Program-made: the position numbers and the translations under genes | Assembly: GCA_965214805.1 (NCBI GenBank) | Contig: OZ243982.1 | Location: 2,748,088-2,812,087 of the forward strand | Reading direction: 5' to 3' | Length of the DNA: 64,000 nt | Source: Thermoanaerobaculia bacterium | Lineage (GTDB): Bacteria; Acidobacteriota; Thermoanaerobaculia; Multivoradales; Multivoraceae | Shown: positions 1 to 64,000 of the stretch, in pieces | Numbering within the stretch: position 1 is the first letter of the stretch | How the letters are laid out: every line of letters starts with the position of its first letter | Notes under the pieces: model-generated | Databases searched by the model: none | What the model was told of the DNA's origin: nothing | Seen by the model: the letters and a program-made list of their open reading frames with translations, nothing else

Positions 1-1530
1 CGGCATCGTGTACCGGGCGCGCCAGACTTCGCGCTGGCCGACCGGATCCCAGGCCAGCAGGTGGCCCGAGAGCAGGGCCGGCGGCGCATCCTCGGCGAGC
101 ATCTGGCCCGACAGGCCCGTGGCGTCGACGATCGCCTGGGGGATGTCCTCGGGCGCGGCCGCACGCACTCCCAGGTTCCACTGGCCCGGCGTGTACTCGA
201 AGTCGGGATCCGGGACGTAGAAGTTCGACATCTCCATCGCCGGGATGTACACGAGTCCGGTGTCGGGACTGAACGCCATCGGATGCCAGTTGTGCCCGCC
301 GAGCGGTCCTGGCGAGACGGCGGCGATCTGGTCGGTGTAGCGGGCGCCGGCCAGTTCGACCGGACGGCCGGACGCGAGGTCGACGTGGCTGGCCCAGGTC
401 ACGGTGACGAACTCCTCGGCCGAGATCAGTTCGCCGGTTCGGCGATCGAGGACGTAGAAGAAGCCGTTCTTGGGCGCCTGCATCAGTACCTGACGCACCC
501 GGCCACCGATCGGCAGTTCGGCAAGCATGATCGGCTGCGTGGCGGTGTAGTCCCAGGTGTCGCCGGGAGTTGTCTGGTAGTGCCAGACGTACTCGCCGGT
601 GTCGGGCCGCAGCGCCACGATCGACGACAGGAACAGGTTGTCGCCGCCGCCGGGACTGCGGAGGTTCCGGTCCCACGGCGCCCCGTTGCCGACGCCGATG
701 TAGAGCAGATCGAGCTCCGGGTCGTAGACGATCGAGTCCCACACCGTGCCGCCGCCGCCGCCCGTCCACCACTCGCCGTTCCAGGTCTCGGCGGCCATGC
801 GCATCGCCTCGTTCTCGAAGCCGTCGGCGGGGTTGCCCGGCACGGTATGGAAGCGCCAGACCCGTTTACCGGTCTCGGCGTCGTAGGCGTCGACGTAACC
901 GCGCACGCCGTACTCGGCACCGCTGTTGCCGATGATCACCTTGCCCCTGGCGATCCGGGGAGCACCGGTGATCGTGTACATCGAGTCCTCGGGCACGGTC
1001 ATCGTCGACCAGGCGATGTGGCCCGTCTCGGCGTCCAGGGCGATCAGCCGGCCGTCGAGCGTGGCCGAGATCACCTTGCCGCGGTAGAGCGCGGCACCTC
1101 GGTTCACTGCGTCGCAGCAGGTCTTCATCGCGACGGAACGCGGCACCAGGGGATCGTGGGTCCACAGCGGTTCCCCGGTCACCACGTCCAGGGCGTAGAT
1201 CACGTTCCAGGCGCCGGTCGCGTACATGACGCCGTCGACGACGAGCGGCGTGGCCTCGAGGCCCCGCTTCGTGTTGGTCTCCTTGACCCAGGCGATGCCG
1301 AGCTCGCCCACGTTGCCGTCGTGGATCTGGTCGAGCGGACTGTAGCGCTGCTCCTTGTAGGTGCCGCCGTAGGTCAGCCAGTCGCCGGTGCGGCCGGCGG
1401 CGCCGACCAGTGCCGCGTCGTCGACCGCGTAGGCGGCCTCCGCACGGCGCGGCTGCGAGAAGGCGGCGGTCGCAATCAGGACCGCTGCCACTGCAAGGGC
1501 GGCACGGACGAGAAGGGTGCGCGATCGCAT
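1..1530 (-). CDS. PQQ-dependent alcohol dehydrogenase, type I (MxaF/ExaA/XoxF family). The 3' end runs off the window.
   Basis: Hand translation of the minus strand from the ATG at 1530 gives MRSRTLLVRAALAVAAVLIATAAFSQPRRAEAAYAVDDAALVGAAGRTGDWLTYGGTYKEQRYSPLDQIHDGNVGELGIAW...KTCCDAVNRGAALY...GNSGAEYGVRGYVDAYDAETGKRVWRFHTVP...GDNLFLSSIVALRPDTGEYVWHYQTTPGDTWDYTA. This shows a signal peptide, the vicinal Cys-Cys and the W-D-Y motif of quinoprotein ADHs. It is not in the ORF track because it has no in-window stop. Confidence 0.85.
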   Translation of the reverse strand, partial: MRSRTLLVRAALAVAAVLIATAAFSQPRRAEAAYAVDDAALVGAAGRTGDWLTYGGTYKEQRYSPLDQIHDGNVGELGIAWVKETNTKRGLEATPLVVDGVMYATGAWNVIYALDVVTGEPLWTHDPLVPRSVAMKTCCDAVNRGAALYRGKVISATLDGRLIALDAETGHIAWSTMTVPEDSMYTITGAPRIARGKVIIGNSGAEYGVRGYVDAYDAETGKRVWRFHTVPGNPADGFENEAMRMAAETWNGEWWTGGGGGTVWDSIVYDPELDLLYIGVGNGAPWDRNLRSPGGGDNLFLSSIVALRPDTGEYVWHYQTTPGDTWDYTATQPIMLAELPIGGRVRQVLMQAPKNGFFYVLDRRTGELISAEEFVTVTWASHVDLASGRPVELAGARYTDQIAAVSPGPLGGHNWHPMAFSPDTGLVYIPAMEMSNFYVPDPDFEYTPGQWNLGVRAAAPEDIPQAIVDATGLSGQMLAEDAPPALLSGHLLAWDPVGQREVWRARYTMP

Positions 1531-1596
1531 CCTCGTTGGCTTCATGTCGTTGGCGTCATGATGTCGAGATCTTCCGGGAACGCTCGGCCGGCGGCG

Positions 1597-3627
1597 CTAC
1601 GCGCCGGGCTCAGCCTCCGCCGCTGTCGCGGGCAGGGCGAGAACGACGAGTTCGGGCGGGGTACCACCGCCGCCGATGCCGAACCTGCCGCCTCCGGTGG
1701 CGACAGCCAGGTACTGCCTGCCGCCGTGTTCGTAGCTGATCACGTTCGAGTTCGGTGTCTGCGGCAGTTCGATGCCGCCCAGGTACTCGCCGGTCGCCTT
1801 GTCGTAGACGCTGATCTCCGGCGGTACGTCGGGTTCGGCAGCCCCGGGATCGTCGGTGTGTTCGCGAGCCGCAGTGACGAGGAGCAGGGTGGGCGTGACC
1901 AGCGGTGCGGCGGTGTGGTTGGCCCGGCCGAGCCGGCCGAGTTCGAGGTGGGCGATGGCCGGATGGTGCACCGGCCCGACGCCGTGCGGGGCCATCCAGA
2001 GGTGCTCGCCCGTGTTCAGGTCGATCGCCGTGATCCGGCAGTAGGGCGGTTTCACCAACGGAAGCCCCCGGGGGCCTTCGACAGTCGCGTACCACCGGTC
2101 CGGCACGAAGTTCAGGTTGGATCGGTTCGGATCGGGCTCGATCAGGGAAACGCTTGCCGCCCGGGTATGGGAGACCACGTAGAGCACGTCGGTCTCGGGA
2201 TCGACCGCGGCGCCGGTCCAGTTCGCCCCGCCGCCGTCGGCCGGCATCTGGACGGTCGGCTTGCCGCTTCCCTCGATCCGCGGCGGCGTGTACAAGGGCA
2301 CGAGGTCGTAGTCGGCGGCGATCTCCAGCGCCTCGGCGCGGAGTTCGGGGGTCCAGTCGATCAGGTCGTCCTCGGTGATGCCCTGGCGGTCGAACGGCGC
2401 CGGCCGGGTGGGGAAGGGCTGGGTCGGCGATGCGCGCTCGCCCGGCACGTTGCTGGGCGGCACTTCGCGCTCCTCGATCTCCCACACCGGCTTGCCGGTC
2501 GTGCGGTCGAAGACGAAGGCGAAGGCCTGCTTGGTGACCTGGACCACGCCCTTCATCCGCCGGCCGTCGATGGTCGCCTCGAACAGATTGGGGGCGGTCG
2601 GCGGGTCGTAGTCCCAGAGGCCGTGATGCACGAACTGGTAGTGCCACCGGCGCTTGCCGGTCTCGCAGTCGACCGCGACGATGCTCTCGGCGTACAGGTT
2701 GTCTCCGAGCCGGTGGCCGCCGTAGAGGTCGTTCGTCGGCGTGCCGATCGGCAGGTAGGCGGTTCCGGCTTCCTCGTCGACCGCGATCATCGACCAGACG
2801 TTCGTGTTGCCGCTGTAGCGCCAGGACTCGTCCTCCCAGGTCTCGACGCCCGGCTCGTCCTCCTGGGGGATGGTGTGGAAGACCCAGGCGAGTTCGCCGG
2901 TCGGAATGTCGTAGGCGCGCACGAAGCCGGGCGGCGCCTCCTTGTGGGTGACGCCGTCGGAGACGATCGAGCCGACGATCACCGTGTTGCCGCAGATCGC
3001 CGGCGGCGAGCTGTGGGTGGTGCGGCTCTCCATCACCATGCGGCCGAGATGGGGCGTCATCTCGACCGCGCCGCCGTCGCCGAATGCCGGGTCCGGCTTG
3101 CCTGTTCCGGCGTCCAGCGAGACGAGCCGGCGGTCGTGGGTGGGAATGAGCACTCGCTCCCGCTCGCCGTCCGTCCAGTAGGCGACGCCGCGGTGCTGGA
3201 AGCCGAGATTCGCGGGCCGGCCGGCGCGCCAGCTCGTCGGGTCGTAGGTCCAGAGCGTCTCGCCGTTCCCGGCGTCGATCGCGGCGACCTGGCTGAGGGA
3301 GGTGGACACGTAGATCCGGCCGCCGACCTCGAGTGGGATCGCCTTGAACTCGCCGCGCCGCACGGTACTCGGGACTTCGGTGTCCGCGGCGATCGAGCGC
3401 CAGCGCCAGACGATCTCGACGTCCTGGAAGTTGTCGCGGTCGATCTGGTCGAGCGTCGAGTACTTGCTGTTGCCGGGATCGCCGCCGAAGGCCGGCCAAT
3501 CGCCGGAGGCGCCCGTCCGGGCGAGGACGGGCTGACCGGTGCACGCCGCGGCGAGCGTGAGGGCGGCCGCAGCGAACCGTGGAATGGCGTGCCTGGTCAG
3601 GACAGCAGGCCGATCAGGCGCGCCCAT
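1597..3627 (-). CDS. PQQ-dependent dehydrogenase (8-bladed beta-propeller quinoprotein, no CC pair). The likely start is the M at 3627 (MGAPDRPAVLTRHAIPRFAAAALTLAAAC...).
   Basis: ORF 1597..4050 minus. It contains WRYSGNTNVWS...HHGLWDYD and multiple W-containing propeller repeats. A signal-peptide-like N-terminus follows the internal M. The first 140 aa of the track ORF are Arg-rich and overlap the upstream gene. Confidence 0.85.
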   Translation of the reverse strand: MGAPDRPAVLTRHAIPRFAAAALTLAAACTGQPVLARTGASGDWPAFGGDPGNSKYSTLDQIDRDNFQDVEIVWRWRSIAADTEVPSTVRRGEFKAIPLEVGGRIYVSTSLSQVAAIDAGNGETLWTYDPTSWRAGRPANLGFQHRGVAYWTDGERERVLIPTHDRRLVSLDAGTGKPDPAFGDGGAVEMTPHLGRMVMESRTTHSSPPAICGNTVIVGSIVSDGVTHKEAPPGFVRAYDIPTGELAWVFHTIPQEDEPGVETWEDESWRYSGNTNVWSMIAVDEEAGTAYLPIGTPTNDLYGGHRLGDNLYAESIVAVDCETGKRRWHYQFVHHGLWDYDPPTAPNLFEATIDGRRMKGVVQVTKQAFAFVFDRTTGKPVWEIEEREVPPSNVPGERASPTQPFPTRPAPFDRQGITEDDLIDWTPELRAEALEIAADYDLVPLYTPPRIEGSGKPTVQMPADGGGANWTGAAVDPETDVLYVVSHTRAASVSLIEPDPNRSNLNFVPDRWYATVEGPRGLPLVKPPYCRITAIDLNTGEHLWMAPHGVGPVHHPAIAHLELGRLGRANHTAAPLVTPTLLLVTAAREHTDDPGAAEPDVPPEISVYDKATGEYLGGIELPQTPNSNVISYEHGGRQYLAVATGGGRFGIGGGGTPPELVVLALPATAAEAEPGA

Positions 3628-4070
3628 ATCGAGACACTGGTCCAGATGCCGATCGACAGCGCTCCGACCACCTTGGGCCAGTGTCCCAGCGTTCCTTCTT
3701 CGGCGAGCGCGACGCGCCGGCGGATCGTGAAAGTGAACAGCAGCCCGATGACGATGATCTGCATCTTCCACCAGAAGAACGGGCTGTAGTACTGCTTGAG
3801 CGCCGTGGAGAGCACCTGCGGCGCGCCGGTGACGAACAGGGCGACGAAACTCCAGATCATCCAGCGGTCCAGCTCCCGGGCGAGCCGGGCGGTCGGCGTC
3901 CTGGTCAGGCCGCGACCGAGCAGACGGATGTCGACCACCAGAACGGCGCCGGCAAATGCCACCAGGGCGACCAGGTGTGCGCACTGGATGATCGGCGACG
4001 CCCAGGTTTCCTCCAGCATCCAGGCACTGAAGGAGAGACCCTGCATCCACTCGAAAAAGGACTGCGTCAC
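3597..4070 (-). CDS. Small integral membrane protein (about 4 predicted TM helices) of unknown function, embedded in the PQQ-dehydrogenase cluster.
   Basis: ORF 3597..4070. The sequence is hydrophobic with aromatic-rich motifs (YYSPFFWWKMQIIVIGLLF). It is a paralog of the next gene. Confidence 0.6.
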   Translation of the reverse strand: MTQSFFEWMQGLSFSAWMLEETWASPIIQCAHLVALVAFAGAVLVVDIRLLGRGLTRTPTARLARELDRWMIWSFVALFVTGAPQVLSTALKQYYSPFFWWKMQIIVIGLLFTFTIRRRVALAEEGTLGHWPKVVGALSIGIWTSVSIWARLIGLLS

Positions 4071-4104
4071 CGGTTCGTCCTCCGCTCCCTTCTCGGCGAC
4101 CGCT

Positions 4105-4629
4105 TCAGGCGCCGATGTTCAGGTTGTTCCACCAGCCCGGCATCAGGCCGCTGTAGGCCATCATGCGGCCGGTGACCACCACGGCCGCCCAGAGCATCAG
4201 GGACACGACGCCGGCCAACCGGGCGTTCATCGGGATCTCGCGTCCCTGGTCCCATGCCTGCACCGACTTGTACGTCGCGTAGTGGAACCAGAACATGTTG
4301 ATGCCGGCGATCAGCATCAGCACCATCTTGGCCCAGAAGTAGAAGTTGCCGTAGTAGCGCATCGGCTGGCTGTAGAGGAGCAGTCCCCCGGTGATCAGGT
4401 TGATGCCGTAGCCGGTCAGCGCCCAAGGAAAGATCCGCGTGGGGATGCTGGACACCGGCACCTTCCTCAGCGTCAGCCCGACCAGCCGCATGTCCCAGAA
4501 GGCGATCAGGCCGGCGAACAGGCACATGCTGACGACGTGGGCCGTCAGCAGAGTCGGGTACGCGTTCAGCGATTCCCGCAGCGCGATGCTGCTGGGAAGC
4601 GCGTCGACCCACTCGAAGGCGCCACGCAT
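4105..4629 (-). CDS. Small integral membrane protein, a tandem paralog of 3597..4070.
   Basis: ORF 4105..4629. It has the matching motif YYGNFYFWAKMVLMLIAGINMF and the same topology pattern. Confidence 0.6.
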   Translation of the reverse strand: MRGAFEWVDALPSSIALRESLNAYPTLLTAHVVSMCLFAGLIAFWDMRLVGLTLRKVPVSSIPTRIFPWALTGYGINLITGGLLLYSQPMRYYGNFYFWAKMVLMLIAGINMFWFHYATYKSVQAWDQGREIPMNARLAGVVSLMLWAAVVVTGRMMAYSGLMPGWWNNLNIGA

Positions 4630-4708
4630 GATCAGCTACGGATGGTCGGAGGGCAAGGTCGGTCGACTCAGTCCGGTCGGCTCCGGTCTGGTCGGAACGG
4701 GCACCGGC

Positions 4709-5242
4709 CTACTTGCGGCAGCGATCGTTGTACTTCCGGTAGATCGCGTGGCAGTCCTCGCAGGCGCCGGCCAACTGGTTGGTCAGGTCGCTGACCGTCT
4801 CCCGGTCCTCCTCGTGCGCCGCGGCGTAGATCTCCCTGGCGACCTCGGTCAACTGCCTGGCGTACTTCCGGTAGTCCTCGTTGGCCACCGGCGCGTCCTT
4901 GCCGTTCTCGCACTTGCGGTCGGCGTTCATGATCAGCGGCTCGACCTCGGCCAGCGCCAGAGCCGCCTGCTGCGGCACCTTCCAGCCGGTGTAGATGCCG
5001 GAGAACAGGGACGACGCGGAGCGGTCGTCCTCGCTCACGGCTTCGGGCGGCGCACCCGGGTCCGTGGTCTGGACGTCGAAGAGGAAGTTCGAGTTCGGGA
5101 ACAGGATGGCGCGCATCAGTTCGGCCAGGTTGCCGACCGGCTCCTCGTGCTCGGAGGCGGTGACGGGCGTCGCAGCGATCGTCGTGCAGGCAGCGAGGAC
5201 AACGAAGGCCGCCGAAATCGCTGCCAGGTTCTTCCAACGCAT
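4709..5242 (-). CDS. Class II-like c-type cytochrome (C-terminal CXXCH), the probable electron acceptor for the PQQ dehydrogenases.
   Basis: Internal start MRWKNLAAISAAFVVLAACTTIAAT (signal peptide) at 5242, with a GGAGA ribosome-binding site 8 nt upstream. CEDCH heme motif lies near the C-terminus (…LAGACEDCHAIYRKY…). Confidence 0.7.
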   Translation of the reverse strand: MRWKNLAAISAAFVVLAACTTIAATPVTASEHEEPVGNLAELMRAILFPNSNFLFDVQTTDPGAPPEAVSEDDRSASSLFSGIYTGWKVPQQAALALAEVEPLIMNADRKCENGKDAPVANEDYRKYARQLTEVAREIYAAAHEEDRETVSDLTNQLAGACEDCHAIYRKYNDRCRK

Positions 5243-5346
5243 ATCCGGAATCTCCTTCACTTCAGAGGGCTGCTCGTGGGTGTTGTCTGCGGTGGGTCTG
5301 CGCCGCGCGAGTGTAACAGCCTGCAGCAGACGCCCGGATCCGGAGT

Positions 5347-6928
5347 CTTGTCCCATGAGAGATGAGCCTGAAGCGGCGGTGTCAATCCCACGAGAGATGA
5401 GCCTGAGCAGGTGTCGGGGATCATCGGAGGATGATCCTGCAACTCGACATCGAACGGCTGCGGACCCTGGACGAGGTCCGCGATTTCATGGCCGGCAGCA
5501 CGCCGGTCGACTTCCGGTTCGTGGAGCGGGCCGATGCTTACGCCTTCGTGCGGCGTTTCCTGGTGCGTTCCCGGTACCTGCGGCTGCCGCGGTCGGACAA
5601 GGGTCTGGTGCGGCGGTTCCTGATCAAGGTGACGGGATTCAGCCGGGCTCAGACGGCGCGTCTGATCACCCAGTACCGGGAGACCGGGCGCATCGAGGAT
5701 CGGCGGCGGGGTCCGAAGCGTCCGTTCCGCCGTCGCTACACGAAGGAGGACATCCGTCTGCTGGCCGAGGTCGACGAGTCCCTGTCCGGTCCTTGCGGTC
5801 CGGGTGGTCCGTGCGGCGCTGTCACGCGGCGCACGATGCAGCGTCAGTACGAGGTGCACGGCGATGCGCGGTTCAAGCGTCTGGCGGGGCTCTCCCACAG
5901 CCATCTGTACCGTCTTCGCCAGTCCGTGACGTACCGCCGCCGCCGTCTGACGGTGGTGAAGACGCGGCCGACCCGGGTGCGCATCGGGGAGCGCCGCAAG
6001 CCTCATCCGGCCGGTCAGCCGGGTTATCTGCGCGTGGACACGGTGCATCAGGGCGATCTCGATGGCAGGAAGGGCCTGTACGAGATCAATCTCGTGGACG
6101 AGGTCACGCAGTACGAGTTCGTGGCCGCCACGGAGGGCATATCGGAGCGGTTCCTGATCCCGGCTCTGCAAGGCGCGATCGAGGCTTTCCCCTTCAACGT
6201 CAAGGGTTTCCACGTCGACAACGGCTCCGAATTCGTCAACCACAAGGTCGCCGCGCTGCTGAACAGGCTGCACGTCGAAGAGTTCACGAAGTCCCGCCCG
6301 AGACGCTGCAACGACAACGCCCTGGTCGAGAGCAAGAACGCCTCGGTGGTGCGGCGCTACCTCGGCCACGACCACATTCCTCGCCATCACGCGGCCCTCG
6401 TCGACCGCTTCCTGCGCGACGTGCTCGCCCCCTTCCTCAACTACCACCGGTGCTGCCACTTCCCCGTCGAGGCGCGGGACGCCAAGGGACGCGTGCGCAA
6501 GACCTACCCCTTCGAGAAGGTCACCACGCCCTACTTCAAGCTGAAGTCCCTCGACGGCGCCGCGCGGTACCTGCGGCCCGGCGTCACCTTCGAGCAGCTC
6601 GACCGTCAGGCCCTGGCCATCGACGACCTCGCCGCCGCCAAGGCAGTCAACGAGGCTCTCGCCGCGCTCTTCGCCGAGATCCGGCGACGCGACGCTGTCG
6701 CATGAGCGAACAGCCCCCGGCATCCGCGAAACGGAACCTGCCAATGGCCGACACGACACTCACTCCGCGCACCTCGACCGCCGCCTCGCGGTCCCCGCGC
6801 TACCGCTGGTCTCTGGTGCTGATCTCTGCTTCGCTCCGATCAGCAGTCCTGAAAACTGCCCCGACGCTCTCGCCTTGACTCGACTCCCGAACAACCGCCG
6901 TTCAGGCTCATCTTTGAATGGGACTAGG
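5347..6928 (+). mobile_element. Insertion sequence (about 1.58 kb) with imperfect ~40-bp terminal inverted repeats and a single rve/DDE transposase.
   Basis: Left end ...cttgtcccatgagagatgagcctgaagcggcggtgtcaatccc. The reverse complement of the right end is ctagtcccattcaaagatgagcctgaacggcggttgttcggga. The motif 'cacgagagatgagcctga' is tandemly repeated inside the left end. Confidence 0.75.
5431..6705 (+). CDS. DDE transposase with an integrase core (rve) domain and an N-terminal HTH.
   Basis: ORF 5431..6705. Catalytic triad context: VDTVHQGDLD ... HVDNGSEFVNH ... CNDNALVESKNASVVRR, with D-D-(35)-E spacing. Confidence 0.85.
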   Translation: MILQLDIERLRTLDEVRDFMAGSTPVDFRFVERADAYAFVRRFLVRSRYLRLPRSDKGLVRRFLIKVTGFSRAQTARLITQYRETGRIEDRRRGPKRPFRRRYTKEDIRLLAEVDESLSGPCGPGGPCGAVTRRTMQRQYEVHGDARFKRLAGLSHSHLYRLRQSVTYRRRRLTVVKTRPTRVRIGERRKPHPAGQPGYLRVDTVHQGDLDGRKGLYEINLVDEVTQYEFVAATEGISERFLIPALQGAIEAFPFNVKGFHVDNGSEFVNHKVAALLNRLHVEEFTKSRPRRCNDNALVESKNASVVRRYLGHDHIPRHHAALVDRFLRDVLAPFLNYHRCCHFPVEARDAKGRVRKTYPFEKVTTPYFKLKSLDGAARYLRPGVTFEQLDRQALAIDDLAAAKAVNEALAALFAEIRRRDAVA

Positions 6929-7012
6929 CTTCCGGCTCCGGCTGGCGGCCAGGGACGAGAAGAACCGGGCGACCGAGCCGCGGCTCGGCGAGTTGAACGC
7001 CGCGCTGCATGG

Positions 7013-7275
7013 TCTTCTCCCACGAGAGAGATGAGCCTGAGGCAGCGGTGTCAATCCCACGAGAGATGAGCCTGAGCGGGTGTCGGGGATCGTTGACGCG
7101 TCCGGCGAGCCGCGCCTGCCACAGCAGCAGGCCGGTCTGGATGGTCTTTGGAGGATGATCCTGAACTCGACACCGAACGGCTGCGGACCCTGGACGAGGT
7201 CCGCGACTTCATGGCCGGCAGCGCTTCATCGCCGGCAGCGCGCCGGTCGCCTTCCGGTTGGTGGAGCGGTCCGAC
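7013..7275 (+). mobile_element. Truncated second copy of the IS left end (inverted-repeat left arm plus the first ~70 codons of the transposase, carrying indels).
   Basis: 7013-7275 is roughly 90% identical to 5343-5520, including gtctt(g/c)tccca(t/c)gagag...atgagcctga and ggaggatgatcctg-aactcgac...gtccgcgacttcatggccggcagc. It carries a 1-nt deletion and a small internal duplication. Confidence 0.65.
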
Positions 7276-7296
7276 GCGGACTCCTGTGGCGGGCTG

Positions 7297-7833
7297 CTAG
7301 TCGTCCGATCCCTCGTCTGCGGGGGGCTGGACGAGTTCGAATGTCGTGGTCGTGGCGATGAGCCACTGCATCTCGAGACCCGCGGTGCGGTGGACGGCGA
7401 ACTCGGCGACTCGCGGATCGCCCGCGATGCGCAGAAACTCGGAGCGCGAGGGGTACTCCATCAGGGCGACCACGTCGAAATGCTCTTCCGTGTCGCCGAT
7501 CACGAGCGAATCGACGCGCCCGGACCAGATCAGCCGGGCGCCCTGGGAAGTGACCCACTCGACCATCCGGGCGCCGTACTTCCCGTAGGCCTCCTCGCCG
7601 GAGAGGCCTTCATCGGGAGCGTCGGCCTTGTCCTTGAACCGGAGCAGGTTGACCATGACGACCGGACCCTCGGCCGGCCCCTGGAGGAGTTTCTCGATCT
7701 GTTCGGGTTCGGGTGCGATCTGGGCCATGGCGCCTCCGGCGGTCAGTGCGGTGAGGGCAAACAGGAGGAACGTGGCGGGAGGCAGTACCTTGGCGGAAGG
7801 CAGTAGCCCGGCAGGGGAAAGGGGTCGGATCAT
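7297..7833 (-). CDS. Secreted DUF1330-family protein.
   Basis: ORF 7297..7833. Signal peptide MIRPLSPAGLLPSAKVLPPATFLLFALTALTAGGAMA, followed by a DUF1330-like core (VVMVNLLRFKDKA...YGKYGARMVEWVTSQGARLIWSGRV). Confidence 0.65.
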   Translation of the reverse strand: MIRPLSPAGLLPSAKVLPPATFLLFALTALTAGGAMAQIAPEPEQIEKLLQGPAEGPVVMVNLLRFKDKADAPDEGLSGEEAYGKYGARMVEWVTSQGARLIWSGRVDSLVIGDTEEHFDVVALMEYPSRSEFLRIAGDPRVAEFAVHRTAGLEMQWLIATTTTFELVQPPADEGSDD

Positions 7834-7873
7834 CGATTGGCTCCCTTCTTGGGGGATGTCAGCCGGTGGGGCG

Positions 7874-9130
7874 TCACGCGGCCGAGCGGACCGCCATGGG
7901 CTGGAGTTTCATGTAGGTGAGCGAGCGCCACAGCCACTCCAGCGGGCCGAAGCGGAAGCGCGCGAGCCACCAGGGCGACCAGAGCAGCTGGAGGGCCCAG
8001 ATCGCGGCGACGATCGCGATCTGGGTGAGGCGGTCGACCCGCTCGAACAGGCCGAGGCCGTGGCCGTAGAAGATCAGGGTGCAGATGACGCTCTGGCTGA
8101 TGTAGTTCGTGAACGCCATCCGTCCGGCGGCCTGGAGCCGGCGCTGCAGGCCGGGAAGCCAGCCGTTCCGGACCGCCAGCATGACCAGGGCGACGTAGCC
8201 GAGGAAGACACCCAGCGAACCGACGTAGTTGAACATCGTGCCCTGGAACATGGAGTGCTCGAACGCGAAGTCGTGCCGGTGGTTGAAGATCACTCCGGCG
8301 GCAACGACCGGAAAGCCGAGCCCGAATCCGGCCGCCGCCAGACGCCGGTAGAACGCGGACGAACTCCGGGCCGAGAGCACGCCGAGCCTGTAGAGGCCCA
8401 TGCCCACCAGCATCAGGCCGCCCGAGCGCCAGAAGAAGATGAGCAGGAAGACGAATGTCTCGAGTTGCAGAGCGTCCGTGGTGCGGTGCGGCATCTGCTC
8501 CAGCCAGCCGCTCCTGTAGGCTGCGGTCTCGGCCTCGACTTCGGCGATCGGCGGCGCCCAGTCCCGCGCCATGACATCCCTTGTCTCGGCGGGCATTTCG
8601 GGAATCGAGAGGCCGGTGAGCAGGAAGAGAACGACGGTGACGGAGGTCATGGCGAATCCGGCGATGATCAGCCGCCGCGGCCGCACGTTGCGCAGGCTGT
8701 AGAGGATGAAGCCGCACAGCGCGTACGGCACCAGGATGTCGCCGTACCAGATCAGGTGGGCGTGAGCGAGACCCAGGACCAGCAGCCAGAACTGCCGCCG
8801 GTAGTGGACACCGGCGGCCGATGCGCCGCGGGAAGCAGCCCGCTCGGCCATCAGGGCCATGCCGGCGCCGAACAGCATGGAGAAGATCGACATGAACTTG
8901 GTGTCGAAGAACACGTGGGTCAGGACCCAGACCGGGAAGCCGACGCCCTCCAGCTTGTCGTTCGCGGCAGGGTTCAGATACGCGGCCGAGATCATCGAAT
9001 AGCTCTGCACGTTCATCGCCAGGATGCCGAGCACGGCAAAGCCGCGCAGGACGTCGATGGCCGCGATCCGTTCGCCGGCCCTGACGGGGGCCGCCTTCGG
9101 TGCGGCGGTGGCTGGCGCCATGACGGTCAT
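7874..9130 (-). CDS. DUF418 (YeiB-like) multi-pass membrane protein.
   Basis: ORF 7874..9130. Contains AIDVLRGFAVLGILAMN... and the C-terminal GPLEWLWRSLTY motif. Confidence 0.75.
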   Translation of the reverse strand: MTVMAPATAAPKAAPVRAGERIAAIDVLRGFAVLGILAMNVQSYSMISAAYLNPAANDKLEGVGFPVWVLTHVFFDTKFMSIFSMLFGAGMALMAERAASRGASAAGVHYRRQFWLLVLGLAHAHLIWYGDILVPYALCGFILYSLRNVRPRRLIIAGFAMTSVTVVLFLLTGLSIPEMPAETRDVMARDWAPPIAEVEAETAAYRSGWLEQMPHRTTDALQLETFVFLLIFFWRSGGLMLVGMGLYRLGVLSARSSSAFYRRLAAAGFGLGFPVVAAGVIFNHRHDFAFEHSMFQGTMFNYVGSLGVFLGYVALVMLAVRNGWLPGLQRRLQAAGRMAFTNYISQSVICTLIFYGHGLGLFERVDRLTQIAIVAAIWALQLLWSPWWLARFRFGPLEWLWRSLTYMKLQPMAVRSAA

Positions 9131-9152
9131 GCGGCTGCAGGCTGCTGGTCGA

Positions 9153-10097
9153 TCATGCGGTCGGTCGGACGGCTACTGGTCCGCCAGGCGGTCGGTCGGC
9201 CAGAAAGGCCCGGGCCACGGCGACGAACTCGTCGAGCTGGTCGTGATGGACCCAGTGCCCGGCGCCCTCGAAGTTGCGCGGCTCCGCATTCTGGAACACG
9301 TCGATGCGGCCGTCCTCGACCGGGTCGCTGGCCCAGCTCTCTGTGCCGCGCACCAGCAGGGTGGGGCAGGTGATCCGGCCCCAGATGCTGCGCAGCTCCT
9401 CCTCGTCGTAGCGGTAGGGCGGGAACGAGCGGACGTAGTTGTCGAACTTCCATGTGTAGGTGCCGTCCTCGTTGCGCGCCATGCCGTTGACCGTCAGGTG
9501 CCGAGCCTGTTCGGGGCTCAGGAAGCTGTTCACCTCCTGCATCCGCTCGGCCGCCGCGTCGAGTGACGGGTAGCGCCGCGGCTGCCGGCTCGCGAGCTTC
9601 TGCATGCTGCCGACCCAGCGGCGCATGCGCTCGTCGACCGGCGCGTTGACCCGGTCGCTGAGGATTCGGGGAGGCGGCCCCATGCCCTCGATCGCCACCA
9701 GCTTGTGAACGTTCTCGGGGTAGAAGCCGGTGTAGTGAAGGGCGATGTTCGCGCCCAGGGAGTGAGCGATGATGCGCACCGGGAAGCGGTCGAGGGCTTC
9801 GAGCAACTGCGCGATGTCGAGCACGAAGTCGGTGATCGCGTACATGCCTCCGATCGCCCACTGGCTGTCGCCGTGGCCGCGCAGGTCGGGCGCCACGATG
9901 TGGTAGTCGCCGCGCAGCGCGTTCGCGACCCAGTCCCAGTTGTGCGCGTGATCGCGCCCGCCGTGGATGAGCACCAGGGGCGGCTTGTCCTCGTTCCCCC
10001 AGTTCAGGTAGTGGAGGCGGAGGCGCTGGGAGATGTAGAACTGCGACGACGGGCCTACGATGTCCCGGAACGGACTGTCCCTGAAGGCAGTGCTCAC
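9153..10097 (-). CDS. Alpha/beta-hydrolase fold enzyme (epoxide-hydrolase/dehalogenase-like).
   Basis: ORF 9153..10097. HGG motif (LIHGGRDHAHNWD), nucleophile elbow AHSLGA, and a C-terminal catalytic His (GHWVHHD). Confidence 0.8.
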   Translation of the reverse strand: MSTAFRDSPFRDIVGPSSQFYISQRLRLHYLNWGNEDKPPLVLIHGGRDHAHNWDWVANALRGDYHIVAPDLRGHGDSQWAIGGMYAITDFVLDIAQLLEALDRFPVRIIAHSLGANIALHYTGFYPENVHKLVAIEGMGPPPRILSDRVNAPVDERMRRWVGSMQKLASRQPRRYPSLDAAAERMQEVNSFLSPEQARHLTVNGMARNEDGTYTWKFDNYVRSFPPYRYDEEELRSIWGRITCPTLLVRGTESWASDPVEDGRIDVFQNAEPRNFEGAGHWVHHDQLDEFVAVARAFLADRPPGGPVAVRPTA

Positions 10098-10188
10098 GGG
10101 TTGGCGCCCGAACCGTGGCCGGAGGTTGCGGCGATCATGACGCGGCCCCCGGGGGCTGCCCTTCGTGACTTCGTGACCCGGAGATCCG

Positions 10189-10803
10189 TCATTGGCTGCC
10201 TTCGTCGGGGCGCGGCGGATTGATCATCACGTGAGCTCCGGCGGTGCCTGGCGCCATCAGCCAGGGCGCGCCGGGGACCGGTCGGGTGCCGAGGCCGGTC
10301 GATTCCGGGGTGGCGTACGGCATGTAGATCACCCAGCGCTGGTAGGGGTCGATCACCTGGCGGGTTTCGGCGTCGAAGCCGCGGCCGTGGAGGACGTGGA
10401 GGGTGCGCGGTTCCCGCGGCATCGGCAGCTTGCCCTCGGCGATCTCCCGCTCGCGGATGTCGATCCGCTCCTGGCCTGCGATTCCCTGGGCCAGCAGTTC
10501 GCGGCCGCGCCCCATGAACGGTTCGAGCGACTCGTGATAGCAGGCGACGCTCCATTGCGCACTGCCCGGCCGTGCGGCCAGACAGACCAGATCGTTGCTG
10601 CCGGCGCGCAGTTCGACGACCTTGCCTTCGGCGGTCCAGCCGAGGACGCGCGCTCCGTCCCGCCGGTCGGCTGGCGCGGCCTGGACCGCGGCTGCAAGCT
10701 GCGCTTCGGCGTCGACCGGTTCCGAAGCCGCGGCTGAGGCAGCCAGTCCGGCGAGTGCGAGAATGCCGATGGCCGCGGCGAGCGTTGTCGTCCTGTGGTG
10801 CAC
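10189..10803 (-). CDS. Secreted hypothetical protein.
   Basis: GTG start at 10803, preceded by GGAGG with a 6-nt spacer. Signal peptide HHRTTTLAAAIGILALAGLAASAAAS. The upstream part of track ORF 10189..10944 is Arg-rich. Confidence 0.55.
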   Translation of the reverse strand: MHHRTTTLAAAIGILALAGLAASAAASEPVDAEAQLAAAVQAAPADRRDGARVLGWTAEGKVVELRAGSNDLVCLAARPGSAQWSVACYHESLEPFMGRGRELLAQGIAGQERIDIREREIAEGKLPMPREPRTLHVLHGRGFDAETRQVIDPYQRWVIYMPYATPESTGLGTRPVPGAPWLMAPGTAGAHVMINPPRPDEGSQ

Positions 10804-10983
10804 GGGGATACCTCCGGTTGCGTCCGCCGAATCGGGACCTGGGCAACAGGGAGCGTATCGCGGCGGACTTCGGCGGCCAGTTCCTGCTCGCGCTGTTCGA
10901 GTCCGGCGCGGTCTTCTTGCGAGCGGGAGGAGAGTGCGCGCCATGGCGAAGCGGCGGGATCGGGGACCGACCGGCGAAGTCGA

Positions 10984-11901
10984 TCAGCCGCTGGACAGCT
11001 TCGCCGCTGCGCGGCGCAGTTCGGCGTAGGAGTCGTGCCCGGTCGCGGGCGCCACGACGTTCCGCCATTCCCGCTTCCACGCTTCGTCGATCTCGGCTGT
11101 CAGTTCGGCCTTGCCGTCGCCGACCCGGCCCTTGCGGACCTTGGTGCTGCCCGCGTCGGCAGGCAGCCCGCACGCGGCGTTGCGGGCGCGGCGGACCAGG
11201 TTGTCGTCGAACTTCGAGCCGTGTCTTCGCATGAAGTCGATCGATGCCTGACGGGTGGCGATCTCGATGTTCGGGTGGTCCGGGCGGAGGCCCAGGAAGG
11301 CGGCGACGCGGGCGGCGGCGTCGGGCAGGTCGGCGACGATGTCCTCGAAGCAGAGCCACAGCGTGTCGGTCTCGAGGCGGCGAGGCCACCAGGAAGCCAG
11401 GTGGTCCCAGTAGCGGCCGCTGCGGGAACCCTGGAGGACGTACTCGAGGGCGAATTCCTCGATCGAGACGCTGCCGGCCTCGAAGACCCAGCCGCTCAGG
11501 AAGTGGAAGAAGGAGACCAGCGAGTCGCCGGGGTCGCGGACGACGAAGATGTAGCGGCCTCCCCTGGGTGTCGAGTGCCAGTCGAAGTGGGTCTTGAAGG
11601 CCCGAGGTTCGGCGCGCGGGGAGGCGTTCAGGTCGAGGCCGAGATCGTGGGCGAGTTCGAGCCACGGCACGACCTCCGTGATCTCGTCGAAGTCCATGTC
11701 GCCGCCCGTGCGCAGGCCGTGGACGATCTGCTGCATCAGGGTCGTGCCCGCCTTCGGGTAGGTGGCGATCAGCACGTCGGTGGGCTGCAGCCGGAAGTTC
11801 CGTCCGGCCTGGATCCCTTCGCGGGTGGCGAAGCCGTTCATGCGGCGGCGGATGCCTGCAACCGTGGTCGCCCGGCTCGGAACGAGGCGGCGGTCCGTCA
11901 T
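10984..11901 (-). CDS. PAPS-dependent sulfotransferase.
   Basis: Internal start MTDRRLV... at 11901. 5'-PSB motif TYPKAGTTL and 3'-PB motif VVRDPGD. Its ATG overlaps the stop of the upstream xth gene (ATGA). Confidence 0.75.
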   Translation of the reverse strand: MTDRRLVPSRATTVAGIRRRMNGFATREGIQAGRNFRLQPTDVLIATYPKAGTTLMQQIVHGLRTGGDMDFDEITEVVPWLELAHDLGLDLNASPRAEPRAFKTHFDWHSTPRGGRYIFVVRDPGDSLVSFFHFLSGWVFEAGSVSIEEFALEYVLQGSRSGRYWDHLASWWPRRLETDTLWLCFEDIVADLPDAAARVAAFLGLRPDHPNIEIATRQASIDFMRRHGSKFDDNLVRRARNAACGLPADAGSTKVRKGRVGDGKAELTAEIDEAWKREWRNVVAPATGHDSYAELRRAAAKLSSG

Positions 11902-12707
11902 TCCAGCACCTCGGCCGCAAGGTCGACCCCCACCGGGCAATGGTCGGATCCGATGACACCTGTGGCGATGAAGGCGCGCGTGACGAAGCGCATCGCGGCT
12001 TCGGAGGCCAGCACCAGGTCGATCCTCCAACCGACGTTCCTCGCGCGCGCATCGAAGGCCTGCCGCCACCAGCTGTAGCGCACCGTCTCCGGGTGCAGGC
12101 TGCGGAAGGTGTCGATCCAGCCGGCGTCGAACCAGCGCTGCAGTTCCTTGCACTCCTCGGGCAGGAAGCCCGAGTTCCTCGTGTTCTGCTTCGGCCGCGC
12201 CAGGTCGATCGGCTGCGGCGCGGTATTGAAGTCGCCCATGACGAGCACCCGGTAACCGGCCTGCCTGGCCTGATCGAGCTGGTCGAACAGCGCGCGGTAG
12301 AAGTCCAGCTTGTACGGCACGCGGCTGTTGTCGCGCTTGCTGCCGCTGCCCTTCGGGAAGTAGACGTTGGCGACCAGCAACTGTCCGAAGAGCGCCAGTT
12401 GAAGACGGCCCTCGGCATCGAAGCGGTGCTCGCCCAGGGACGTGCGCACCCAGGTCGGCCGCATGCGCGAGTAGAGGCCGACGCCCGAGTAGCCGGGGCG
12501 CTCGGCGCTGAAGAAGCTCGTGTGCCAGCGGCTCGGCTTTCGAAGTTCCGGCAGCAGCTGTTCGGCGCGGGCCTTCGTTTCCTGGACGCCCACGATCTGC
12601 GCCCGGCTGCTTCCCAGCCAGTCCAGGAACCCCTTGCGTCCGCAGGCGCGGAGGCCGTTCACGTTCCAGGAGACGACGCGGATGCGGCGCCGGCGGCGAG
12701 GACTCAG
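11898..12707 (-). CDS. xth: Exodeoxyribonuclease III (Xth/APE1 family). The start codon is uncertain.
   Basis: Contains IRVVSWNVNGLRA, VQETK, GDFNTAP and SDHCPV motifs. There is no ATG or GTG near the conserved N-terminus. A CTG overlapping the TGA of the upstream GNAT (CTGA) is the nearest candidate. Confidence 0.7.
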   Translation of the reverse strand: MSPRRRRRIRVVSWNVNGLRACGRKGFLDWLGSSRAQIVGVQETKARAEQLLPELRKPSRWHTSFFSAERPGYSGVGLYSRMRPTWVRTSLGEHRFDAEGRLQLALFGQLLVANVYFPKGSGSKRDNSRVPYKLDFYRALFDQLDQARQAGYRVLVMGDFNTAPQPIDLARPKQNTRNSGFLPEECKELQRWFDAGWIDTFRSLHPETVRYSWWRQAFDARARNVGWRIDLVLASEAAMRFVTRAFIATGVIGSDHCPVGVDLAAEVLE

Positions 12708-13363
12708 AGGCCGCTCCGGTCCGGCGGTTCGACGTCGTACGACATGATCATCATGTCGCGCGTGCGCCCGGAGCGATCGATCACCCAGTCCGTGAGCAGC
12801 GCCTCGGGCGAGAACCCGAGCCGCTCGAAGAGCCGTCGGGCGCCGATCTGTTCGCGCGTCATCTGGGCCACGATCTTCAGCAGGCCGAGGTCGTGCGCGA
12901 GATCGAAGACGCGCTGGGTGAGGACGCGGCCAAGACCGGAACGGCGGTGGCCCTCCGCGATGATCACCCGGATCTCGCCCAGGTGGCTCATCCACTGCAG
13001 ATCCCGCAGATTCAGGCTCCCGTAGCCGACCAGCTTGCCCTCGTGGTAGGCGAGCGTCGTGAAGCGGCTGCCGGACCTTGCATCGCGAATCCAGCCCTCG
13101 ACCACGTCAGGATCGGTGAGGTCCGAGCGCAGGAACTGCAGGTCGATCTCGGGCAGGGCGCGGGCAAGGCCCACGATGTCGTCGCGGTCCCGAGGGCGCA
13201 GACGCCGGAGGTCGTAGCGGCGGCCGCCGCACCGGACCCGGTCATCGAGGTCGCTGCTCCTGTTGCTCCTTCTGCTCCCGCTGCGCCGGCTCAAACCGTC
13301 GGCGCCGGGATCGGTTCCCGGCCGCAGGACATAGGCAGTCTGGGCACTGCGGAGTACGGTCAT
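12704..13363 (-). CDS. GNAT family N-acetyltransferase.
   Basis: ORF 12704..13396, likely starting MTVLRSAQ at 13363. It is a clear paralog of the GNAT at 33790..34389 (shared ...DLQFLR.D..D.DVV.EWI.D..SG...L.QWMSH..EIRVII.E..R..GLGR.L). Confidence 0.7.
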   Translation of the reverse strand: MTVLRSAQTAYVLRPGTDPGADGLSRRSGSRRSNRSSDLDDRVRCGGRRYDLRRLRPRDRDDIVGLARALPEIDLQFLRSDLTDPDVVEGWIRDARSGSRFTTLAYHEGKLVGYGSLNLRDLQWMSHLGEIRVIIAEGHRRSGLGRVLTQRVFDLAHDLGLLKIVAQMTREQIGARRLFERLGFSPEALLTDWVIDRSGRTRDMMIMSYDVEPPDRSGL

Positions 13364-13581
13364 GTGCGAACGGACATGTTGACGGGGCGTTTCCAACGGC
13401 GCGCCCGACGAGTCAACCTGACAACGCTAGCACCATGCGTCGGTCCGGGCCAGATCTCCTGCCGCGACCCGGAGCAGGGGCCGGGAGCAGCGGATCGTCG
13501 CCCTGGACGTCGCCCTCGTGTTCGACCTGGGGAGTAGAGTGTGCGGGACCGGTCGGCGCGAACCGGACGGAGGTTTCGGAG

Positions 13582-16164
13582 ATGGGAGTTCGTTGGCGTC
13601 TCGCGGCGTGCGCGCTGTTGCTTGCCCCGTTCCTGGCCGGTCCGTTGTCCGGCCAGCAGGAAGCCGAGGCCGTTGGCGCGGATGCCGCGCACGACGACGC
13701 CAGCACCGACGATCCGGCGGCGCGCGTTCACGAGGAGATCGTGGTCACCGGCAGCCGCGCGCGGCAGCGGTCGATCACCGAGTCCATGGCGCCGGTCGAC
13801 GTGATCTCCGCCGAGCAGGTGGCGCAGCAGGGCGAGACGAACCTCGACGCCCTGCTGCGTAACGTCGTTCCGTCGCTGAACATCAGCGCGACTTCCGGTG
13901 ACGCGGCGGTCGTCGTGAGGCCGACGAACCTGCGCGGTCTGGCGCCCGACCACACGCTGGTCCTCGTCAACGGCCGGCGGCGCCATCGCGGCGCGGTCAT
14001 CCTGTGGTCCAGGATCGGCGTTTCGCACGGCGCCCAGGGCCCCGACCTGTCGACCATTCCGGCGATCGCGCTGCGCCAGGTCGAGGTGCTGCGCGACGGC
14101 GCCTCGGCGCAGTACGGTTCGGACGCGATTGCCGGCGTGATGAACTTCCTGCTCAAGGATGCCCGCTCCGGCGGTTCCTTCGAGCTGCTCACCGGCGCCT
14201 ATGGCCGGGGAGACGGGGATTCCCTCACGTTTGCCGGCAACGTCGGCCTGCCATGGGGCGAAACCGGCTTCGTCAACCTGAGCCTGGAGTATGGCGGCGC
14301 CGAGCCGACGAACCGCAACATCCAGCGCGCCGACGCTGCGCTGCTGATCGCGGCCGGCAACACGCATGTAGCCGACCCGGCGCAGCTCTTCGGCGCACCG
14401 GAAGTGGAGGACGACCTCAAGCTGTGGGCGAACTTCGGCCGCCCGCTGAGAGGCGGCGGTTCGCAGTTCTACGGCCATGCGAACTACGCCAGCCGGCGGG
14501 TGGGGAGCCGCAACTTCTTCTTTCGCAATCCGAACACGCGGGAGGCGGTGTTCAGCAACGACGGCGGCGCCACGCTGCTGATCGGCGATGCGCTCGACGC
14601 CGCCGACGGGGTCGTCGACGGGTCGGCCGGCTGTCCCGTCGTTTCGGTGACGAACGGCCTGCCGGACCAGGGTGCGCTTGCGCGCGTGTTCGCCGATCCG
14701 GACTGCTTCAGCTTTCAGGAGCTGTTCCCGGGCGGTTTTCAGCCGGTGTTCGGCGGCGACCGCGCCGACGCTTCGCTGGTTGCCGGCGTGCGCGGATACA
14801 CGGCCTCCGGGTGGACCTGGGATGCGAGCGTCGGCAGCGGCGCGAACGAGACCCGTTTCTTCCTCCGCGACAGCGTGAACGCGTCGCTCGGGCCCGACAC
14901 TCCGACCGCTTTCGACCCTGGCTCCTACGCTCAGGAGGAGCTGAACGCGAACTTCGATGTCGCCCGCAATCCGAGCGAACGGCTCCATCTCGCAGCCGGT
15001 CTGGAGTGGCGCAACGAAGGGTTCGAGATCGGCCTCGGCGATCGTGATTCCTGGCGTATCGGCCCCTACGCGCGGCAGGGCTTCAGTTCGGGTGCGAACG
15101 GCTTCCCGGGCTTCAGTCCGATCGCGGCCGGCGATTGGAACCGCTCGAACACCGCCGTGTACGGCGACCTGGAGTACGGGCCGCCGGACCATTCCTGGAC
15201 CGTGGGGGCGGCGCTCCGTTTCGAGAACTACGAGGACTTCGGCTCGACCGTGAACGGCAAGCTGGCCGGCCGCCGGGAGGTCGTCCCCGGCCTGGCGTTC
15301 CGAGGCAGCGTCAGCACCGGCTTCCGGGCGCCCACACCCGGGCAGCAGAACGCGTTCAACGTCTCGACGCAGTGGGATCCCGAGTTGATGGAGCTCGTCA
15401 ACAACGGCACGATCCCGTCCACGTCGCGGGTGGCGGCGCTGCGCGGCGGCAAGGCCCTGGATGCCGAGAAGTCCCTCAACCTGGCGGCCGGCCTGGTCCT
15501 GGAACGGGGGCCGTTCCTGCTCACGGCCGACGTGTTCCGGATCGACCTGCGCGACCGGCTGGGCGTGACCCAGCTCTTCGCCCTGGCGGCGGACGAAGTG
15601 GATCAGCTTCTGGCCGAGGGCATCACCAGCGCCGCCAACCTGGCGAACTTCCGCTTCTTCGCCAACGACTTCGAGACCCGCACCGAGGGCGTCGATCTGA
15701 TCGCGTCCTGGCAGCCCGAGGCCTGGGGCGGGACTGCGGCCATCGATTTCGCGCTCAACCTGACCCGCACGGAGGTCGTCGAGCACAATCCGGCGACCCT
15801 GGACGCCCGGCGGATCCGGGAACTCCGCGACGCGCTTCCCGGCCTGCGCTGGAACGCCGCCGTGCGCCGCGAGATCGGCCGCGTGGAACTGCTGGCACGT
15901 CTCGGCTACTTCGACGGCTGGTGGGATCCGAGGGACGCCTGGGCGTACGGAGGCGCCTGCCTGGTCGACCTCGAGGCGGCGGTGCGGATCGACGACCGCA
16001 CCCGGTTGATGATCGGCGGCCGCAACGCGCTGGACCGGGCCGCCGAGCGCAATCCGAACCCGACGGCGATCGGCAACGTCTACAGCACCCGCGCGCCGTT
16101 CGACACCAACGGCGGCTTCTACTACGCCCGGCTGCAGTACCGCTGGGGAGGCGGCGGCGCGTAG
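13582..16164 (+). CDS. TonB-dependent outer-membrane receptor.
   Basis: ATG at 13582 after GGAGG. Signal peptide MGVRWRLAACALLLAPFLAGPLSGQ. Plug motif EEIVVTGSRARQRSITESMAPVDVISAEQ. An 860-aa barrel with many G/Y/N-rich strands. Confidence 0.85.
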   Translation: MGVRWRLAACALLLAPFLAGPLSGQQEAEAVGADAAHDDASTDDPAARVHEEIVVTGSRARQRSITESMAPVDVISAEQVAQQGETNLDALLRNVVPSLNISATSGDAAVVVRPTNLRGLAPDHTLVLVNGRRRHRGAVILWSRIGVSHGAQGPDLSTIPAIALRQVEVLRDGASAQYGSDAIAGVMNFLLKDARSGGSFELLTGAYGRGDGDSLTFAGNVGLPWGETGFVNLSLEYGGAEPTNRNIQRADAALLIAAGNTHVADPAQLFGAPEVEDDLKLWANFGRPLRGGGSQFYGHANYASRRVGSRNFFFRNPNTREAVFSNDGGATLLIGDALDAADGVVDGSAGCPVVSVTNGLPDQGALARVFADPDCFSFQELFPGGFQPVFGGDRADASLVAGVRGYTASGWTWDASVGSGANETRFFLRDSVNASLGPDTPTAFDPGSYAQEELNANFDVARNPSERLHLAAGLEWRNEGFEIGLGDRDSWRIGPYARQGFSSGANGFPGFSPIAAGDWNRSNTAVYGDLEYGPPDHSWTVGAALRFENYEDFGSTVNGKLAGRREVVPGLAFRGSVSTGFRAPTPGQQNAFNVSTQWDPELMELVNNGTIPSTSRVAALRGGKALDAEKSLNLAAGLVLERGPFLLTADVFRIDLRDRLGVTQLFALAADEVDQLLAEGITSAANLANFRFFANDFETRTEGVDLIASWQPEAWGGTAAIDFALNLTRTEVVEHNPATLDARRIRELRDALPGLRWNAAVRREIGRVELLARLGYFDGWWDPRDAWAYGGACLVDLEAAVRIDDRTRLMIGGRNALDRAAERNPNPTAIGNVYSTRAPFDTNGGFYYARLQYRWGGGGA

Positions 16165-16183
16165 GTGCCGGCTGGCGCACTCG

Positions 16184-19100
16184 CTATCCGCGCATCGCCG
16201 GGGCGGCGTGCGGGATGTTCATGCCGGCCCGCCGGGCTGCCTTCCGGCGGCCGCGAATCGCCCGCCGCCGTTCGCGGCCGCGTTCGACGAGCAGGTAGAG
16301 GGAGGGCACGAAGATCAGCGTGATGAGCGTCGAGGCGAGCAGTCCGCCGACGACGACCCGGGCGAGAGGCGCTTGCAGCTCGGCGCCCTCGCCGATCCCC
16401 AGCGTCAGCGGCAGCAGGCCCAGCGCGGTGGTCAGCGTCGTCATCAGGATCGGCCGCAGGCGCCGCCTCGAACCGCGGATCAGGGCCTCGCGCAGAGTGC
16501 AGCCGACCTCCCGGCGCATCCGGTTCACGTTGTCCACCAGGACGATCGCGTTGTTGACCACGATGCCTACCAGGACCACGAGGCCGAGGAAGGAGTTCAT
16601 GTTCAGGGTCGTGCCGGTCACCGCCAGGGTCAGCAGCACGCCGAGCAGCGAGAACGGCACCGCGGTCATGATGACCAGCGGCTGGAGCAGGGACTCGAAC
16701 TGCACCGCCATCACGGTGTAGACCAGGAAGACCGCGAGCAGCACGCCGATCAGAAGCTCCACGAAGACCTGGCGCTGCTCCTCCAGCTCGCCGCCCATGT
16801 CGATCGTGAAGCCGTAGGGCGTCTCGATCTGCGCCAGAACCGCTTCGACGTCGCTCGCCGCGTCGCTGAAGCGGCGGCCGTCGATGCCGGCGAACACCCG
16901 CAGGATGCGCTCCTGGTTCTCGCGGTTGATGGACAGCGGCCCCTCGCCGGGATGGATGGCCGCGATCGAGCCCAGGGGCACGACGTCGCCCTGCGGAGTG
17001 ACGATCGGCAGTTGCGGCAGTTGTTCCAGGCGCAGCCGGTCCTCTGGCCGGAGCTGGACCCGGATGTCGAACTCGTCGCCCTGGTCGCGGAATCTGGTCG
17101 CCACGCGCCCGAGAACGTAGTGCTCGACGGCGTCGGAGACCTGGCTGCCGGAAAGCCCCAGTTCCGCCAGCCGGGCGCGATCGACCCGCAGGGTCCGTTC
17201 GAGCTGGCCGGACTCACGGTCGAGCCGGGGGTGGACGACGCCCGGGATCGCGGCCATCGCGTCGATCACGCGCCGGCTGAGTTCGTTGCCCTGATCCAGA
17301 TCGTGGCCGCGGATCTCGACCACCAGACGGGCGTCCTGCCCGCCGCGCATCATGCGCATCATCATGTTGCTGGACGAGGCGTAGAGCTGGACCTGGGCTG
17401 CCGGCACGTCGGCGATCGCCTGGCGGATCGAGGCGACGATCTCTTCCTGGCCGCGGCTGCGCTCGGTCACCGGAGTGAGCAGGATCTCCACCGTGCCCTG
17501 GTTCGATTGGGCGGGCCGCCACCAGCTCTCGGGACCGGCGGTGGTGATCAGGTTGTCGAGTTCGTCGGCGCGGACGGCGCTGCGGACCCGGGCTTCGATC
17601 TCGGCCATCGTGCTGGTGGTCGTCTCGAGGGGAGCGCCGACCGGCATCTCGACCTGCATGTCGAGCCGGCCTTCGTCGCTCTCCGGCATCAGCTCGAGAC
17701 CGATCACGGGCACCAGGGCAAGGGACCCGAGCAGGAGTGCCGCGGCAGTCGCCATCACCAGGCCTGGCCTGCCGAGGGCCCACTCGATCATCCGTCCGTA
17801 GGCCATGTCGACCGGACCGAGGGCGGCGGTGCGTTCGCCCGTGACCTGGCGGCTCTTCGGGACCTGCCGCAACCAGCGCGCAGAAGCCGCGGGAATCAGC
17901 GTGAGGGCGACGAACAGCGCGCACAGCAGGGCGAAGCTCACGGTGATCGCCAACTGGTTGAAGAAGATGCCCGCGAAACCCGAGATGAAGACCACCGGCA
18001 GGAAGACGGCCACGGTGGTCAGCGTGCCGGCGGCGATCGCCATCGCCACCTCGTTGCTGCCGGCCACGGCCGCGGCGGTCGGACGCTCGCCCTCGTGAAG
18101 CCGGCGGTAGATGCTCTCGAGCACCACGATCGAGCCATCGACGAGCATGCCGACTCCGAGCGCGATGCCGGCCAGGGAGATCACGTTCAGGGTGAAGCCG
18201 TTGAAGTACATCAGGGAGACCGTCGCCAGCACCGAGATCGGGATGGCGGCGCCCACGATCAGGGTCGCTCGCAGGTCGCGGAGGAAGAACATCAGTACCA
18301 GCACCGCCAGCACGGCGCCGAACAGCGCCCCCATCTGGACGTTGTTCACGGCCTGGCGGATGAAGGCGGCGCCGTCCATGAGGATCGAGATCTCGGCGCG
18401 GCCAGCGTAGTCGCGGTTGATCGCGTCGATCTCGCGCTTCAGCCGTTCCACGACCTCGACGGTGTTCGAGCCGGACTGCTTCATCACGTACATCCGCATG
18501 CCTTCGGCGCCGTTGATCCAGAGCTCGTTCGTCAGCTCGCGGATGCCGTCGTCGACCCGAGCGACGTCCCGCACCAGGATCGGCCGGCCGTCGCGGACCG
18601 CGACGATCGTGTTCTCGACGTCCACCTTGCGCTCGAACTCGCCGATCGCGCGGATCAGGACCTCCCGGCCGGTCTCGAGCATGTCGCCGGCGGAGACGTT
18701 GCGGTTCTCCCGCGACAGGGCCAGGGTGACCTCGCCCGGGGTGATGCCGAGGGCAGCCATCCGATCGGCGGCGAGCTGAACCTGGATCTCCCGAACGCGA
18801 CCGCCCTGGACGTCTACCGAGGCGACGCCGGGCAGACGTTCCAGTCGCCGGCTGATCGTCTGCTCGGCCAGGTGGCGGACCTGGCGCGCGTCGCCCTGCC
18901 CGGAAAGACCCAGGAAGACGACCGGCATGTCCGACAGGTTGAACTTGAACAGGGTCGGCTCCGAGGCGTCTTCCGGCAGCATGCCGCGCACGAAGTCGAG
19001 TTGCTCGCGGATGTCGTTCACCACTTCGTTCAGGTCGGCGCCCCAGTCGAACTGGGCCTGGATGCTGCTCATGCCCTCCGCGGACATGGAGTTCAGCCGG

Positions 19101-19333
19101 TCGAGACCGGTGACGGTGGCGAGGGCCTGCTCGACCGGTCGCGTGATCAGGCTCTCCATCTCTTCCGGCGCGACGCCTTCGTAGGTCGTCGTGATCGAGA
19201 CCATGGGCATGTCGACTTCGGGCATCAGGTCGACGGCGAGCTGGCGCACCGCGACCAGGCCCAGCACGACGACGCACACGTAGAGCATGGTCACGCCGAC
19301 CGGGCGGTTGGCGGCGAGACGGGAGAGGTTCAC
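16184..19333 (-). CDS. RND efflux transporter (HAE1/AcrB family), about 1050 aa.
   Basis: ORF 16184..19519. AcrB-like start (NLSRLAANRPVGVTMLYVCVVVLGLVA) with GTG at 19333. 12 TM helices plus large periplasmic loops. Confidence 0.85.
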   Translation of the reverse strand: MNLSRLAANRPVGVTMLYVCVVVLGLVAVRQLAVDLMPEVDMPMVSITTTYEGVAPEEMESLITRPVEQALATVTGLDRLNSMSAEGMSSIQAQFDWGADLNEVVNDIREQLDFVRGMLPEDASEPTLFKFNLSDMPVVFLGLSGQGDARQVRHLAEQTISRRLERLPGVASVDVQGGRVREIQVQLAADRMAALGITPGEVTLALSRENRNVSAGDMLETGREVLIRAIGEFERKVDVENTIVAVRDGRPILVRDVARVDDGIRELTNELWINGAEGMRMYVMKQSGSNTVEVVERLKREIDAINRDYAGRAEISILMDGAAFIRQAVNNVQMGALFGAVLAVLVLMFFLRDLRATLIVGAAIPISVLATVSLMYFNGFTLNVISLAGIALGVGMLVDGSIVVLESIYRRLHEGERPTAAAVAGSNEVAMAIAAGTLTTVAVFLPVVFISGFAGIFFNQLAITVSFALLCALFVALTLIPAASARWLRQVPKSRQVTGERTAALGPVDMAYGRMIEWALGRPGLVMATAAALLLGSLALVPVIGLELMPESDEGRLDMQVEMPVGAPLETTTSTMAEIEARVRSAVRADELDNLITTAGPESWWRPAQSNQGTVEILLTPVTERSRGQEEIVASIRQAIADVPAAQVQLYASSSNMMMRMMRGGQDARLVVEIRGHDLDQGNELSRRVIDAMAAIPGVVHPRLDRESGQLERTLRVDRARLAELGLSGSQVSDAVEHYVLGRVATRFRDQGDEFDIRVQLRPEDRLRLEQLPQLPIVTPQGDVVPLGSIAAIHPGEGPLSINRENQERILRVFAGIDGRRFSDAASDVEAVLAQIETPYGFTIDMGGELEEQRQVFVELLIGVLLAVFLVYTVMAVQFESLLQPLVIMTAVPFSLLGVLLTLAVTGTTLNMNSFLGLVVLVGIVVNNAIVLVDNVNRMRREVGCTLREALIRGSRRRLRPILMTTLTTALGLLPLTLGIGEGAELQAPLARVVVGGLLASTLITLIFVPSLYLLVERGRERRRAIRGRRKAARRAGMNIPHAAPAMRG

Positions 19334-19335
19334 TG

Positions 19336-20709
19336 TCAAGGTCCGGCTGCCCGGGACGGAGGCGTTCCGCCCGGTGCGTCGGCCGCGTTCACCACTCGGA
19401 CCGGAGCGCCGTTGCCCAGCTGCCTGTGGCCCATGGTCAGCACGAGCTCGCCGGCCGCCAGGTTGCCGTCGACGGCGCTGAACTCGCCCGAACGGCCGGC
19501 GACAGTGACCGGCCGCCACTCGGCCCGGCCTCCGGCGGGCACCAGAACCCCCACCGAGCGGGCGCCGTCCATCGCCACCCGCTCCAGCAGGGCGGCGCCG
19601 GGCACGATCAGCGCGTCGTCGAGGTCGCGCAAGCTGACGGAGACGTCGGCGTACATGCCGGGCAGGAGCAGGTCGTCGGTTCCGGTCAGCTCGCCTTCGA
19701 CGAGCACGGTGCGATCGTTGCGCCGCACCTCGCCGGCGACCCGGCGCACCGTGCCGGAGAAGATCTGCTCGCCCGTGGCCTCGGTCGAGACGTCAAACGC
19801 GGCGCCGGCCCGGACGGCAGCCAGATCGCGCTCGGGCACGCGGAACTGAACCATCAGTGGAGCTTCCTCGACCAGCCGCAGCACGGGCGTGCCGGGTTGC
19901 ACCAGGGCGCCTCGGTCGAGATAGCGGTCGGCGACGACGGCATCGAACGGGGCCCGGACCCGGGTGTTCGCGAGCGCCTCCGCGAGTTGGGCCTCGCGGG
20001 CCGCGGACTGCCGCACCTGGGCTTCGGAGGCAGCCAGGGCCGCCCTGGCCGTGGCGTACCGGGACGTGACCTGCTGCTGCTCCTGCTCCGACAGCAGGCT
20101 CTGGCCGTAGAGCTCCATCGACCGTCGGTAGTCCGCCTCGACACCGATCAGTTCGGCCGCCGCCTTGTCGCGGTTTGCTTCGGCGACGCCGAGCTGGCCG
20201 CGGGCCTCCTGGAGCTGGTTCCTGATGTCGATGTCCTCGATCACGGCGAGAACGGCGCCGGCCGCCACCCGCTGTCCGATCCGTGCCGGCACGTCGACCA
20301 GCAGTCCCGAGACCTGGGGCGCGATGTCGGCGACCTCGCCGACCAGTTCGCCGGAGTAGGCCGTGCGAACGGAGAGGTGTCCCCGGCGGGCTGCCTCGGC
20401 GCGTACCGGGACGGATTGGGCCAGCAGGGCGTCGGCGCCCGAGGCGGCGGCTTCGGACTGCGTCGAACGGCCGGAGGCGATGACGGCCGCGGCGGCCAGC
20501 AGCACCACTCCGACCGCTCCGACGGCGATCCATCGGCCGTTGATCCGTCGCGGCGGTCTGCCGGCGGGTCGGGAACCGGCAGGCGCTCGGCGCTCGGCGC
20601 CGCGAGCGTGCTTCGGCCGACCGGGCGCGCCGGCCGTCGGGGCAGCGGTTGCTCGGGAGCGGGGCGGTACGGGACCGGCGCCGGCCCCTCCGGACTGGAC
20701 TATCGCCAT
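19336..20709 (-). CDS. RND membrane fusion protein (periplasmic adaptor subunit, HlyD family).
   Basis: ORF 19336..20709. N-terminal TM (WIAVGAVGVVLLAAAAVIA), a coiled-coil region (QLQEARGQLGVAEANRDKAAAEL...) and a beta-barrel C-terminal domain. Confidence 0.8.
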   Translation of the reverse strand: MAIVQSGGAGAGPVPPRSRATAAPTAGAPGRPKHARGAERRAPAGSRPAGRPPRRINGRWIAVGAVGVVLLAAAAVIASGRSTQSEAAASGADALLAQSVPVRAEAARRGHLSVRTAYSGELVGEVADIAPQVSGLLVDVPARIGQRVAAGAVLAVIEDIDIRNQLQEARGQLGVAEANRDKAAAELIGVEADYRRSMELYGQSLLSEQEQQQVTSRYATARAALAASEAQVRQSAAREAQLAEALANTRVRAPFDAVVADRYLDRGALVQPGTPVLRLVEEAPLMVQFRVPERDLAAVRAGAAFDVSTEATGEQIFSGTVRRVAGEVRRNDRTVLVEGELTGTDDLLLPGMYADVSVSLRDLDDALIVPGAALLERVAMDGARSVGVLVPAGGRAEWRPVTVAGRSGEFSAVDGNLAAGELVLTMGHRQLGNGAPVRVVNAADAPGGTPPSRAAGP

Positions 20710-20786
20710 GGTTGGGGTTCTCCCGGGTTGTTCCGTGCCGCCTGTTTCGTGCTGCGCCGCATGCTTCGTGCTGCCGCTCGGATCGT

Positions 20787-21332
20787 CTACGGGGCGCCGG
20801 GCCGGAAGTTGCCGCCGCCTTCGCCCAGCGCGGCGAGCACGGAGCCGAGGCTGTCGGCGAGGGCGGAGTAGAAGCGGATGAACCTGTCCAGACGGTCAAC
20901 GACGACGTTGCCGCCGTCGGCGCAGGAAAGGAGCGTCTGCTTCATTTCCTGGGCCATGGCCTGCCGGTCGCGAAAGCGATCCGCGATCCGCTGCAGGAGG
21001 CCGGGATGCTCGTTGATCCGGAAGTAGTCGCGGCGGTCGCCCGGGCGGGTCACCCGTTCGATGACGCCCATGTTCTCGAGCAGGCGGGTGTTCGTGCTGA
21101 TGCTGCCGCGGCTGACGCCCAAGCGCTCGGCCAGATGGTCGAAGCGAAGGGGCTGCGGCGACAGGATGAGCAGGCCGACCAGCCGGCCCGCGATGCGTGG
21201 CAGGCGGTCCTCTTCGAGTGCCAGCCCCATGCCCTCGATGAAGCGCACCTCGGCGGCGTGAAGGGCGAACTCGGCCGCGCCGGCGGGCCGGGCGGCTCGA
21301 TCCGGAATGGAGATCGGTTCGGATGCGGTCAT
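20787..21332 (-). CDS. MarR-family transcriptional regulator, first gene of the efflux operon.
   Basis: ORF 20787..21332 with a wHTH core (LSPQPLRFDHLAERLGVSRGSISTNTRLLENMGVIERVTRPGDRRDYFRI). Confidence 0.75.
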   Translation of the reverse strand: MTASEPISIPDRAARPAGAAEFALHAAEVRFIEGMGLALEEDRLPRIAGRLVGLLILSPQPLRFDHLAERLGVSRGSISTNTRLLENMGVIERVTRPGDRRDYFRINEHPGLLQRIADRFRDRQAMAQEMKQTLLSCADGGNVVVDRLDRFIRFYSALADSLGSVLAALGEGGGNFRPGAP

Positions 21333-21490
21333 TGGTCAGAGATGATGGAACATCCGATTTGTTCTGTCAAGACTGAACAAGATGAACGGCATGAACGGAC
21401 GCCTTGCCGACGATGACTCCCGCCCGTGATGGCCGACCTGCCCGCCCGGCCGCGGCAACGGGGGGCGGAGGAGGTCGCTTTCAGCGACTC

Positions 21491-22378
21491 TCAGAGACTT
21501 GCGTGGCCGGCTACCAGTGCGGCCCAGATCAATGGCAGAACGATCAGGGAACCGACGAAGAGTGTTCGGGCTCGAGCGTCAGTGCGCTGGCCGGCAAAGC
21601 GGACGGCGAGTACGGCGAAGGCGGCGCTGACGCCGGCGGCTGCGACTGCGAAGGCCGGCGGGGCCAGACCGACGGCGGCGGCAAGCAGGCTCGCGCCGAT
21701 GAGGACGAGGGTCCAGAGGAGGGACTCTGCCGCGGTGCGGCGGCCGTCCGGGTCGACGACCGCCAGGACCTTGAAGCCGGCGCGGGCATAGTCGTCCCGG
21801 TAGAGCCAGGCCAGGGAGTGGAAGTGGGGCATCTGCCAGGCGAAGACGATGGCGAACAGCACCCAGGCCTCGACGGTCAGGGCGCCGCGGGCCGCGGCCC
21901 ACCCGATCACCGGCGGCAGTGCGCCCGGTACGGCGCCCACCAGGACTGCCCAGGCGGTGCGGCGCTTCATCGGGGTGTAGATCCAGGCGTAGATCACCAG
22001 GGTCAGAAGCGCGACTCCCATCGCGGCCAGGTTGACTCCGAACGCAAGCAGGGCCAGACCCGCCGCGCTCAGGATGGCGGCGAAGAGCAGGCCTGCCGCC
22101 GGTGTGATGCCGCCGCGCGGCAGCGGACGGGACCGGGTACGCGCCATCAGGGCGTCCAGATCGCGTTCCGCCACCTGGTTGAATGCGGCCCCGCCCCCCG
22201 CGACGAGCGCGGCGCCCGCAAGCACAAGGAGCAGCGCGACGAGGTCGAACTCCGGCGCCCCGAGGTAGTAGCCGATGCCGACTGTGGCCACGGCCAGCGC
22301 ATTGAGCCTGGGCTTGACCAGCGCCAGCAGGATGGAACCGCGTCCTGGACGCGCAGCCGCGGCAGCCGGAAGTGTCAT
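21491..22378 (-). CDS. ctaB: Protoheme IX farnesyltransferase (heme O synthase).
   Basis: Internal start MTLPAAAAARPGRGSILLALVKPRLNALAV.... UbiA-family motifs (YDRDLDALMARTRSRPLP, multiple TM). Starts ATGA-overlapping the ctaA stop. Confidence 0.85.
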   Translation of the reverse strand: MTLPAAAAARPGRGSILLALVKPRLNALAVATVGIGYYLGAPEFDLVALLLVLAGAALVAGGGAAFNQVAERDLDALMARTRSRPLPRGGITPAAGLLFAAILSAAGLALLAFGVNLAAMGVALLTLVIYAWIYTPMKRRTAWAVLVGAVPGALPPVIGWAAARGALTVEAWVLFAIVFAWQMPHFHSLAWLYRDDYARAGFKVLAVVDPDGRRTAAESLLWTLVLIGASLLAAAVGLAPPAFAVAAAGVSAAFAVLAVRFAGQRTDARARTLFVGSLIVLPLIWAALVAGHASL

Positions 22379-23352
22379 GCTCCTGCCCGCCGGGGCGCGC
22401 CGCCGGCGCTGGCCGCGGAGTCGGCGGCCCGGATCGACTGCTCGCCGCCGAACCGGGCGCGGTGGACACGAAGGGCCAGGGCGACGGAGACGACCCACAC
22501 GAGAGCGCCGACGGCCACGTGCGCCGTGTTGACGTGGGGCTGCAGACCGCTCCAGACGGTCCATGCGCCGAGGCCGATCTGAATCGACAGGACGGCGCCC
22601 AGAAGCACCGCGGGGCGGGCGAGCTCGGGCCGGTCCCGGTGAAGGCGGAACACCCGGACGATCAGTGCGGCAGCGACCGCAACAACGGCTGCCGCGCCCA
22701 GTCGATGCGCCAGGTGGAGACCGATGCCGAGACTCCACTCGGGCGGCAGGAGTCGTCCGAAGGCGAGCGGGAAGTCCGGAATCGCGAGTCCCGCGTCGTT
22801 GTGGCGCATGGTGGCGCCGAGCAGGATCTGCCCGTAGACGCAGGCCGGAACGATCAAGGCGAGACGCCCCAGAACCTGATCGTCCAGCGGCTCGGTCCGC
22901 CCGTAGCGGGTTCGCCAGCCCGGCGACGTGAACACGCCCAGGCTGACGACCAGGGCGAAGAAGACCTGCGCCAGCCCGGCATGGCTGATCGAGATCGGTC
23001 TGGGCAGCAGGTAGATCACCGTGATGCCGCCGAGCAGACCCTGTGCGACGACAGCGGCCAGCGCGCCCCAGGCGAGGCGGCGCACCCAGGCGCGGCTCTC
23101 GACGCGGGCCGCCCAGACCGCCAGACCGATCGTGAGCAGGCCGACCACGCTGGCGATCAGCCGGTGCCCGTGCTCGTAGAGGATGCCGCCCACCATCTTC
23201 GAGAACGGGAAGGAGAACATGAAATGGCCGTACGTGTTCGGCCAGTCGGGGACCGCCAGCCCCGAGTCCGTGCTGGTGACCAGACCGCCCGCCGCGATCA
23301 GCAGCAGGGACGCCGCGGCCAGCAGCCGAAGGTAGTGATGCAGCCAGCGCAC
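22375..23352 (-). CDS. ctaA: Heme A synthase (CtaA/COX15 family).
   Basis: ORF 22375..23352. A polytopic membrane protein with conserved His residues in the TM helices (HRLIASVVG, HLAHRLGAA). Confidence 0.8.
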   Translation of the reverse strand: MRWLHHYLRLLAAASLLLIAAGGLVTSTDSGLAVPDWPNTYGHFMFSFPFSKMVGGILYEHGHRLIASVVGLLTIGLAVWAARVESRAWVRRLAWGALAAVVAQGLLGGITVIYLLPRPISISHAGLAQVFFALVVSLGVFTSPGWRTRYGRTEPLDDQVLGRLALIVPACVYGQILLGATMRHNDAGLAIPDFPLAFGRLLPPEWSLGIGLHLAHRLGAAAVVAVAAALIVRVFRLHRDRPELARPAVLLGAVLSIQIGLGAWTVWSGLQPHVNTAHVAVGALVWVVSVALALRVHRARFGGEQSIRAADSAASAGGAPRRAGA

Positions 23353-23588
23353 GACCGGCGCACTCTACATTCCGCGCTGCCGCATTCCGGACCGCGGCGC
23401 CCGCCGGTTCGCGGACTGGGCCTTCTGCCTCGAGCAGCCGGTCCCGGGATGCCGGCTCGAGTACGAGGACGTGACCTTCGCTGGCGTCCTGACGTCAGGC
23501 AGAGTGGTCATCGCGCATCTGACGTCAGACGTGAAGTCGGCCGCCCGGCTCCGCTGCGGGGGCTGCGGGTCGAGGACGCGGTGGATCC

Positions 23589-24269
23589 TCATCGCCAGGC
23601 GAACACCGGCTGCTCGTAGTGGGCGACGCGGACGTCGTTGCCGCGGAGAACCACCTCGAGCATCTGGTAGACGATCGCCGCCGTCGGCGCATGGACCAGG
23701 CCGCCCCGGATCGGCATCGAGAGCACGGGGTGCTCGCTTTCGGGAATCTCCCGCAGCACCGGCACGTCGGGCCGGTCGAGGTCGATCAGGGGAATGCGGT
23801 AGGCGCGATAGACCTCGTCCGGGTTCGGCCGCAGCTCGCGGTAGTCGTCGCACCAGAACACGACCGGCGTGATGACGAAGCCGGAGCGGGTGCCGAAGTC
23901 GTCGAGCCGGCCCAGCACGGCGCCCGGCAGGAGGTCCAGTCCGACCTCTTCGTGGAGTTCGCGCAAGGCCGCCTGCTCGGGGGTCTCCGCCTCGTCGATC
24001 CGACCGCCGGGGAGCGCCCACTGGCCTCGATGACGACGCAGCCGGAGCGAACGCCGGGTAAGCAGGAAGCACCCGCGCCCGCCCTTGTCCGGCAGCAGCG
24101 TCACCGCCACCGCCGCGTGGGCGTTGGCCGGAGCGGCGCCGGTACGTCCGGACGCCTCCGCGGCCCTTGCCGCCGCGGCCTCCGGATCGAGCTCGCGCGG
24201 CTCGAAGCGCTCGAGGTTCCGCGCCGCCCGAGCCTGGAGGTCCGGGCCGTGCCGCGCCGGAAAGCTCAC
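23589..24269 (-). CDS. NUDIX hydrolase (CoA pyrophosphatase-like).
   Basis: ORF 23589..24269. Nudix box GGRIDEAETPEQAALRELHEEVGL. Confidence 0.75.
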   Translation of the reverse strand: MSFPARHGPDLQARAARNLERFEPRELDPEAAAARAAEASGRTGAAPANAHAAVAVTLLPDKGGRGCFLLTRRSLRLRRHRGQWALPGGRIDEAETPEQAALRELHEEVGLDLLPGAVLGRLDDFGTRSGFVITPVVFWCDDYRELRPNPDEVYRAYRIPLIDLDRPDVPVLREIPESEHPVLSMPIRGGLVHAPTAAIVYQMLEVVLRGNDVRVAHYEQPVFAWR

Positions 24270-24300
24270 CCGGGAGACGCGGCCGCGGACTCCCGGACGG

Positions 24301-25347
24301 TCACGGCGCCTCCTCGCGGATCAGTTCGACGATCCGGCCCAGGACGTCCAGCCGTTTCGCCGCCGTGCTCCCGGCAGGGTTCAGGCGCAGCGTGGTCACG
24401 CCGGCGTCCCGATAGGCGCGGATGCGGTTGCGAATCCGGGCCTCGTCGCCGATCAGGTGGTTGCCGAGCACCATCTCGTCGGGCACCCGCGCCGCGGCCT
24501 CCTCTCGCTTGCGCGCGATCCACAGCGCCTGCACTTCCCGGGCCGCCTCGCTGAACCCGGCGCGCCGATACGCGTCGTTGTAGAAGTTGGTCTTTGCTGA
24601 ACCCATCGCGCCCAGGGTGAAGGCCATGGACGGCTTGCGCCGGGCGGCCATCCGCTCCAGGTCGTCGCCGAACTCGACGTCGCCGCCGACCTGGATGTCC
24701 AGGTCGGCAAGACTGCGGCCGGCGCGCTCGGCGCCGGCGCGCAGCGCGGGAAAGAAGGCCTCCCCGTGTTCCGGGATGAAGGACGTGCCCAGCCAGCCGT
24801 CGGCCGCCTCGCCGGTGAACTCGAGCGACTTCGGCCCGAGCGTGGCGAGGTAGATCGGCAGTTCAGGCCGCGGAGGCTGCGACATGCGAATCGCCTTGCC
24901 CTCGCCGCCCGGGCGCGGCAGCGTGTAGTGCTCGCCGTCGTAGACGATCTTCTCGCCGGAGAGAGCGATCTTCAGGATGTCGACGTACTCCCGGAGTCGG
25001 CCGAGGGGCTTCGCGAAGGCCGTGCCGTGCAACCCCTCGACCACCTGAGGGCCGCTGACGCCGAGACCGAGGACGAACCGGTCCTTCGACATCGAGGCCA
25101 GGGACATGGCGGTCATCGCGGTCATCGACGGCGCCCTCGCCGAGATCTGCATGATGCCGGTGCCGAGGCGAACTCGCTCCGTGCGTGCGGCGAGGTAGGC
25201 GAGCGGGGTCACCGCATCGGTGCCCCAGGCCTCGGCCGACCAGACGTCGTCCACGCCCAGACGGTCCGCTTCGACGACGTACTCCGCAAGCGCCTGCCAG
25301 TCCGTTCCGGAAGCGTAGGCGCTCCCTATGCCGATCGCGGTCCGCAT
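24301..25347 (-). CDS. LLM-class (luciferase-like) F420/flavin-dependent oxidoreductase.
   Basis: ORF 24301..25347. TIM-barrel LLM signature (IGIGSAY...LGVDDVWSAEAWGTDAVTPLAYLAARTERVRLGTGIMQI). Confidence 0.8.
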   Translation of the reverse strand: MRTAIGIGSAYASGTDWQALAEYVVEADRLGVDDVWSAEAWGTDAVTPLAYLAARTERVRLGTGIMQISARAPSMTAMTAMSLASMSKDRFVLGLGVSGPQVVEGLHGTAFAKPLGRLREYVDILKIALSGEKIVYDGEHYTLPRPGGEGKAIRMSQPPRPELPIYLATLGPKSLEFTGEAADGWLGTSFIPEHGEAFFPALRAGAERAGRSLADLDIQVGGDVEFGDDLERMAARRKPSMAFTLGAMGSAKTNFYNDAYRRAGFSEAAREVQALWIARKREEAAARVPDEMVLGNHLIGDEARIRNRIRAYRDAGVTTLRLNPAGSTAAKRLDVLGRIVELIREEAP

Positions 25348-25419
25348 CGTGCCGGTCTCCTTCGGGCCAGTGTGGAAAGAGGTGCGGGGTCGGGTGGCGG
25401 AATCAGGTGCGGGAAGGGT

Positions 25420-25953
25420 CTACTGAACGGCCGTCGCGCGGACGTAGTAGTTCCTGCGGACGTCGGGCCGCTCGCTCGAGGCGGCGCGACCGACGATGGT
25501 CTGGACCAGGTCCTTGCCGTCCTTCGAGATCTGCCAGGTTTCCTCCACGTCCACCTCGAAGGGGAACGTGATCGTGTAGGAAACGGTCAGTTTCTTCTTT
25601 CGCCACCTGGCCCGGACCTCCTGCAGGTTGCCGCTGCGGAGGTTCGGCGCGGGATTGGGTCTGTTGTTCGTGACGTAGTTGACCCTGAGCGTGTGCGGTG
25701 CGGGCCAGTCGCTGCGGCGACTGGTCTGGATCAGCACGACGTCCTCGCCTTCCAGGCTGATCCCGATCTCGACGTCGGGCGGGTTCGCCGGTCGCCGGTC
25801 GTGGCGGTGCGGCCAGTCGGCGTCGCTGCGCGTGTGGTCCTTCTGCCAGATGCCGGCGATCCGCTCGTCCTGGGCGGCGGCCGGCGCCGCCATGACCAGG
25901 GCGCCGCCGAGGAAGGCGGCAAGGACGGCAATCGCTGGCCCGGTCCGGTGCAT
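25420..25953 (-). CDS. Secreted hypothetical protein.
   Basis: Internal start MHRTGPAIAVLAAFLGGALVMAAPAAAQ (signal peptide) at 25953. The first 80 aa of the track ORF are Arg-rich. Confidence 0.5.
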   Translation of the reverse strand: MHRTGPAIAVLAAFLGGALVMAAPAAAQDERIAGIWQKDHTRSDADWPHRHDRRPANPPDVEIGISLEGEDVVLIQTSRRSDWPAPHTLRVNYVTNNRPNPAPNLRSGNLQEVRARWRKKKLTVSYTITFPFEVDVEETWQISKDGKDLVQTIVGRAASSERPDVRRNYYVRATAVQ

Positions 25954-26062
25954 GGGCGCCCCCCTGTGGTCGCCGCTGTTCGTGATGCTGTCGTTCATGA
26001 CGTTGTCCTTTGTCGGCTTGACGATGGGACCCCGGCCGAGCCCCGCCCCGAGCCCCGCCATT

Positions 26063-27037
26063 CTAGCTGCTGGCCTTGCGGCTCCTTCCGGGCTGCGTTT
26101 CGAGCAGTTTCGCGAAATAGCCGATCGTCTTCTCCAGCCCCGCCTCGAGGTCGATCCGCGGCTTCCAGTCGAGCAGGCGCTCGGCGCGGCCAATGTCGGG
26201 TTGGCGGGTCTTGGGGTCGTCGACCGGCAGCGGCTGGAACTTGAGCTCGCTGGCGCTCCCGGTCAGGCGCAGGATGACCTGGGCGAACTGCAGCACGGTC
26301 ATCTCGTTCGGGTTGCCGAGGTTGACCGGCTCGGTCTCGGACGAGTTGAGCAGGCGCCAGATGCCCTCGGCGAGATCGTCGATGTAGCAGAAGGAGCGGG
26401 TCTGCCGACCGTCTCCGTACACGGTCAGGGCCTTGCCCGAGAGAGCCTGGCGGATGAAGTTCGGGACCACGCGCCCGTCGCGCAGCCGCATGCGCGGACC
26501 GTAGGTGTTGAAGATGCGGACGATCCGGGTGTCGAGGCCGTGGATTCGATGGTAGGCCATGACCATCGCCTCGGCGAAACGCTTGGCCTCGTCGTAGACC
26601 CCGCGCGGACCGATGGGGTTCACGTTGCCCCAGTACGACTCCGGCTGTGGATGGACCAGCGGGTCGCCGTAGACCTCCGATGTCGAGGCGAGGAGATAGC
26701 GGGCCCCGTGATGCTTGGCCAGGCCCAGCGAGTTGTGGGTGCCGAGCGAACCGACCTTCAGCGTCTGGATGGGCAGTTCCAGGTAGTCGACCGGGCTCGC
26801 CGGCGAGGCGAAGTGGAGGACGTTGTCGACGTGGGGGCCGACGTAGACCGGCATGCTGACGTCGTGCTCGATCAGGGTGAAGCGTTCGTTGCCGAGCAGG
26901 TGCTCGATGTTGGCGGGGCTGCCGGTGATGAAGTTGTCGACGCAGTAGACCTGATGGCCCTCGGCCAGCAGCCGCGAGCACAGGTGCGAGCCGATGAACC
27001 CGGCACCGCCGGTGACGACGGAGAGCGGTTCGCTCAT
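26063..27037 (-). CDS. uxs: UDP-glucuronate decarboxylase (UDP-xylose synthase, an SDR/epimerase-dehydratase).
   Basis: Internal start [19 protein letters not shown] at 27037. YDEAKR catalytic motif. ATGA overlap with the ugd stop. Confidence 0.85.
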
Positions 27038-28428
27038 GAGGCCTTCACTCCGGGAACCCTGATTCCGGGAACCGCGGCGGTCGGACCGATGTCCGGAACG
27101 GCGTCCGGGGCCGCGCGCGGCTCGCCCTTCGGAACCGCGTCGGCGCGTCCGAGCGAGGAGTAGACGAGGCCGGCGGCGGCTACCCGCTCGGGCTCGTACA
27201 GATTCCGCAGATCGACGATCCGCGGCTGGCGCAGCAACTTCCGCAGCCGATCGAACTCGAGGGCGCGGAACTGGTTCCACTCGGTGAGGATGACCAGCAG
27301 GTCGGCGCCGTCGGCGACTTCGTACGGATCGCTGCAGTAGACCGCCTCGGGACGGATCGAGCGGGCGTTGTCCATTGCCGCCGGATCGTGAACACGGACC
27401 GAGGCGCCGCGCGACAGCAGGGTCTCGAGCACGAACATCGCCGGCGACTCGCGGATGTCGTCGGTGTCGGGCTTGAAGGACAACCCGAGCAGCGCCACCG
27501 TCCGGCCCTTCGGATTGCCGAGCGCGGACTCGATCCTGGCGAGCATCCGTTCCTGGATCCGGCGGTTGACCCGCAGGGTGGCCTCGACGATCTCGACGCG
27601 GGCGCCGGCGTCTCGGGCCATCGAGACCATGGCTCGCGTGTCCTTGGGAAAGCAGGAACCGCCGAAGCCCGGTCCGGGGCGCAGGAACAGGGGCCCGATC
27701 CGCCGGTCCAGGCCCATGCCGCGCGCCACCACCTGCACGTCGGCGCCGGTGCGTTCGCACAGTTCCGCGACCTCGTTGATGAAGGAGATGCGGGTGGCGA
27801 GGAAGCTGTTCGAGGCGTACTTGATCATCTCCGCCGTCTCCACGTCGGTGACCACGATCGGTACGCCGCGGGCGCGCAGCGGCGAGTAGATCTCGAGCAT
27901 GAGGTCGGTGGCGCGCTGGTCGCGGCTGCCGATGACCAGGCGGTCCGGGCGCATGAAGTCCTCGATGGCGGAGCCCTCGCGCAGGAACTCCGGGTTGCTG
28001 ACCACGGAAAAGCTGCGGCCGTCGCCGATGATCTGCTCGATCATGCGGCCGGTGCCGACGGGCACCGTGCTCTTGGTGACGATCGCCTTGTAGCTGTTGA
28101 GCCTGCCGCCGATGGCCTGGGCGACTTCGCGCACGTAGCGCAGATCCGAGGAGCCGTCCTCGCGGGGCGGAGTGCCGACGGCGATGAACACCGCTGCGGC
28201 ACTTTCGAGCGCCGACCCCGGTTCGGTCGTGAAGCGCAGCCGTCCGGCCCCCTTGTTCTTGGCGACCAGGGTGGCCAGCCCCGGCTCGTAGATCGGAATC
28301 CTGCCCGCGTGCAACTGGGCGATCTTCGCTTCGTCCTGGTCGACGCAGACGACATCCATGCCGAAGTCGGCCAGGCAGGCGCCCGTGACCAGGCCGACGT
28401 AGCCGGAACCGACGACGCAGATCCTCAC
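27034..28428 (-). CDS. ugd: UDP-glucose 6-dehydrogenase.
   Basis: [20 protein letters not shown] Rossmann start (GTG at 28428). Catalytic GGSCFPKD motif. C-terminal UDP-binding domain. Confidence 0.85.
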
Positions 28429-28433
28429 CTGCG

Positions 28434-28447
28434 CTGTTATATAACAG
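28434..28447. promoter_or_regulatory. Perfect 14-bp AT-rich palindrome CTGTTATATAACAG, 5 nt upstream of the ugd GTG and in the divergent intergenic region with the SEC-C gene.
   Basis: Seen directly: ...cgctgttatataacagtgg.... It is the only AT-rich block for several kb, and no Shine-Dalgarno sequence sits between it and the start codon. Confidence 0.4.
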
Positions 28448-28634
28448 TGGGTCGAAGGCGGGTCGGGCCCGCCTCTTCGCGACAACGCCTCTTCGGGACA
28501 ACTCTTCGGGACGACTTCGGGGCAACCCTGCGGGTCCCCGCTCGCGGTGCGCAGAGGATCGGGGCCGAAGAACAGGGCCGAAGAAACAGGGCGGAAGGGA
28601 CCGGCGGAAGCAACCAGGAAACTCAGGGTGACTC

Positions 28635-28872
28635 GATGAAGCGTGGAAGACGGCTGAGCAACGCGATCGCGACCCGGAAGTCGGTGGTCACTGCGCCCCG
28701 CAGTTTCTCGAAGGTGCAGCGGAACGAGCGGTGTCCGTGCGGCAGCGGCAGGAAGTACAAGGACTGCCACTTCACCGAGGGCGAAGCGTTCCTGCGCAAG
28801 CTCGAACGCCGGCGCTTCAAGGAGCAGCAGAAGGCGGACGGAACGCCCTGGTACGTGCGCTGGCTGACCTGA
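28635..28872 (+). CDS. Small SEC-C-motif (metal-binding) protein.
   Basis: 78-aa ORF ending at 28872, with a [17 protein letters not shown] motif and high GC3 codon usage. Confidence 0.5.
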
Positions 28873-28920
28873 TGCGCCGGCTGGCCTGATGCGCTGGCCG
28901 GCCTGATGGAGAACCTGACT

Positions 28921-29829
28921 TCAGACCGGCGTCGGCTCGGCCCTGGCGTCCACGGCCGCGTCGTGCTCCTGCTTCGCCTTCAGCAGTTGCGGCATGATGA
29001 GGTCGATGTCGCGGTTGTTCCACATGCCTTCCTTGCTGAACTTCCGGATCACCTTGGGCTGCTGCATGATGCCGATCCAGCCGCGCATCACGTCGATGAT
29101 CTGGGCGGTCATGTCCTGACCCGCCTCGGAGGCCAGCCAGGCGCACACGGGGGCGATCTGGTCGGGGCTCTGCTCGGGAGCGTTCTCGTCGACCTGCATG
29201 CCGCGTGAGGCGCGCAGTTCGGCCGTCATTCGCGTCGTGGCGCCGGGAGAGATCGTGTTCACGGTGCACCCGTACTTGGCGAGCTCCAGGGCGAGCACCC
29301 GCGACAGGCCGGCGATGCCCGCCTTGGCGGCGGCATAGTTCGACTGGCCGAAGTTGCCGTAGAGACCGGATACGGACGAGAAGTTGATGATCCGGCAGCC
29401 GGTGCGGTTCGTCTCGCGGATGTACCGCGCGAAGGGCCGGCTGCAGCAGTAGTGGCCCTTCAGGTGGACGTCGAGCACCGCGTCCCAGTCCTCTTCGACC
29501 AGGTTGAAGATCGTCCGGTCGCGGAGAATGCCCGCGTTGTTCACCAGGATGTCGAGGGCGCCGAACTCGTCGATCGCGGTCTGGAAGATGTTCTGCCCGC
29601 CCTGGACGGTGGCGACCGAGTCGTGGTTCGGTACCGCCGAACCGCCGTTGCCGCGGATCTCATCCACGACTTCGTCGGCGATGCGCGAACCGCCGGTTCC
29701 GTCGGTGGCGCCGCCGAGATCGTTGACCACGACGTTCGCGCCTTCAGCGGCGAACCTGATCGCGATGCCCTTGCCGATGCCGCGGCCGGCGCCGGTGACG
29801 ATTGCCGTTCTGCCGTCGAGGATTCCCAT
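28921..29829 (-). CDS. SDR-family (3R)-hydroxyacyl-CoA dehydrogenase of the MFE-2 type.
   Basis: Internal start MGILDGRTAIVTGAGRGIG at 29829. VVVNDLGG, VNNAGILRDR and SGLYGNFGQSNYAAAK motifs, typical of the dehydrogenase domain of multifunctional enzyme type 2. Confidence 0.8.
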   Translation of the reverse strand: MGILDGRTAIVTGAGRGIGKGIAIRFAAEGANVVVNDLGGATDGTGGSRIADEVVDEIRGNGGSAVPNHDSVATVQGGQNIFQTAIDEFGALDILVNNAGILRDRTIFNLVEEDWDAVLDVHLKGHYCCSRPFARYIRETNRTGCRIINFSSVSGLYGNFGQSNYAAAKAGIAGLSRVLALELAKYGCTVNTISPGATTRMTAELRASRGMQVDENAPEQSPDQIAPVCAWLASEAGQDMTAQIIDVMRGWIGIMQQPKVIRKFSKEGMWNNRDIDLIMPQLLKAKQEHDAAVDARAEPTPV

Positions 29830-29936
29830 GTCCTGCTCTCTTTGTCGGTTGATCCTGTGTCGGATTGTTCCTGTGCCAGTCGGTCCCGCGCCGGTTCGTC
29901 CTGCGCCGTTCGTCCTGCAACGGCGGGGCCGGTATC

Positions 29937-30809
29937 CTACGCGACCACGGCGACGCCCTGACTCACCGCTTCCCGGCCTTCCGCGTTCAACACCCGGAAG
30001 GCGATCTGACGGGCGTCGTCGACATCGCCGGCGGGCGCGTGCTCCACGGTGATGGACCTGCCGGGGATGACCATGGCCCTGAATCGGCCGTGCAGGCGCT
30101 TCAGGCGGGCAGGGTCGCCGCCGCCGTGGGCTCCCAGGACCTCGCGTGCGGCAAGAGCCCAGGTGGCCGTGCCGTGGAGGATGATGTCCGGCAGGCCGGC
30201 ACGGAGCGCCGCCTCGCGCTCGGTGTGGATGGGGTTCCAGATCCGGGCGCACTCCGTGTAGACGTGGGGCATCTCGCGGGGCACGAAGATCTCGCTCCGA
30301 CTCGAGTCGGTTCCGTTCAGCCGGAGGCGCGGCGCCTCGGGCGCCCGTTCGAACTCGGTGTTCGTACCTTCGGTGTCGACGCCGCGGAAGATCGAGCGCG
30401 ACCAGGAGGTGACGACGGGCCGCCCGTCGCCGTCCACCGTTTCCAGGCAGGTGGTGAGCAGGGCGCCGGCGCGGGTGGCCCGGACGCCCGCGTAGCGGCC
30501 GCGGGTGGTGAGCGCGTCGCCGGGCCGGATCGGCCGGTGGAAACGGGAGTCCTGGCTGGCATGGACGCCCCGCGCCAGTTCGTCCGCGCCGGCGCCCAGG
30601 AGTTCGCCGCCCCGGCCGTTGCTGACCACCGGCCACTCCAGGGATACGCAGTACGTGGGCGGCGCGGCGATGCCCTCGGCGCGGGCGTCGTCGAACACGG
30701 GCGCGCCGGTGTCGCCGATGCCGGCAGCGTAGGCGAGCGCGTCGCGCACGGTGATCCGGCGCGTCGCGGATGGCAGTTCGCTGCCGGCGGCAGCGGTGGA
30801 GATCGGCAT
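29937..30809 (-). CDS. MaoC-like (R)-specific enoyl-CoA hydratase, double hot-dog (PhaJ/MFE-2 hydratase-2-like).
   Basis: ORF 29937..30809. MaoC dehydratase signature in the C-terminal hot-dog (…IWNPIHTEREAALRAGLPDIILHGTATWAL…). Confidence 0.8.
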   Translation of the reverse strand: MPISTAAAGSELPSATRRITVRDALAYAAGIGDTGAPVFDDARAEGIAAPPTYCVSLEWPVVSNGRGGELLGAGADELARGVHASQDSRFHRPIRPGDALTTRGRYAGVRATRAGALLTTCLETVDGDGRPVVTSWSRSIFRGVDTEGTNTEFERAPEAPRLRLNGTDSSRSEIFVPREMPHVYTECARIWNPIHTEREAALRAGLPDIILHGTATWALAAREVLGAHGGGDPARLKRLHGRFRAMVIPGRSITVEHAPAGDVDDARQIAFRVLNAEGREAVSQGVAVVA

Positions 30810-30848
30810 CGGGTGTTTCCGTATGCTGGAATCAGCCGGGCAGTCGGG

Positions 30849-31457
30849 TCAGCCGCCGGCGTCGCCTAGGCGCCGTTCCAGGTCCTGGAGGCGGTTCTTC
30901 AGTTCGTCGAGTTCGGCCCGGGCACTGTCGCCGCGGTCGTCTTGCTGCGATGCGGCAGTCTGCCTGGCATCCGTTGCAGCGGACGACTCCTGCCGCCTGC
31001 CGGCGCCGTCGCCCTGTTCGCCGAAGACGCCCTCGACCTGGCGCGTCATCTGCGCGTGCATCTGTTCGACGATCGCGCGCGGTTCCCAGAGCCGCATCCA
31101 GGACGGATCGGGCGCGAACGGGTTGCTTCTCACCGTCTCGCGCACGCGCTCGTAGATCTCGCCGGCGCTCCTGAGGTACCACTGGAAGAACTCGCGGCCG
31201 GCCTGGTCGCGGGCCCGCACCAGGTCGCGCAAGAACTCGAGCGGCGGCCCGCGGTCGGGGTCCCTGGCGCCGTCGACGATGATCTGGGTCAGCACGTGGC
31301 GGGTCACATCCTCGCCGGTCTTCGAATCGACCACCTGGATGTCGTGGCCGCTTCGCACCATCTCGGCGACGCCGTCGAGATTCACGTAGCAACTGTTGCG
31401 GGTGTCGTAGAGCCGCCGATTCTCGTACTTCCTGATGACGATGGGGTCGGTCATCAT
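30849..31457 (-). CDS. phaR: PHA synthesis repressor PhaR.
   Basis: Internal start MMTDPIVIRKYENRRLYDTRNSCYVNLDGVAEMVRSGHDIQVVDSKTGEDVTRHVLTQII, the canonical PhaR N-terminal DNA-binding domain. Confidence 0.8.
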   Translation of the reverse strand: MMTDPIVIRKYENRRLYDTRNSCYVNLDGVAEMVRSGHDIQVVDSKTGEDVTRHVLTQIIVDGARDPDRGPPLEFLRDLVRARDQAGREFFQWYLRSAGEIYERVRETVRSNPFAPDPSWMRLWEPRAIVEQMHAQMTRQVEGVFGEQGDGAGRRQESSAATDARQTAASQQDDRGDSARAELDELKNRLQDLERRLGDAGG

Positions 31458-31496
31458 GCGGGAGATCGTGCGGGAAACTGCGGGGGGATTGACACG

Positions 31497-31528
31497 GTGC
31501 AGCATGATATGCAGGATTCATGCTGCAC
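31497..31528. promoter_or_regulatory. Candidate PhaR operator: a perfect 11-bp inverted repeat GTGCAGCATGA-N10-TCATGCTGCAC in the phaR/phasin divergent intergenic region.
   Basis: Seen directly at 31497-31507 and 31518-31528. TGC/GCA-rich palindromes are the reported PhaR binding motif class. Confidence 0.4.
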
Positions 31529-31665
31529 TGCACAAGACGGGCGCTGTCACCGGACTTCGCCGTCGTCGAAGCAACCGTCGAATGCAGCCGCCGAACCGCC
31601 AGGCCGACCGGCCGAAACCACATCGACAATCCGAACTGCGGATCGTACCACTCGGGAGACTCGGA

Positions 31666-32028
31666 ATGACGACCAGCACGACAGCCAGCACCACGACCAG
31701 CACCGCCAGGAGCACTGCGAAGGGCCTCACCCAAGCCTGGCGCGGCCCGATGCTCGACGCCAACCGCCGCATGCTCGACTTCCAGAAGCGGGCGTTCGAC
31801 ACCACGTTCGACATGGTGGCGCGCGTGCAGGAGCGCCGCGAAGAGGCGATCGTCAACTGGGTCGAGAAGTCCGAACGGCTTCCCGCCGAGGCCGGCAGCC
31901 TGGTGCGCGAGTGGACCCGGCTGTTCCAGGACGGCCGCGGTTCCTACCGCGCCGCGGTGGATGCGAGCTTCGGCCTGGCCAACAGCTACCTCGACTCGCT
32001 CGCTCCGCGGCCGACGGAGGAGTCGTAG
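31666..32028 (+). CDS. Phasin-like / PHA granule-associated small protein (120 aa).
   Basis: GGGAGA ribosome-binding site then ATG at 31666. MTTSTTASTTTSTARSTAKGL...MLDANRRMLDFQKRAFDTTFDMVARVQERREE. It is the first gene of the phaEC operon, divergent from phaR. Confidence 0.45.
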   Translation: MTTSTTASTTTSTARSTAKGLTQAWRGPMLDANRRMLDFQKRAFDTTFDMVARVQERREEAIVNWVEKSERLPAEAGSLVREWTRLFQDGRGSYRAAVDASFGLANSYLDSLAPRPTEES

Positions 32029-32040
32029 AATCGACACGCC

Positions 32041-32589
32041 ATGACCGACGACCGTCATGCCGCCAGACCTCCGGGGTCTCCGTCGCCGCCGCCTGATCCA
32101 TTCGCCATGTGGCGCGAGTGGGTGACGCAGTCGGAGCACCAGCTGAACAGGATGTTCAACGACATGATGGGGACCGAAGAGTTCGCCCGGGCGTCCGGAA
32201 GCTGGGTCGAAGCGATGACGATGTTCCAGCAGACCGTGAACGAGAACGCCCGGCGCTACTTCCAGATGGCGGGCGTGCCGACACGGACGGACGTCGGCGA
32301 GCTCGCCGAGCGCCTTGTGGCGGTGGAGGAGCGGCTGCAGCGGATCGAGGCGCTGCTCGCGGCCGCCGTGGGCCGCAGGAACGTGCCGGGCGTGCAGGAC
32401 CAGCTTGCCCGCCCGGCCCGGACCCGCCGTCCGCCTTCCGAACGCCGGGCGGCGGAGCAGCCCGAACGGCAGTCCGAACCCGGGACCGCCGCCGAGCTGG
32501 CCGACGCCGCAGCGCCCGAAGCGGTTGCCGCGTCCCGCAGGACGTCCGGAATTCAGACGTCCGGCAGGACCCGGGCCGAGAGCGAATGA
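32041..32589 (+). CDS. phaE: PHA synthase class III subunit PhaE-like protein.
   Basis: ORF 32041..32589. MWREWVTQSEHQLNRMFNDMMGTEEF...GVPTRTDVGELAERLVAVEERLQRIEALL resembles the PhaE family. Its stop overlaps the phaC ATG (ATGA). Confidence 0.55.
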   Translation: MTDDRHAARPPGSPSPPPDPFAMWREWVTQSEHQLNRMFNDMMGTEEFARASGSWVEAMTMFQQTVNENARRYFQMAGVPTRTDVGELAERLVAVEERLQRIEALLAAAVGRRNVPGVQDQLARPARTRRPPSERRAAEQPERQSEPGTAAELADAAAPEAVAASRRTSGIQTSGRTRAESE

Positions 32590-33776
32590 CGACCGCGACC
32601 GGCACTGCCGCCGCCGCGGCGACGCCCGGAGGCCAGCCGCTCCGGTCGGGAAACCCGTTGTCGTCGGGGAGCCCGTTGCCCCTGGACGTGGCCGGGACCC
32701 TCGACATGGCCGCGGTCGCCGACAGCGTTCGGCGCGAGGTGGAGCGCGCGTTCCGGCGCGGCGTCAAGGGTCTGGAGTACATCCGCACGGGCGATCCCGG
32801 CGTCGGCCTGACGCCCAGGGACGTCGTTCACGGCCGCGGCACCCTGCGCCTGTACCACTACCGGGCCCGGGTGGACGAGGTCTACCGGACACCGGTGCTG
32901 CTGGTCATGTCGCTGATCAGCAAGCCGTACATCCTCGATCTGGCGCCCGGCCAGAGCCTGATCGAGTTTCTGCTTGACCGCGGCTTCGACGTCTACATGA
33001 TCGACTGGGGCACACCCCGGCCGGAGGACAAGCGGCTCCGGCTCGAGGACTACGTGCTCGACTTCATTCCGGAGTGCGTCGAAGCCGTCCATGAGCGCAG
33101 CGGCGAGCCCGACGTGTCCATCGCCGGCTACTGCATGGGCGGCCTCCTGGCGGCGCTGTACGCGGCGCTTCATCCCGACGCGGCCTCCGGCGGCCGGCTC
33201 CGCAACCTGGCCTGCTTCACCACGCCGGTGAACTACGACGGCATGGGCCTGTTCAGGACCTGGACCGACCCGGACCACTTCGATGTGGACCGGATCGTCG
33301 ATCGACTGGGCAACGTGCCGCCGCAGATGCTCTACGCGTCGTTCAACCTCTTGCGGCCGGCGTCCCGGATCGCTGGCCGGGTGCGCCTCTGGGACAACAT
33401 GTGGAATGACGAGTTCGTCGTCTCCTACCGCCGGCTCCAGCGCTGGGCCGCGGATCAGATTCCCTTCCCGGGCGAGTGCTTCCGCCAGACGACGAAGGAA
33501 CTGCAGCAGCAGAACCTCCTGATGAAGGGCGAGTTCCGGCTCGGCGGCCGCCTGGTCGACCTGTCGAACATCCGCGTTCCCTTCGTCCACGTCGTGGCGG
33601 AGCACGATCACATCGTGCCGTACGAGGCGGCGCGGGACTTGGTGGGGATGGTCGGCGCCGAGGACAAGGAGGAGATCATGCTGAAGGGCGGCCACGTCAG
33701 CCTGGTGGCGGGGAAGAACGCGGTGCGCCGCCTCTGGCCGCGGCTCGAGCGATGGCTGGCCGAGCGGTCGGTGTAA
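32586..33776 (+). CDS. phaC: PHA synthase catalytic subunit, class III-type PhaC (about 397 aa).
   Basis: Internal ATG at 32586. Alpha/beta-hydrolase with the lipase box GYCMGG, plus ...VVAEHDHIVP....KGGHVS, typical of short PhaC. Confidence 0.85.
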   Translation: MTTATGTAAAAATPGGQPLRSGNPLSSGSPLPLDVAGTLDMAAVADSVRREVERAFRRGVKGLEYIRTGDPGVGLTPRDVVHGRGTLRLYHYRARVDEVYRTPVLLVMSLISKPYILDLAPGQSLIEFLLDRGFDVYMIDWGTPRPEDKRLRLEDYVLDFIPECVEAVHERSGEPDVSIAGYCMGGLLAALYAALHPDAASGGRLRNLACFTTPVNYDGMGLFRTWTDPDHFDVDRIVDRLGNVPPQMLYASFNLLRPASRIAGRVRLWDNMWNDEFVVSYRRLQRWAADQIPFPGECFRQTTKELQQQNLLMKGEFRLGGRLVDLSNIRVPFVHVVAEHDHIVPYEAARDLVGMVGAEDKEEIMLKGGHVSLVAGKNAVRRLWPRLERWLAERSV

Positions 33777-33789
33777 GGGGCTCGCAACG

Positions 33790-34389
33790 ATGACGGAATC
33801 CGGCTCTGCCACCGGCCGCGTGGCGATCAGGCTCGGCGCGATCGACCTCACCGTGCGGCCCATGCGCGCAGACGACCGCACCGCGTTGCTGGCGTTTGCC
33901 GACGGCCTGCCGGACCACGACCTGCTGTTCCTGCGCCGCGACATCCGGGACGCCGAGGTCGTGGACGAGTGGATCGCCGACGTCGAGTCGGGCCGGATGG
34001 AGACCCTGCTGGCCCTGGCCGACGACGAACTGCTTGGCTACGCCTCGATCGACCGCAGTCAACTGCAGTGGTCCTCCCACGTGGCCGAGATCCGGGTCGT
34101 CATCTCCGAGGATGCTCGTGGCAAGGGCCTGGGCCGGCTGCTGGTGGAGCAGGCATTTCAGGCGGCGGTCGCGTCGGGGATCGAGAAGCTCGTGGCCCGG
34201 ATGACGCCGGACCAGAAGGGTGCGGTCGCCGCCTTCGAAGGGCTGGGCTTTCGCCCTGAGGGGCTGATGCGCAACCACGTGCGCGACCTCGCCGGCCAGA
34301 AGCACGATCTCCTCGTCATGGGACTTGACGTGGTGGCCTTCCATTCCACGCTCGAGAGCTACGGCGTCGGTGAACCCTCCGCGGGTTGA
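33790..34389 (+). CDS. GNAT family N-acetyltransferase, directly downstream of phaC and a paralog of 12704..13363.
   Basis: ORF 33790..34389. Shares the conserved core with the other GNAT (LQWSSHVAEIRVVISEDARGKGLGRLLVEQAF). Confidence 0.7.
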   Translation: MTESGSATGRVAIRLGAIDLTVRPMRADDRTALLAFADGLPDHDLLFLRRDIRDAEVVDEWIADVESGRMETLLALADDELLGYASIDRSQLQWSSHVAEIRVVISEDARGKGLGRLLVEQAFQAAVASGIEKLVARMTPDQKGAVAAFEGLGFRPEGLMRNHVRDLAGQKHDLLVMGLDVVAFHSTLESYGVGEPSAG

Positions 34390-34419
34390 GAGAATTCAGG
34401 AGTCGAGGAGAAGGAGCCC

Positions 34420-35958
34420 ATGCAAGACAACGTCGGACTGATCCTGGCCAAGCGCGCCTCCCTGTCGCCGGACATGGAGGGCTTCGTCGACGTGGAAACG
34501 GAGCGTCGCTTCACCTTCGCCGAGTGGAACCTGCGCTCGAACCGGACGGCCAATGCGCTCCGCGAACTGGGCGTCGGCAAGGGCGACCGCGTTGCGCTGC
34601 TGCTGATGAACAGCGTCGAGTACATGGAGACCTTCTTCGCGATCGCCAGGATCGGCGCCGTCTGCGTGCCGCTCAACTGGCGGCTGACGCCCGAGGAACT
34701 CTCCTTCATCATCCGCGACGCGGGCGCCGGGACGCTGGTCTTCGGCGACGAGTTCCGGGTCCAGGCGCTGGACCTGATCGCACGCGGCGGCGGCGAGAAC
34801 GGCACCAGCGTGACGCGGTGGGTGCACGTCGGCCCGGACGAACAGCGGCCGGACGGTTGCCTGTCCTACCTCGACGCGACCACGGCCGCGAGCGACGCGG
34901 AACCCGAGGTTGCGGCCCGTGACAGCGACCTGCTCTACATCATGTACACCTCGGGGACGACCGGGCTGCCCAAGGGCGCAGTCCACACGCACGAGTCCGC
35001 GCTGTGGGCGGGGCTGACGATCATGGCGACCGCGGACATCCGCTACAACGACCGTTTCCTCATCTCCCTGCCGCTGTTCCACGTCGGCGCTCTGACTCCC
35101 GCCGCGGGCAACGTCCACCGGGGCAGCACCAGCATCGTCATGCGGGCGTTCGACCCGGTCCGCGCCTGGCAGCTGATCGACGAAGAGAACATCGACGTCA
35201 TGCTGAAGGTGCCGGCGATGCTCAACTTCATGCTCCAGGCCTACGACCCGAAGCGTTGCCGGCACGACCGGCTCCGCTGGTGCATGAGCGGCGCCGCGCC
35301 CGTGCCCGTCAGCCTGATCGAGGCCTACGACAGGCTGGGCATCGAGATCCACCAGGTCTACGGCCTGACAGAGACCTGCGGCCCCGCCTGCCTGATCTCG
35401 CCCGAAGACGCGATCCGCAAGGCCGGCTCCACGGGCAAGGCCTTCTTCCACACTTCCGTGCGCGTCGTCGACAACGACGGTGCCGACTGCGCCCCGGGTG
35501 AAGCGGGCGAGGTGCTGGTCGCCGGCCGCCACCTGATGAAGGAGTACTGGAACCGCCCGGAGGCCACCGCCGAGACGATCGTGGACGGCTGGCTCCGCAC
35601 CGGCGACGGCGCGGTGATGGACGAGGACGGCTTCGTGTACATCCAGGACCGGCTCAAGGACATGATCATCTCCGGCGGCGAGAACGTCTATCCCGCGGAG
35701 CTCGAAGAGGTCATCGTCCGTCATCCCAAGGTGCTCGAGGTCGGCGTCATCGGCCGCGAGAGCGAGAAGTGGGGCGAGTCCCCGGTGGCCGTCGTCGTCC
35801 GCTCCGACGAGAGCCTCCAGGGCGAGGAGATCCTCGAGTTCTGCCAGGACAAGCTGGCGCGCTTCAAGCAGCCGGTAGCGGTCCACTTCATCGACTCGTT
35901 GCCGCGCAACCCGTCCGGGAAGCTCCTGAAGCGGCTGCTGCGGGAGCGGTTCAACTGA
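34420..35958 (+). CDS. AMP-dependent acyl-CoA synthetase/ligase (FadD-like).
   Basis: ORF 34420..35958. AMP-binding motif YTSGTTGLPKGAV, with YGLTE and GWLRTGD motifs. Confidence 0.85.
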   Translation: MQDNVGLILAKRASLSPDMEGFVDVETERRFTFAEWNLRSNRTANALRELGVGKGDRVALLLMNSVEYMETFFAIARIGAVCVPLNWRLTPEELSFIIRDAGAGTLVFGDEFRVQALDLIARGGGENGTSVTRWVHVGPDEQRPDGCLSYLDATTAASDAEPEVAARDSDLLYIMYTSGTTGLPKGAVHTHESALWAGLTIMATADIRYNDRFLISLPLFHVGALTPAAGNVHRGSTSIVMRAFDPVRAWQLIDEENIDVMLKVPAMLNFMLQAYDPKRCRHDRLRWCMSGAAPVPVSLIEAYDRLGIEIHQVYGLTETCGPACLISPEDAIRKAGSTGKAFFHTSVRVVDNDGADCAPGEAGEVLVAGRHLMKEYWNRPEATAETIVDGWLRTGDGAVMDEDGFVYIQDRLKDMIISGGENVYPAELEEVIVRHPKVLEVGVIGRESEKWGESPVAVVVRSDESLQGEEILEFCQDKLARFKQPVAVHFIDSLPRNPSGKLLKRLLRERFN

Positions 35959-36136
35959 GCCGGCGTCGCCGGGGATATCCGGGCACTCGAGCGGCGCCCG
36001 CGCGCAGCCTGCCGACACGCCTCCAGCAGCGAGCCGCGCGACGGTTGACGCCGAGGGAAACCGCGCAGAAGACCATCGGCCGAGTCCCGGAAGGCGCGGT
36101 CGAGGCAACCGACGGCAAGATCGCCTGATCTGTCGG

Positions 36137-38230
36137 ATGGACCCGCACATCTCGAGCGGCGAGCCGTTGGTCGACGGGTGTCGAGCGCATCGTGGGGCAG
36201 CGCATCGTGGAGTCGAGGGCGCCTCGCCGACGGACCAACCCGCGGACCCGTTGCCGCGAAACGGTCTCGTCCTGCTGTGGGCAGTCAGAATCGGTATCGC
36301 CCTCGTCCTGCTGACGCCTCTTGTCGTCAGGCTGGACCTGGTCTTTCCGTGGGTCGTTGGCAAGTCCCTGTTCGCCCGCTCGATCATCGAGATCGCCTTC
36401 GCGTTCTGGGCTGCGCTCGTTCTCCTTCATCGCCGGTACCGTCCGTCCCGGTCCTGGGTGCTCGCCGCGTTCGCCGTCTGGCTGCTCGTCTCGTGCCTCG
36501 CGGCCGTGTTCGGAGTCAGCCCCGGGAGAAGCATGTGGTCCACCTACGAGCGCATGCAGGGCGTATTCGACCTCTTCCACTGGTTCGCGTTCACGCTCAT
36601 GGCCCGGTCCGTGCTGAGGAACGCCGGCGACTGGCGGCTGCTCCTGGGCGTCAACCTCGTGTCGGGCGCCGCGGTATGCGCCCTGAGTCTGGTCGATCAT
36701 CACGGCCTGATCGACGCGGCGTTTCTGGGGGGCGGCCCGGAACCCAGACTGCGTTCCACGCTCGGCAATCCCCTGTACCTGGGCCCGTACGTGACGCTCA
36801 ACGCGCTGCTCGGCGCCGCACTCTTCGTTCAGGCTCTTGCACGGCCTGCCGGCCCGGTCGTTCGCAGCATCGGACGCGCCGCCGCCGCCGGCCTGTACGC
36901 GCTCATCGTGCTGGTCAACCTCTGGACGATGTGGTTGTCGGGCACGAGGACTGCGATAGCCGGCTTGGGCGCCGCGTCCCTGGTACTTGCCGTCTTCGCC
37001 GTGCGGAGCGGCGTGAGGCACGCCCGACGGGTCGAGGCGCGGCGGATCGTGGTCTTCGTCGTCGTCCTGATCGTGTCCGCCGTCGTTCTTGTGGGTGTCG
37101 CGACGACGACGACGATCCTCGAGGAGGTCGTCGAGTCGAGCGTCATGCTGCAGAGGATGTCGAACATCGGCCAGAACGTCAGCGCCCGAGGGCGCATCGA
37201 TTTCGCCGCGGCGGGAATGCGGGCGTTTCTGGACCGACCGCTGTTCGGGTGGGGCCCCGAGAACTTCCTCATGGCATGGGGACGGCACAACAACGCCTCT
37301 GCCGTCGTCAGCGACCAGGTTCACAACAAGCCGGTTGAAGAGCTGGCCACCAAGGGCATCGTGGGATTGCTGTCGTATCTTGCGCTCTGGGCGGCCATGA
37401 TGTCCGCGGTGTTCCTCTCGCTTCGAGGCCTGTCAGGCCGCGGCTGGTGCCGCGGCTGGTACCTGTGCCTCATCGGCGCCGCGCTCGTTGCCGGCTTCGT
37501 CGTCAACCTCTTCCAGATCGAGAATCCGGTGTCGATGATGCAGTTCTCGCTCCTCGCCGCACTTGCGGCGTCGGTCGAAGCGTCGCGGCGGTCCCGCAGA
37601 CGCGTCCGCGGCGCCGACCCCTCGGGCATGACCGACTCCTCGAGGCTGCTGGCCTCGGGTTTGCCGGCAGCGCTGCGCACCTCGCTAGTTCGGTTTGCAG
37701 GGCTGCTGCCACGGGCCGCTGCCAGGCCTGCGAGAGTCGGGTCTGCCCTCGTCGCTGTGCTGGCGATATTCTTGCTCGTGCACCTGAACGTGCGCACCGC
37801 CGCCGCCGCCGCCGCCGCGTCGCGGGCCATCACGCCGTCCCGGCCGTGGTCGGAGCGGCTGGATGACTTCACTCGGTCCATCGGCGGGTTTCCCGCCCTC
37901 GGGAACAACGCTCGCGAGTTTCTTCTCGAAGCAGCCGCCTTGAGTCTCGGCGACATGTCTGAAGAGGAATTCCAGCGCACGGTCGAGCTTGTCGCGCTGG
38001 AGCTCGAGCGCGGTTCCGCCAGGGAACCGCAGAACTGGCTGCTGCAGGCCAGGGCGGTGATCTTCTACCAGTTGGCCACCACGCGAGACAGGGAGTACGT
38101 GGAGGTTGCCAGACGACATGTCGACCGGGCTGCCGAGCTGGCGCCCCGACTTCAGCTGGTCACCCGCCTGGTCAACGCCCAGGAAACTCTCGAGGCGGGC
38201 GGCCGCCTGGCCCCGGTTTCGCCCGACTGA
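36137..38230 (+). CDS. O-antigen ligase-family (Wzy_C domain) polytopic membrane protein with a C-terminal TPR-like soluble extension. Possibly an O-oligosaccharyltransferase.
   Basis: ORF 36137..38230. Multiple TM helices. Wzy_C-like loop ...WLSGTRTAIAGLG.... An approximately 200-aa helical C-terminal domain. Confidence 0.7.
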   Translation: MDPHISSGEPLVDGCRAHRGAAHRGVEGASPTDQPADPLPRNGLVLLWAVRIGIALVLLTPLVVRLDLVFPWVVGKSLFARSIIEIAFAFWAALVLLHRRYRPSRSWVLAAFAVWLLVSCLAAVFGVSPGRSMWSTYERMQGVFDLFHWFAFTLMARSVLRNAGDWRLLLGVNLVSGAAVCALSLVDHHGLIDAAFLGGGPEPRLRSTLGNPLYLGPYVTLNALLGAALFVQALARPAGPVVRSIGRAAAAGLYALIVLVNLWTMWLSGTRTAIAGLGAASLVLAVFAVRSGVRHARRVEARRIVVFVVVLIVSAVVLVGVATTTTILEEVVESSVMLQRMSNIGQNVSARGRIDFAAAGMRAFLDRPLFGWGPENFLMAWGRHNNASAVVSDQVHNKPVEELATKGIVGLLSYLALWAAMMSAVFLSLRGLSGRGWCRGWYLCLIGAALVAGFVVNLFQIENPVSMMQFSLLAALAASVEASRRSRRRVRGADPSGMTDSSRLLASGLPAALRTSLVRFAGLLPRAAARPARVGSALVAVLAIFLLVHLNVRTAAAAAAASRAITPSRPWSERLDDFTRSIGGFPALGNNAREFLLEAAALSLGDMSEEEFQRTVELVALELERGSAREPQNWLLQARAVIFYQLATTRDREYVEVARRHVDRAAELAPRLQLVTRLVNAQETLEAGGRLAPVSPD

Positions 38231-38239
38231 ACAGAGGGG

Positions 38240-39610
38240 CTACCGCCTGCTCATCGTGAGAATCGCCCAGGCAGTATGCAAGCCGATCAGCAGATCGAAT
38301 GCCAGGCTGGCGTGCTTGATGTAGTAGAGGTCGTACTCCAGCTTGGTGATCGCGTCCTCCGTCGAGCGCCCGTACGAGTACCGGGTCTGGGCCCATCCGG
38401 TCAGTCCGGGGCGCACCGCGCACCGCTTCGCGTAGTGGGGGATGTCGCGTTCGAGTTCGTCGGCGAACTCCGGCCGCTCCGGGCGCGGGCCGACCAGGCT
38501 CATCTCCCCCTTCAGCACGTTCCAGAACTGCGGCAGTTCGTCGAGGCGGAATCGGCGCAGGAATCGGCCGAAGCTGCTCACCCGGTGATCGCGTTTCATC
38601 GCCCATTGCGGCCCGTGACGTTCTGCGTCGTTTCCCATCGTCCTGAACTTCACGAGCTGGAACGGCCGCCCCGCGAGCCCTACACGCCGCTGAAAGAAGA
38701 GGATCGGCCGCCCCACGTCCAGCCAGATGGCGGGAGCGAGCACGGGCAGCAGCAGCAGGACTGCAGAGCAGCCGACGACGCCGGCAACGATGTCCAGCGT
38801 CCGCTTTGCCAGCGAGGACAGATCGCCGGCCCCGCTGCCGGCGAACCCGAGTTCGGCGGCGGATCCCAGGTGCCGAATCGGAATGCGCTGCAAGAGCTGC
38901 TCATAGACCGTCTGCGCCTCCAGAACGTCGATGCGGCGCTTGCGGGCGTTCCCGATGGCCTGAATCAGCGCCGGCGTCAGCGGCCCGTCGTGGGCCAGGA
39001 TCAGCTCGGACACGCGCCGCTCCGCGATGAGCCGTTCCAGGCCGTCCATGCCCATGATGGGCAACCCGTTCGCGTCCCCCTCCGGGCGTCGATCGCTGAT
39101 GAAGGCCAGCACCCGACCATGCGGCGTCCTGGTCCGCAGAACGTCCGCGATGACGCGCGCCGTCGCTCCGGCGCCCACGATCACGACGCGATGCGGGGGC
39201 CATGCCTTCACGGCCACCCGAATGAAGACGAATCGCCACGCCATCGTCATCGAGAACGCGAGCGCCGCGAAGTACACGACGACGAGCCGCGGCAGCAGTC
39301 CCCGCGGCGCGGCGAAGAAGACGAGGGCATAGAGCAGGCTGACGACGACTGCGGTGTGCGCCGCGACCACTGCGCTGTCCCACGGGATCCACATCAGGGC
39401 CGGCCGTCGCGCCGGCCGCAGCAGGAGCGTCCACGGAACGACCAGCAGGAACCACGCCGCGTGCTCCGTGACGTATGTCCAGGTGAATGGACCGTCCGCC
39501 GCGATGCTCCACAGCAGGAGCGCGCCCGCCATTCCGCACGCGGCGGCCGTGACGTCCCCCAGGCACAGCAGGCGCGAGAGAGCGGAGCGTCCGAACAGCC
39601 TGCGGATCAC
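38240..39610 (-). CDS. Undecaprenyl-phosphate hexose-1-phosphate transferase (WbaP/WcaJ-type polyprenyl glycosylphosphotransferase).
   Basis: ORF 38240..39610. CoA-binding-like middle domain (VVIVGAGATARVIADVL). C-terminal sugar-transferase motifs (PILFFQRRVGLAGRPFQLVKFRTM...DELPQFWNVLKGEMSLVGPRP). Confidence 0.85.
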   Translation of the reverse strand: MIRRLFGRSALSRLLCLGDVTAAACGMAGALLLWSIAADGPFTWTYVTEHAAWFLLVVPWTLLLRPARRPALMWIPWDSAVVAAHTAVVVSLLYALVFFAAPRGLLPRLVVVYFAALAFSMTMAWRFVFIRVAVKAWPPHRVVIVGAGATARVIADVLRTRTPHGRVLAFISDRRPEGDANGLPIMGMDGLERLIAERRVSELILAHDGPLTPALIQAIGNARKRRIDVLEAQTVYEQLLQRIPIRHLGSAAELGFAGSGAGDLSSLAKRTLDIVAGVVGCSAVLLLLPVLAPAIWLDVGRPILFFQRRVGLAGRPFQLVKFRTMGNDAERHGPQWAMKRDHRVSSFGRFLRRFRLDELPQFWNVLKGEMSLVGPRPERPEFADELERDIPHYAKRCAVRPGLTGWAQTRYSYGRSTEDAITKLEYDLYYIKHASLAFDLLIGLHTAWAILTMSRR

Positions 39611-39686
39611 GCGGTTCCTGCCGGCGGTGTCGGCAGGAACCGCGCCCGCTCGATGCCACGAACCGGATGGGCCAGCAGCACAAGGG

Positions 39687-40841
39687 TCATGGGCGGTTGC
39701 GGCGCCTGGCCTGCCGTTCAGCCGGCTCGTTGCCGGCCGGGGAGGGCGTCGGACCCGGTCGAACCGACGGGGACCGGAGCAGAAACCCGATTCCCCAGCT
39801 CAGGTGCATGGTTGCGAGGACCAGGGGGAGCAGGATCGCTGCGCAGGACCGGCGGCGGATGCCGACCATCAGCGAGCCGAACGTCAGGGTGAGAATGTAC
39901 GTTAGCGGCAGCGCCGCTGCCGCCCAGGGGGGGGCGCCTGCCGCGGCCAGCAGCGGCGAGCCGGCCAGTCCCAGCAGCAACAGCGGGCTGGCGAGCTGCC
40001 GAGGCAGCAGGGAGGCTGGATGTCGTCGCGCCACGACCCGCTTCCACCGCCCGTAGTCGAAGTACTGCCGGGCGAGGTCCCGCAAGGTGTCGCGGGGCCG
40101 GTGGACGACCACGAGCGCAGGATCGAACCACACCGTTTCGCCGTGCGCCCGCAGCCGCCAGTTGAGTTCGTAGTCCTGGTTTCGAACGAGGGTGGGGTCG
40201 ATGCCGCCCACCGCCTCCAGCGCATCGCGCCGAAAGACTCCCAGGAACACGGTGTCGACGGGCCCCTCCGAGCCGCCCAGTCGATAGCGGGCGTTGCCTG
40301 CCCCCAGGGGAGTGGTCATCGCCAACGCCACCGCGCGGCCGAAGAACGTGGCTCCTGTCGGCTGTTGCCGGCCTCCGACATTGGCCGCTCCGGTTCGCTG
40401 CAACGTATTCACCGCGCGGCGCAGGTAGCCGGGTGGGAACACCGCATGAGCGTCGCACCGCACGATGATCTCTCCGGTTGCCGCCCGGCACGCCGCGCGG
40501 ATTCCGAACCCGGTGGTCTGTTCCGGATTGGGAACCAGTCTCACTGTCGGGTACAGCCGCCGAACGAGATCGGACGTGGCCCCGGTGTCGGAACCGTCAG
40601 CGACGATCAGTTCCACCGGGCCTTCGTAGTCCTGGGACAACACCGAGTCGATCGCCTCCCCGATCGTCGCCTCGGCGTTGCGGGCCGGGATGAAGACCGA
40701 CACCGACGGCAGGGGGCGTTGCAGAGAAACTGTCGCAGGAACGGTGGTCGACTGTGGCACCGCCGGCGCGAACCGGTCACTGGCAGCCTGCGACACGGAG
40801 GCCTGCGTCGTGCCGAAAGCGGTCAGGCGGCCGTCCGGCAA
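39687..40841 (-). CDS. Family 2 glycosyltransferase with C-terminal TM segments.
   Basis: ORF 39687..40841. VSVFIPARNAEATIGEAIDSVLSQ...ELIVADGSD...DAH GT-A motifs. The N-terminal extension is uncertain. Confidence 0.8.
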   Translation of the reverse strand: MPDGRLTAFGTTQASVSQAASDRFAPAVPQSTTVPATVSLQRPLPSVSVFIPARNAEATIGEAIDSVLSQDYEGPVELIVADGSDTGATSDLVRRLYPTVRLVPNPEQTTGFGIRAACRAATGEIIVRCDAHAVFPPGYLRRAVNTLQRTGAANVGGRQQPTGATFFGRAVALAMTTPLGAGNARYRLGGSEGPVDTVFLGVFRRDALEAVGGIDPTLVRNQDYELNWRLRAHGETVWFDPALVVVHRPRDTLRDLARQYFDYGRWKRVVARRHPASLLPRQLASPLLLLGLAGSPLLAAAGAPPWAAAALPLTYILTLTFGSLMVGIRRRSCAAILLPLVLATMHLSWGIGFLLRSPSVRPGPTPSPAGNEPAERQARRRNRP

Positions 40842-41057
40842 AGGCGCGACGAGGAAGAGGCGAGGAGAAGAGAGGAAGCATGGCGTCCCGGAACAGCAGA
40901 AGGCGACGGGTCAAAGACCTGGTCTCGATGACCTGGCTTCAACCCGCCGCCCTTGGAACCCTGGACGCCGGAAACCCCTCTGGGGATCTGAGGGACCCGC
41001 GTCAACGCCGGTCCCTTGGTGTCCCCAAAGGGGGTCCCCGTGCTTCGTGTGAATCCC

Positions 41058-42119
41058 TTAGTTGACCGCCGGAAACGGGCTCTCCGGATCAAGTTCCACG
41101 CCCCGAGATGCCTCCGGCACAGGCGGACACTCAATGCTGAACATGGCCGTTGGCCCGTCAGTAGTGAACCCCGGAATCGTGTTCCTGGAGCTGGTGGCGC
41201 TGATCACCATTGCGGTGGGCGTGCCGCGATGCTGGTTGGTGCGACGACACGGATCAGCCGGTCCCGCTGTGTCCAGGTCAAGCGCCGGGATCGTCAAGGT
41301 CAGGCTGGCGGTCTGGTCCCCTTCCATGTAGCTGCCATCGTCCTTGTAGATGGCAGGCAGCGAGGTACCGTCCGGGCCGGTGTAGTTGAATGCCGCCGTC
41401 ACGTCCCCATTGGGATTGATGGCGACGCTTCCCTCGTTCCCGATCGACACGGTGAGCGCCATGGCATCATCGCCTCGCGTGATCGTCGTGCCCTTGACCG
41501 AGTCCCCGTCTGCATTGTCGATCTCGAGGGTGTATTCGCCCGACAGCAGACAATCGCTGCGCATGGGGCCGCACTTCTCGGGCTCCGCCGCGGGGAGAAT
41601 GTGCGGAAGAATGCCGACCCGTCCGCTGGTCGTGTCCTTGACCAGGGTCGCGTAATCACGGCTGGTCATCGTGATGTCGCCGCCCGACACGTCGAAGGGC
41701 GCCGTCTGCATGTTGGTCAGCACGCGATCCGGCAGCAGGTTCGAGACGGCGGAGTTCGTCTCGTCGTGGATCCAGTACCAGCCGCCGTCCTTCAGCCCGT
41801 GGATCTGGATCTCGCCGTCGTCCTGGTGGCAGGCGAGGCCGTTGTCCTCGGTGAACAGATGCGCGACGTTGCCGTCGTCGTCCGGATCGACCGACGCGGT
41901 GATGTTGATGTTGCCGCAGGTGACGATGAGTCCGACGCTGGTGAGCTTCTCGCCTTCCGCCATCGCCTCATCGTTGAACTCGCCGACGAAGCCGCCGCTG
42001 CCCTTGAAGAAGGGCACCACATGGCACTCGCCCTCGGGGCACTCGGCTGTCACCTCCGCCTGGGCAAACGCGAATGCCGGCACCAGGGCCAGCATGATTG
42101 CAATCGCTACCGCTTTCAC
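41058..42119 (-). CDS. Secreted protein, tandem-array paralog 1 (353 aa): conserved N-terminal domain plus a variable C-terminal domain.
   Basis: ORF 41058..42119, with a GTG start inside the conserved leader. Signal peptide (M)KAVAIAIMLALVPAFAFAQ. ECPEGECHVVPFFKGSGGFVGE...GGWYWIHDETNSAVSNLLP. C-terminal tail ...IECPPVPEASRGVELDPESPFPAVN. Confidence 0.75.
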   Translation of the reverse strand: MKAVAIAIMLALVPAFAFAQAEVTAECPEGECHVVPFFKGSGGFVGEFNDEAMAEGEKLTSVGLIVTCGNINITASVDPDDDGNVAHLFTEDNGLACHQDDGEIQIHGLKDGGWYWIHDETNSAVSNLLPDRVLTNMQTAPFDVSGGDITMTSRDYATLVKDTTSGRVGILPHILPAAEPEKCGPMRSDCLLSGEYTLEIDNADGDSVKGTTITRGDDAMALTVSIGNEGSVAINPNGDVTAAFNYTGPDGTSLPAIYKDDGSYMEGDQTASLTLTIPALDLDTAGPADPCRRTNQHRGTPTAMVISATSSRNTIPGFTTDGPTAMFSIECPPVPEASRGVELDPESPFPAVN

Positions 42120-42400
42120 AGTTTCTCTTCTCCTTCTCTCTCCTGGCGGCGGAGGGTTCCTCCTGACCGCGCTCGTTTCGGGACCCGGCGCTCGACGCGA
42201 GTACCGGAGTTGTTCTGCGACCCCGAGAACGTCAACTCGGGGGGCAAGCTCGACGGTCGCTCCATCACCTCCAGGAGAAAAAGTCTGCAGGACGACGCCC
42301 AGGAGAAGAATCCCCCCTGATGGGGCGCGCCTGCCTGTTTCCAGTGTCGTGTACGCTAACCCGGAACCGGCGACGGTGTCAACCTCGGTTCGGCCGCGCG
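42120..42400 (-). repeat. Conserved 5' leader and promoter block of the paralog array, copy 1 of 4 (near-identical ~270-bp unit).
   Basis: agtttctcttctccttctctctcctggcggcggagggttcctcctgaccgcgctcgtttcggg...ccaggagaagaatccc...gtttccagtg... recurs at 44032, 46234 and 48279 with only a few mismatches. The minus-sense read ends in a purine-rich GGAGAGAGAAGGAGAAGAGAAACTGTG RBS/start. Confidence 0.8.
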
Positions 42401-42439
42401 GATAAGAGCGGATAAACCGGAACAGCCGATGGTCCCCGA

Positions 42440-42840
42440 GGACTGCGAGCAGGCCCTGTCCGAGTGGCTGGGGCTACCCCGTGCCGATGATCAACCGGCG
42501 CGGTCTGTTCCCGGAACAGCAACCAGTCCTCTGTCCCAGTCCTCGCCGTCGGGTACGACGGGCCGGATACGGCCGCTCACCGTCGGGATGCAGTCGCCGA
42601 ACAAAGGTCGGGCGGATGGCCCCGGTGTCGGATCCGTTGGGCGACGATCGGTTCCACCGGGCCTTCGCAAGGCCTTCGTGGTCGCCGGGACAACACCGAG
42701 TACACACGGTCGTTCCTGCCTCCCGTCTTGGGGGCTTGTCCGGTTGTTGATTACCCCCGACCGTCGCCTCGGCGTTCCGCGGTGGGGATGAAGCCGACAC
42801 CGACGGCATTGGCGTTGCCGAGGAACTGTCGTAAACAGAA
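42440..42840 (-). pseudogene. Degenerate copy of the 5' region of the GT2 gene (39687..40841), carried within amplification unit 2.
   Basis: Stretches such as ggtctgttcccggaacagcaaccagtc...gccgaacaaaggtcgggcggatggccccggtgtcggatccg...gttccaccgggccttcg...gacaacaccgagt parallel 40400-40740 at about 70-80% identity with indels. Confidence 0.45.
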
Positions 42841-42969
42841 GAAAGGCGACGGGCCAAAGACCTGGTCTCGATGACCCGGCTTTCGACCCGCCGCCCTGGG
42901 ATGCACCGGAATCCGTCAGGAGGTAACCGCGGCCTCCTCCCAAGGGTCCTGTGCTTCGTGTGAACTCCC

Positions 42970-44031
42970 TTAGTCGACCGGGAACGGGTTCTCCGGAACG
43001 AGTTCCACACCCCGAGATGCGTCCGGCACAGGCGGACACGCGATGTGGTACATGGCCGTTGGTCCGTCGGTAGTGAACCCCGGAATCGTGTTCGTGGAGC
43101 TGACGGCGCTGATCACCACGCTGATCGGCGTGTCGCGAAGCTGGTTGTTGCGGCGACACGGATCATTCGCGTTGGTCAGGGAGGCAGCGTTAAACTTCGG
43201 GACCTTCACGGTCAGGCTCTCGGCCTGACTCCCGGGAGAGTATGTGCCACGGTCGGTGTAGATAGAAGGCACCACGGTGCCGCCCGGGCCGCCGGTGCGG
43301 AATTCCGTCATCACGGGATTAGCGGGTTCAACGGCGACGTTTCCCTCGCCCCCGATCGACGCCGTGACCGACATGTCGTCATCGCCTCGCGTGATCGTCG
43401 TGCCCTTGACCGAGTCCCCGTCTGCATTGTCGATCTCGAGGGTGTATTCGCCCGTCAGCAGACAATCGCTGCGCATGGGGCCGCACTTCTCGGGCTCCGC
43501 CGCGGGGAGAATGTGCGGAAGAATGCCGACCCGTCCGCTGGTCGTGTCCTTGACCAGGGTCGCGTAATCACGGCTGGTCATCGTGATGTCGCCGCCCGAC
43601 ACGTCGAAGGGCGCCGTCTGCACGTTGGTCAGCACGCGATCCGGCAGCAGGTTCGAGACGGCGGAGTTCGTCTCGTCGTGGATCCAGTACCAGCCGCCGT
43701 CCTTCAGTCCGTGGATCTGGATCTCGCCGTCGTCCTGGTGGCAGGCGAGGCCGTTGTCCTCGGTGAACAGATGCGCGACGTTGCCGTCGTCGTCCGGATC
43801 GACCGACGCGGTGATGTTGATGTTGCCGCAGGTGACGATGAGTCCGACGCTGGCGATCTCCTCGCCGTCCACCATGATGTCGGTGTCGAGCTCGCCGACG
43901 AAGCCGCCACTGCCCTTGAAGAAGGGCACCACATGGCACTCGCCCTCGGGGCACTCGGCTGTCACCCCCGCCTGGGCAAACGCGAATGCCGGCACCAGGG
44001 CCAGCATGATTGCAATCGCTACCGCTTTCAC
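42970..44031 (-). CDS. Secreted protein, tandem-array paralog 2.
   Basis: Same signal peptide and N-terminal domain, with the GTG start equivalent to paralog 1. The central/C-terminal region is diverged (…VAVEPANPVMTEFRTGGPGGTVVPSIY…). The tail is conserved (GVELVPENPFPVD). Confidence 0.75.
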   Translation of the reverse strand: MKAVAIAIMLALVPAFAFAQAGVTAECPEGECHVVPFFKGSGGFVGELDTDIMVDGEEIASVGLIVTCGNINITASVDPDDDGNVAHLFTEDNGLACHQDDGEIQIHGLKDGGWYWIHDETNSAVSNLLPDRVLTNVQTAPFDVSGGDITMTSRDYATLVKDTTSGRVGILPHILPAAEPEKCGPMRSDCLLTGEYTLEIDNADGDSVKGTTITRGDDDMSVTASIGGEGNVAVEPANPVMTEFRTGGPGGTVVPSIYTDRGTYSPGSQAESLTVKVPKFNAASLTNANDPCRRNNQLRDTPISVVISAVSSTNTIPGFTTDGPTAMYHIACPPVPDASRGVELVPENPFPVD

Positions 44032-44310
44032 AGTTTCTCTTCTCCTTCTCTCTCCTGGCGGCGGAGGGTTCCTCCTGACCGCGCTCGTTTCGGGACCCGG
44101 CGCTCGACGCGAGTACCGGAGTTGTTCTGCGACCCCGAGAACGTCAACTCGGGGGGCAAGCTCGACGGTCGCTCCATCACCTCCAGGAGAAAAAGTCTGC
44201 AGGACGACGCCCAGGAGAAGAATCCCCCTGATGGGGCGCGCCTGCCTGTTTCCAGTGTCCGGCACACTAACCCGGAACCGGCGACGGTGTCAACCTCGGG
44301 TCGCCCGCGC
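44032..44310 (-). repeat. Conserved 5' leader block, copy 2.
   Basis: Near-identical to 42120-42400. Confidence 0.8.
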
Positions 44311-44389
44311 GGACACCGGAAACAGCCGATGGTCCCCGAGGACTGCGAGCCGGCCCTGTCCGAGAGGCTGGGGCTACCCCCGTGTCGAT

Positions 44390-44610
44390 GATCGGCGCGG
44401 GTCTCTGTTCCCGGAACAGCAACCAGTCCTAGGCCTCGCCGTCGGGTACGACAGGCCGGGTACGGCCGCTCACCGTCGGGATGCAGCCGCCGAACGAGGT
44501 CGGGCGATGGCCCCGGTGTCGGACTCCGTTCTTCGCAGCCCCCCTCGCAAGGCCTTTCGTGGTCGCCGGGACAACACCGAGTCACATGGTTATTCCTGCC
44601 CCTTCTGGGG
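44390..44610 (-). pseudogene. Degenerate GT2 5'-fragment, in amplification unit 3.
   Basis: gtcgggtacgacaggccgggtacggccgctcaccgtcgggatgcagccgccgaacgaggtcgggcgatggccccggtgtcggactccg...gacaacaccgagtc is similar to 40540-40640. Confidence 0.4.
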
Positions 44611-45021
44611 TTGGCGTCCCGGAAAACAGAAGAATGGCGACGGTTCGAAGACATGGTCTCGATGATCTGGTTTCGACCCGCCGCCCTGGAAGCCTCTGGG
44701 GACCTGAGGAAAAGCCGACGCCGGCCCCTGATCTCCTCAAGGGGGGGGTGGTCCCGTGCTTCGGTGAATCCCTGGTCGAACGAGGAACAGGTTCTCCGGA
44801 ACGAGTCCACGTGCCCCGCGTCAACCTTCGGGACTTTCAGGTCAGCCTGTCGGCGTCAGTACTTCCGTCGGTGGGACTCCCTGCCTTCTGCTCGTCGACC
44901 CGGGTAGCAGTCTTGACCTGCCAGGCAACTCCCGCACCAGCATCGTCTTTCGGTTTCGGCGCGCCCCCGTGCGGCCCGCGTCAGAACTCCCGCCGGCGGG
45001 AACCCGGACACGCATGGACGA

Positions 45022-45076
45022 GAACAGAAAAGAGAAGGGCGACGGGCGAAGACCATGGCCTTCGACCCGTCGCCCT
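45022..45076 (-). terminator. Rho-independent terminator downstream of paralog 3.
   Basis: Minus-sense GGGCGACGGGtcgaaggccatggtcttcgCCCGTCGCCC followed by TTCTCTTTTCTGTTCTCG. Confidence 0.6.
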
Positions 45077-45156
45077 GAACGCCGGAACCGGTGATGGGAC
45101 AAGGGGCCGTGACGCCCCTACCCACATGCGTTCCGATTGGCTTCGTGTGGATTCCC

Positions 45157-46233
45157 TTAGTCGACCGGGAACGGATTCTCCGGGACGAGTTCCACGCCCT
45201 CGGAGCCCTCATCGAGAGCTGGACACGAAACCTCGTAGAAGGCCGATGGCCCATCATCCATCATGAAACCCGGAATCGTGTGCATGGACGTGTCGAGCGT
45301 GACAACCACACGGTACGGCTTGTCGCGATGCTGGTTGTTGGTGTAACACGGATCATCAGCTTCGGCCAGCGCTGTGGCATCAAGCTTCGGCACCGTCAAT
45401 GTGATGCTCGACGTGGCCGTCAGCCCCGTCGTTGTGGTGTAGAGGTCAGGCACCGCGGTTCCGTCAGGGCCGCTGACAACGAAGTTCGCAGTCGGTTCCG
45501 TCGCCGGCTCGGCTCGGATGATTCCCTCACCCCCGATCGACACCGTGAGCTCAATGTCGTCGTCGCCTCGCGCGATCGTCTTGCCGTTGAACGACTCATC
45601 CTCGGCATTCTTGATCTCGACGGTGTACTCGCCCGTCAGCACGCAGCCCGTGCGCGTGTCGTCGTCGCACTTCGGGGTCGGGGTCGTCGCGGCGGGCGGC
45701 GGCTCGGGGAGAATGTGCGGAAGGATGCCGACCCGTCCGCTGGTCGTGTCCTTGACCAGGGTCGCGTAATCACGGCTGGTCGTCGTGATGTCGCCGCCCG
45801 ACACGTCGACGGGCGCCGTCTGCGTGTTTTCCAGCACGTCCTTCGGCAGCAGGTTCGAGACGGCGGAGTTCGTCTCGTCGTGGATCCAGTACCAGCCGCC
45901 GTCCGTCAGCCCGTGGATGTTGATGTCGCCGCTGTCCTGATCGCAGGCGAGGCCGTTGTCCTCGGTGAACAGATGCACGACCTTCCCGTCGGCGTTCGGA
46001 GCGGCCGACGCTGTGGTGGTGATGTTGCCGCAGGTGACGACGAGCGTGGCCTCGGTGATCTCCTCGCCGTCCACCATGATGCTGGTGTCGAGCTCGCCGA
46101 CGAAGCCGCCGCTGCCCTTGAAGAACGGCACCACATGGCACTCGGCGTCGGGGCAGTCGGCTGTCACCCCCACTTGGGCAAACGCGAATGCCGGCACCAG
46201 GGCCAGCATGATTGCAATCGCTACCGCTTTCAC
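45157..46233 (-). CDS. Secreted protein, tandem-array paralog 3.
   Basis: ORF 45157..46233. Conserved N-terminal domain. Pro/Thr/Ala-rich linker PEPPPAATTPTPKC. Distinct C-terminal domain. Conserved tail GVELVPENPFPVD. Confidence 0.75.
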   Translation of the reverse strand: MKAVAIAIMLALVPAFAFAQVGVTADCPDAECHVVPFFKGSGGFVGELDTSIMVDGEEITEATLVVTCGNITTTASAAPNADGKVVHLFTEDNGLACDQDSGDINIHGLTDGGWYWIHDETNSAVSNLLPKDVLENTQTAPVDVSGGDITTTSRDYATLVKDTTSGRVGILPHILPEPPPAATTPTPKCDDDTRTGCVLTGEYTVEIKNAEDESFNGKTIARGDDDIELTVSIGGEGIIRAEPATEPTANFVVSGPDGTAVPDLYTTTTGLTATSSITLTVPKLDATALAEADDPCYTNNQHRDKPYRVVVTLDTSMHTIPGFMMDDGPSAFYEVSCPALDEGSEGVELVPENPFPVD

Positions 46234-46510
46234 AGTTTCTCTTCTCCTTCTCTCTCCTGGCGGCGGAGGGTTCCTCCTGACCGCGCTCGTTTCGGGACCC
46301 GGCGCTCGACGCGAGTACCGGATTTGTTCTGCGACCCCGAGAACGTCAACTCGGGGGCAAGCTCGACGGTCGCTCCATCACCTCCAGGAGAAAAAGTCTG
46401 CAGGACGACGCCCAGGAAGAAGAATCCCCTGATGGGGCGCGCCTGCCTGTTTCCAGTGTCCGGCACACTAACCCGGAACCGGCGACGGTGTCAACCTCGG
46501 GTCGCCCGCG
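46234..46510 (-). repeat. Conserved 5' leader block, copy 3.
   Basis: Near-identical to 42120-42400 (with a 1-nt indel in the G-run). Confidence 0.8.
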
Positions 46511-47049
46511 CGGACACCGGAAACAGCCGATGGTCCCCGAGGACTGCGAGCAGGCCCTGTCCGAGAGGCTGGGGCTACCCCCGTGTCGATGATCGGCGCG
46601 GGTCTCTGGGCGTGTCGGGTCGATTGCCTCCCCCGACCATCGCCTCGGCGCGCCGTCCGGCAAAGGCGCGACGCGGAGAATGAGGAAAGCACGGCGTCCC
46701 GGAAAACACAGAAGAAGGCGACGGTTCGAAGACCTTGAAGACTTGGTCTCGACGACCTGAGCTTCGCAACCCGTCGCCTTGGAACCCTGGGCGTGGGCGC
46801 CGGGAACCTCTCTGGGGACCTGAGGAAAAAGCCGACGCCGGCCCCCTGATCTTCTCGCGATTCGAGAAACTCGACGTGCTCATCGTCGATGCGTGAACAG
46901 GCCCCAGTCGACCCGGATAGCACAGTCTTGACTGCCAGGCAACTCCCGCATCGGCACCGTTTTCAGCGCGCCCCGTGCGCTCGCGTCCAACACCGCCAGT
47001 GGCGGGGACCCGGCCTCAGGGGGTTCGACGCGCATGGACCGGAAAAGAG

Positions 47050-47100
47050 GACAGAAAAAGAAAGGCGACGGGCGAAGACCATGGCCTTTGCCCGTCGCCC
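47050..47100 (-). terminator. Rho-independent terminator downstream of paralog 4.
   Basis: Minus-sense GGGCGACGGGC-aaaggccatggtcttc-GCCCGTCGCC followed by TTTCTTTTTCTGTCCTCTTTTCC. Confidence 0.65.
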
Positions 47101-47162
47101 TGAAGGGGCCGCGACGCCCCGCTCTTTACCCACATGCGTTCTGGGTGGCTTCGTGAGATCCC

Positions 47163-48278
47163 TTAGTCGACCGGGAACAGATTGTCCGGGATGAGTTCCA
47201 CGCCCCCCACGGCGCTACCCGGGAGAGGCGGACAGCGAACCGCGTAAGCGGCCGATGGCCCATCATCTGTGAATCCCGGAACCGTGTTACCGGAATTGGT
47301 GGCCGTGATGGCCACCACGATCGCTACGTCGCGACGCTGGTTGCTTTCGCCACACGGATCAGTCGTGCTTCGCTGGGCAAGAGAGTTGAATATTGGCATC
47401 GGCAAATCGATGGACGCCACATCAGTCCCGGTCACCCCCCCCCCGTATACGTTAGGCACGTTGGAGTTGCCGTCGAGGTCGGTGACAACGAAGTCCGCCG
47501 TTATTTCTCCAGTGCTGTCGACTTTGATGATTCCAGTGCCTGTGACCGACGCCGTGATCGTAAGGCTGGCAAGTGTTGATCGGGTGAAAGTGAAGCCAGC
47601 GATCTTGGTTCCGGCTATTATCGACGGAGCTGATATCTCGATATCGACTTCGTAATCGCCCGTCAGCAGGCAACCCTTGCGCCTGCCGCCTTCGCACTTC
47701 GGGGTCGGGGTCGTCGCGGCGGGCGGCGGCTCGGGGAGAATGTGCGGAAGGATGCCGACCCGTCCGCTGGTCGTGTCCTTGACCAGGGTCGCGTAATCAC
47801 GGCTCGTCATCGTGATGTCGCCGCCCGACACGTCGACGGGCGCCGTCTGCGTGTTTTCCAGCACGTCCTTCGGCAGCAGGTTCGAGACGGCGGAGTTCGT
47901 CTCGTCGTGGATCCAGTACCAGCCGCCGTCCGTCAGCCCGTGGATGCTGATCTCGCCGCTGTCCTGATCGCAGGCGAGGCCGTTGGCCTCGGTGAACAGC
48001 TGCACGACCTTCCCGTCGGCGTTCGGAGCGGCCGACGCTGAGGTGGTGATGTTGCCGCAGGTGACGACGAGCGTGGCCTCGGTGATCTCCTCGCCGTCCA
48101 CCATGATGCTGGTGTCGAGCTCGCCGACGAAGCCGCCGCTGCCCTTGAAGAAGGGCACCACATGGCACTCGGCGTCGGGGCAGGAAACGCTCGTCTTTGC
48201 CGGCTCGGACACGCCGCCCTGCGCAAACATGAATGCCGGCACCAGGGCCAGCATGATTGCAATCGCTACCGCTTTCAC
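47163..48278 (-). CDS. Secreted protein, tandem-array paralog 4.
   Basis: ORF 47163..48278. Conserved N-terminal domain and PEPPPAATTPTPKC linker. Yet another C-terminal domain. Tail GVELIPDNLFPVD. Confidence 0.75.
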   Translation of the reverse strand: MKAVAIAIMLALVPAFMFAQGGVSEPAKTSVSCPDAECHVVPFFKGSGGFVGELDTSIMVDGEEITEATLVVTCGNITTSASAAPNADGKVVQLFTEANGLACDQDSGEISIHGLTDGGWYWIHDETNSAVSNLLPKDVLENTQTAPVDVSGGDITMTSRDYATLVKDTTSGRVGILPHILPEPPPAATTPTPKCEGGRRKGCLLTGDYEVDIEISAPSIIAGTKIAGFTFTRSTLASLTITASVTGTGIIKVDSTGEITADFVVTDLDGNSNVPNVYGGGVTGTDVASIDLPMPIFNSLAQRSTTDPCGESNQRRDVAIVVAITATNSGNTVPGFTDDGPSAAYAVRCPPLPGSAVGGVELIPDNLFPVD

Positions 48279-48545
48279 AGTTTCTCTTCTCCTTCTCTCT
48301 CCTGGCGGCGGAGGGTTCCTCCTGACCGCGCTCGTTTCGGACCCGGCGCTCGACGCGAGTACCGGAGTTGTTCTGCGACCCCGAGAACGTCAACTCGGGG
48401 GCAAGCTCAACGGTCGCTCCATCACCTCCAGGAGAAAAAGTCTGCAGGACGACGCCCAGGAGAAGAATCCCCCTGATGGGGCGCACCTGCCTGTTTCCAG
48501 TGTCGTGCACGCTAACCCGGAACCGGCGACGGTGTCAACCTCGGC
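48279..48545 (-). repeat. Conserved 5' leader block, copy 4, at the array boundary. Homology ends at about 48545.
   Basis: Near-identical to the other copies, then unique sequence begins. Confidence 0.8.
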
Positions 48546-48886
48546 CTGCTGCCAGGATGCGAATGGGTCGGCTGCGGCAAGCGCCGGGCGTGTGACCGGA
48601 GCCTTCTTCGGCCAACACGCGCGAAGATCGCGAAGATGACGGACATGGCGGAGGATGAGGATGGCGCCGCCTCGGACCGTCGCCCTGAACGGGATAGTCT
48701 TGATGGCGCAGCGGGCAGCGGTCGCACGGTGCCCGCAAAGAGGCTCCGGTCAGCAGCCTGCGGCCAAGGCCGGCGAGCAAGGGAGCGCGTGGGTGTTCCG
48801 GAGCATCAGGAGAGTGACCTTGTCCGAGTACCGATTCCCGAACAACTGCATGTGCGCCTGCCGCCCGAGCTGCCGCCAGCGCGAGG

Positions 48887-49174
48887 TTGCATGACAGGCG
48901 CGGCGACAGACACGCTGCGCACGGCCGAGACGCTGGCCAGGCCGGAGTCCCTGAACGGCAAGCTGCGGCCCATGCCCGCGCTGTGGACGCGGCGGTTGCC
49001 GACGCGGTCGGCGACCTGGTGACCCGCGATCAGCTGCGTGCCGAGCTGGCGGTGACCCGCGATCAGCTGCGTGCCGAACTGGCGACGACCCGCGACCAGC
49101 TGACCTGGCGGCTGCTCGGCGGCCTCGGTGCGCTGCTCGCACTGTTCCGCCTGTCAGGGTGGCTGTTCCCGTGA
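48887..49174 (+). CDS. Small membrane-anchored coiled-coil protein (DUF1640-like), possibly frameshifted at its N-terminus.
   Basis: Frame ending at 49174: ...AGVPERQAAAHARAVDAAVADAVGDLVTRDQLRAELAVTRDQLRAELATTRDQLTWRLLGGLGALLALFRLSGWLFP. It has tandem 11-aa repeats and a C-terminal TM. A different frame just upstream encodes MTGAATDTLRTAETLA. Confidence 0.35.
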   Translation: MHDRRGDRHAAHGRDAGQAGVPERQAAAHARAVDAAVADAVGDLVTRDQLRAELAVTRDQLRAELATTRDQLTWRLLGGLGALLALFRLSGWLFP

Positions 49175-49772
49175 GAAGCGGGTTTTTCAGGCTGCGCTCT
49201 GGTCCCGGATCGGGAAGGCACGCCCCCATCCTGGATGCCAGCTGGCTCGGCGGCTCGCCGCGATGGCGTCGATCCGCCCGCAGCCCGGACTCGATGAAGA
49301 CCGGGATGCCGTACCGCCCGCCCGGCTGACCGCGCATCGGATTCGCGCGCTTCCGCCGCCGACAGTCCGACAGACAAGGGGCTGACAGTTCGACAAGGAT
49401 GCGAGCCGTGCAGCTTTCGTCTGCATGCTCGCTTCACCGGGTGAGCGCCGCCCTGCCTGCAGGATCAGGCTCTACCGGCGGGGATCAGAACGAGGCGCCG
49501 TGGGACCTGCCCTCGGACGCTCAGGCGCGAGGCTCTGGCGCGTCTGGCCGAGCGCACAACCTGGCCCAGCACAACCGGGCCGACATACCCCGACTTCCAT
49601 GCCGAGCGTCCTGTCCGGCGGCCCTTTCTCGCCGAGCCGGACCCTTGGCGCCGGTCGAGGTCCTCCTCGGGCAGCGCGGCGGCTCGCCTTGTGCCTTGCA
49701 CACGTATGCATTGTTGTGCTAGGTATGAGGCCGGTGGACGTTCCGGTCGATTGCGGAGGATGAAGAGGGGAG

Positions 49773-50195
49773 ATGAAGAAACTGCGGGGGACGAAGATGA
49801 ACATCGGCAAGGACCTGGTAGCCGCCTCGGCTGCGCCGCTCGTGCTGGCGATCCTGGTCGAGGGCGACAACTACGGCTACGCGATCATCAAGCGGGTGAG
49901 CGAGTTGTCGGGCGGCCGCCTGCGGTGGACGGACGGCATGCTCTATCCGGTGCTGCACCGTCTCGAGCGGCTGGGCCATGTCGAGGCGCGCTGGGCGACA
50001 GCGAAGAGCGGCCGTTGCCGCCGGTACTACCGCATCACCGAGGCGGGGCGGGCGCACCTGGAGACGCAGAGAAGGCAATGGCAGGCGGTGGACGCCACGC
50101 TCCGGGAGGTCTGGATGGTGTTCTTCCGGGCACCGGATGCAGGACAGGCGCCGCGGCGATGGGGGAAACGATGGGGGATTCGACCGGCATGGTGA
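49773..50195 (+). CDS. PadR-family transcriptional regulator.
   Basis: ORF 49773..50195. LVLAILVEGDNYGYAIIKRVSELSGGRLRWTDGMLYPVLHRLERLGHVEARW...GRCRRYYRITEAGR. Confidence 0.8.
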   Translation: MKKLRGTKMNIGKDLVAASAAPLVLAILVEGDNYGYAIIKRVSELSGGRLRWTDGMLYPVLHRLERLGHVEARWATAKSGRCRRYYRITEAGRAHLETQRRQWQAVDATLREVWMVFFRAPDAGQAPRRWGKRWGIRPAW

Positions 50196-51610
50196 CACGC
50201 GGCGATCCGCCTGATCCGCTCGAGACGCGGATAGAGACGCGGATAGAGACGCAGATGACGCAGTGGCGGAACTGGCTGCGGCGGCGGCCCGCGATCCGCG
50301 ATGCGGACGTGGAGGAGCTCGAAGCCCACCTGCGCGACGTGGTCGCGGAACTCCGTGCCGGCGGCCTCGCCGGCGACGAGGCGTTCCTGGTTGCGGTCAA
50401 GCGGATGGGCGGCCTGGACGCGGTGTCGCGCGAGTTCGCCCGCGAGCAGTCCGAGCGGCTGTGGAAGCAACTCGTGGTGGGAACGGCCGCGGACGGGGCG
50501 TCGAAGCGGCGCACGCTGCGCGAGACCGTCGTGATGATCGCGCTGGCGCTTGCCGCGGCGGCGGCGATCAAGCTGCCCGAGCTGTTCGGCTATCCGCAGA
50601 TCGGAGCGGGAGAAGGTCTCTTCGACAACGAGGCGGCCCCGCACTTCCGCAACATGAGCTTCTTCGTGCTTCCGTTTCTCGCCGGCTACTTCGCCTGGAA
50701 GCGCCGGTTGAGCCGGGCGGGGTGCGTCCGGCTGGCGGCGGCGTTCCTCGTCGGCGCGATCGCCATCAACGCCTACCCCTCCGCGCCCCCCGGTGACACG
50801 CTGACGCTCGCGGCGCTTCATCTGCCGATTGCCCTGTGGCTTGCCGTGGGGTTCGCCTACACCCGGGGGCGCTGGCGCGCCGGCAGCGGACGGATGGACT
50901 TCGTGCGCTTCTCCGGCGAGCTGTTCATCTACTACGTGCTCATGGCACTGGGCGGCGGCGTCCTCATGGGGATCACCGGCCTCACGTTCGCCGCCATCGG
51001 CCTGGACGCGGAGCGGTTCGTTCTCCAGTGGCTGTTCCCCTGCGGCGCCATGGGGGCCGTGATCGTCGGCGCCTGGCTCGTGGAAGCCAAGCAGAGCGTG
51101 GTCGAGAACATGGCGCCCGTGCTGACGCGCCTGTTCACGCCCCTGTTCGCCGCCGTGCTGCTCGTGTTCCTCGGCGCCATGGCGTGGACGGGGAGCAGCA
51201 TCGGCGCGGACAGGGAGGTGCTCATCGCCTTCGACCTGCTCCTGGCGACCGTTCTCGGACTCCTGCTCTATGCGGTCTCGGCGCGCGATCCGGAGGCCCC
51301 TCCGGGCCTGTTCGACGCGCTGCAGTTCCTGCTTGTCGTCTGCGCCCTGATCGTCGACGCCCTGGCGCTGGCCGCCATTGCCGGCCGAATCTCCGAGTTC
51401 GGAGTCAGTCCGAACAAGATGGCGGCGCTGGGCGAGAACCTCGTTCTGCTCGTCAACCTGTCGTGGTCCGCCTGGCTGTACGGCCGCTTCCTCACCGGCC
51501 GCGGACGGTTCTCGGCCCTCGTGCGCTGGCAGACCGTCTATCTGCCCGTGTACGCCGCGTGGGCCGCGTTCGTCGTCCTGGCGTTCCCGCCCTGGTTCGG
51601 TTTCAGGTAG
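50189..51610 (+). CDS. Polytopic membrane protein with a cytoplasmic N-terminal helical domain, co-operonic with PadR (a PadR-associated membrane sensor/anti-regulator module).
   Basis: The ATG at 50189 overlaps the PadR stop (ATGGTGA). An alternative ATG lies at 50255. The N-terminal domain is MTQWRNWLRRRPAIRDADVEELEAHLRDVVAELRAGGLAGDEAFLVAVKRMGG, followed by about 8 TM helices. Confidence 0.65.
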   Translation: MVTRGDPPDPLETRIETRIETQMTQWRNWLRRRPAIRDADVEELEAHLRDVVAELRAGGLAGDEAFLVAVKRMGGLDAVSREFAREQSERLWKQLVVGTAADGASKRRTLRETVVMIALALAAAAAIKLPELFGYPQIGAGEGLFDNEAAPHFRNMSFFVLPFLAGYFAWKRRLSRAGCVRLAAAFLVGAIAINAYPSAPPGDTLTLAALHLPIALWLAVGFAYTRGRWRAGSGRMDFVRFSGELFIYYVLMALGGGVLMGITGLTFAAIGLDAERFVLQWLFPCGAMGAVIVGAWLVEAKQSVVENMAPVLTRLFTPLFAAVLLVFLGAMAWTGSSIGADREVLIAFDLLLATVLGLLLYAVSARDPEAPPGLFDALQFLLVVCALIVDALALAAIAGRISEFGVSPNKMAALGENLVLLVNLSWSAWLYGRFLTGRGRFSALVRWQTVYLPVYAAWAAFVVLAFPPWFGFR

Positions 51611-52043
51611 GTCCGCGGCAGGCAGCTCCGGAGGCGGCGGCCCGGCAGTCCGCGGCGAACACGGAACGCGGTGCGTTGCACCGGCGTCGCATCGCGAAGT
51701 GTCGCGTCCGCCTTCGAGCCGCGGCCAAGTCGCGCTGCATCGGAAACGTCCATGCATCTCGGTCCGACATCGTGCTCCTCGTTCGCACACGGCCCGACAT
51801 GCTCCCTCGTCCTCCTTCGGCGCGCCTTGCCGGACGGACGCCTGACCGCTTTCGGTGCGACGCGGACTTCTGCCCAGGGACTGTTGGAAGGGATGGTTTG
51901 CGGGGTTGACCCCGATCGCCCAAAGGTGACAGGGTTCGCGCATTCGGCTCGAACATCTCGCACTCTGTCGAAGAGGAGTGCCGAGAGGAGTATGGCGAAC
52001 CTCATGAAACGGGGAACTGAACGTGATGAAACCGGGAACTAGG

Positions 52044-52940
52044 ATGTCTTCTCGAACTGCCGCGGCTGCGGTCGCGGTTCTTGCCCTGGCGGCGGCGCCG
52101 CTTGCGGCCCAGGACTTCGAGCCGAAACGGCTGTCGGACGGGCGGCCGGATCTGAACGGCATCTGGCAGGCGTTGAACGAGGCCAACTACGACGTGGAAC
52201 TGCACATGGCGCGCGCCGCCATGCAGTTGCGGGAAGGGCCCCACGGTCCGCTGCCAGCGGCCGAGGTCCTCAACTTCGGCGCGGTCGGCTCGGTGCCTCC
52301 CGGCATGGGCGTGATCAAGGGCGGCGGCAGGATCCCGTACACGGACGAGGCCCTGGCCAGGAGAGACGAGAACAGGGCCAGCTGGTCCACCCGCGACCAG
52401 GAGATCTTCTGCTACCTGCCGGGCGTGCCGAGGGCGACCTACATGCCTCAGCCGTTCCAGATCTTCCACAGCGAGAGGGCGGTCTTCATCGCCTACCAGT
52501 ACGCTGGCGCGGTGCGCGACATCTACATGGAGGAGCCGAAGCCCTCCCAGGTCGACAGCTGGATGGGTACGTCCTACGGCCGCTGGGAGGGCGACACGCT
52601 GGTCGTGGACGTCAGCGGCCTGCTGGCGAAGGACTGCGCGGAGCGCGAGGGCGACATGCCCGGCTGCGGCGGCTGGCTCGACCGTTCCGGCAACCACTAC
52701 AGCAACCAGTTGAGGGTGGAGGAACGCTACACGCTCACTGGGCCGAACCACCTCCACTACGAGGCGACGCTCACGGACCCGATGACGTACACCGAGCCGT
52801 GGACGATCGAGATGCCGCTTTACAGGCGGATGGAGCCGAACGCCCGGCTGATGGACTTCCGTTGCGTCGAGTTCGTCGAAGAGCTGATGTACGGCGAGTA
52901 CCGCCGCCACCCGCTGCCGCGGATGAAGCTGGTCGAATAG
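52044..52940 (+). CDS. Secreted hypothetical protein.
   Basis: ORF 52023..52940. Signal peptide MSSRTAAAAVAVLALAAAPLAAQ. Coding-like composition. No recognisable motif. Confidence 0.6.
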   Translation: MSSRTAAAAVAVLALAAAPLAAQDFEPKRLSDGRPDLNGIWQALNEANYDVELHMARAAMQLREGPHGPLPAAEVLNFGAVGSVPPGMGVIKGGGRIPYTDEALARRDENRASWSTRDQEIFCYLPGVPRATYMPQPFQIFHSERAVFIAYQYAGAVRDIYMEEPKPSQVDSWMGTSYGRWEGDTLVVDVSGLLAKDCAEREGDMPGCGGWLDRSGNHYSNQLRVEERYTLTGPNHLHYEATLTDPMTYTEPWTIEMPLYRRMEPNARLMDFRCVEFVEELMYGEYRRHPLPRMKLVE

Positions 52941-53137
52941 CACAGCCGGTGCCGGAAGTCCGTGCCGCTCGGATGCAGCGCGATTTTTCTCCACGGGCGG
53001 GCTGCTAGAGTCCGCCTGCGGATCGCCGAGTTCCAGGAATGCAGAGCGCGCTCCAACTGATCGGGACAACGCCGGGAAAGCCGCCCACAGACCCTCCAGA
53101 CACAGGAAACCCCCCAAGACACAAACCGAGGAGTGAG

Positions 53138-53584
53138 ATGTCCATGAACAAGCGAGCCATGATCATCACGGGGATCGGCATCGTCGTCGCCGCAATCGCG
53201 GTGGCGGTGCCGCTGGTAGCTCACCACGCGTTCGGCGCCGAGTTCGATCCCAATCGTCCCCTGCTTCTGAAGGGCCCGGTCGTCAAGGTCGAGTGGGTCA
53301 ATCCGCACACCTGGATTCACATGGAGCACACCGAGGAGGACGGCGCAAAGCACGTCTGGATGGTCGAGGGCGGCACGCCCAACACCCTTCTGCGGCGCGG
53401 CCTCTCCCGCGACGATCTGATGCCCGGCACGGTCATCATCGTGGACGGCTACCAGAGCAAGGACCGCTCGCGCCGTGCGAACGGTCGTGACGTGACCTTC
53501 GAGGACGGCAGCAAGATCTTCATGGGTTCCTCGGGTACCGGCGCGCCGCGCGACGGCCGCGACCCGACCGAACCGCCCCGGTAG
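53138..53584 (+). CDS. Small secreted protein (DUF6152-like), 148 aa.
   Basis: GGAGTGAG ribosome-binding site then ATG at 53138. MSMNKRAMIITGIGIVVAAIAVAVPLVAHHAFGAEFDPNRPLLLKGPVVKVEWVNPHTWIHM.... Confidence 0.6.
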   Translation: MSMNKRAMIITGIGIVVAAIAVAVPLVAHHAFGAEFDPNRPLLLKGPVVKVEWVNPHTWIHMEHTEEDGAKHVWMVEGGTPNTLLRRGLSRDDLMPGTVIIVDGYQSKDRSRRANGRDVTFEDGSKIFMGSSGTGAPRDGRDPTEPPR

Positions 53585-53611
53585 CGTTCCCGCCTTCGGA
53601 CCCGGCCGGCC

Positions 53612-53644
53612 CCGGTAGTCGACTCTCCGGTAGTCGACTACCGG
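53612..53644. terminator. Palindromic hairpin (CCGGTAGTCGACT-CTCCGG-TAGTCGACTACCGG) between convergent genes, a likely bidirectional terminator.
   Basis: Seen directly. It contains a perfect 18-bp palindrome, CCGGTAGTCGACTACCGG. Confidence 0.3.
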
Positions 53645-53854
53645 GTGCGCCGTCCTTCTGGCCGGCCGGCCTCCGGGCTTTCCGTGCGGGCAGCTCTGCC
53701 GGGCAGGCAGCTCTGGTCGGGATCGTCGCCGGGTGCCGGTTTCCGGGAGTGCGTACTGCCAGGCGCGTGCCGGGCCGTTTCCGCAGCCGCAGCGCGGATT
53801 CGCCCGCCACGCTGCCGCATCCGGGCTCGCGGCTCCAGGGGCTCGCAGCCGGCT

Positions 53855-55489
53855 TCAGCTCATCCGACGCCTCAGGCGTACTCCGTGGCGCCTGAGGCGT
53901 CTTGCCGCCGGGACGAGGGAAGAGGCCGAGGAGAACAGGCCGCCTGCCAGCAGAACGATCACGACGATGTCCCGGAGCGGGCGCCGGTGGTAGAAGCCCG
54001 GGAAGTCGAGCCGGTGCAGGCCTCGGTACAGCCAGCGGTCGATGCGGCTCCAGCGCTGTTCGCGGTGGACGATGCGGCCCAGGGCGGGATCGAGGTAGAG
54101 CCAGGTCCGGTCTGCATCGTTGAAGCGGACCCGGAGTACCGGCAGCGCGGCCTGGCCGCGCCTGCGATCGCCGTAGTAGGCGTCGTGTTCGGTCAGTCGA
54201 TCCACGCCTAGCACCTCGGCGCCGGGCATGGCCCTGGCGGCCGCGGCCAGGAGTTCCTGGCGGTCGAAGCGGCGTGTCTCTCCGCCGCTGCCGGGCGTGA
54301 CGAGCCGGTGCTCGAACGGCTGCACGGTAGCCAGGAACCCGGAGGGACTGCCGAGGTACGGAGCTCGGCGGCGGTCGCTTTCCGCCGTGGCTGCTCCGGG
54401 AACGCGGGCATCCCTGCCTGCATTCGGCCCGGCGTCGTTGCGGCCGGATGCGCCGACCGATGCACCGGGCGGACGGTAGGCCAGGATCAGGGGCTTGCCG
54501 TCGAACGAGAGGAGCTCGACCTCGCGCAGCGGGAAGGACTCGGAGATCGACCGCAGGCCGGTGCGGATCGAAGCCGGATCGAAGTCGTCGAGCCACGCCT
54601 CCTCCGATCCGGCGACCGCGGCATGCTGCTCTGCGCTGGTCGTTCTCCCCGCGTGCCAGCCGAAGGGGTCCATCGACAGGGCCCCGCTCAGCACCCAGGT
54701 GAACGCCGCGGCGCCGAAGACCAGGCCGGAGTAGTGGTGCCAGCGCATGATGCCGGAGTACGGCGAGCGCCTTCTGCGCGCATGGCGGAGTACGCCGACG
54801 GCAAGGCCCGACAGGGTCAGCACGCAGCCGGCGGCGGCCGCCCAGACGACCAGCTGGTACCAGAGCGTGGAGTGTGAACGGAGCGGCGTGAAGTAGAGCC
54901 AATGGAAGACCGCGCCGGCGGCGCCCCAGAACCGGGACGCCGCGCCTGTTTCCATGACCACTTCAGCCGTGCGGTCAGAGACATAGAGCACATCGCTGCC
55001 GGCGCGGATCCGGTGGAGGGGAAACAGTGAACGGAGTTGCAGTGTCCACTGGTCGGGGCGGGAGAGAAGCCGGTCGTACCTGGTTGGCTGCCGCGCGGCC
55101 TCGTTGAGCCGTGGTCGAACGAACTGGTCGGCGATCGCGGTCGACTGGCTTGCGGACAGTTGCAGCATGGGGCTGCCGGTATCCGCGTGGACCGCGGTCC
55201 ATCCGCCGGCGGTGCGGAACCGGTAGATGGGCCGGTCGCCGGCCATGCCGAGGCGGACTTGAAGCGCTTCCTGGCCGCCGGCAGCCAGGCCGGCTGCTGC
55301 CGCCGCCTGCGCCGGACCGATGCGGACCGCCTCCAGGTCGAGCGCCGACAGCCGGTTCAGCCGATCGCCGGGGTCGAGCGCCGGCATCCGCGCGTACATC
55401 ATGACCAGCGCCGAAGCGAACCAGACGACGAACAGCAGATTGCCGGCGATGCCCAGCCAGCGGTGGAGGAGGATCAGCCTGTGCCGCAA
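53855..55489 (-). CDS. PepSY-associated TM helix protein (PiuB-like iron-regulated membrane protein).
   Basis: ORF 53855..55489. N-terminal LHRWLGIAGNLLFVVWFASAL. Four TM helices arranged around large periplasmic domains. Confidence 0.75.
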   Translation of the reverse strand: MRHRLILLHRWLGIAGNLLFVVWFASALVMMYARMPALDPGDRLNRLSALDLEAVRIGPAQAAAAAGLAAGGQEALQVRLGMAGDRPIYRFRTAGGWTAVHADTGSPMLQLSASQSTAIADQFVRPRLNEAARQPTRYDRLLSRPDQWTLQLRSLFPLHRIRAGSDVLYVSDRTAEVVMETGAASRFWGAAGAVFHWLYFTPLRSHSTLWYQLVVWAAAAGCVLTLSGLAVGVLRHARRRRSPYSGIMRWHHYSGLVFGAAAFTWVLSGALSMDPFGWHAGRTTSAEQHAAVAGSEEAWLDDFDPASIRTGLRSISESFPLREVELLSFDGKPLILAYRPPGASVGASGRNDAGPNAGRDARVPGAATAESDRRRAPYLGSPSGFLATVQPFEHRLVTPGSGGETRRFDRQELLAAAARAMPGAEVLGVDRLTEHDAYYGDRRRGQAALPVLRVRFNDADRTWLYLDPALGRIVHREQRWSRIDRWLYRGLHRLDFPGFYHRRPLRDIVVIVLLAGGLFSSASSLVPAARRLRRHGVRLRRRMS

Positions 55490-55634
55490 GGAGGGCCCGG
55501 TTCGTTCAGGCTGTCGAAGAGCGCTCGCACGATCGCGTCACGGAGGAGAACGGCGTGGCGGCGTTGGGGCGTCAACACGGTGTGTCAGGCTGCATGACTC
55601 CTTCAGGGACACTGCCTTCAGGGACACTGGAGCG

Positions 55635-56144
55635 CTACGGCCGCGATACGGCCTGCTGGCGGAACCGATTCGGATCGTTGGCCCAGTACTGCGCGTGACA
55701 GCCGGCGCAGGAGAAGTAGATCTGCTCGCCGGTATCGAAGATCCCCTGGACGTCTCGGGCGTCGGCGGCCTGCATCGCGGCGTCGCCGGCGTCGATCATC
55801 TGCCGGCACCAGGCGACCCAGTCGCCGTCGTCCATCCTGCGCCGGTCCATCATCAGCAGATTGCCGGCTTCCGCGACGGTGACCGCCGAGTTGCGCACCC
55901 GAAACCAGTCCTCGTCCGTCTCGGGCCGGATCTCGATCGTCTCCTCGGCGGTGATGATCGTGCCGGCCGATGCCCAGATGTGATCGGCTGCCGGCTCGAT
56001 CATGGAGGCCATCAGCAACCTCACGCCCGCGATCTCGCGGAAGCGCGGCCCGGTTTCCTCGCTGGCGCAGGATGCGAGCGACACGGTCGCCGCGGCGACG
56101 GCAAGCAGGACGGGAAGCCTCCCCGCGCTCCTGACGACGGTCAT
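55635..56144 (-). CDS. Lipoprotein c-type cytochrome (C-terminal CXXCH, class II-like).
   Basis: Internal start MTVVRSAGRLPVLLAVAAATVSLASC (lipobox LASC) at 56144. Heme motif SCAGCHAQY near the C-terminus. Architecture similar to the cytochrome at 4709..5242. Confidence 0.65.
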   Translation of the reverse strand: MTVVRSAGRLPVLLAVAAATVSLASCASEETGPRFREIAGVRLLMASMIEPAADHIWASAGTIITAEETIEIRPETDEDWFRVRNSAVTVAEAGNLLMMDRRRMDDGDWVAWCRQMIDAGDAAMQAADARDVQGIFDTGEQIYFSCAGCHAQYWANDPNRFRQQAVSRP

Positions 56145-56259
56145 GACGGTGGCGGAGTGTAGCGGAATCGCCCGTCGCCGGCTCCGCGCCGTCCATTCGG
56201 AACAGGTTTTTGGAAACGGGTTATCGTATGCGCCCGTCACGCACAGCAGGAGACCGCCC

Positions 56260-57498
56260 ATGCCAGCTCTCGACGGTCTGCGCATTCTCGATCTGACGCA
56301 GTACGAAGCCGGGACTTCGTGTACCCAGGCGCTCGCATGGCTGGGCGCCGACGTCGTCAAGGTCGAGCGTCCGGGGACCGGCGACCCCGGGCGCGGCCTC
56401 GCGAGCGGGCGGTCCGCGGCCGATTCCGAGTACTTCATCAACTGGAACAGCAACAAGCGCAGCATGGCGATCGACCTCGCCTCCGAAGAGGGCCGCGATC
56501 TGCTGCTGAGGCTGGCGCCGCGATTCGACATCCTGGTCGAGAACTTCGGACCCGGCGTGGTCGAGAAGCTGCGCCTGGACTACGACTCGATCCGCGATGT
56601 CCACCCCGAGGTCATCTACGGCCGGATCAAGGGCTTCGGCGCCACTGGTCCTTACAGCCGCTACAAGTGCTTCGACCCGGTGGCCCAGGCCGCCGGCGGC
56701 GCGATGTCGATCACCGGCGAGGACGGCGGCCCGCCGCTGCGCCCCGGAACGACCATCGGGGACTGCGGAACCGGCGTGCTGATGGCCCTGGCGCTCTGCG
56801 CGGCGCACGCCAGCAGGCTCCGCACCGGCAAGGGTCAGCTGGTCGAGATCTCGATGCAGGAAGGCGTGACCTGGTTCATGCGCACGGCGGTCGCCATGGG
56901 CGGCGACTTCGGTGCCAGGCCGGCGCCGCGCAGCGGCGCCGGCCGCGGGGCGATGATGAACCTCTATCCCTGCAAGCCGTTCGGACCCAACGACTACGTC
57001 TATCTGCTCGTGGTCACGAACCGGATGTGGAAGGCGCTCTGCGGCGCCATGGGCCGCGAGGACCTGGCCGCAGATCCCCGCTACAGTACGCCCCGAAGGC
57101 GTTTCGAGAACGGCGGCGATCTGGTGGAAGTCATCTCCGACTGGACCCGTCGCCGCACGAAGCACGAGGCGATGGCCATTCTCGGCGCCGCCGGCGTCCC
57201 GGCCAGCGCCGTGCTCGACACGCTCGACCTGTTCGCGGATCCCCACCTCAACGAGCGCGGCTTCGTGCACACCGTCGACCACGAGGCCCTGGGTCCGGTC
57301 CGAGTGCTGGGCTCGCCGATGAACCTCAGCGACAGCCAGGTCGAGATCGAAGCGGCGCCGCTGCTGGGCCGTCACACGGACAGCGTCCTGGCCGACGAGC
57401 TCGACCTCTCCCAACCTGAAATCGACCGGCTGCGCGCGAACGGCGTGCTGGGCGCGGCGCCCGATCCCGCCCAGGCCGGCCAGGAGACCACGACATGA
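56260..57498 (+). CDS. Family III CoA-transferase (CaiB/BaiF; formyl-CoA:oxalate transferase-like).
   Basis: AGGAGA ribosome-binding site then ATG at 56260. MPALDGLRILDLTQYEAGTSCTQALAWLGADVVKVERP.... Its stop overlaps the next gene's ATG. Confidence 0.85.
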   Translation: MPALDGLRILDLTQYEAGTSCTQALAWLGADVVKVERPGTGDPGRGLASGRSAADSEYFINWNSNKRSMAIDLASEEGRDLLLRLAPRFDILVENFGPGVVEKLRLDYDSIRDVHPEVIYGRIKGFGATGPYSRYKCFDPVAQAAGGAMSITGEDGGPPLRPGTTIGDCGTGVLMALALCAAHASRLRTGKGQLVEISMQEGVTWFMRTAVAMGGDFGARPAPRSGAGRGAMMNLYPCKPFGPNDYVYLLVVTNRMWKALCGAMGREDLAADPRYSTPRRRFENGGDLVEVISDWTRRRTKHEAMAILGAAGVPASAVLDTLDLFADPHLNERGFVHTVDHEALGPVRVLGSPMNLSDSQVEIEAAPLLGRHTDSVLADELDLSQPEIDRLRANGVLGAAPDPAQAGQETTT

Positions 57499-59150
57499 CG
57501 ACCGCCACCGGCGACAGCCTGATCGCCCGCAGCCTGAAGCAGCAGGGTGTCGACTACATGTTCGGCATCGTCGGCTTCCCCGTCTACGGCGTCGCCCACG
57601 CGGCGCAGCAGGCGGGAATCCGGTACTACGGCTTCCGCAACGAGCAGGCGGCCAGCTACGCGGCCGGCGCAGTGGGCTACCTGACGGGGCGGCCCGGGGC
57701 CTGCCTTGCCGTGTCGGGCCCGGGCATGGTGCACGGCATCGCCGGTCTCGCCAACGCCGAGAAGAACTGCTGGCCGATGCTGCTGCTGGGCGGCGCCAAC
57801 GACCGCTATCAGAACGGCCAGGGCGCCTTCCAGGAGTGCCCCCAGGTCGAGGCGGCGCGCCCGTTCTCGAAGTACGCTGCCGAGATTGACGCCGCGCAAC
57901 GGGCGCCGTTCCACGTGGAGCAGGCGGTCCGCACGTCGATCTACGGTCGTCCGGGCGCCTCCTACCTGAACCTGCCGAACGACGTGCTGACCGCCCGGGT
58001 CGACGAGGAGGATGTCGAGTTCCCGCCCCGCTGTCCGCCGCCGCCGGTTTCGCTCGCCGACCCGCGGGACGTCGAGCGTGCCGCGGCGGTGCTGCGCGAA
58101 GCGAAGAACCCGCTGCTCATCGTCGGCAAGGGCGCCGCCTACGCCCGTGCCGAGAGCGAAGTGCGCCGCCTGGTCCAGCGCACCAACCTCCCCGTGCTGC
58201 CGACGCCGATGGGCAAGGGCGTCGTCTCCGACGACGACCCCCACTTGGTCGCCCCGGCGCGCTCCTTCGCGCTCCAGAACGCCGACGTGATCCTGCTGAT
58301 CGGCGCCCGCTTGAACTGGATTCTCCACTTCGGCCTGCCGCCGCGCTTCAGGAAGGGCGTGCGAGTTCTCCAGATCGACCTCGAGGCGGAGGAGATCGGC
58401 GCCAACGTGCCCGCCGAGGTCGGCATGGTCGGCGACGCGCGGGCGGTGACCGCGCAGCTGAACGAGGCGCTCGACGCCGATCCCTTCACGCTGTCGGCCG
58501 ACAGCGAATGGCTCGCCAGACTGCGCGAGAGCGCCGCCCGGAACCAGGCCGCAGTGCAGGCGATGCTCGAGGACGACAGCGAGCCGATGGGCTACTACCG
58601 GGCCTTGCGGGAGATCGCCGACCGCCTCGAGCCCAGGGACATGCTGATTGCCGAGGGTGCCAACACGATGGACATCTCGCGCACCGTGCTCCCGAACATG
58701 GAGCCGCGCAAGCGGCTCGACGCCGGTACGTTCGGCACCATGGGCGTCGGCACGGGAATGGCGATCGCGGCGGCCGCGGTCCATCCGGACCGGCGCACGA
58801 TCTGCGTCCAGGGCGACTCCGCATTCGGCTTCTCCGGCATGGAAGTCGAGGTCGCCTGCCGCTACGACATGCCCATCACCTTCGTGGTGATCAACAACAA
58901 CGGCATCGGCGGCGGCGTCAGCGAATACACCCCCGGCAAGCCGCTGCCGCCGTTCACCTATACCCTGGGCGCCCGCTACGAACGCGTGATCGAGGCCTTC
59001 GGCGGCAAGGGCCATCTGGTCGAGAAGGCGGCGGACCTCGGACCTGCCCTGGACCAGGCGCTCGCTTCCGACAGGCCGGCGCTGGTCAACGTGCTGATCG
59101 ACCCCCAGGCGCAGCGCAAGCCGCAGAAGTTCGCCTGGCTCACCCGCTGA
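57495..59150 (+). CDS. ThDP-dependent oxalyl-CoA decarboxylase / 2-hydroxyacyl-CoA lyase family enzyme.
   Basis: ORF 57495..59150. ThDP-enzyme N/M/C domains. ThDP motif GDSAFGFSGMEVEVACRYDMPITFVVINNNG. Paired with a CoA-transferase as in frc-oxc. Confidence 0.8.
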   Translation: MTTATGDSLIARSLKQQGVDYMFGIVGFPVYGVAHAAQQAGIRYYGFRNEQAASYAAGAVGYLTGRPGACLAVSGPGMVHGIAGLANAEKNCWPMLLLGGANDRYQNGQGAFQECPQVEAARPFSKYAAEIDAAQRAPFHVEQAVRTSIYGRPGASYLNLPNDVLTARVDEEDVEFPPRCPPPPVSLADPRDVERAAAVLREAKNPLLIVGKGAAYARAESEVRRLVQRTNLPVLPTPMGKGVVSDDDPHLVAPARSFALQNADVILLIGARLNWILHFGLPPRFRKGVRVLQIDLEAEEIGANVPAEVGMVGDARAVTAQLNEALDADPFTLSADSEWLARLRESAARNQAAVQAMLEDDSEPMGYYRALREIADRLEPRDMLIAEGANTMDISRTVLPNMEPRKRLDAGTFGTMGVGTGMAIAAAAVHPDRRTICVQGDSAFGFSGMEVEVACRYDMPITFVVINNNGIGGGVSEYTPGKPLPPFTYTLGARYERVIEAFGGKGHLVEKAADLGPALDQALASDRPALVNVLIDPQAQRKPQKFAWLTR

Positions 59151-59264
59151 TCGGCGCCTCCGGGATTCGGCCGCGAGGCGCCGGCACGAGACGTGAGCAA
59201 CGAGGCGCCTCGACAGAAGCAGCGCAACGGCGACTTCACGAGACGACAGGAGACCCCTTTGGCC

Positions 59265-60122
59265 ATGGGCATCAGGATCGGCGACGCGGCGATCACTCCG
59301 ATCATCGAGATCGACTACCCGGTTCCGGCGTCCTTCCTGCTGCCGGACGCCACGCCCGAGAACCTGGCACCGGACCTCGACTGGCTGGAACCGCACTTCG
59401 TCACCCCGAACGGCGAGCGGCTCAGGATGATCATCCAGGCCTTTCTGGTGGAATCGCGGGGCATGAAGATCGTCGTCGATACCTGTGTCGGCAACGACAA
59501 GAAGCGCTCCCTGCAGGCCTGGAACGAGCTCGACGGACCGTTCCTCGAGGAGATCCGCGACGCCGGTTTCCCCCGCGAACAGGTCGACCTGGTGGTCTGC
59601 ACGCACCTGCACATCGATCACGTGGGCTGGAACACGATGAAGGTCGACGGCGAGTGGACGCCCACCTTCCCCAACGCCCGCTACCTCATGGCGCGTCCTG
59701 AGTTCGAGTACTGGCGAGACGCAGAACAGACCAGCTGGGGCGACGTCTTCGGCGACTCGGTGGCGCCCGTGTTCGACGCCGGCCTGGTCGACCTGGTCGA
59801 CTGCGACCACCAGATCAACCCCGAGCTCCGGTTCTTCCCCACTCCGGGGCATACGCCCGGCCACTGCAGCATCGCCGTTTCTTCGGGCGCCGCGGAAGGC
59901 GTGATCTCGGGCGACGTGCTGCACCACCCGTGTCAGTGCGCGCACCCCGAGTGGCACTCGATCGCCGACATCGACCGCGAAGCGGCAACCGCCTCGCGCC
60001 GCAGCTTCTGCGAGCGTTTCAGCGACACCGGCATCACCATCGTCGGCACCCACTGGGCGTCGCCCACCGCAGTGCTCCTCACGGCCCACGGAGAAGCGTG
60101 GAGGACAGTGATTCCCTCCTGA
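59265..60122 (+). CDS. MBL-fold metallo-hydrolase.
   Basis: CAGGAGAC ribosome-binding site then ATG at 59265. HLHIDHVG (HxHxDH) zinc-binding motif. GHTPGH second site. Confidence 0.8.
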   Translation: MGIRIGDAAITPIIEIDYPVPASFLLPDATPENLAPDLDWLEPHFVTPNGERLRMIIQAFLVESRGMKIVVDTCVGNDKKRSLQAWNELDGPFLEEIRDAGFPREQVDLVVCTHLHIDHVGWNTMKVDGEWTPTFPNARYLMARPEFEYWRDAEQTSWGDVFGDSVAPVFDAGLVDLVDCDHQINPELRFFPTPGHTPGHCSIAVSSGAAEGVISGDVLHHPCQCAHPEWHSIADIDREAATASRRSFCERFSDTGITIVGTHWASPTAVLLTAHGEAWRTVIPS

Positions 60123-60375
60123 GGGACAGGGGCCTGTTCACCACAGCCGACAACACGCCGGACAGGGGTGTCCGCCTATTGCGTCCGACGCACGTCTCAG
60201 GGCGTCGAACTCGTCCCTGAGTATCTTCTCCCGGTCGACCGGCGCTGGCAGCTTGGGGGATCACACGAAACACGGGATCCATGAGAGTACGGGAGGACTC
60301 ATGGGGAGGGGCCGCGCGGTCCCCTCCCTCCCGGGTTCCCGGCGTCCGGCGCGGCGGGATCGACGCCATGTCCTA

Positions 60376-61632
60376 CTACGGTCCCAACGCGCCGATCGGA
60401 ATGACTCCCACGTCGTTCGTTCCGGCATGGCCGTACCCGCTGGGCACGATGACCGCGAGGGCCGAAGGTTCGCACGGCGTATCCCTCATGGCCCGCGGCG
60501 CCCGCTGCGCCAGTCGGCGCAGGTTCCTGGCGCCTTCCTCGACCCAGCGTTGGCCGAGCTTGATCTCGAACGCGGCCCAGCGGCCGTCGGCGGCCTCGAC
60601 GACCGCGTCGACTTCGAGGCCGCCCTTCTCCCGGTAATGGAACACCTCCGCGTCATTGGCTTGAGCGTAGATCCTCAGGTCGCGGACGACGAGAGACTCG
60701 AACAGAAGGCCCAGGAAGCGCAGGTCGCCCAGCAGGCGCTCCGGCGTTGCCCGAAGCGCCGCCACGGCCAGGGACGGATCAACGAAGTGACGCTTCGGGG
60801 CTGCACGCAGGATTGCCCGCGAGCGCAGGTGGGGTGACCAGGCCGGCTGATCGTCGACGATCATGAGCTGTTCCAGTGCGTCCAGGTAGCCGGCTGCGGT
60901 TTCGGGCTTCATGGTGATCCGGCTGCCGCCCACGTCGGCGGCCAGCCTCGAGAGCGTCACTTCCGTCGCCGTGTTCCGGGCGAGCGAACGCAGAAGCCGG
61001 CCGACCCGTATCGGGTCTGTCTGGCGTTCGGAGACTCTGGAGACGTCGGTGCGGCGTATCTCGTTCAGGTAGTCCCGGTTCGATCGCAGGGTGTTGCGCA
61101 GCGGCTGGCCGTGGTTGGCCGGCCAACCTCCGGCGGCCACGAGTTCGGCAAGCTGCGGAATGCCGAGCGACGAGGCCCCGGCGCCCTGGCGCGAGCGGTT
61201 CAGCAGTTCAGCGAGTGAAATCTCACCGCTGGAACGCTCGGACTCGAAGAGCGACAGAGGCCGCATCCGGATGCGGCTGAAACGTCCGGCTCCCGAGTGC
61301 CGCGTCACATCGTCGGCAGGCACGGCGGAGCCGGCAAGGATGAACTGACCATCGGCCCGATCGTCGACCGCGCGACGAACGTGGTTCCAGATCGGCGGTT
61401 CCAGTTGCCATTCGTCGATCAGCCGCGGCGTCGCGCCGGCAAGTGCGGTTGCGGGATCCGCTCTTGTGAGCTGCCGTGCGTTGTGGTCGGTATCGAGTAG
61501 AACCTCGCTTGCAGCCCTCTGTCTTGCGGTGGCGGTCTTGCCGCAGGCCTTGGGGCCTTCCAGGACGACCGCACCGGCAGCGGCCAGGCACTCGTCGAGT
61601 TCCGTCTCGACGATTCGTCGAAGGTAGTGCAT
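60376..61632 (-). CDS. AAA-family ATP-binding protein with a DUF4143 C-terminal domain.
   Basis: ORF 60376..61632. Walker A GPKACGKTA. Confidence 0.8.
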   Translation of the reverse strand: MHYLRRIVETELDECLAAAGAVVLEGPKACGKTATARQRAASEVLLDTDHNARQLTRADPATALAGATPRLIDEWQLEPPIWNHVRRAVDDRADGQFILAGSAVPADDVTRHSGAGRFSRIRMRPLSLFESERSSGEISLAELLNRSRQGAGASSLGIPQLAELVAAGGWPANHGQPLRNTLRSNRDYLNEIRRTDVSRVSERQTDPIRVGRLLRSLARNTATEVTLSRLAADVGGSRITMKPETAAGYLDALEQLMIVDDQPAWSPHLRSRAILRAAPKRHFVDPSLAVAALRATPERLLGDLRFLGLLFESLVVRDLRIYAQANDAEVFHYREKGGLEVDAVVEAADGRWAAFEIKLGQRWVEEGARNLRRLAQRAPRAMRDTPCEPSALAVIVPSGYGHAGTNDVGVIPIGALGP

Positions 61633-61638
61633 CGAACA

Positions 61639-61760
61639 GATCCAGCGGGTGGAACGGACAATGTCCAGCGGGTGGAACGGACAAAGTGTAGCGGGTCATG
61701 TGGACAGCATCCAGCGGGTGAAATGGACAGTGTCCAGCGGGTGGAACGGACAGCGTCCGG
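61639..61760. repeat. Five tandem 22-23-bp direct repeats, each an internal palindrome (TGTCC-N12-GGACA), immediately upstream of the ATPase start codon.
   Basis: gatccagcgggtggaacggacaat / gtccagcgggtggaacggacaaa / gtgtagcgggtcatgtggacagca / tccagcgggtgaaatggacagt / gtccagcgggtggaacggacagc, then a degenerate sixth. Confidence 0.6.
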
Positions 61761-61816
61761 CGGCTGCCCGTCGTCGACGGGCGCAGGCTGTGCGACGGGC
61801 GCAGGCCGTGCAGGCG

Positions 61817-63469
61817 CTACGTCTGCGGCCGCAGATCGTAGGCGACGGCTTCGCGGTCGTTGCGGACCAGCAGGATGCCCTGAGCGATTGCCGGGTTGTT
61901 CCAGGTGCGCCCCGAGACTGCCGGCAGCGCGGCGATCTCCTGGTGGCTTTCCGGCGTCGCGCGCACCAGGACGAGCTGACCCCGTTCGGTGGTGATCAGC
62001 AGATGGCCGGAGGCCAGCAGGAGCTGGCCGTGGCCATAGCGGCCGCCCTTCCACATGCGGTCGCCCGTAGCCGGATCGACGCAGGCGAGGATGCCCTCGT
62101 CCAGGCCGTAGACATGGCCGTCGTGGAACACCGAGGTGGAGAAAGTGTTCTTCATGCGGTTGTTGGACCAGAGTTCCGTGACGGCGGCGGCGCCCGCCTC
62201 GGCGTTGGCCTCGACCTCGAGCACGGCGGCGCCCTGTCCGTAGCCGGATGACACGAAGAGGCGGTTCTCGGCGACCTGGAGCGGCTGCGCGGCGTTGATT
62301 CCGTTCATCGTCGCCCAGGGGTGGCGCCAGAACGTCCGGCTGCCGTCGGTTGCGAGCGAGATGACCTGATCCGCGCCGATCATGACGATCTGGGGAAGGC
62401 CGTCCAGGGTGTAGACGGCGGGTGCGGTGTAGGCCCCCTGGGCGTCGAGCGCCCGCCAGCGAATCGCGCCGGTGTCCAGCTCGTAGGCGATCACCGCGCC
62501 GTCCGGGCCGCCGGGCGCGGTGAGCACGAGATCGTCCAGGATGGACGGCGAGGCGGCCATGCCCCAGATCAGGTTCGCGGCGCCCGCGTCGTCGAGGATG
62601 TTCGCGCGCCAGATCTCGCCGCCCGTCTCCGCGTCGAGAGCGCGCAGTTCGCCCGTTGCGCCAAGAGCCACCAGCGTGTTCCCGTGAAGGGCAGGTGTTG
62701 CGCGCGGGCCGTCGCCGCCCATGCTCTCCTCGAAACGGGCGTCCCAGCGCGCGGTCCAGCGTTCGACTCCGGTCAGCAGGTCGTAGGCAGCAACCACTTC
62801 CTGTTCGCGCCGTTGTTCGATGGTGTAGGCGAGGCCATAACCGACCACGAAGGACGCATAGCCGCCGCCGACCGGGACGCGCCAGAGCTCCGGCGGCCCT
62901 TCGCTCGGCCAGGCCGTGTTGATCGGCTCCGGGTAGCGGCCGTCCATGTGGAGCCCCCGGTAGTAGGGCCAGGAGTCCGGCGACGGCGCGGCGGAGGGTT
63001 CCGCCTCGGAAGATGCAGGTTCCACCTCGGAAGACGTGTCGACGATGGCCTGTACTCCGCCATCGGTCGGTACCTCGACAGCGGCCGGAGGCTCGCGAGT
63101 CTCGGGCCTGTCCGCTCCCGCCTCGGCATCAGGCGCTTCGGACAGCGCGCCTTCCGGCGCCGCGCCGCTCACGGTCGGCCCGGTCTCGCTTGCCGCCTCG
63201 CCCGCCGCGTTCCCGAGCGGCTGCGGGCTTCCGACCCGAGCCGGATCCGCGGGATCCGCATTCCGGTCGCGGTGGGCCTCGATGGTGCGGTAGTGGCGCT
63301 CCTCGTGGTGGAAGTCCACCTGGGGTCTCAGGCCGCCCGTGATCTGAAGGTGCATTCCCGTGGTCAGGTTGAGCACCAGCGCCAGGCCGGCAAGCCCGGC
63401 CAGGGTGATGCCTGTCCACTTGAGAAAGCCGATCCAGCGTCTCGGTTTCGTGGTCGTGGTGTTGCTCAT
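61817..63469 (-). CDS. Membrane-anchored PQQ-like beta-propeller repeat protein (BamB-like fold) with a low-complexity acidic linker.
   Basis: ORF 61817..63469. N-terminal TM (WIGFLKWTGITLAGLAGLALVL). Pro/Glu/Ala-rich linker. Repeated ...ALD/AYD...TG...W motifs of PQQ repeats. Confidence 0.75.
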   Translation of the reverse strand: MSNTTTTKPRRWIGFLKWTGITLAGLAGLALVLNLTTGMHLQITGGLRPQVDFHHEERHYRTIEAHRDRNADPADPARVGSPQPLGNAAGEAASETGPTVSGAAPEGALSEAPDAEAGADRPETREPPAAVEVPTDGGVQAIVDTSSEVEPASSEAEPSAAPSPDSWPYYRGLHMDGRYPEPINTAWPSEGPPELWRVPVGGGYASFVVGYGLAYTIEQRREQEVVAAYDLLTGVERWTARWDARFEESMGGDGPRATPALHGNTLVALGATGELRALDAETGGEIWRANILDDAGAANLIWGMAASPSILDDLVLTAPGGPDGAVIAYELDTGAIRWRALDAQGAYTAPAVYTLDGLPQIVMIGADQVISLATDGSRTFWRHPWATMNGINAAQPLQVAENRLFVSSGYGQGAAVLEVEANAEAGAAAVTELWSNNRMKNTFSTSVFHDGHVYGLDEGILACVDPATGDRMWKGGRYGHGQLLLASGHLLITTERGQLVLVRATPESHQEIAALPAVSGRTWNNPAIAQGILLVRNDREAVAYDLRPQT

Positions 63470-63741
63470 CTGCCGGCCATCCTACCCGTTCGGACTCCGG
63501 TCGTCACTGCCGCGCCGCGCCGCGTCGCCGTGCAGGCGCCCCGTCGGATGCGGGATGGCTGCGCTCCCGACGGAGAAGGCCCGGCCTGGCGCCGCCGCCA
63601 TTCGGCAGCGGTCCACTCGGATCGTCGTCGTCGAGCACGATGCCCCGCGTAGCTGAGGGCCGGCGGTTGCTCGAGCCGCCGTGCGAGGTGGAAATCGTGC
63701 ATTCGAAATGCATAATGTCCGCTGCAGGGAGCGCACCGACC

Positions 63742-64000
63742 ATGCCCGACTACATCGAGCGATCACTCGAGCCCGTCCTCGAGCGGGCCGTTGCCGAGTT
63801 CCCGGCCGTTGTCCTCACCGGTCCGCGGCAGGCGGGCAAGACGACCTTGCTTCAGCATCTCTTCGGGGGCGCCCGTCGGTACGCGTCTCTCGACATTCCG
63901 GACGTTCGGGCCGCGGCCCTGGCCGATCCGCGCGGCTTCCTGGAGTCGTACTCGCCGCCGGCGATCTTCGACGAGATTCAATACGCGCCGGAACTGTTGC
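63742..64000 (+). CDS. AAA-family ATP-binding protein (DUF4143-type), an N-terminal fragment running off the window. It is a paralog of 60376..61632.
   Basis: MPDYIERSLEPVLERAVAEFPAVVLTGPRQAGKTTLLQHLFGG... (Walker A). Confidence 0.7.
   Translation, partial: MPDYIERSLEPVLERAVAEFPAVVLTGPRQAGKTTLLQHLFGGARRYASLDIPDVRAAALADPRGFLESYSPPAIFDEIQYAPELL

Follow-up and report, generated by a model that had tools for sequence, protein, structure and literature searches.

Four tandem genes on the minus strand of the window (the whole stretch of 64,000 nucleotides that was analysed) probably constitute a multigene family that arose by lineage-specific tandem amplification of one gene and whose recombining members encode variable envelope or secreted proteins. 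According to the proposed explanation, one family gene would have been tandemly amplified in this lineage to four copies, each forming an independent transcription unit with promoter, ~260-nt leader and terminator. The front part (leader, signal peptide and CBM-like N-domain) would be homogenized by gene conversion and would also supply the homology for recombination. Between copies and strains, the Ig-like C-domain and a 20-residue loop of the N-domain would be swapped as cassettes, with dN/dS of at least 1, and purifying selection would preserve the disordered end ELVPENPFPV(D/E), which would serve as a short motif for recognition. The N-domain may be the module, shared by all copies and probably glycan-binding, through which the proteins attach or assemble; the tail may be a signal for sorting, anchoring or binding a partner, and the variable domain may form the exposed surface on which phage or host exert diversifying pressure. 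Cellular location and function were inferred from sequence and fold only. If this explanation is true, the locus encodes a single abundant envelope or secreted protein in several alternative versions that can recombine.

Organization of the tandem array

The sequence-only reading had described an array of four secreted-protein genes, and this was borne out. Four intact ORFs of 353–371 aa were found on the minus strand, which aligned full-length and were 57–80% identical in amino acids to paralog 1. Paralog 1 (41058..42119, 353 aa; P0002; family HMM E=7e-110) contained a Sec signal peptide, an N-terminal β-sandwich, a variable Ig-like C-domain and a tail ending GVELDPESPFPAVN. In paralog 2 (42970..44031, 353 aa; P0001), the N-domain was located at ~43504–43962, the C-domain at ~43036–43461 and the tail at 42973–43035. 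Paralog 3 (45157..46233) had 358 aa (P0005), and paralog 4 (47163..48278, 371 aa; P0008) diverged furthest in the C-domain and carried 6 additional aa behind the signal peptide. Self-comparison for repeats gave units of ~2 kb each, with direct-repeat families at periods of 1912, 2202 and 2027–2045 bp, and sliding identity was run on the four units. The unit was composed of a promoter-like site, a ~260-nt leader, the family gene, a hairpin/U-run terminator and a relic of the 5′ end of a GT2 gene. Unit similarity stopped at ~48558, beyond leader 4.

The source of the relics was the neighbouring GT2 glycosyltransferase gene (39687..40841, minus strand; Pfam PF00535, E=3.6e-23), whose 5′ end had been duplicated together with the family gene. 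Decayed copies, already noticed in the sequence, were identified in all three spacers, which hold GT2 codons ~43–118 and the GT2 upstream region at 67–90% DNA identity. They were located on the minus strand at 42576..42831 (GT2 aa ~43–118; blastn 67%/258 nt; tblastn 37%/99 aa, E=3e-7), at 44469..44772 (GT2 5′ end at 44469–44583, 78%/119 nt, and a copy of the GT2-upstream/terminator region at 44612–44772, 72%/184 nt; repeat family D14) and at 46616..46848 (5′ end plus upstream region; 86%/35 nt and 74%/216 nt). The presence of a relic in each spacer indicated segmental duplication, in agreement with the amplification claimed earlier.

An expanded or collapsed repeat in the assembly would be in line with the near-identity of the 5′ 300–900 bp of the units, and also with a third strain, in whose short-read assembly the contig breaks inside the array and leaves a mosaic copy (P0006), possibly an assembly chimera, at the contig end. 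However, the C-domains and the spacers differed among the four units, and the complete, independently assembled 4.2-Mb contig of a sister genome carried the same four-unit locus in the same order between PadR and GT2. An assembly artefact is therefore extremely improbable. The copy number in this related genome was likewise four, with one copy interrupted by an IS.

Leaders, promoters and terminators

All four leaders were found on the minus strand. Leader 1 (42120..42382; nhmmer E=9e-98) contained a promoter-like TTGACA-N18-TAGCGT at 42353–42382, the box CTTTTTCTCCTGGAGGTGATGG at 42262–42283, and an RBS (AAGGAG) with a GTG start at 42117–42135. The promoter-like site was identical in all four units and lay at 44264–44293 in leader 2 (44032..44293), at 46465–46494 in leader 3 (46234..46494) and at 48509–48538 in leader 4 (48279..48538; repeat family D6), with the boxes at 44174–44195, 46375–46396 and 48419–48440, respectively. 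As the sequence-only reading had stated, the 5′ leaders were nearly identical: leader plus signal peptide (~300 bp) showed 98–100% sliding identity among the four copies, and units 1–3 were alike to ~400 bp. A phase-variable contingency locus would carry a long simple-sequence tract in promoter, leader or ORF. Run lengths of homopolymers were almost the sole differences between leaders; the runs in the window leaders were only G4–6 and C5–6. Tracts of G12 and G14 were observed in leaders of homologs from one other genome (L040, L042).

A terminator for each gene had also been claimed, and a long GC hairpin with a U-run was found 75–130 nt past the stop codon of every paralog. These terminator-like elements, all on the minus strand, were located 3′ of paralog 1, just upstream of the GT2 gene (40890..40952; GC hairpin and U-rich run read from the sequence, with the architecture of the folded hairpins; repeat family D14), 3′ of paralog 2 (42837..42896; fold z-score –4.15), 3′ of paralog 3 (45026..45075; fold z-score –5.19) and 3′ of paralog 4 (47041..47100; long U-run, from folding and sequence). 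A simple terminator scan gave no call at the array hairpins, which were found by reading and folding the sequence. The consensus –35 element, the long conserved leader, the strong terminators and the high GC3 of the N-part suggest that the genes may be highly expressed.

The leader box GGAGGUGAUG preceded family genes across genera. The box GGAGGUGAU was a strong SD-like sequence 154–224 nt upstream of the real start codon, with an AUG always directly after it. As summarized in PMC12970973 and PMC7509114, which cite Agaisse & Lereclus (1996), STAB-SD is a Shine-Dalgarno-like mRNA stabilizer in the B. thuringiensis cry3A leader. The array leaders appear similar in having a strong SD-like sequence far upstream of the start, a long leader and a presumably highly expressed gene. 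They differ in that they belong to another phylum, carry the AUG directly after the box and are known from sequence alone.

Protein family and predicted folds

Searches with all four paralogs returned no Pfam family at E<=1 and no NCBIfam family at E<=0.01, and the family profile found nothing below E 0.9 among PDB sequences, which supported the earlier description of a variable, cassette-like secreted family matching no known one. The family comprised 266 clusters among 1.8 billion, all in Acidobacteriota MAGs. By sequence and model, it is an undescribed family of predicted Sec-exported, cysteine-rich, two-domain β-sandwich proteins of Acidobacteriota.

Structure prediction gave AF2 models with pLDDT of 86.9–89.6 (paralog 2, 86.9, with the tail <60), in which the N-terminal β-sandwich was CBM/TM1070-like, the variable domain Ig-like and the C-terminal end disordered. 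The N-domain, a GGWYWI β-sandwich of ~150 aa ending in SGRVGILPHILP, has two conserved cysteine pairs predicted to form disulfides. Its top fold matches, with low scores, were TM1070/ASRAH, CBMs, lectins and β-sandwich domains of glycoside hydrolases. According to PMC2739507, sugar binding is predicted for TM1070/ASRAH domains, which are found as extracellular repeats too. However, identity of the N-domain to TM1070/ASRAH (ASRT-like) domains and CBMs was 7–9%, with no Pfam match at E<=1, and membership in ASRAH/ASRT (PF07100) or a CBM family was rejected because there was no sequence-profile match and the SHEshChhN signature was absent. A c-type cytochrome was rejected as well: CPEGECH in the window is CX4CH, and the family His was replaced by Q/Y/T or displaced (63 CX4C-H versus 110 other forms). 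The family was also not regarded as polymorphic toxins, since the C-domain is modelled as an Ig-like β-sandwich and the spacers hold only leader, terminator and GT2 relics, with no immunity gene.

In other genera, tandem arrays and a fast-evolving C-domain were also present, and family-wide the C-domain always diverged faster than the N-domain, yet stayed intact. Arrays in ~25 other genomes consisted of 3–4 old paralogs, tight and co-directional, with a median N-domain identity of 45%, one leader before the first gene, a recurrent order and one member without the tail. Tandem arrays and a fast C-domain are general, ancient traits of the family, and the lineage-specific features are the monocistronic 2-kb units and their homogenization.

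Divergence of the N- and C-terminal parts

Window copies (W1–W4) were compared with sister-genome copies (S), giving seven intact copies from the two complete genomes of the lineage. Within the leader and signal peptide (columns –119 to +30), window copies were 97–100% identical to each other versus 82–96% to sister copies. In the N-domain, W1 and W2 were 99% identical versus 93–95% between window and sister copies; DNA identity was 98–100% within the pairs (1,2) and (3,4) and 83–95% between pairs. Greater likeness of leader and signal peptide within than between genomes indicated concerted evolution, and paralogs exceeding orthologs in identity over part of their length is what defines a multigene family evolving in concert. 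Gene conversion at both ends, as proposed from the window, thus agreed with the 5′ end (99–100% within the genome versus 83–96% to the sister), but not with the 3′ tail. Likewise, the flanks quoted as ~99% identical were so on the 5′ side only, as dS in the tail was 0.14–0.68. The tail is conserved, as had been said, but by purifying selection across the family and not by conversion in this array.

Sliding identity fell to 45–65% (DNA) in the C-domain among the four units and was ~65–89% in the tail. Differences at 4-fold sites were 1–9% in the N-part and 10–32% in the C-domain (Fisher p 0.04 to 7e-5 for most pairs), so divergence along the genes was non-uniform, as the sequence-only reading had it. 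GC3 was 0.89–0.91 in the N-part versus 0.68–0.79 in the C-part. The statement that paralogs 3 and 4 have essentially different C-domains did not hold: at 37% aa identity these domains are clearly homologous, with cysteines and core residues in common.

Background divergence between the two genomes, taken from flanking genes, was dS 0.035–0.046 with dN/dS 0.19–0.31. In the C-domain, dS was 0.18–0.59 and dN/dS 1.0–1.9 by pairwise NG86 on seven alleles, values that may be inflated at 69% GC and for which the flanking genes are the sole calibration. Synonymous divergence of the C-domain was 5–12 times that of the N-domain and 5–15 times that of the flanking genome, which indicated that old alleles were exchanged by recombination. 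The positional counterparts W4 and S4 were 91% identical in the N-domain and only 40–44% in the C-domain, which in near-identical strains pointed to exchange of whole cassettes; the best match of the W3 C-domain was S4/S3x. The internal domain had been said to diversify, and the pairwise dN/dS agrees with this, but simple divergence in place does not account for the dS. The sequence comparison argues that the cassettes are not just diversifying in situ: old alleles appear to be exchanged, with dN/dS at or above 1.

Neutrality, too, would give a dN/dS near 1. The genes might be ordinary recent tandem duplicates in which redundancy relaxed constraint on the C-domain and neutral decay followed, with no adaptive cassettes; the GC of the array, which is below that of the flanks, and the IS-broken sister copy would fit. 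However, all seven intact copies retained the reading frame, all cysteines and the core residues, which indicated that the array genes are not decaying, and the C-domain remains intact family-wide despite its speed. Furthermore, relaxation cannot produce dS that varies along the gene and reaches 5–15 times background, and concerted evolution was seen in the noncoding leader. Neutral decay is thus rather improbable.

C-terminal tail and genomic neighbourhood

The tail was a near-invariant, disordered ELVPENPFPV(D/E), and the proteins stopped 2–5 residues after VPENPFP. In 2.4 Mb of DNA (±10 kb around family genes), the motif occurred 66 times inside family ORFs and twice outside, both in decayed family copies. 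Like PEP-CTERM/exosortase, T9SS CTD and LPXTG signals, it is a near-invariant motif at the C-terminal extreme of signal-peptide proteins, and VPENPFP superficially resembles the VPEP of PEP-CTERM. True sorting signals occur on many unrelated proteins, whereas this motif was on one family only in the DNA sampled; it also lacks a transmembrane helix or basic cluster and has no NCBIfam/Pfam match. A PEP-CTERM/exosortase substrate was rejected because no transmembrane segment or Arg-rich cluster follows the motif and no TIGR02595-type match was obtained.

Two N-domains in tandem were also found at the very C-terminal end of S8 proteases, LRR and cadherin/fn3 proteins. It is conceivable, and we suggest it only tentatively, that the GGWYWI domain, the ELVPENPFPV(D/E) peptide and the GGAGGUGAUG-box leader form an unrecognized system by which host-associated Acidobacteriota display or assemble proteins on the cell surface. 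If so, the domain would anchor or polymerize cargo, namely the small variable proteins and the proteases, LRR and cadherin-like proteins with C-terminal tandem domains; the tail would act as a novel type of signal for sorting or docking, and the tandem array would be a hypervariable, recombining component.

These N-domain pairs on other secreted proteins are also consistent with the paralogs being differentiated subunits of one surface structure (a fibre, pilus-like polymer or S-layer-like lattice), in which N-domain and tail assemble and the C-domains are sub-functionalized, not subject to antigenic or receptor variation. The invariant, disordered tail is as a docking peptide would be and might, for example, dock onto the next subunit. 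The ~25 genomes with old paralogs in tight, ordered arrays with a tail-less member point the same way, and the array of 'Ca. Multivorans', 3–4 old paralogs in a tight operon-like arrangement including a tail-less member, fits variation and separate subunits of a single structure equally well. In the window, however, each copy is provided with a separate promoter, leader and terminator. Homogenization and strain-to-strain swaps of C-domains are unexpected for fixed subunit roles, the C-domain dN/dS is at or above 1, and no usher, sortase or secretin was conserved near family genes. Fixed subunits are thus unlikely, though they retain some weight beside the recombining variable family that we prefer.

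The array neighbours were GT2, sugar transferase, Wzy_C, PadR and permease genes. The association with a glycan module, as the sequence-only reading put it, stood as adjacency but not beyond: relatives of the Wzy_C gene elsewhere had no array nearby, and the GT2 that also follows the 'Ca. Multivorans' arrays was non-orthologous. Glycosyltransferase genes next to arrays in two lineages, together with the fold matches of the N-domain, would suit secreted proteins that bind glycans to capture nutrients or to attach to a matrix, and whose C-domain specificity varies with substrates and not with antagonists. However, the fold scores were low without sequence matches to CBM or ASRT models, no hydrolase or transporter partner was conserved near family genes, and conflict loci are the more typical setting for strain-level cassette replacement with dN/dS of at least 1. 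We consider glycan capture improbable.

Comparison with known variation systems

A diversity-generating retroelement target was rejected, as no further copy of a C-domain segment was present outside the four genes, the variation includes indels over ~400 bp and no RT was seen among the annotated neighbours. Neisseria pilE/pilS and Borrelia vlsE are silent-cassette antigenic variation systems. The array shares with them conserved flanks as homology arms for replacement of a variable segment. In contrast, no single expression site, promoterless cassettes or programmed switching element was seen at the array, and a silent-cassette locus was rejected because none of the four copies lacks a promoter-like site, leader, RBS, signal peptide, full ORF or terminator, and all look expressible.

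The babA/babB/babC genes of H. pylori form a paralogous outer-membrane family shaped by gene conversion. They are unrelated to the array genes in fold and family, and are dispersed whereas the array copies are in tandem; 3′ conservation in the array is a 10-residue motif under selection, and surface location here is only predicted. By analogy, the two systems would be alike in having several full-length expressed paralogs, 5′ regions that are homogenized, divergence in an internal or distal region, and recombinant chimeras between copies and strains.

Array structure and origin

Four intact open reading frames were found on the minus strand at 41058-42119, 42970-44031, 45157-46233 and 47163-48278, encoding proteins of 353, 353, 358 and 371 aa (paralogs W1 to W4) that could be aligned over their full length. 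Direct-repeat families with a period of ~1.9-2.2 kb spanned the array region. In a four-way alignment of the units, the leader and signal peptide (~300 bp) were 98-100% identical in all four copies, and this likeness reached ~400 bp in units 1-3. The DNA of the N-terminal β-sandwich (N-domain) was 98-100% identical inside the pairs (1,2) and (3,4) and 83-95% identical between them. Identity among the four units was 45-65% in the variable Ig-like domain (C-domain) and ~65-89% in the C-terminal tail. Open reading frames, direct repeats and alignment thus agreed on four intact secreted-protein paralogs in ~2-kb repeats, as the sequence-only reading had it. It had also given each unit its own terminator and a decayed GT2 5' end, and both were located: a long GC hairpin with a U-run lay 75-130 nt past the stop of every array gene, and every spacer held a degenerate stretch of the neighbouring GT2 gene, copied from its 5' coding end and upstream region. 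The array therefore arose by tandem duplication of one segment that comprised the GT2 5' end, the family gene and its leader.

The same four-unit locus, lying between PadR and GT2, was present on an independently assembled 4.2-Mb contig of a sister strain (L001), with one copy interrupted by an insertion sequence. This finding and the differences among the units argued against an assembly artefact, a concern raised beforehand. The third array copy of L001 (5033-7084) was frameshifted, being called as fragments of 81 and 212 aa, and adjoined an insertion sequence of the DDE_Tnp_1 type; the array is thus an IS target as well.

The G+C content of the array (41000-48000) was 0.63-0.65, compared with 0.67-0.71 in the flanks. 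Its upstream border was formed by a PadR-family regulator gene followed by one for a membrane protein with 'permease prefix domain 1' (49773-51610), a pair conserved in the sister and a third strain. Beyond Wzy_C on the other side, PhaC-like, PHB_acc_N (in the sister), short-chain dehydrogenase, AMP-binding and GNAT genes were observed (window 28921-36000; L001 16125-21056); this polyhydroxyalkanoate-related region had no apparent link to the array. A tRNA search of the window found none.

Evolution of the copies

Background divergence between the window and the sister strain was taken from four flanking genes, those for GT2, the sugar transferase, Wzy_C and PadR (dS 0.035-0.046, dN/dS 0.19-0.31, 97-99% amino acid identity). 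The leader and signal peptide showed 97-100% identity across the four copies of the window, compared with 82-96% to the sister copies, and the N-domains of W1 and W2 were 99% identical, compared with 93-95% between window and sister. Because identity within the array exceeded that between strains, it was concluded that leader, signal peptide and N-domain have undergone concerted evolution by gene conversion inside the array since the strains split.

The C-domain behaved differently from the N-domain of the same gene pair. Its dS of 0.18-0.59 was 5-12 times that of the N-domain and 5-15 times the genomic background, with dN/dS of 1.0-1.9. Differences at 4-fold degenerate sites amounted to 10-32% in the C-domain, 1-9% in the N-part and 3.4% in the flanks, and GC3 was 0.68-0.79 in the C-part versus ~0.89-0.91 in the N-part. 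The positional counterparts W4 and S4 (a sister-genome copy) were 91% identical in the N-domain and only 40-44% in the C-domain, and the nearest relatives of the W3 C-domain were those of the sister copies S4 and S3x. High dS, the mismatch of W4 with S4, the match of W3 with S4/S3x and the drop in GC3 together showed that divergent old C-domain alleles have been swapped in cassette form. Homology arms for such exchange exist in the conserved front half and at the SGRVGILPHILP junction. A 20-residue loop of the N-domain (residues 47-66) showed the same cassette-like behaviour. A protein of the third strain (P0006) apparently combined a W2-type front with a W4-type back, although, being encoded at the end of a contig, it may be chimeric.

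The non-uniform divergence along the gene that the sequence-only reading had described was evident in both dS and 4-fold sites. Homogenisation of the ends by gene conversion held for the 5' part but failed for the tail, whose dS of 0.14-0.68 indicated no homogenisation; since its motif was nonetheless retained, the tail must be under purifying selection. Diversification of the internal domain, also proposed earlier, agreed with the raised dN/dS, but the C-domains were exchanged as old cassette alleles. If the copies were simply decaying neutrally, their frames should not be intact nor dS heterogeneous along the gene; this explanation was contradicted by both, and the retention of reading frames, cysteines and core residues in all copies likewise indicated that they are not decaying.

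Protein family and domain architecture

The sequence-only reading had not recognised the family, and indeed no Pfam or NCBIfam match was obtained and no PDB sequence scored below E=0.9. An exact-sequence look-up of paralog 2 (P0001) returned no match, the only hits of a Foldseek search of the PDB were generic Ig-like proteins with low TM scores, and literature searches on the motifs and 'Multivorans' taxa retrieved no description of the family. It is small, with 212 cluster representatives (90% identity) among 5.8 billion and, by profile search, 266 of 1.84 billion 50%-identity clusters. Among species-representative genomes it was limited to Acidobacteriota MAGs labelled 'Ca. Multivorans', Thermoanaerobaculia, Holophagales or Acidobacteria. 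These are poorly studied, uncultured bacteria, and many of the bin names suggest a sponge or coral metagenome source, which would make the group largely inhabitants of sponges and corals.

Members start with a Sec signal peptide, cleaved at an AxA-type site, and share an N-terminal signature, C-x(2-4)-C...(A/V)P(Y/F)F.G.GGF(V/I)G, a further motif DGGWYWI and eight largely conserved cysteines. About half ended in ...C-P-x(5-10)-G-x-ELVP(E/D)NPFP(V/T)(D/E), with nothing beyond. The AlphaFold2 model (pLDDT 86.9; N-domain alone 89.6) comprised a pair of β-sandwich domains together with a disordered tail. The motif CX4CH was considered as a c-type haem motif and rejected as a site of haem attachment.

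Two N-domains in tandem were also found to form the extreme C-terminus of other, large secreted proteins, namely S8 subtilases (S8 + P-domain) and LRR, cadherin/fn3, Calx-beta, reprolysin-like and endonuclease/phosphatase-family proteins. The pair (P0209-P0248; L055-L061, e.g. L056 7925-10819) closed with ...LIGIVPH... Such placement is the behaviour expected of a shared attachment or assembly module. It suggests a common anchoring module of 'eukaryote-like' surface proteins, and its presence on proteases, LRR and cadherin-like proteins points to a shared attachment mechanism of these proteins in symbionts.

Arrays in other genomes

Most other genomes contained three or four old paralogs in tight co-directional arrays, with one member lacking the tail. 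These paralogs shared a median identity of 45% over the N-domain and 25% over the C-domain; at every divergence level, the C-domain was far less conserved than the N-domain. An arrayed arrangement and a fast-evolving C-domain are therefore ancestral; peculiar to the window is that the gene was amplified anew into monocistronic units of 2 kb, which were homogenised. The operon-like arrays of other genomes favour the main alternative, in which each paralog would be a different subunit of a single structure, whereas the independent transcription units, homogenisation and strain-level swapping of the window array oppose it.

In 'Ca. Multivorans' arrays (L002-L046, e.g. L006 7494-8783), the second gene consistently stopped right after the last Cys-Pro, without ELVPENPFP; the tail is thus an optional appendage, and the tail-less paralog is conserved. 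Directly upstream lay a gene for a Tle1-like (DUF2235) α/β-hydrolase of the T6SS phospholipase-effector type (L002 8220-9488; L064 5571-6776). Directly downstream of the arrays came genes for an ABC-2 permease, a GT2 and a 469-aa GNAT-like protein.

A glycan-module setting had been proposed for the array. The array was followed by a GT2 gene in both lineages, but the 'Ca. Multivorans' GT2 was not orthologous to that of the window (27% over 182 aa), which excluded it as a conserved glycan partner. The ABC-2, GT2 and 469-aa genes had no homolog in the window, and Wzy_C relatives in two other genomes had no array nearby. The glycan link is therefore weak.

Leader and conserved box

Because a promoter/terminator scan found no promoter and missed real hairpins, these elements were identified by comparison and folding. 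All four units contained a promoter-like TTGACA-N18-TAG(C/T)GT and, ~155 nt ahead of the GTG start, the box CTTTTTCTCCTGGAGGTGATGG. In the form (C)UUUU..C.(U/G)GGAGGUGAUG it lay on the minus strand at 42262-42283, 44174-44195, 46375-46396 and 48419-48440, and also in loci L002-L053, ~140-224 nt ahead of family genes. Its GGAGGUGAU is what we take to be a perfect 9-nt complement of the bacterial 16S rRNA 3' end, the window having no rRNA gene. GGAGGTGAT was counted 75 times in the 2.45 Mb of locus sequence retrieved; 52 of these copies were 140-224 nt upstream of a family gene, where a G always followed, making AUG. The genes so preceded were the first of an array or solitary, in lineages only ~40% identical in protein.

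An upstream ORF after the box was rejected as a conserved peptide, since 1-nt indels shift its frame among copies and its length varied from 3 to 49 codons across genomes. Nor was the window leader a strongly structured RNA (MFE z-score only -1.4), and Rfam gave no match over the whole window at the gathering threshold or over 40.8-49.2 kb at E<=1. The 'Ca. Multivorans'-type leader (~260 nt, 29 sequences) yielded a consensus of 11 helices, with 97.9% of cells paired versus 21-44% when partners were slid, and compensatory changes in helices 4, 7 and 10; covariation support was confined to this type and did not extend to the window leader. The 'Ca. Multivorans'-type leader likewise matches nothing in Rfam.

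Besides a few substitutions within their first ~50 nt, the four near-identical leaders differed mainly in homopolymers (G6/G5/G4/G5 and C6/C6/C5/C5; unit 1 ~42320 / 42247 and equivalents in units 2-4). The C-run length set the end of the short ORF after the box, either a stop after 10 codons or a TGA that shares bases with the GTG start (GTGA). In genome OZ220482.1, the leaders of homologs (L040, L042) had G12 and G14 tracts at ~-85 relative to the start codon, a hint of phase variation by slippage.

The nearest known analogue of the box is STAB-SD of the cry3A leader, described as an mRNA stabiliser in the passages of PMC12970973 and PMC7509114 that cite it. We hypothesise that the leader could act in mRNA stability or translation. 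Possibly this leader is a new element of cis-regulation or stabilisation, and the family-specific box is a candidate for post-transcriptional control or mRNA stabilisation outside Firmicutes.

Proposed role and comparison with known systems

The comparisons established tandem duplication, 5' concerted evolution, cassette exchange, raised C-domain dN/dS and a selected tail. The products would be abundant envelope or secreted proteins, in which the common N-domain attaches or assembles the protein, possibly on glycan, the tail serves as a recognition peptide and the Ig-like domain forms an exposed, contested surface. The locus makes a clear natural case in which three processes can be distinguished inside a single gene: its 5' half evolves in concert, its C-domain is replaced by cassettes and its tail is held by purifying selection.

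So far as our searches reach, there is no earlier description of the protein family, its tail motif, the twofold use of the N-domain or the leader box specific to the family. Classification as a DGR target, a silent-cassette system, a polymorphic toxin, a haem protein or a PEP-CTERM substrate was rejected, each missing a defining feature. Variable surface proteins encoded by recombining multigene families are a familiar phenomenon; if our reading holds, the array would add a new family and a new short C-terminal motif to the bacterial means of varying exposed features.

Follow-up and report, generated by a model that had tools for sequence, protein, structure and literature searches.

The window, i.e. 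the whole stretch of 64,000 nt from contig OZ243982.1 of a Thermoanaerobaculia bacterium, contains an array of four paralogous genes (P1–P4), all encoded on the minus strand. Its neighbours are a gene for a PadR-family regulator on one side and exopolysaccharide genes on the other. The genes and the hairpins following them are located as follows:

41058–42119, minus strand: P1, secreted paralog of 353 aa, GTG start
42970–44031, minus strand: P2, secreted paralog of 353 aa, GTG start
45157–46233, minus strand: P3, secreted paralog of 358 aa, GTG start
47163–48278, minus strand: P4, secreted paralog of 371 aa, GTG start
40892–40952, minus strand: terminator-like GC hairpin with U-rich tail after P1 (predicted fold)
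42833–42896, minus strand: equivalent terminator-like hairpin after P2
45023–45075, minus strand: equivalent terminator-like hairpin after P3
47051–47100, minus strand: equivalent terminator-like hairpin after P4

The intergenic gaps within the array measure 850–1125 nt, and all four genes encode a signal peptide beginning with MKAVAIAIMLALVPAF. The terminator-like hairpins have energies of -29 to -38.5 kcal/mol and lie 62–105 nt past the stop codons. Because each paralog possesses such a hairpin of its own, it can be regarded as a separate transcription unit; judged from its parts (promoter, leader, gene, and terminator), each unit looks self-contained. A weak match to the Rfam family mir-641 (45035–45077, minus strand) is the terminator hairpin after P3 and does not represent a microRNA-like element.

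No Pfam or NCBIfam model matched the P1–P4 proteins. The family is mainly confined to metagenome-assembled genomes of Acidobacteriota (Thermoanaerobaculia, 'Ca. Multivorans', and Holophagales), several of which stem from sponge metagenomes; a literature search on 'Candidatus Multivorans' gave no results. In the protein alignment, a conserved N-terminal half and eight conserved cysteines are accompanied by a variable middle part, and the extreme C-terminus carries the conserved motif ELVPxNPFPVD, which resembles a sorting or recognition motif. An AlphaFold model (pLDDT 76) is all-beta and gave only weak Ig-like/FN3 matches in the PDB.

The first-pass annotation had described a near-identical leader of ~270 bp, repeated four times and extended in units 1–3, and this description was confirmed. 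The ~263 nt 5' of the paralog starts (42119, 44031, 46233, and 48278; minus strand) are 95–98% identical; over positions -265 to -1 the pairwise identities of the four leaders are likewise 95–98%, with a mean of 96.7%. A search of the window by means of nhmmer with the leader returned exactly these four copies. Units 1–3 are alike up to about position -385 and units 1–2 beyond that, and the likeness of unit 4 to the other units ends ~8 nt upstream of the TTGACA. The additional repeat 5' of the promoter-like site thus comprises ~120 nt common to units 1–3, is much longer in units 1–2, and is absent from unit 4. The elements of the blocks are:

42120–42382, minus strand: promoter-like site and ~225-nt leader of unit 1, 5' of P1 (from alignments and motif coordinates)
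44032–44293, minus strand: promoter-like site and leader of unit 2, 5' of P2
46234–46494, minus strand: promoter-like site and leader of unit 3, 5' of P3
48279–48538, minus strand: promoter-like site and leader of unit 4, 5' of P4
42353–42382, minus strand: promoter-like site of unit 1 (TTGACA, 18-nt spacer, TAGCGT)
44264–44293, 46465–46494, and 48509–48538, minus strand: equivalent promoter-like sites of units 2–4
42263–42283, minus strand: core of unit 1, CTTTTTCTCCTGG overlapping GGAGGTGATG, positions -164 to -144
44175–44195, minus strand: core motif of unit 2
46376–46396, minus strand: core motif of unit 3
48420–48440, minus strand: core motif of unit 4
[quoted passage not shown]
44063–44075, 46265–46277, and 48310–48322, minus strand: equivalent hairpins of units 2–4
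42122–42143, minus strand: polypurine RBS region of unit 1, GGAGAGAGAAGGAGAAGAGAAA, positions -24 to -3, followed by CT and the GTG start
44034–44055, 46236–46257, and 48281–48302, minus strand: equivalent polypurine RBS regions of units 2–4
42383–42700, 44294–44600, and 46495–46600: extra upstream repeat of units 1–3

The TTGACA, the GC hairpins, and the polypurine tract in front of the GTG start, which had been noticed in the sequence beforehand, were located in all units. In unit 1, the TTGACA occupies positions -263 to -258 (42377–42382) and TAG(C/T)GT positions -239 to -234. On the sense strand, the -10 element is followed by ACTGGAAAC, a long GC hairpin, the CTTTTTCTCCTGG/GGAGGTGATG core, three further GC hairpins, and the polypurine tract. 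The promoter-like site is present in 9 of 9 copies from three strains, with a -35 element that matches the consensus in 6/6 positions and a -10 element reading T-A-G-N-G-T. The TAGCGT of the window matches the -10 consensus in 3/6 positions, including A2 and T6, and a consensus promoter scan did not flag the TTGACA-N18-TAGNGT site of the window. This site is predicted to be the promoter of each unit; the transcription start and any processing site are likewise predictions. Two other promoter types, sigma-54 for CTGGAAACAGGCAGGC and ECF for the GGAAC motifs, were weighed by eye and rejected; both candidates match their consensus poorly and are situated 3' of the conserved sigma-70-like site. 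Within the promoter spacer lies the palindrome CCGGTTCCGG (42359–42376 and the equivalent positions of units 2–4). In a third strain (L077, ~9745–9765) the palindrome reads CCGATTTCGG, i.e. both arms are changed and the inverted repeat is kept. This repeat, flanked by the -35 and -10 elements, is a possible operator.

The indels that distinguish the copies are single bases (G5/G6, C5/C6, and one C missing in unit 4). Since they are not multiples of three, the block is non-coding. A coding function was also rejected on three grounds: these indels cause frame shifts, there is no conserved ORF ending at the UGA of GGUGAUG, and the upstream ORFs starting at the AUG of the core are not conserved. 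In the leaders of the window and of a sister strain, a short run of 3–6 G and one of 5–6 C vary by copy (42306–42311 and 42229–42234 in the window), and two related leaders, L043 (~2895–2910) and L045 (~2900–2915), contain homopolymeric tracts of 12–14 G. Tracts of this kind are prone to slippage and, in front of a variable gene family, could lead to phase variation. The GGAGG/CCUCC hairpin is retained in the sister strain with a loop of 4 nt and a change from U-G to U-A in the outer stem.

The origin of the near-identity was deduced from a comparison with two strains: the sister strain (L001), in which the same array was found by protein search, and L077, which contributes the first gene of the array (g4). 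The flanks of the array are ~98% identical between the window and L001 (200-nt windows over 10 kb) and 97.5% identical between the window and L077 over 8.8 kb. Within the array, the identity falls to 58–91%. For three segments, the following identities were determined:

Leader, -265 to -1: 96.7% within the window, 79.9% within the sister strain, 86.3% between genomes
CDS, +60 to +540 (N-terminal domain): 90.0% within the window, 86.2% within the sister strain, 89.2% between genomes
CDS, +540 to +1000 (variable part): 60.5% within the window, 62.2% within the sister strain, 64.2% between genomes

The leaders of the sister strain are 77–82% alike among themselves and 81–90% like those of the window, and between strains the leader has diverged about five times faster than the flanks. 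The same element is thus uniform in the window and heterogeneous in the sister strain; its uniformity therefore reflects recent homogenisation and not exceptional purifying selection. The leaders cluster by genome, whereas the N-terminal coding sequences cluster across genomes into the groups {w1, w2, s1, s2, g4} and {w3, w4, s4} (w, window; s, sister strain). Furthermore, g4 is a mosaic whose 5' end is w1/w2-like and whose 3' half is w4-like. Concerted evolution is thus indicated by paralogs that are closer within a genome than between genomes, by a mosaic gene, and by segment-specific groupings. On these sequence comparisons, the near-identity is the product of concerted evolution via gene conversion or unequal crossing-over between paralogs. 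The argument that near-identity as such demands a function beyond that of a promoter consequently fails, given flanks that are ~98% identical and sister-strain leaders that are only 77–82% alike. The option listed last in the first-pass annotation, a recombination substrate that homogenises the array, is the one borne out by the higher leader identity within the window than between genomes and by the mosaic g4. It had also been stated that the leaders are far better conserved than the coding sequences. This holds in comparison with the 3' halves of the genes (50–78% identity), but not in comparison with the first ~540 nt of the coding sequence (85–96%).

Two further differences between the strains were observed. 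Unit 3 of the sister strain (s3, L001 4749–7084) has a leader that is short by ~75 nt, with the pyrimidine tract and the core deleted; its gene is frameshifted, and the DDE transposase gene of an IS element lies directly downstream. The core is missing from this copy alone, and its gene is disrupted, which fits a required core but is no proof of it. Moreover, ~800 nt of the window (49264–50067), including the 5' part of the PadR-family gene (49773–50195), have no counterpart at the same place in L077 (~8803).

Homogenisation raises the question of whether the leader has any function at the RNA level. The block might consist of a promoter and a dispensable spacer that was copied with each duplication, and its conservation would then be a by-product of duplication and recombination. 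Homogenisation does account for the near-identity within the window, and the fivefold faster divergence of the leader between strains agrees with a dispensable spacer. On the other hand, unit 4 is unalignable to the other units 5' of the promoter and its leader is alignable throughout.

A core consisting of a pyrimidine tract followed by GGAGGUGAUG occurs as a single sense-strand copy in the leaders of dozens of Thermoanaerobaculia ('Ca. Multivorans') genomes. In ~0.6 Mb of fetched loci, 52 distinct occurrences of the core were found, and every downstream gene is a member of the family. The strict 10-mer GGAGGTGATG is restricted in the 64-kb window to the four leaders; a match of GGAGGCGATG at position 20473 (plus strand) lies inside a coding region and was discarded as a chance match. 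A profile built from two leader types of other genomes (A and B) alone matched exactly the four window leaders with E = 2.9e-5 each, the next best match having an E-value of 2.2. The position of GGAGGUGAUG/GGAGGTGATG relative to the start codon is constrained:

Window: -153
Type B: -157 to -168
L043, L045, and L066: -174 to -196
Type A: -211 to -227

The stretch shared between the window leader and the other types is the ~23-nt core only. The type A profile gave no nhmmer match in the window, and a covariance model of the 3' half of type B (R1) did not match the window leaders; homology to types A and B beyond the core was therefore rejected at the sensitivity of the nhmmer and covariance-model searches used. 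Searches for the window type itself did not recover it outside the three close strains: an nhmmer search of 75 species-representative loci yielded a weak match to the core of L043 only, and the single match to the leader pattern TTGANGTTCTCGGGGTNNCAGAA in a metagenome-wide scan is located within an oxidoreductase gene and was attributed to chance.

All types have a common layout, namely a promoter, a variable 5' part, the core, a run of GC hairpins, and a strong RBS. The leaders of the relatives are 300–400 nt long and are more conserved across species than the coding sequences they precede. For example, one pair is 88% identical over 297 nt upstream and 68% identical in the coding sequence; in a second example, the identity is 84% over 454 nt upstream, and only 60 nt of the coding sequence can be aligned. 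Type A precedes genes for MKLMKH.. proteins and starts at TTGACG-N17-TATAGT ~400 nt 5' of the ATG; this site is homologous in position to that of the window and was flagged by the promoter scan (10/12). Type B precedes genes for MKNYLMFALL.. proteins. In other genomes, one leader usually heads two to four paralogs with short spacers, whereas the window and the sister strain have a leader for each paralog. The comparison of ~50 loci shows the window leader to be one type in a family-wide set of long leaders that share an invariant core.

Types A and B coexist in L016/L017/L026 (OZ244786.1), L007/L020 (JAPPFP), L009/L021 (JAPVXD), and L018/L027 (OY762911), each type being linked to its own protein subfamily, and OX638294.1 contains at least five leaders. 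An inverted repeat distinct from the leader, GATATAGCA-N4-TGCTATAT(C), was found 60–80 nt 5' of the last (third) gene of the array in L005, L006, L008, L011, and L014; it may be an internal promoter or operator.

RNA structure was assessed for each leader type. The fold energy of the single window leader is unremarkable (z = -1.4). Among nine window-type copies, 98% of cells were paired and most changes lead from G-C to G-U; three pairs show compensatory changes, nearly equalled by shuffles, and the variation is too small for significance. For type A, RNAalifold combined with pair counting yielded 25 compensatory cells versus 9.6 in shuffles (0 of 500 reached 25), and a covariation score of 0.19 compared to 0.02–0.07 for slid controls; type A also contains an invariant hairpin, GAUC-UUCG-GAUC. 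In type B, nine pairs with compensatory changes are distributed over four hairpins. The proposal of a structured 5' UTR or regulatory RNA, for which covariance in homologous leaders had been suggested as a check, is thus supported by the shared invariant core and by the covarying relatives of types A and B, and only slightly by the window-type copies taken alone. At the gathering score, Rfam 15 gave 0 matches for the window, and a tRNA was the sole match in eight related loci; at a permissive threshold, the matches in the window were at chance level up to E = 10 and none was relevant.

The unremarkable fold energy and the non-significant covariation of the nine window-type copies are what would be expected of a spacer lacking any function in the RNA. 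This explanation is nevertheless considered very unlikely, in view of a core that does not vary among 52 distinct leaders of many species and keeps a constrained distance and orientation, of the cross-species conservation of the leader in excess of that of the coding sequence, and of the covarying hairpins of types A and B.

GGAGGUGAU is a perfect 9-nt complement of AUCACCUCC, which we take to be the 3' tail of bacterial 16S rRNA on the basis of the general 16S 3' end, the 16S gene of this genome lying outside the window; the universal 16S 3'-end primer contains GGAGGTGATC. This sequence resembling a Shine-Dalgarno (SD) element lies a long way 5' of the start codon; its position is -153 in the window and -157 to -227 in the relatives. 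With a mean predicted unpaired probability of 0.30 versus a leader average of 0.36 (52 leaders), the GGAGG is not especially single-stranded.

Two nucleotides after the core GGAGG, an invariant AUG follows. It might start a tiny upstream ORF in GGAGGUGAUG, or transcription might stop prematurely at the hairpin and U-tract just before it; either would set the level of full-length mRNA or protein. The AUG is indeed invariant, and ORFs of 3–50 codons begin at it in every type; furthermore, the long GC hairpin of the window (GCAGGCGCGCCCC...GGGCGUCGUCCUGC) is followed 4 nt further on by UUUUU. However, a spacing of 2 nt between GGAGG and AUG is too short for normal initiation, and the ORFs are not conserved: the peptides differ in length and sequence between types and even between copies of the window. 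With regard to attenuation, a terminator scan flagged no intrinsic terminator in the leaders, those of the window with the U5 run 4 nt past the hairpin included, and types A and B are without a hairpin that abuts the U-tract. A leader peptide or an attenuator is therefore the least probable of the explanations considered, and hardly to be expected.

The main rival concerns the pyrimidine tract CUUUUUCUCCUGG just 5' of the core. It could pair with the purine-rich region of RBS and start codon ~140 nt away, which would close the leader into a domain and hide the SD sequence; the masking would be opened by temperature, by a ligand or protein, or by docking of a 30S subunit on the adjacent GGAGGUGAU. 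In the window leader, the tract is paired with the polypurine region in the MFE, the centroid, and the RNAalifold structure alike; the duplex amounts to -16 to -19 kcal/mol in all window-type copies, and the predicted unpaired probability of the tract in window leaders is low (0.12–0.13). In several type B leaders, 12 of 13 positions of CACUUUUUCUCCU match AGGAGAACAAGUG, which extends from the SD sequence through the start codon, and L012 combines an additional A in the RBS spacer with extra U's in the tract. Cognate pairs of tract and RBS are slightly better than non-cognate ones (-13.8 vs -13.0 kcal/mol; permutation p = 0.04), an advantage that is small and stems from sequences that are mutually related. 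Such pairing is to be expected between any CU-rich tract and any AG-rich RBS. Type A, moreover, is without such complementarity (-4 to -11 kcal/mol), its U-tract pairing locally; the pairing is weak in L007, L024, and L073, and G to A changes in the sister strain disrupt one register of the helix (CCAGGAGAG). Masking of the RBS is therefore judged rather improbable as the function of the core, although masking and 30S docking might also operate together.

In the reading that we prefer, each block would be the promoter and ~225-nt 5' untranslated leader of one complete, tandem-duplicated transcription unit for a secreted all-beta protein, and, as the comparison with the two other strains shows, the 5' ends of the units have recently been homogenised by recombination between paralogs. 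The core GGAGGUGAU would dock a 30S subunit inside the leader in the manner of a STAB-SD element, and the U-rich tract immediately 5' of it may be cleaved beforehand. The docked subunit would protect the mRNA and/or pass ribosomes on to the strong downstream RBS, resulting in high and stable expression, and the GC-rich hairpins could add stability. STAB-SD-like docking of the 30S subunit, or stabilisation of the mRNA, appears to be the most likely mechanism of the core. The explanation as a whole, which combines homogenised promoter-leader units, a family-wide core, and a STAB-SD-like docking or stabilising role of this core, is considered probable.

The closest known counterpart is the STAB-SD of the cry3Aa 5' UTR, which was reportedly described by Agaisse and Lereclus in 1996. 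STAB-SD elements are known from Firmicutes, where the 5' exonuclease RNase J1 operates. For cry3Aa of Bacillus thuringiensis, transcription begins at -558, and processing yields a stable mRNA that is protected by an SD-like sequence near -125 (PMC12970973). Both systems have an SD-like, 16S-complementary site more than 100 nt 5' of the start codon in a very long leader, no link of this site to a conserved ORF, a promoter far upstream, and a product that is expected to be abundant. The system studied here differs by its occurrence in Acidobacteriota instead of Firmicutes, by a longer complementarity (9 nt, GGAGGUGAU) preceded by a conserved pyrimidine tract, and by the location of the core within a series of covarying hairpins; its predicted accessibility is not raised, and it is known from sequence alone.

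A structured 5' UTR and protection by ribosomes have also been described for the hbs mRNA of B. subtilis (PMC5737220). Like this leader and those of S-layer genes, the leaders of the family are long and structured, a strong SD sequence precedes the coding sequence of an abundant protein with an exported or structural role, and binding of ribosomes is proposed to block decay. In those cases, however, the protective SD is the translation SD, whereas here a second SD-like site lies ~150–230 nt 5' of the real RBS. S-layer genes, too, have long leaders. Masking of the SD sequence is the principle of the fourU and ROSE RNA thermometers, and in the icaR 3'-UTR a UCCCC motif pairs with the SD sequence (PMC3868564). 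As in these elements, the SD and start region have a complementary pyrimidine tract on their own mRNA; in contrast to them, the pairing would be long-range (~140 nt) inside the 5' UTR, is absent from type A, and has weak covariation support. The leaders have nothing in common with Rfam families, including the motifs associated with Acidobacteria.

With respect to the array, the conserved region of the Campylobacter fetus sap homologues begins 5' of the ORF and extends ~550 bp into it, and the opa genes of Neisseria and the bab genes of Helicobacter are paralog families with a shared 5' cassette that undergo concerted evolution. The array resembles them in its conserved 5' block, which spans the upstream region, the signal peptide, and the N-terminal domain and is combined with divergent 3' halves, in the mosaicism between copies and strains, and in the homogenisation within a genome. 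It differs from them in that each copy has its own promoter-like site and terminator and that an inversion or silent-cassette system is not evident. A role of the array in the variation of surface or secreted proteins would be a guess.

More speculatively, the pyrimidine tract, the GGAGGUGAUG core, and the covarying hairpins might constitute an undescribed class of cis-regulatory leader RNA that is specific to Thermoanaerobaculia and that parks or recruits 30S subunits, or senses a signal, and in this way controls a family of secreted Ig-like proteins that exists in many copies and diversifies fast. The conserved 5' cassette, from the promoter and leader to the signal peptide and the N-terminal domain, might at the same time serve as a recombination handle by which variable 3' halves are shuffled in host-associated Acidobacteriota, similar to a contingency locus. 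This extension is put forward tentatively, as a possibility that may well not hold.

The results separate two look-alikes within one genome, namely identity that arises from homogenisation and identity that arises from function. The near-identity caused by concerted evolution is ordinary; a group of leaders with a core complementary to 16S rRNA is undescribed and absent from Rfam. It links a leader element to an uncharacterised multi-copy family of secreted proteins in uncultured Acidobacteriota, many of which come from metagenomes of sponges or other hosts. Should the core act as a stabiliser that docks ribosomes, control of the STAB-SD kind would reach well beyond Firmicutes, and a compact expression module for GC-rich bacteria would be at hand. 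If the 5' cassette drives recombination, the arrays would be a tractable case of programmed diversification of exported proteins in symbionts.
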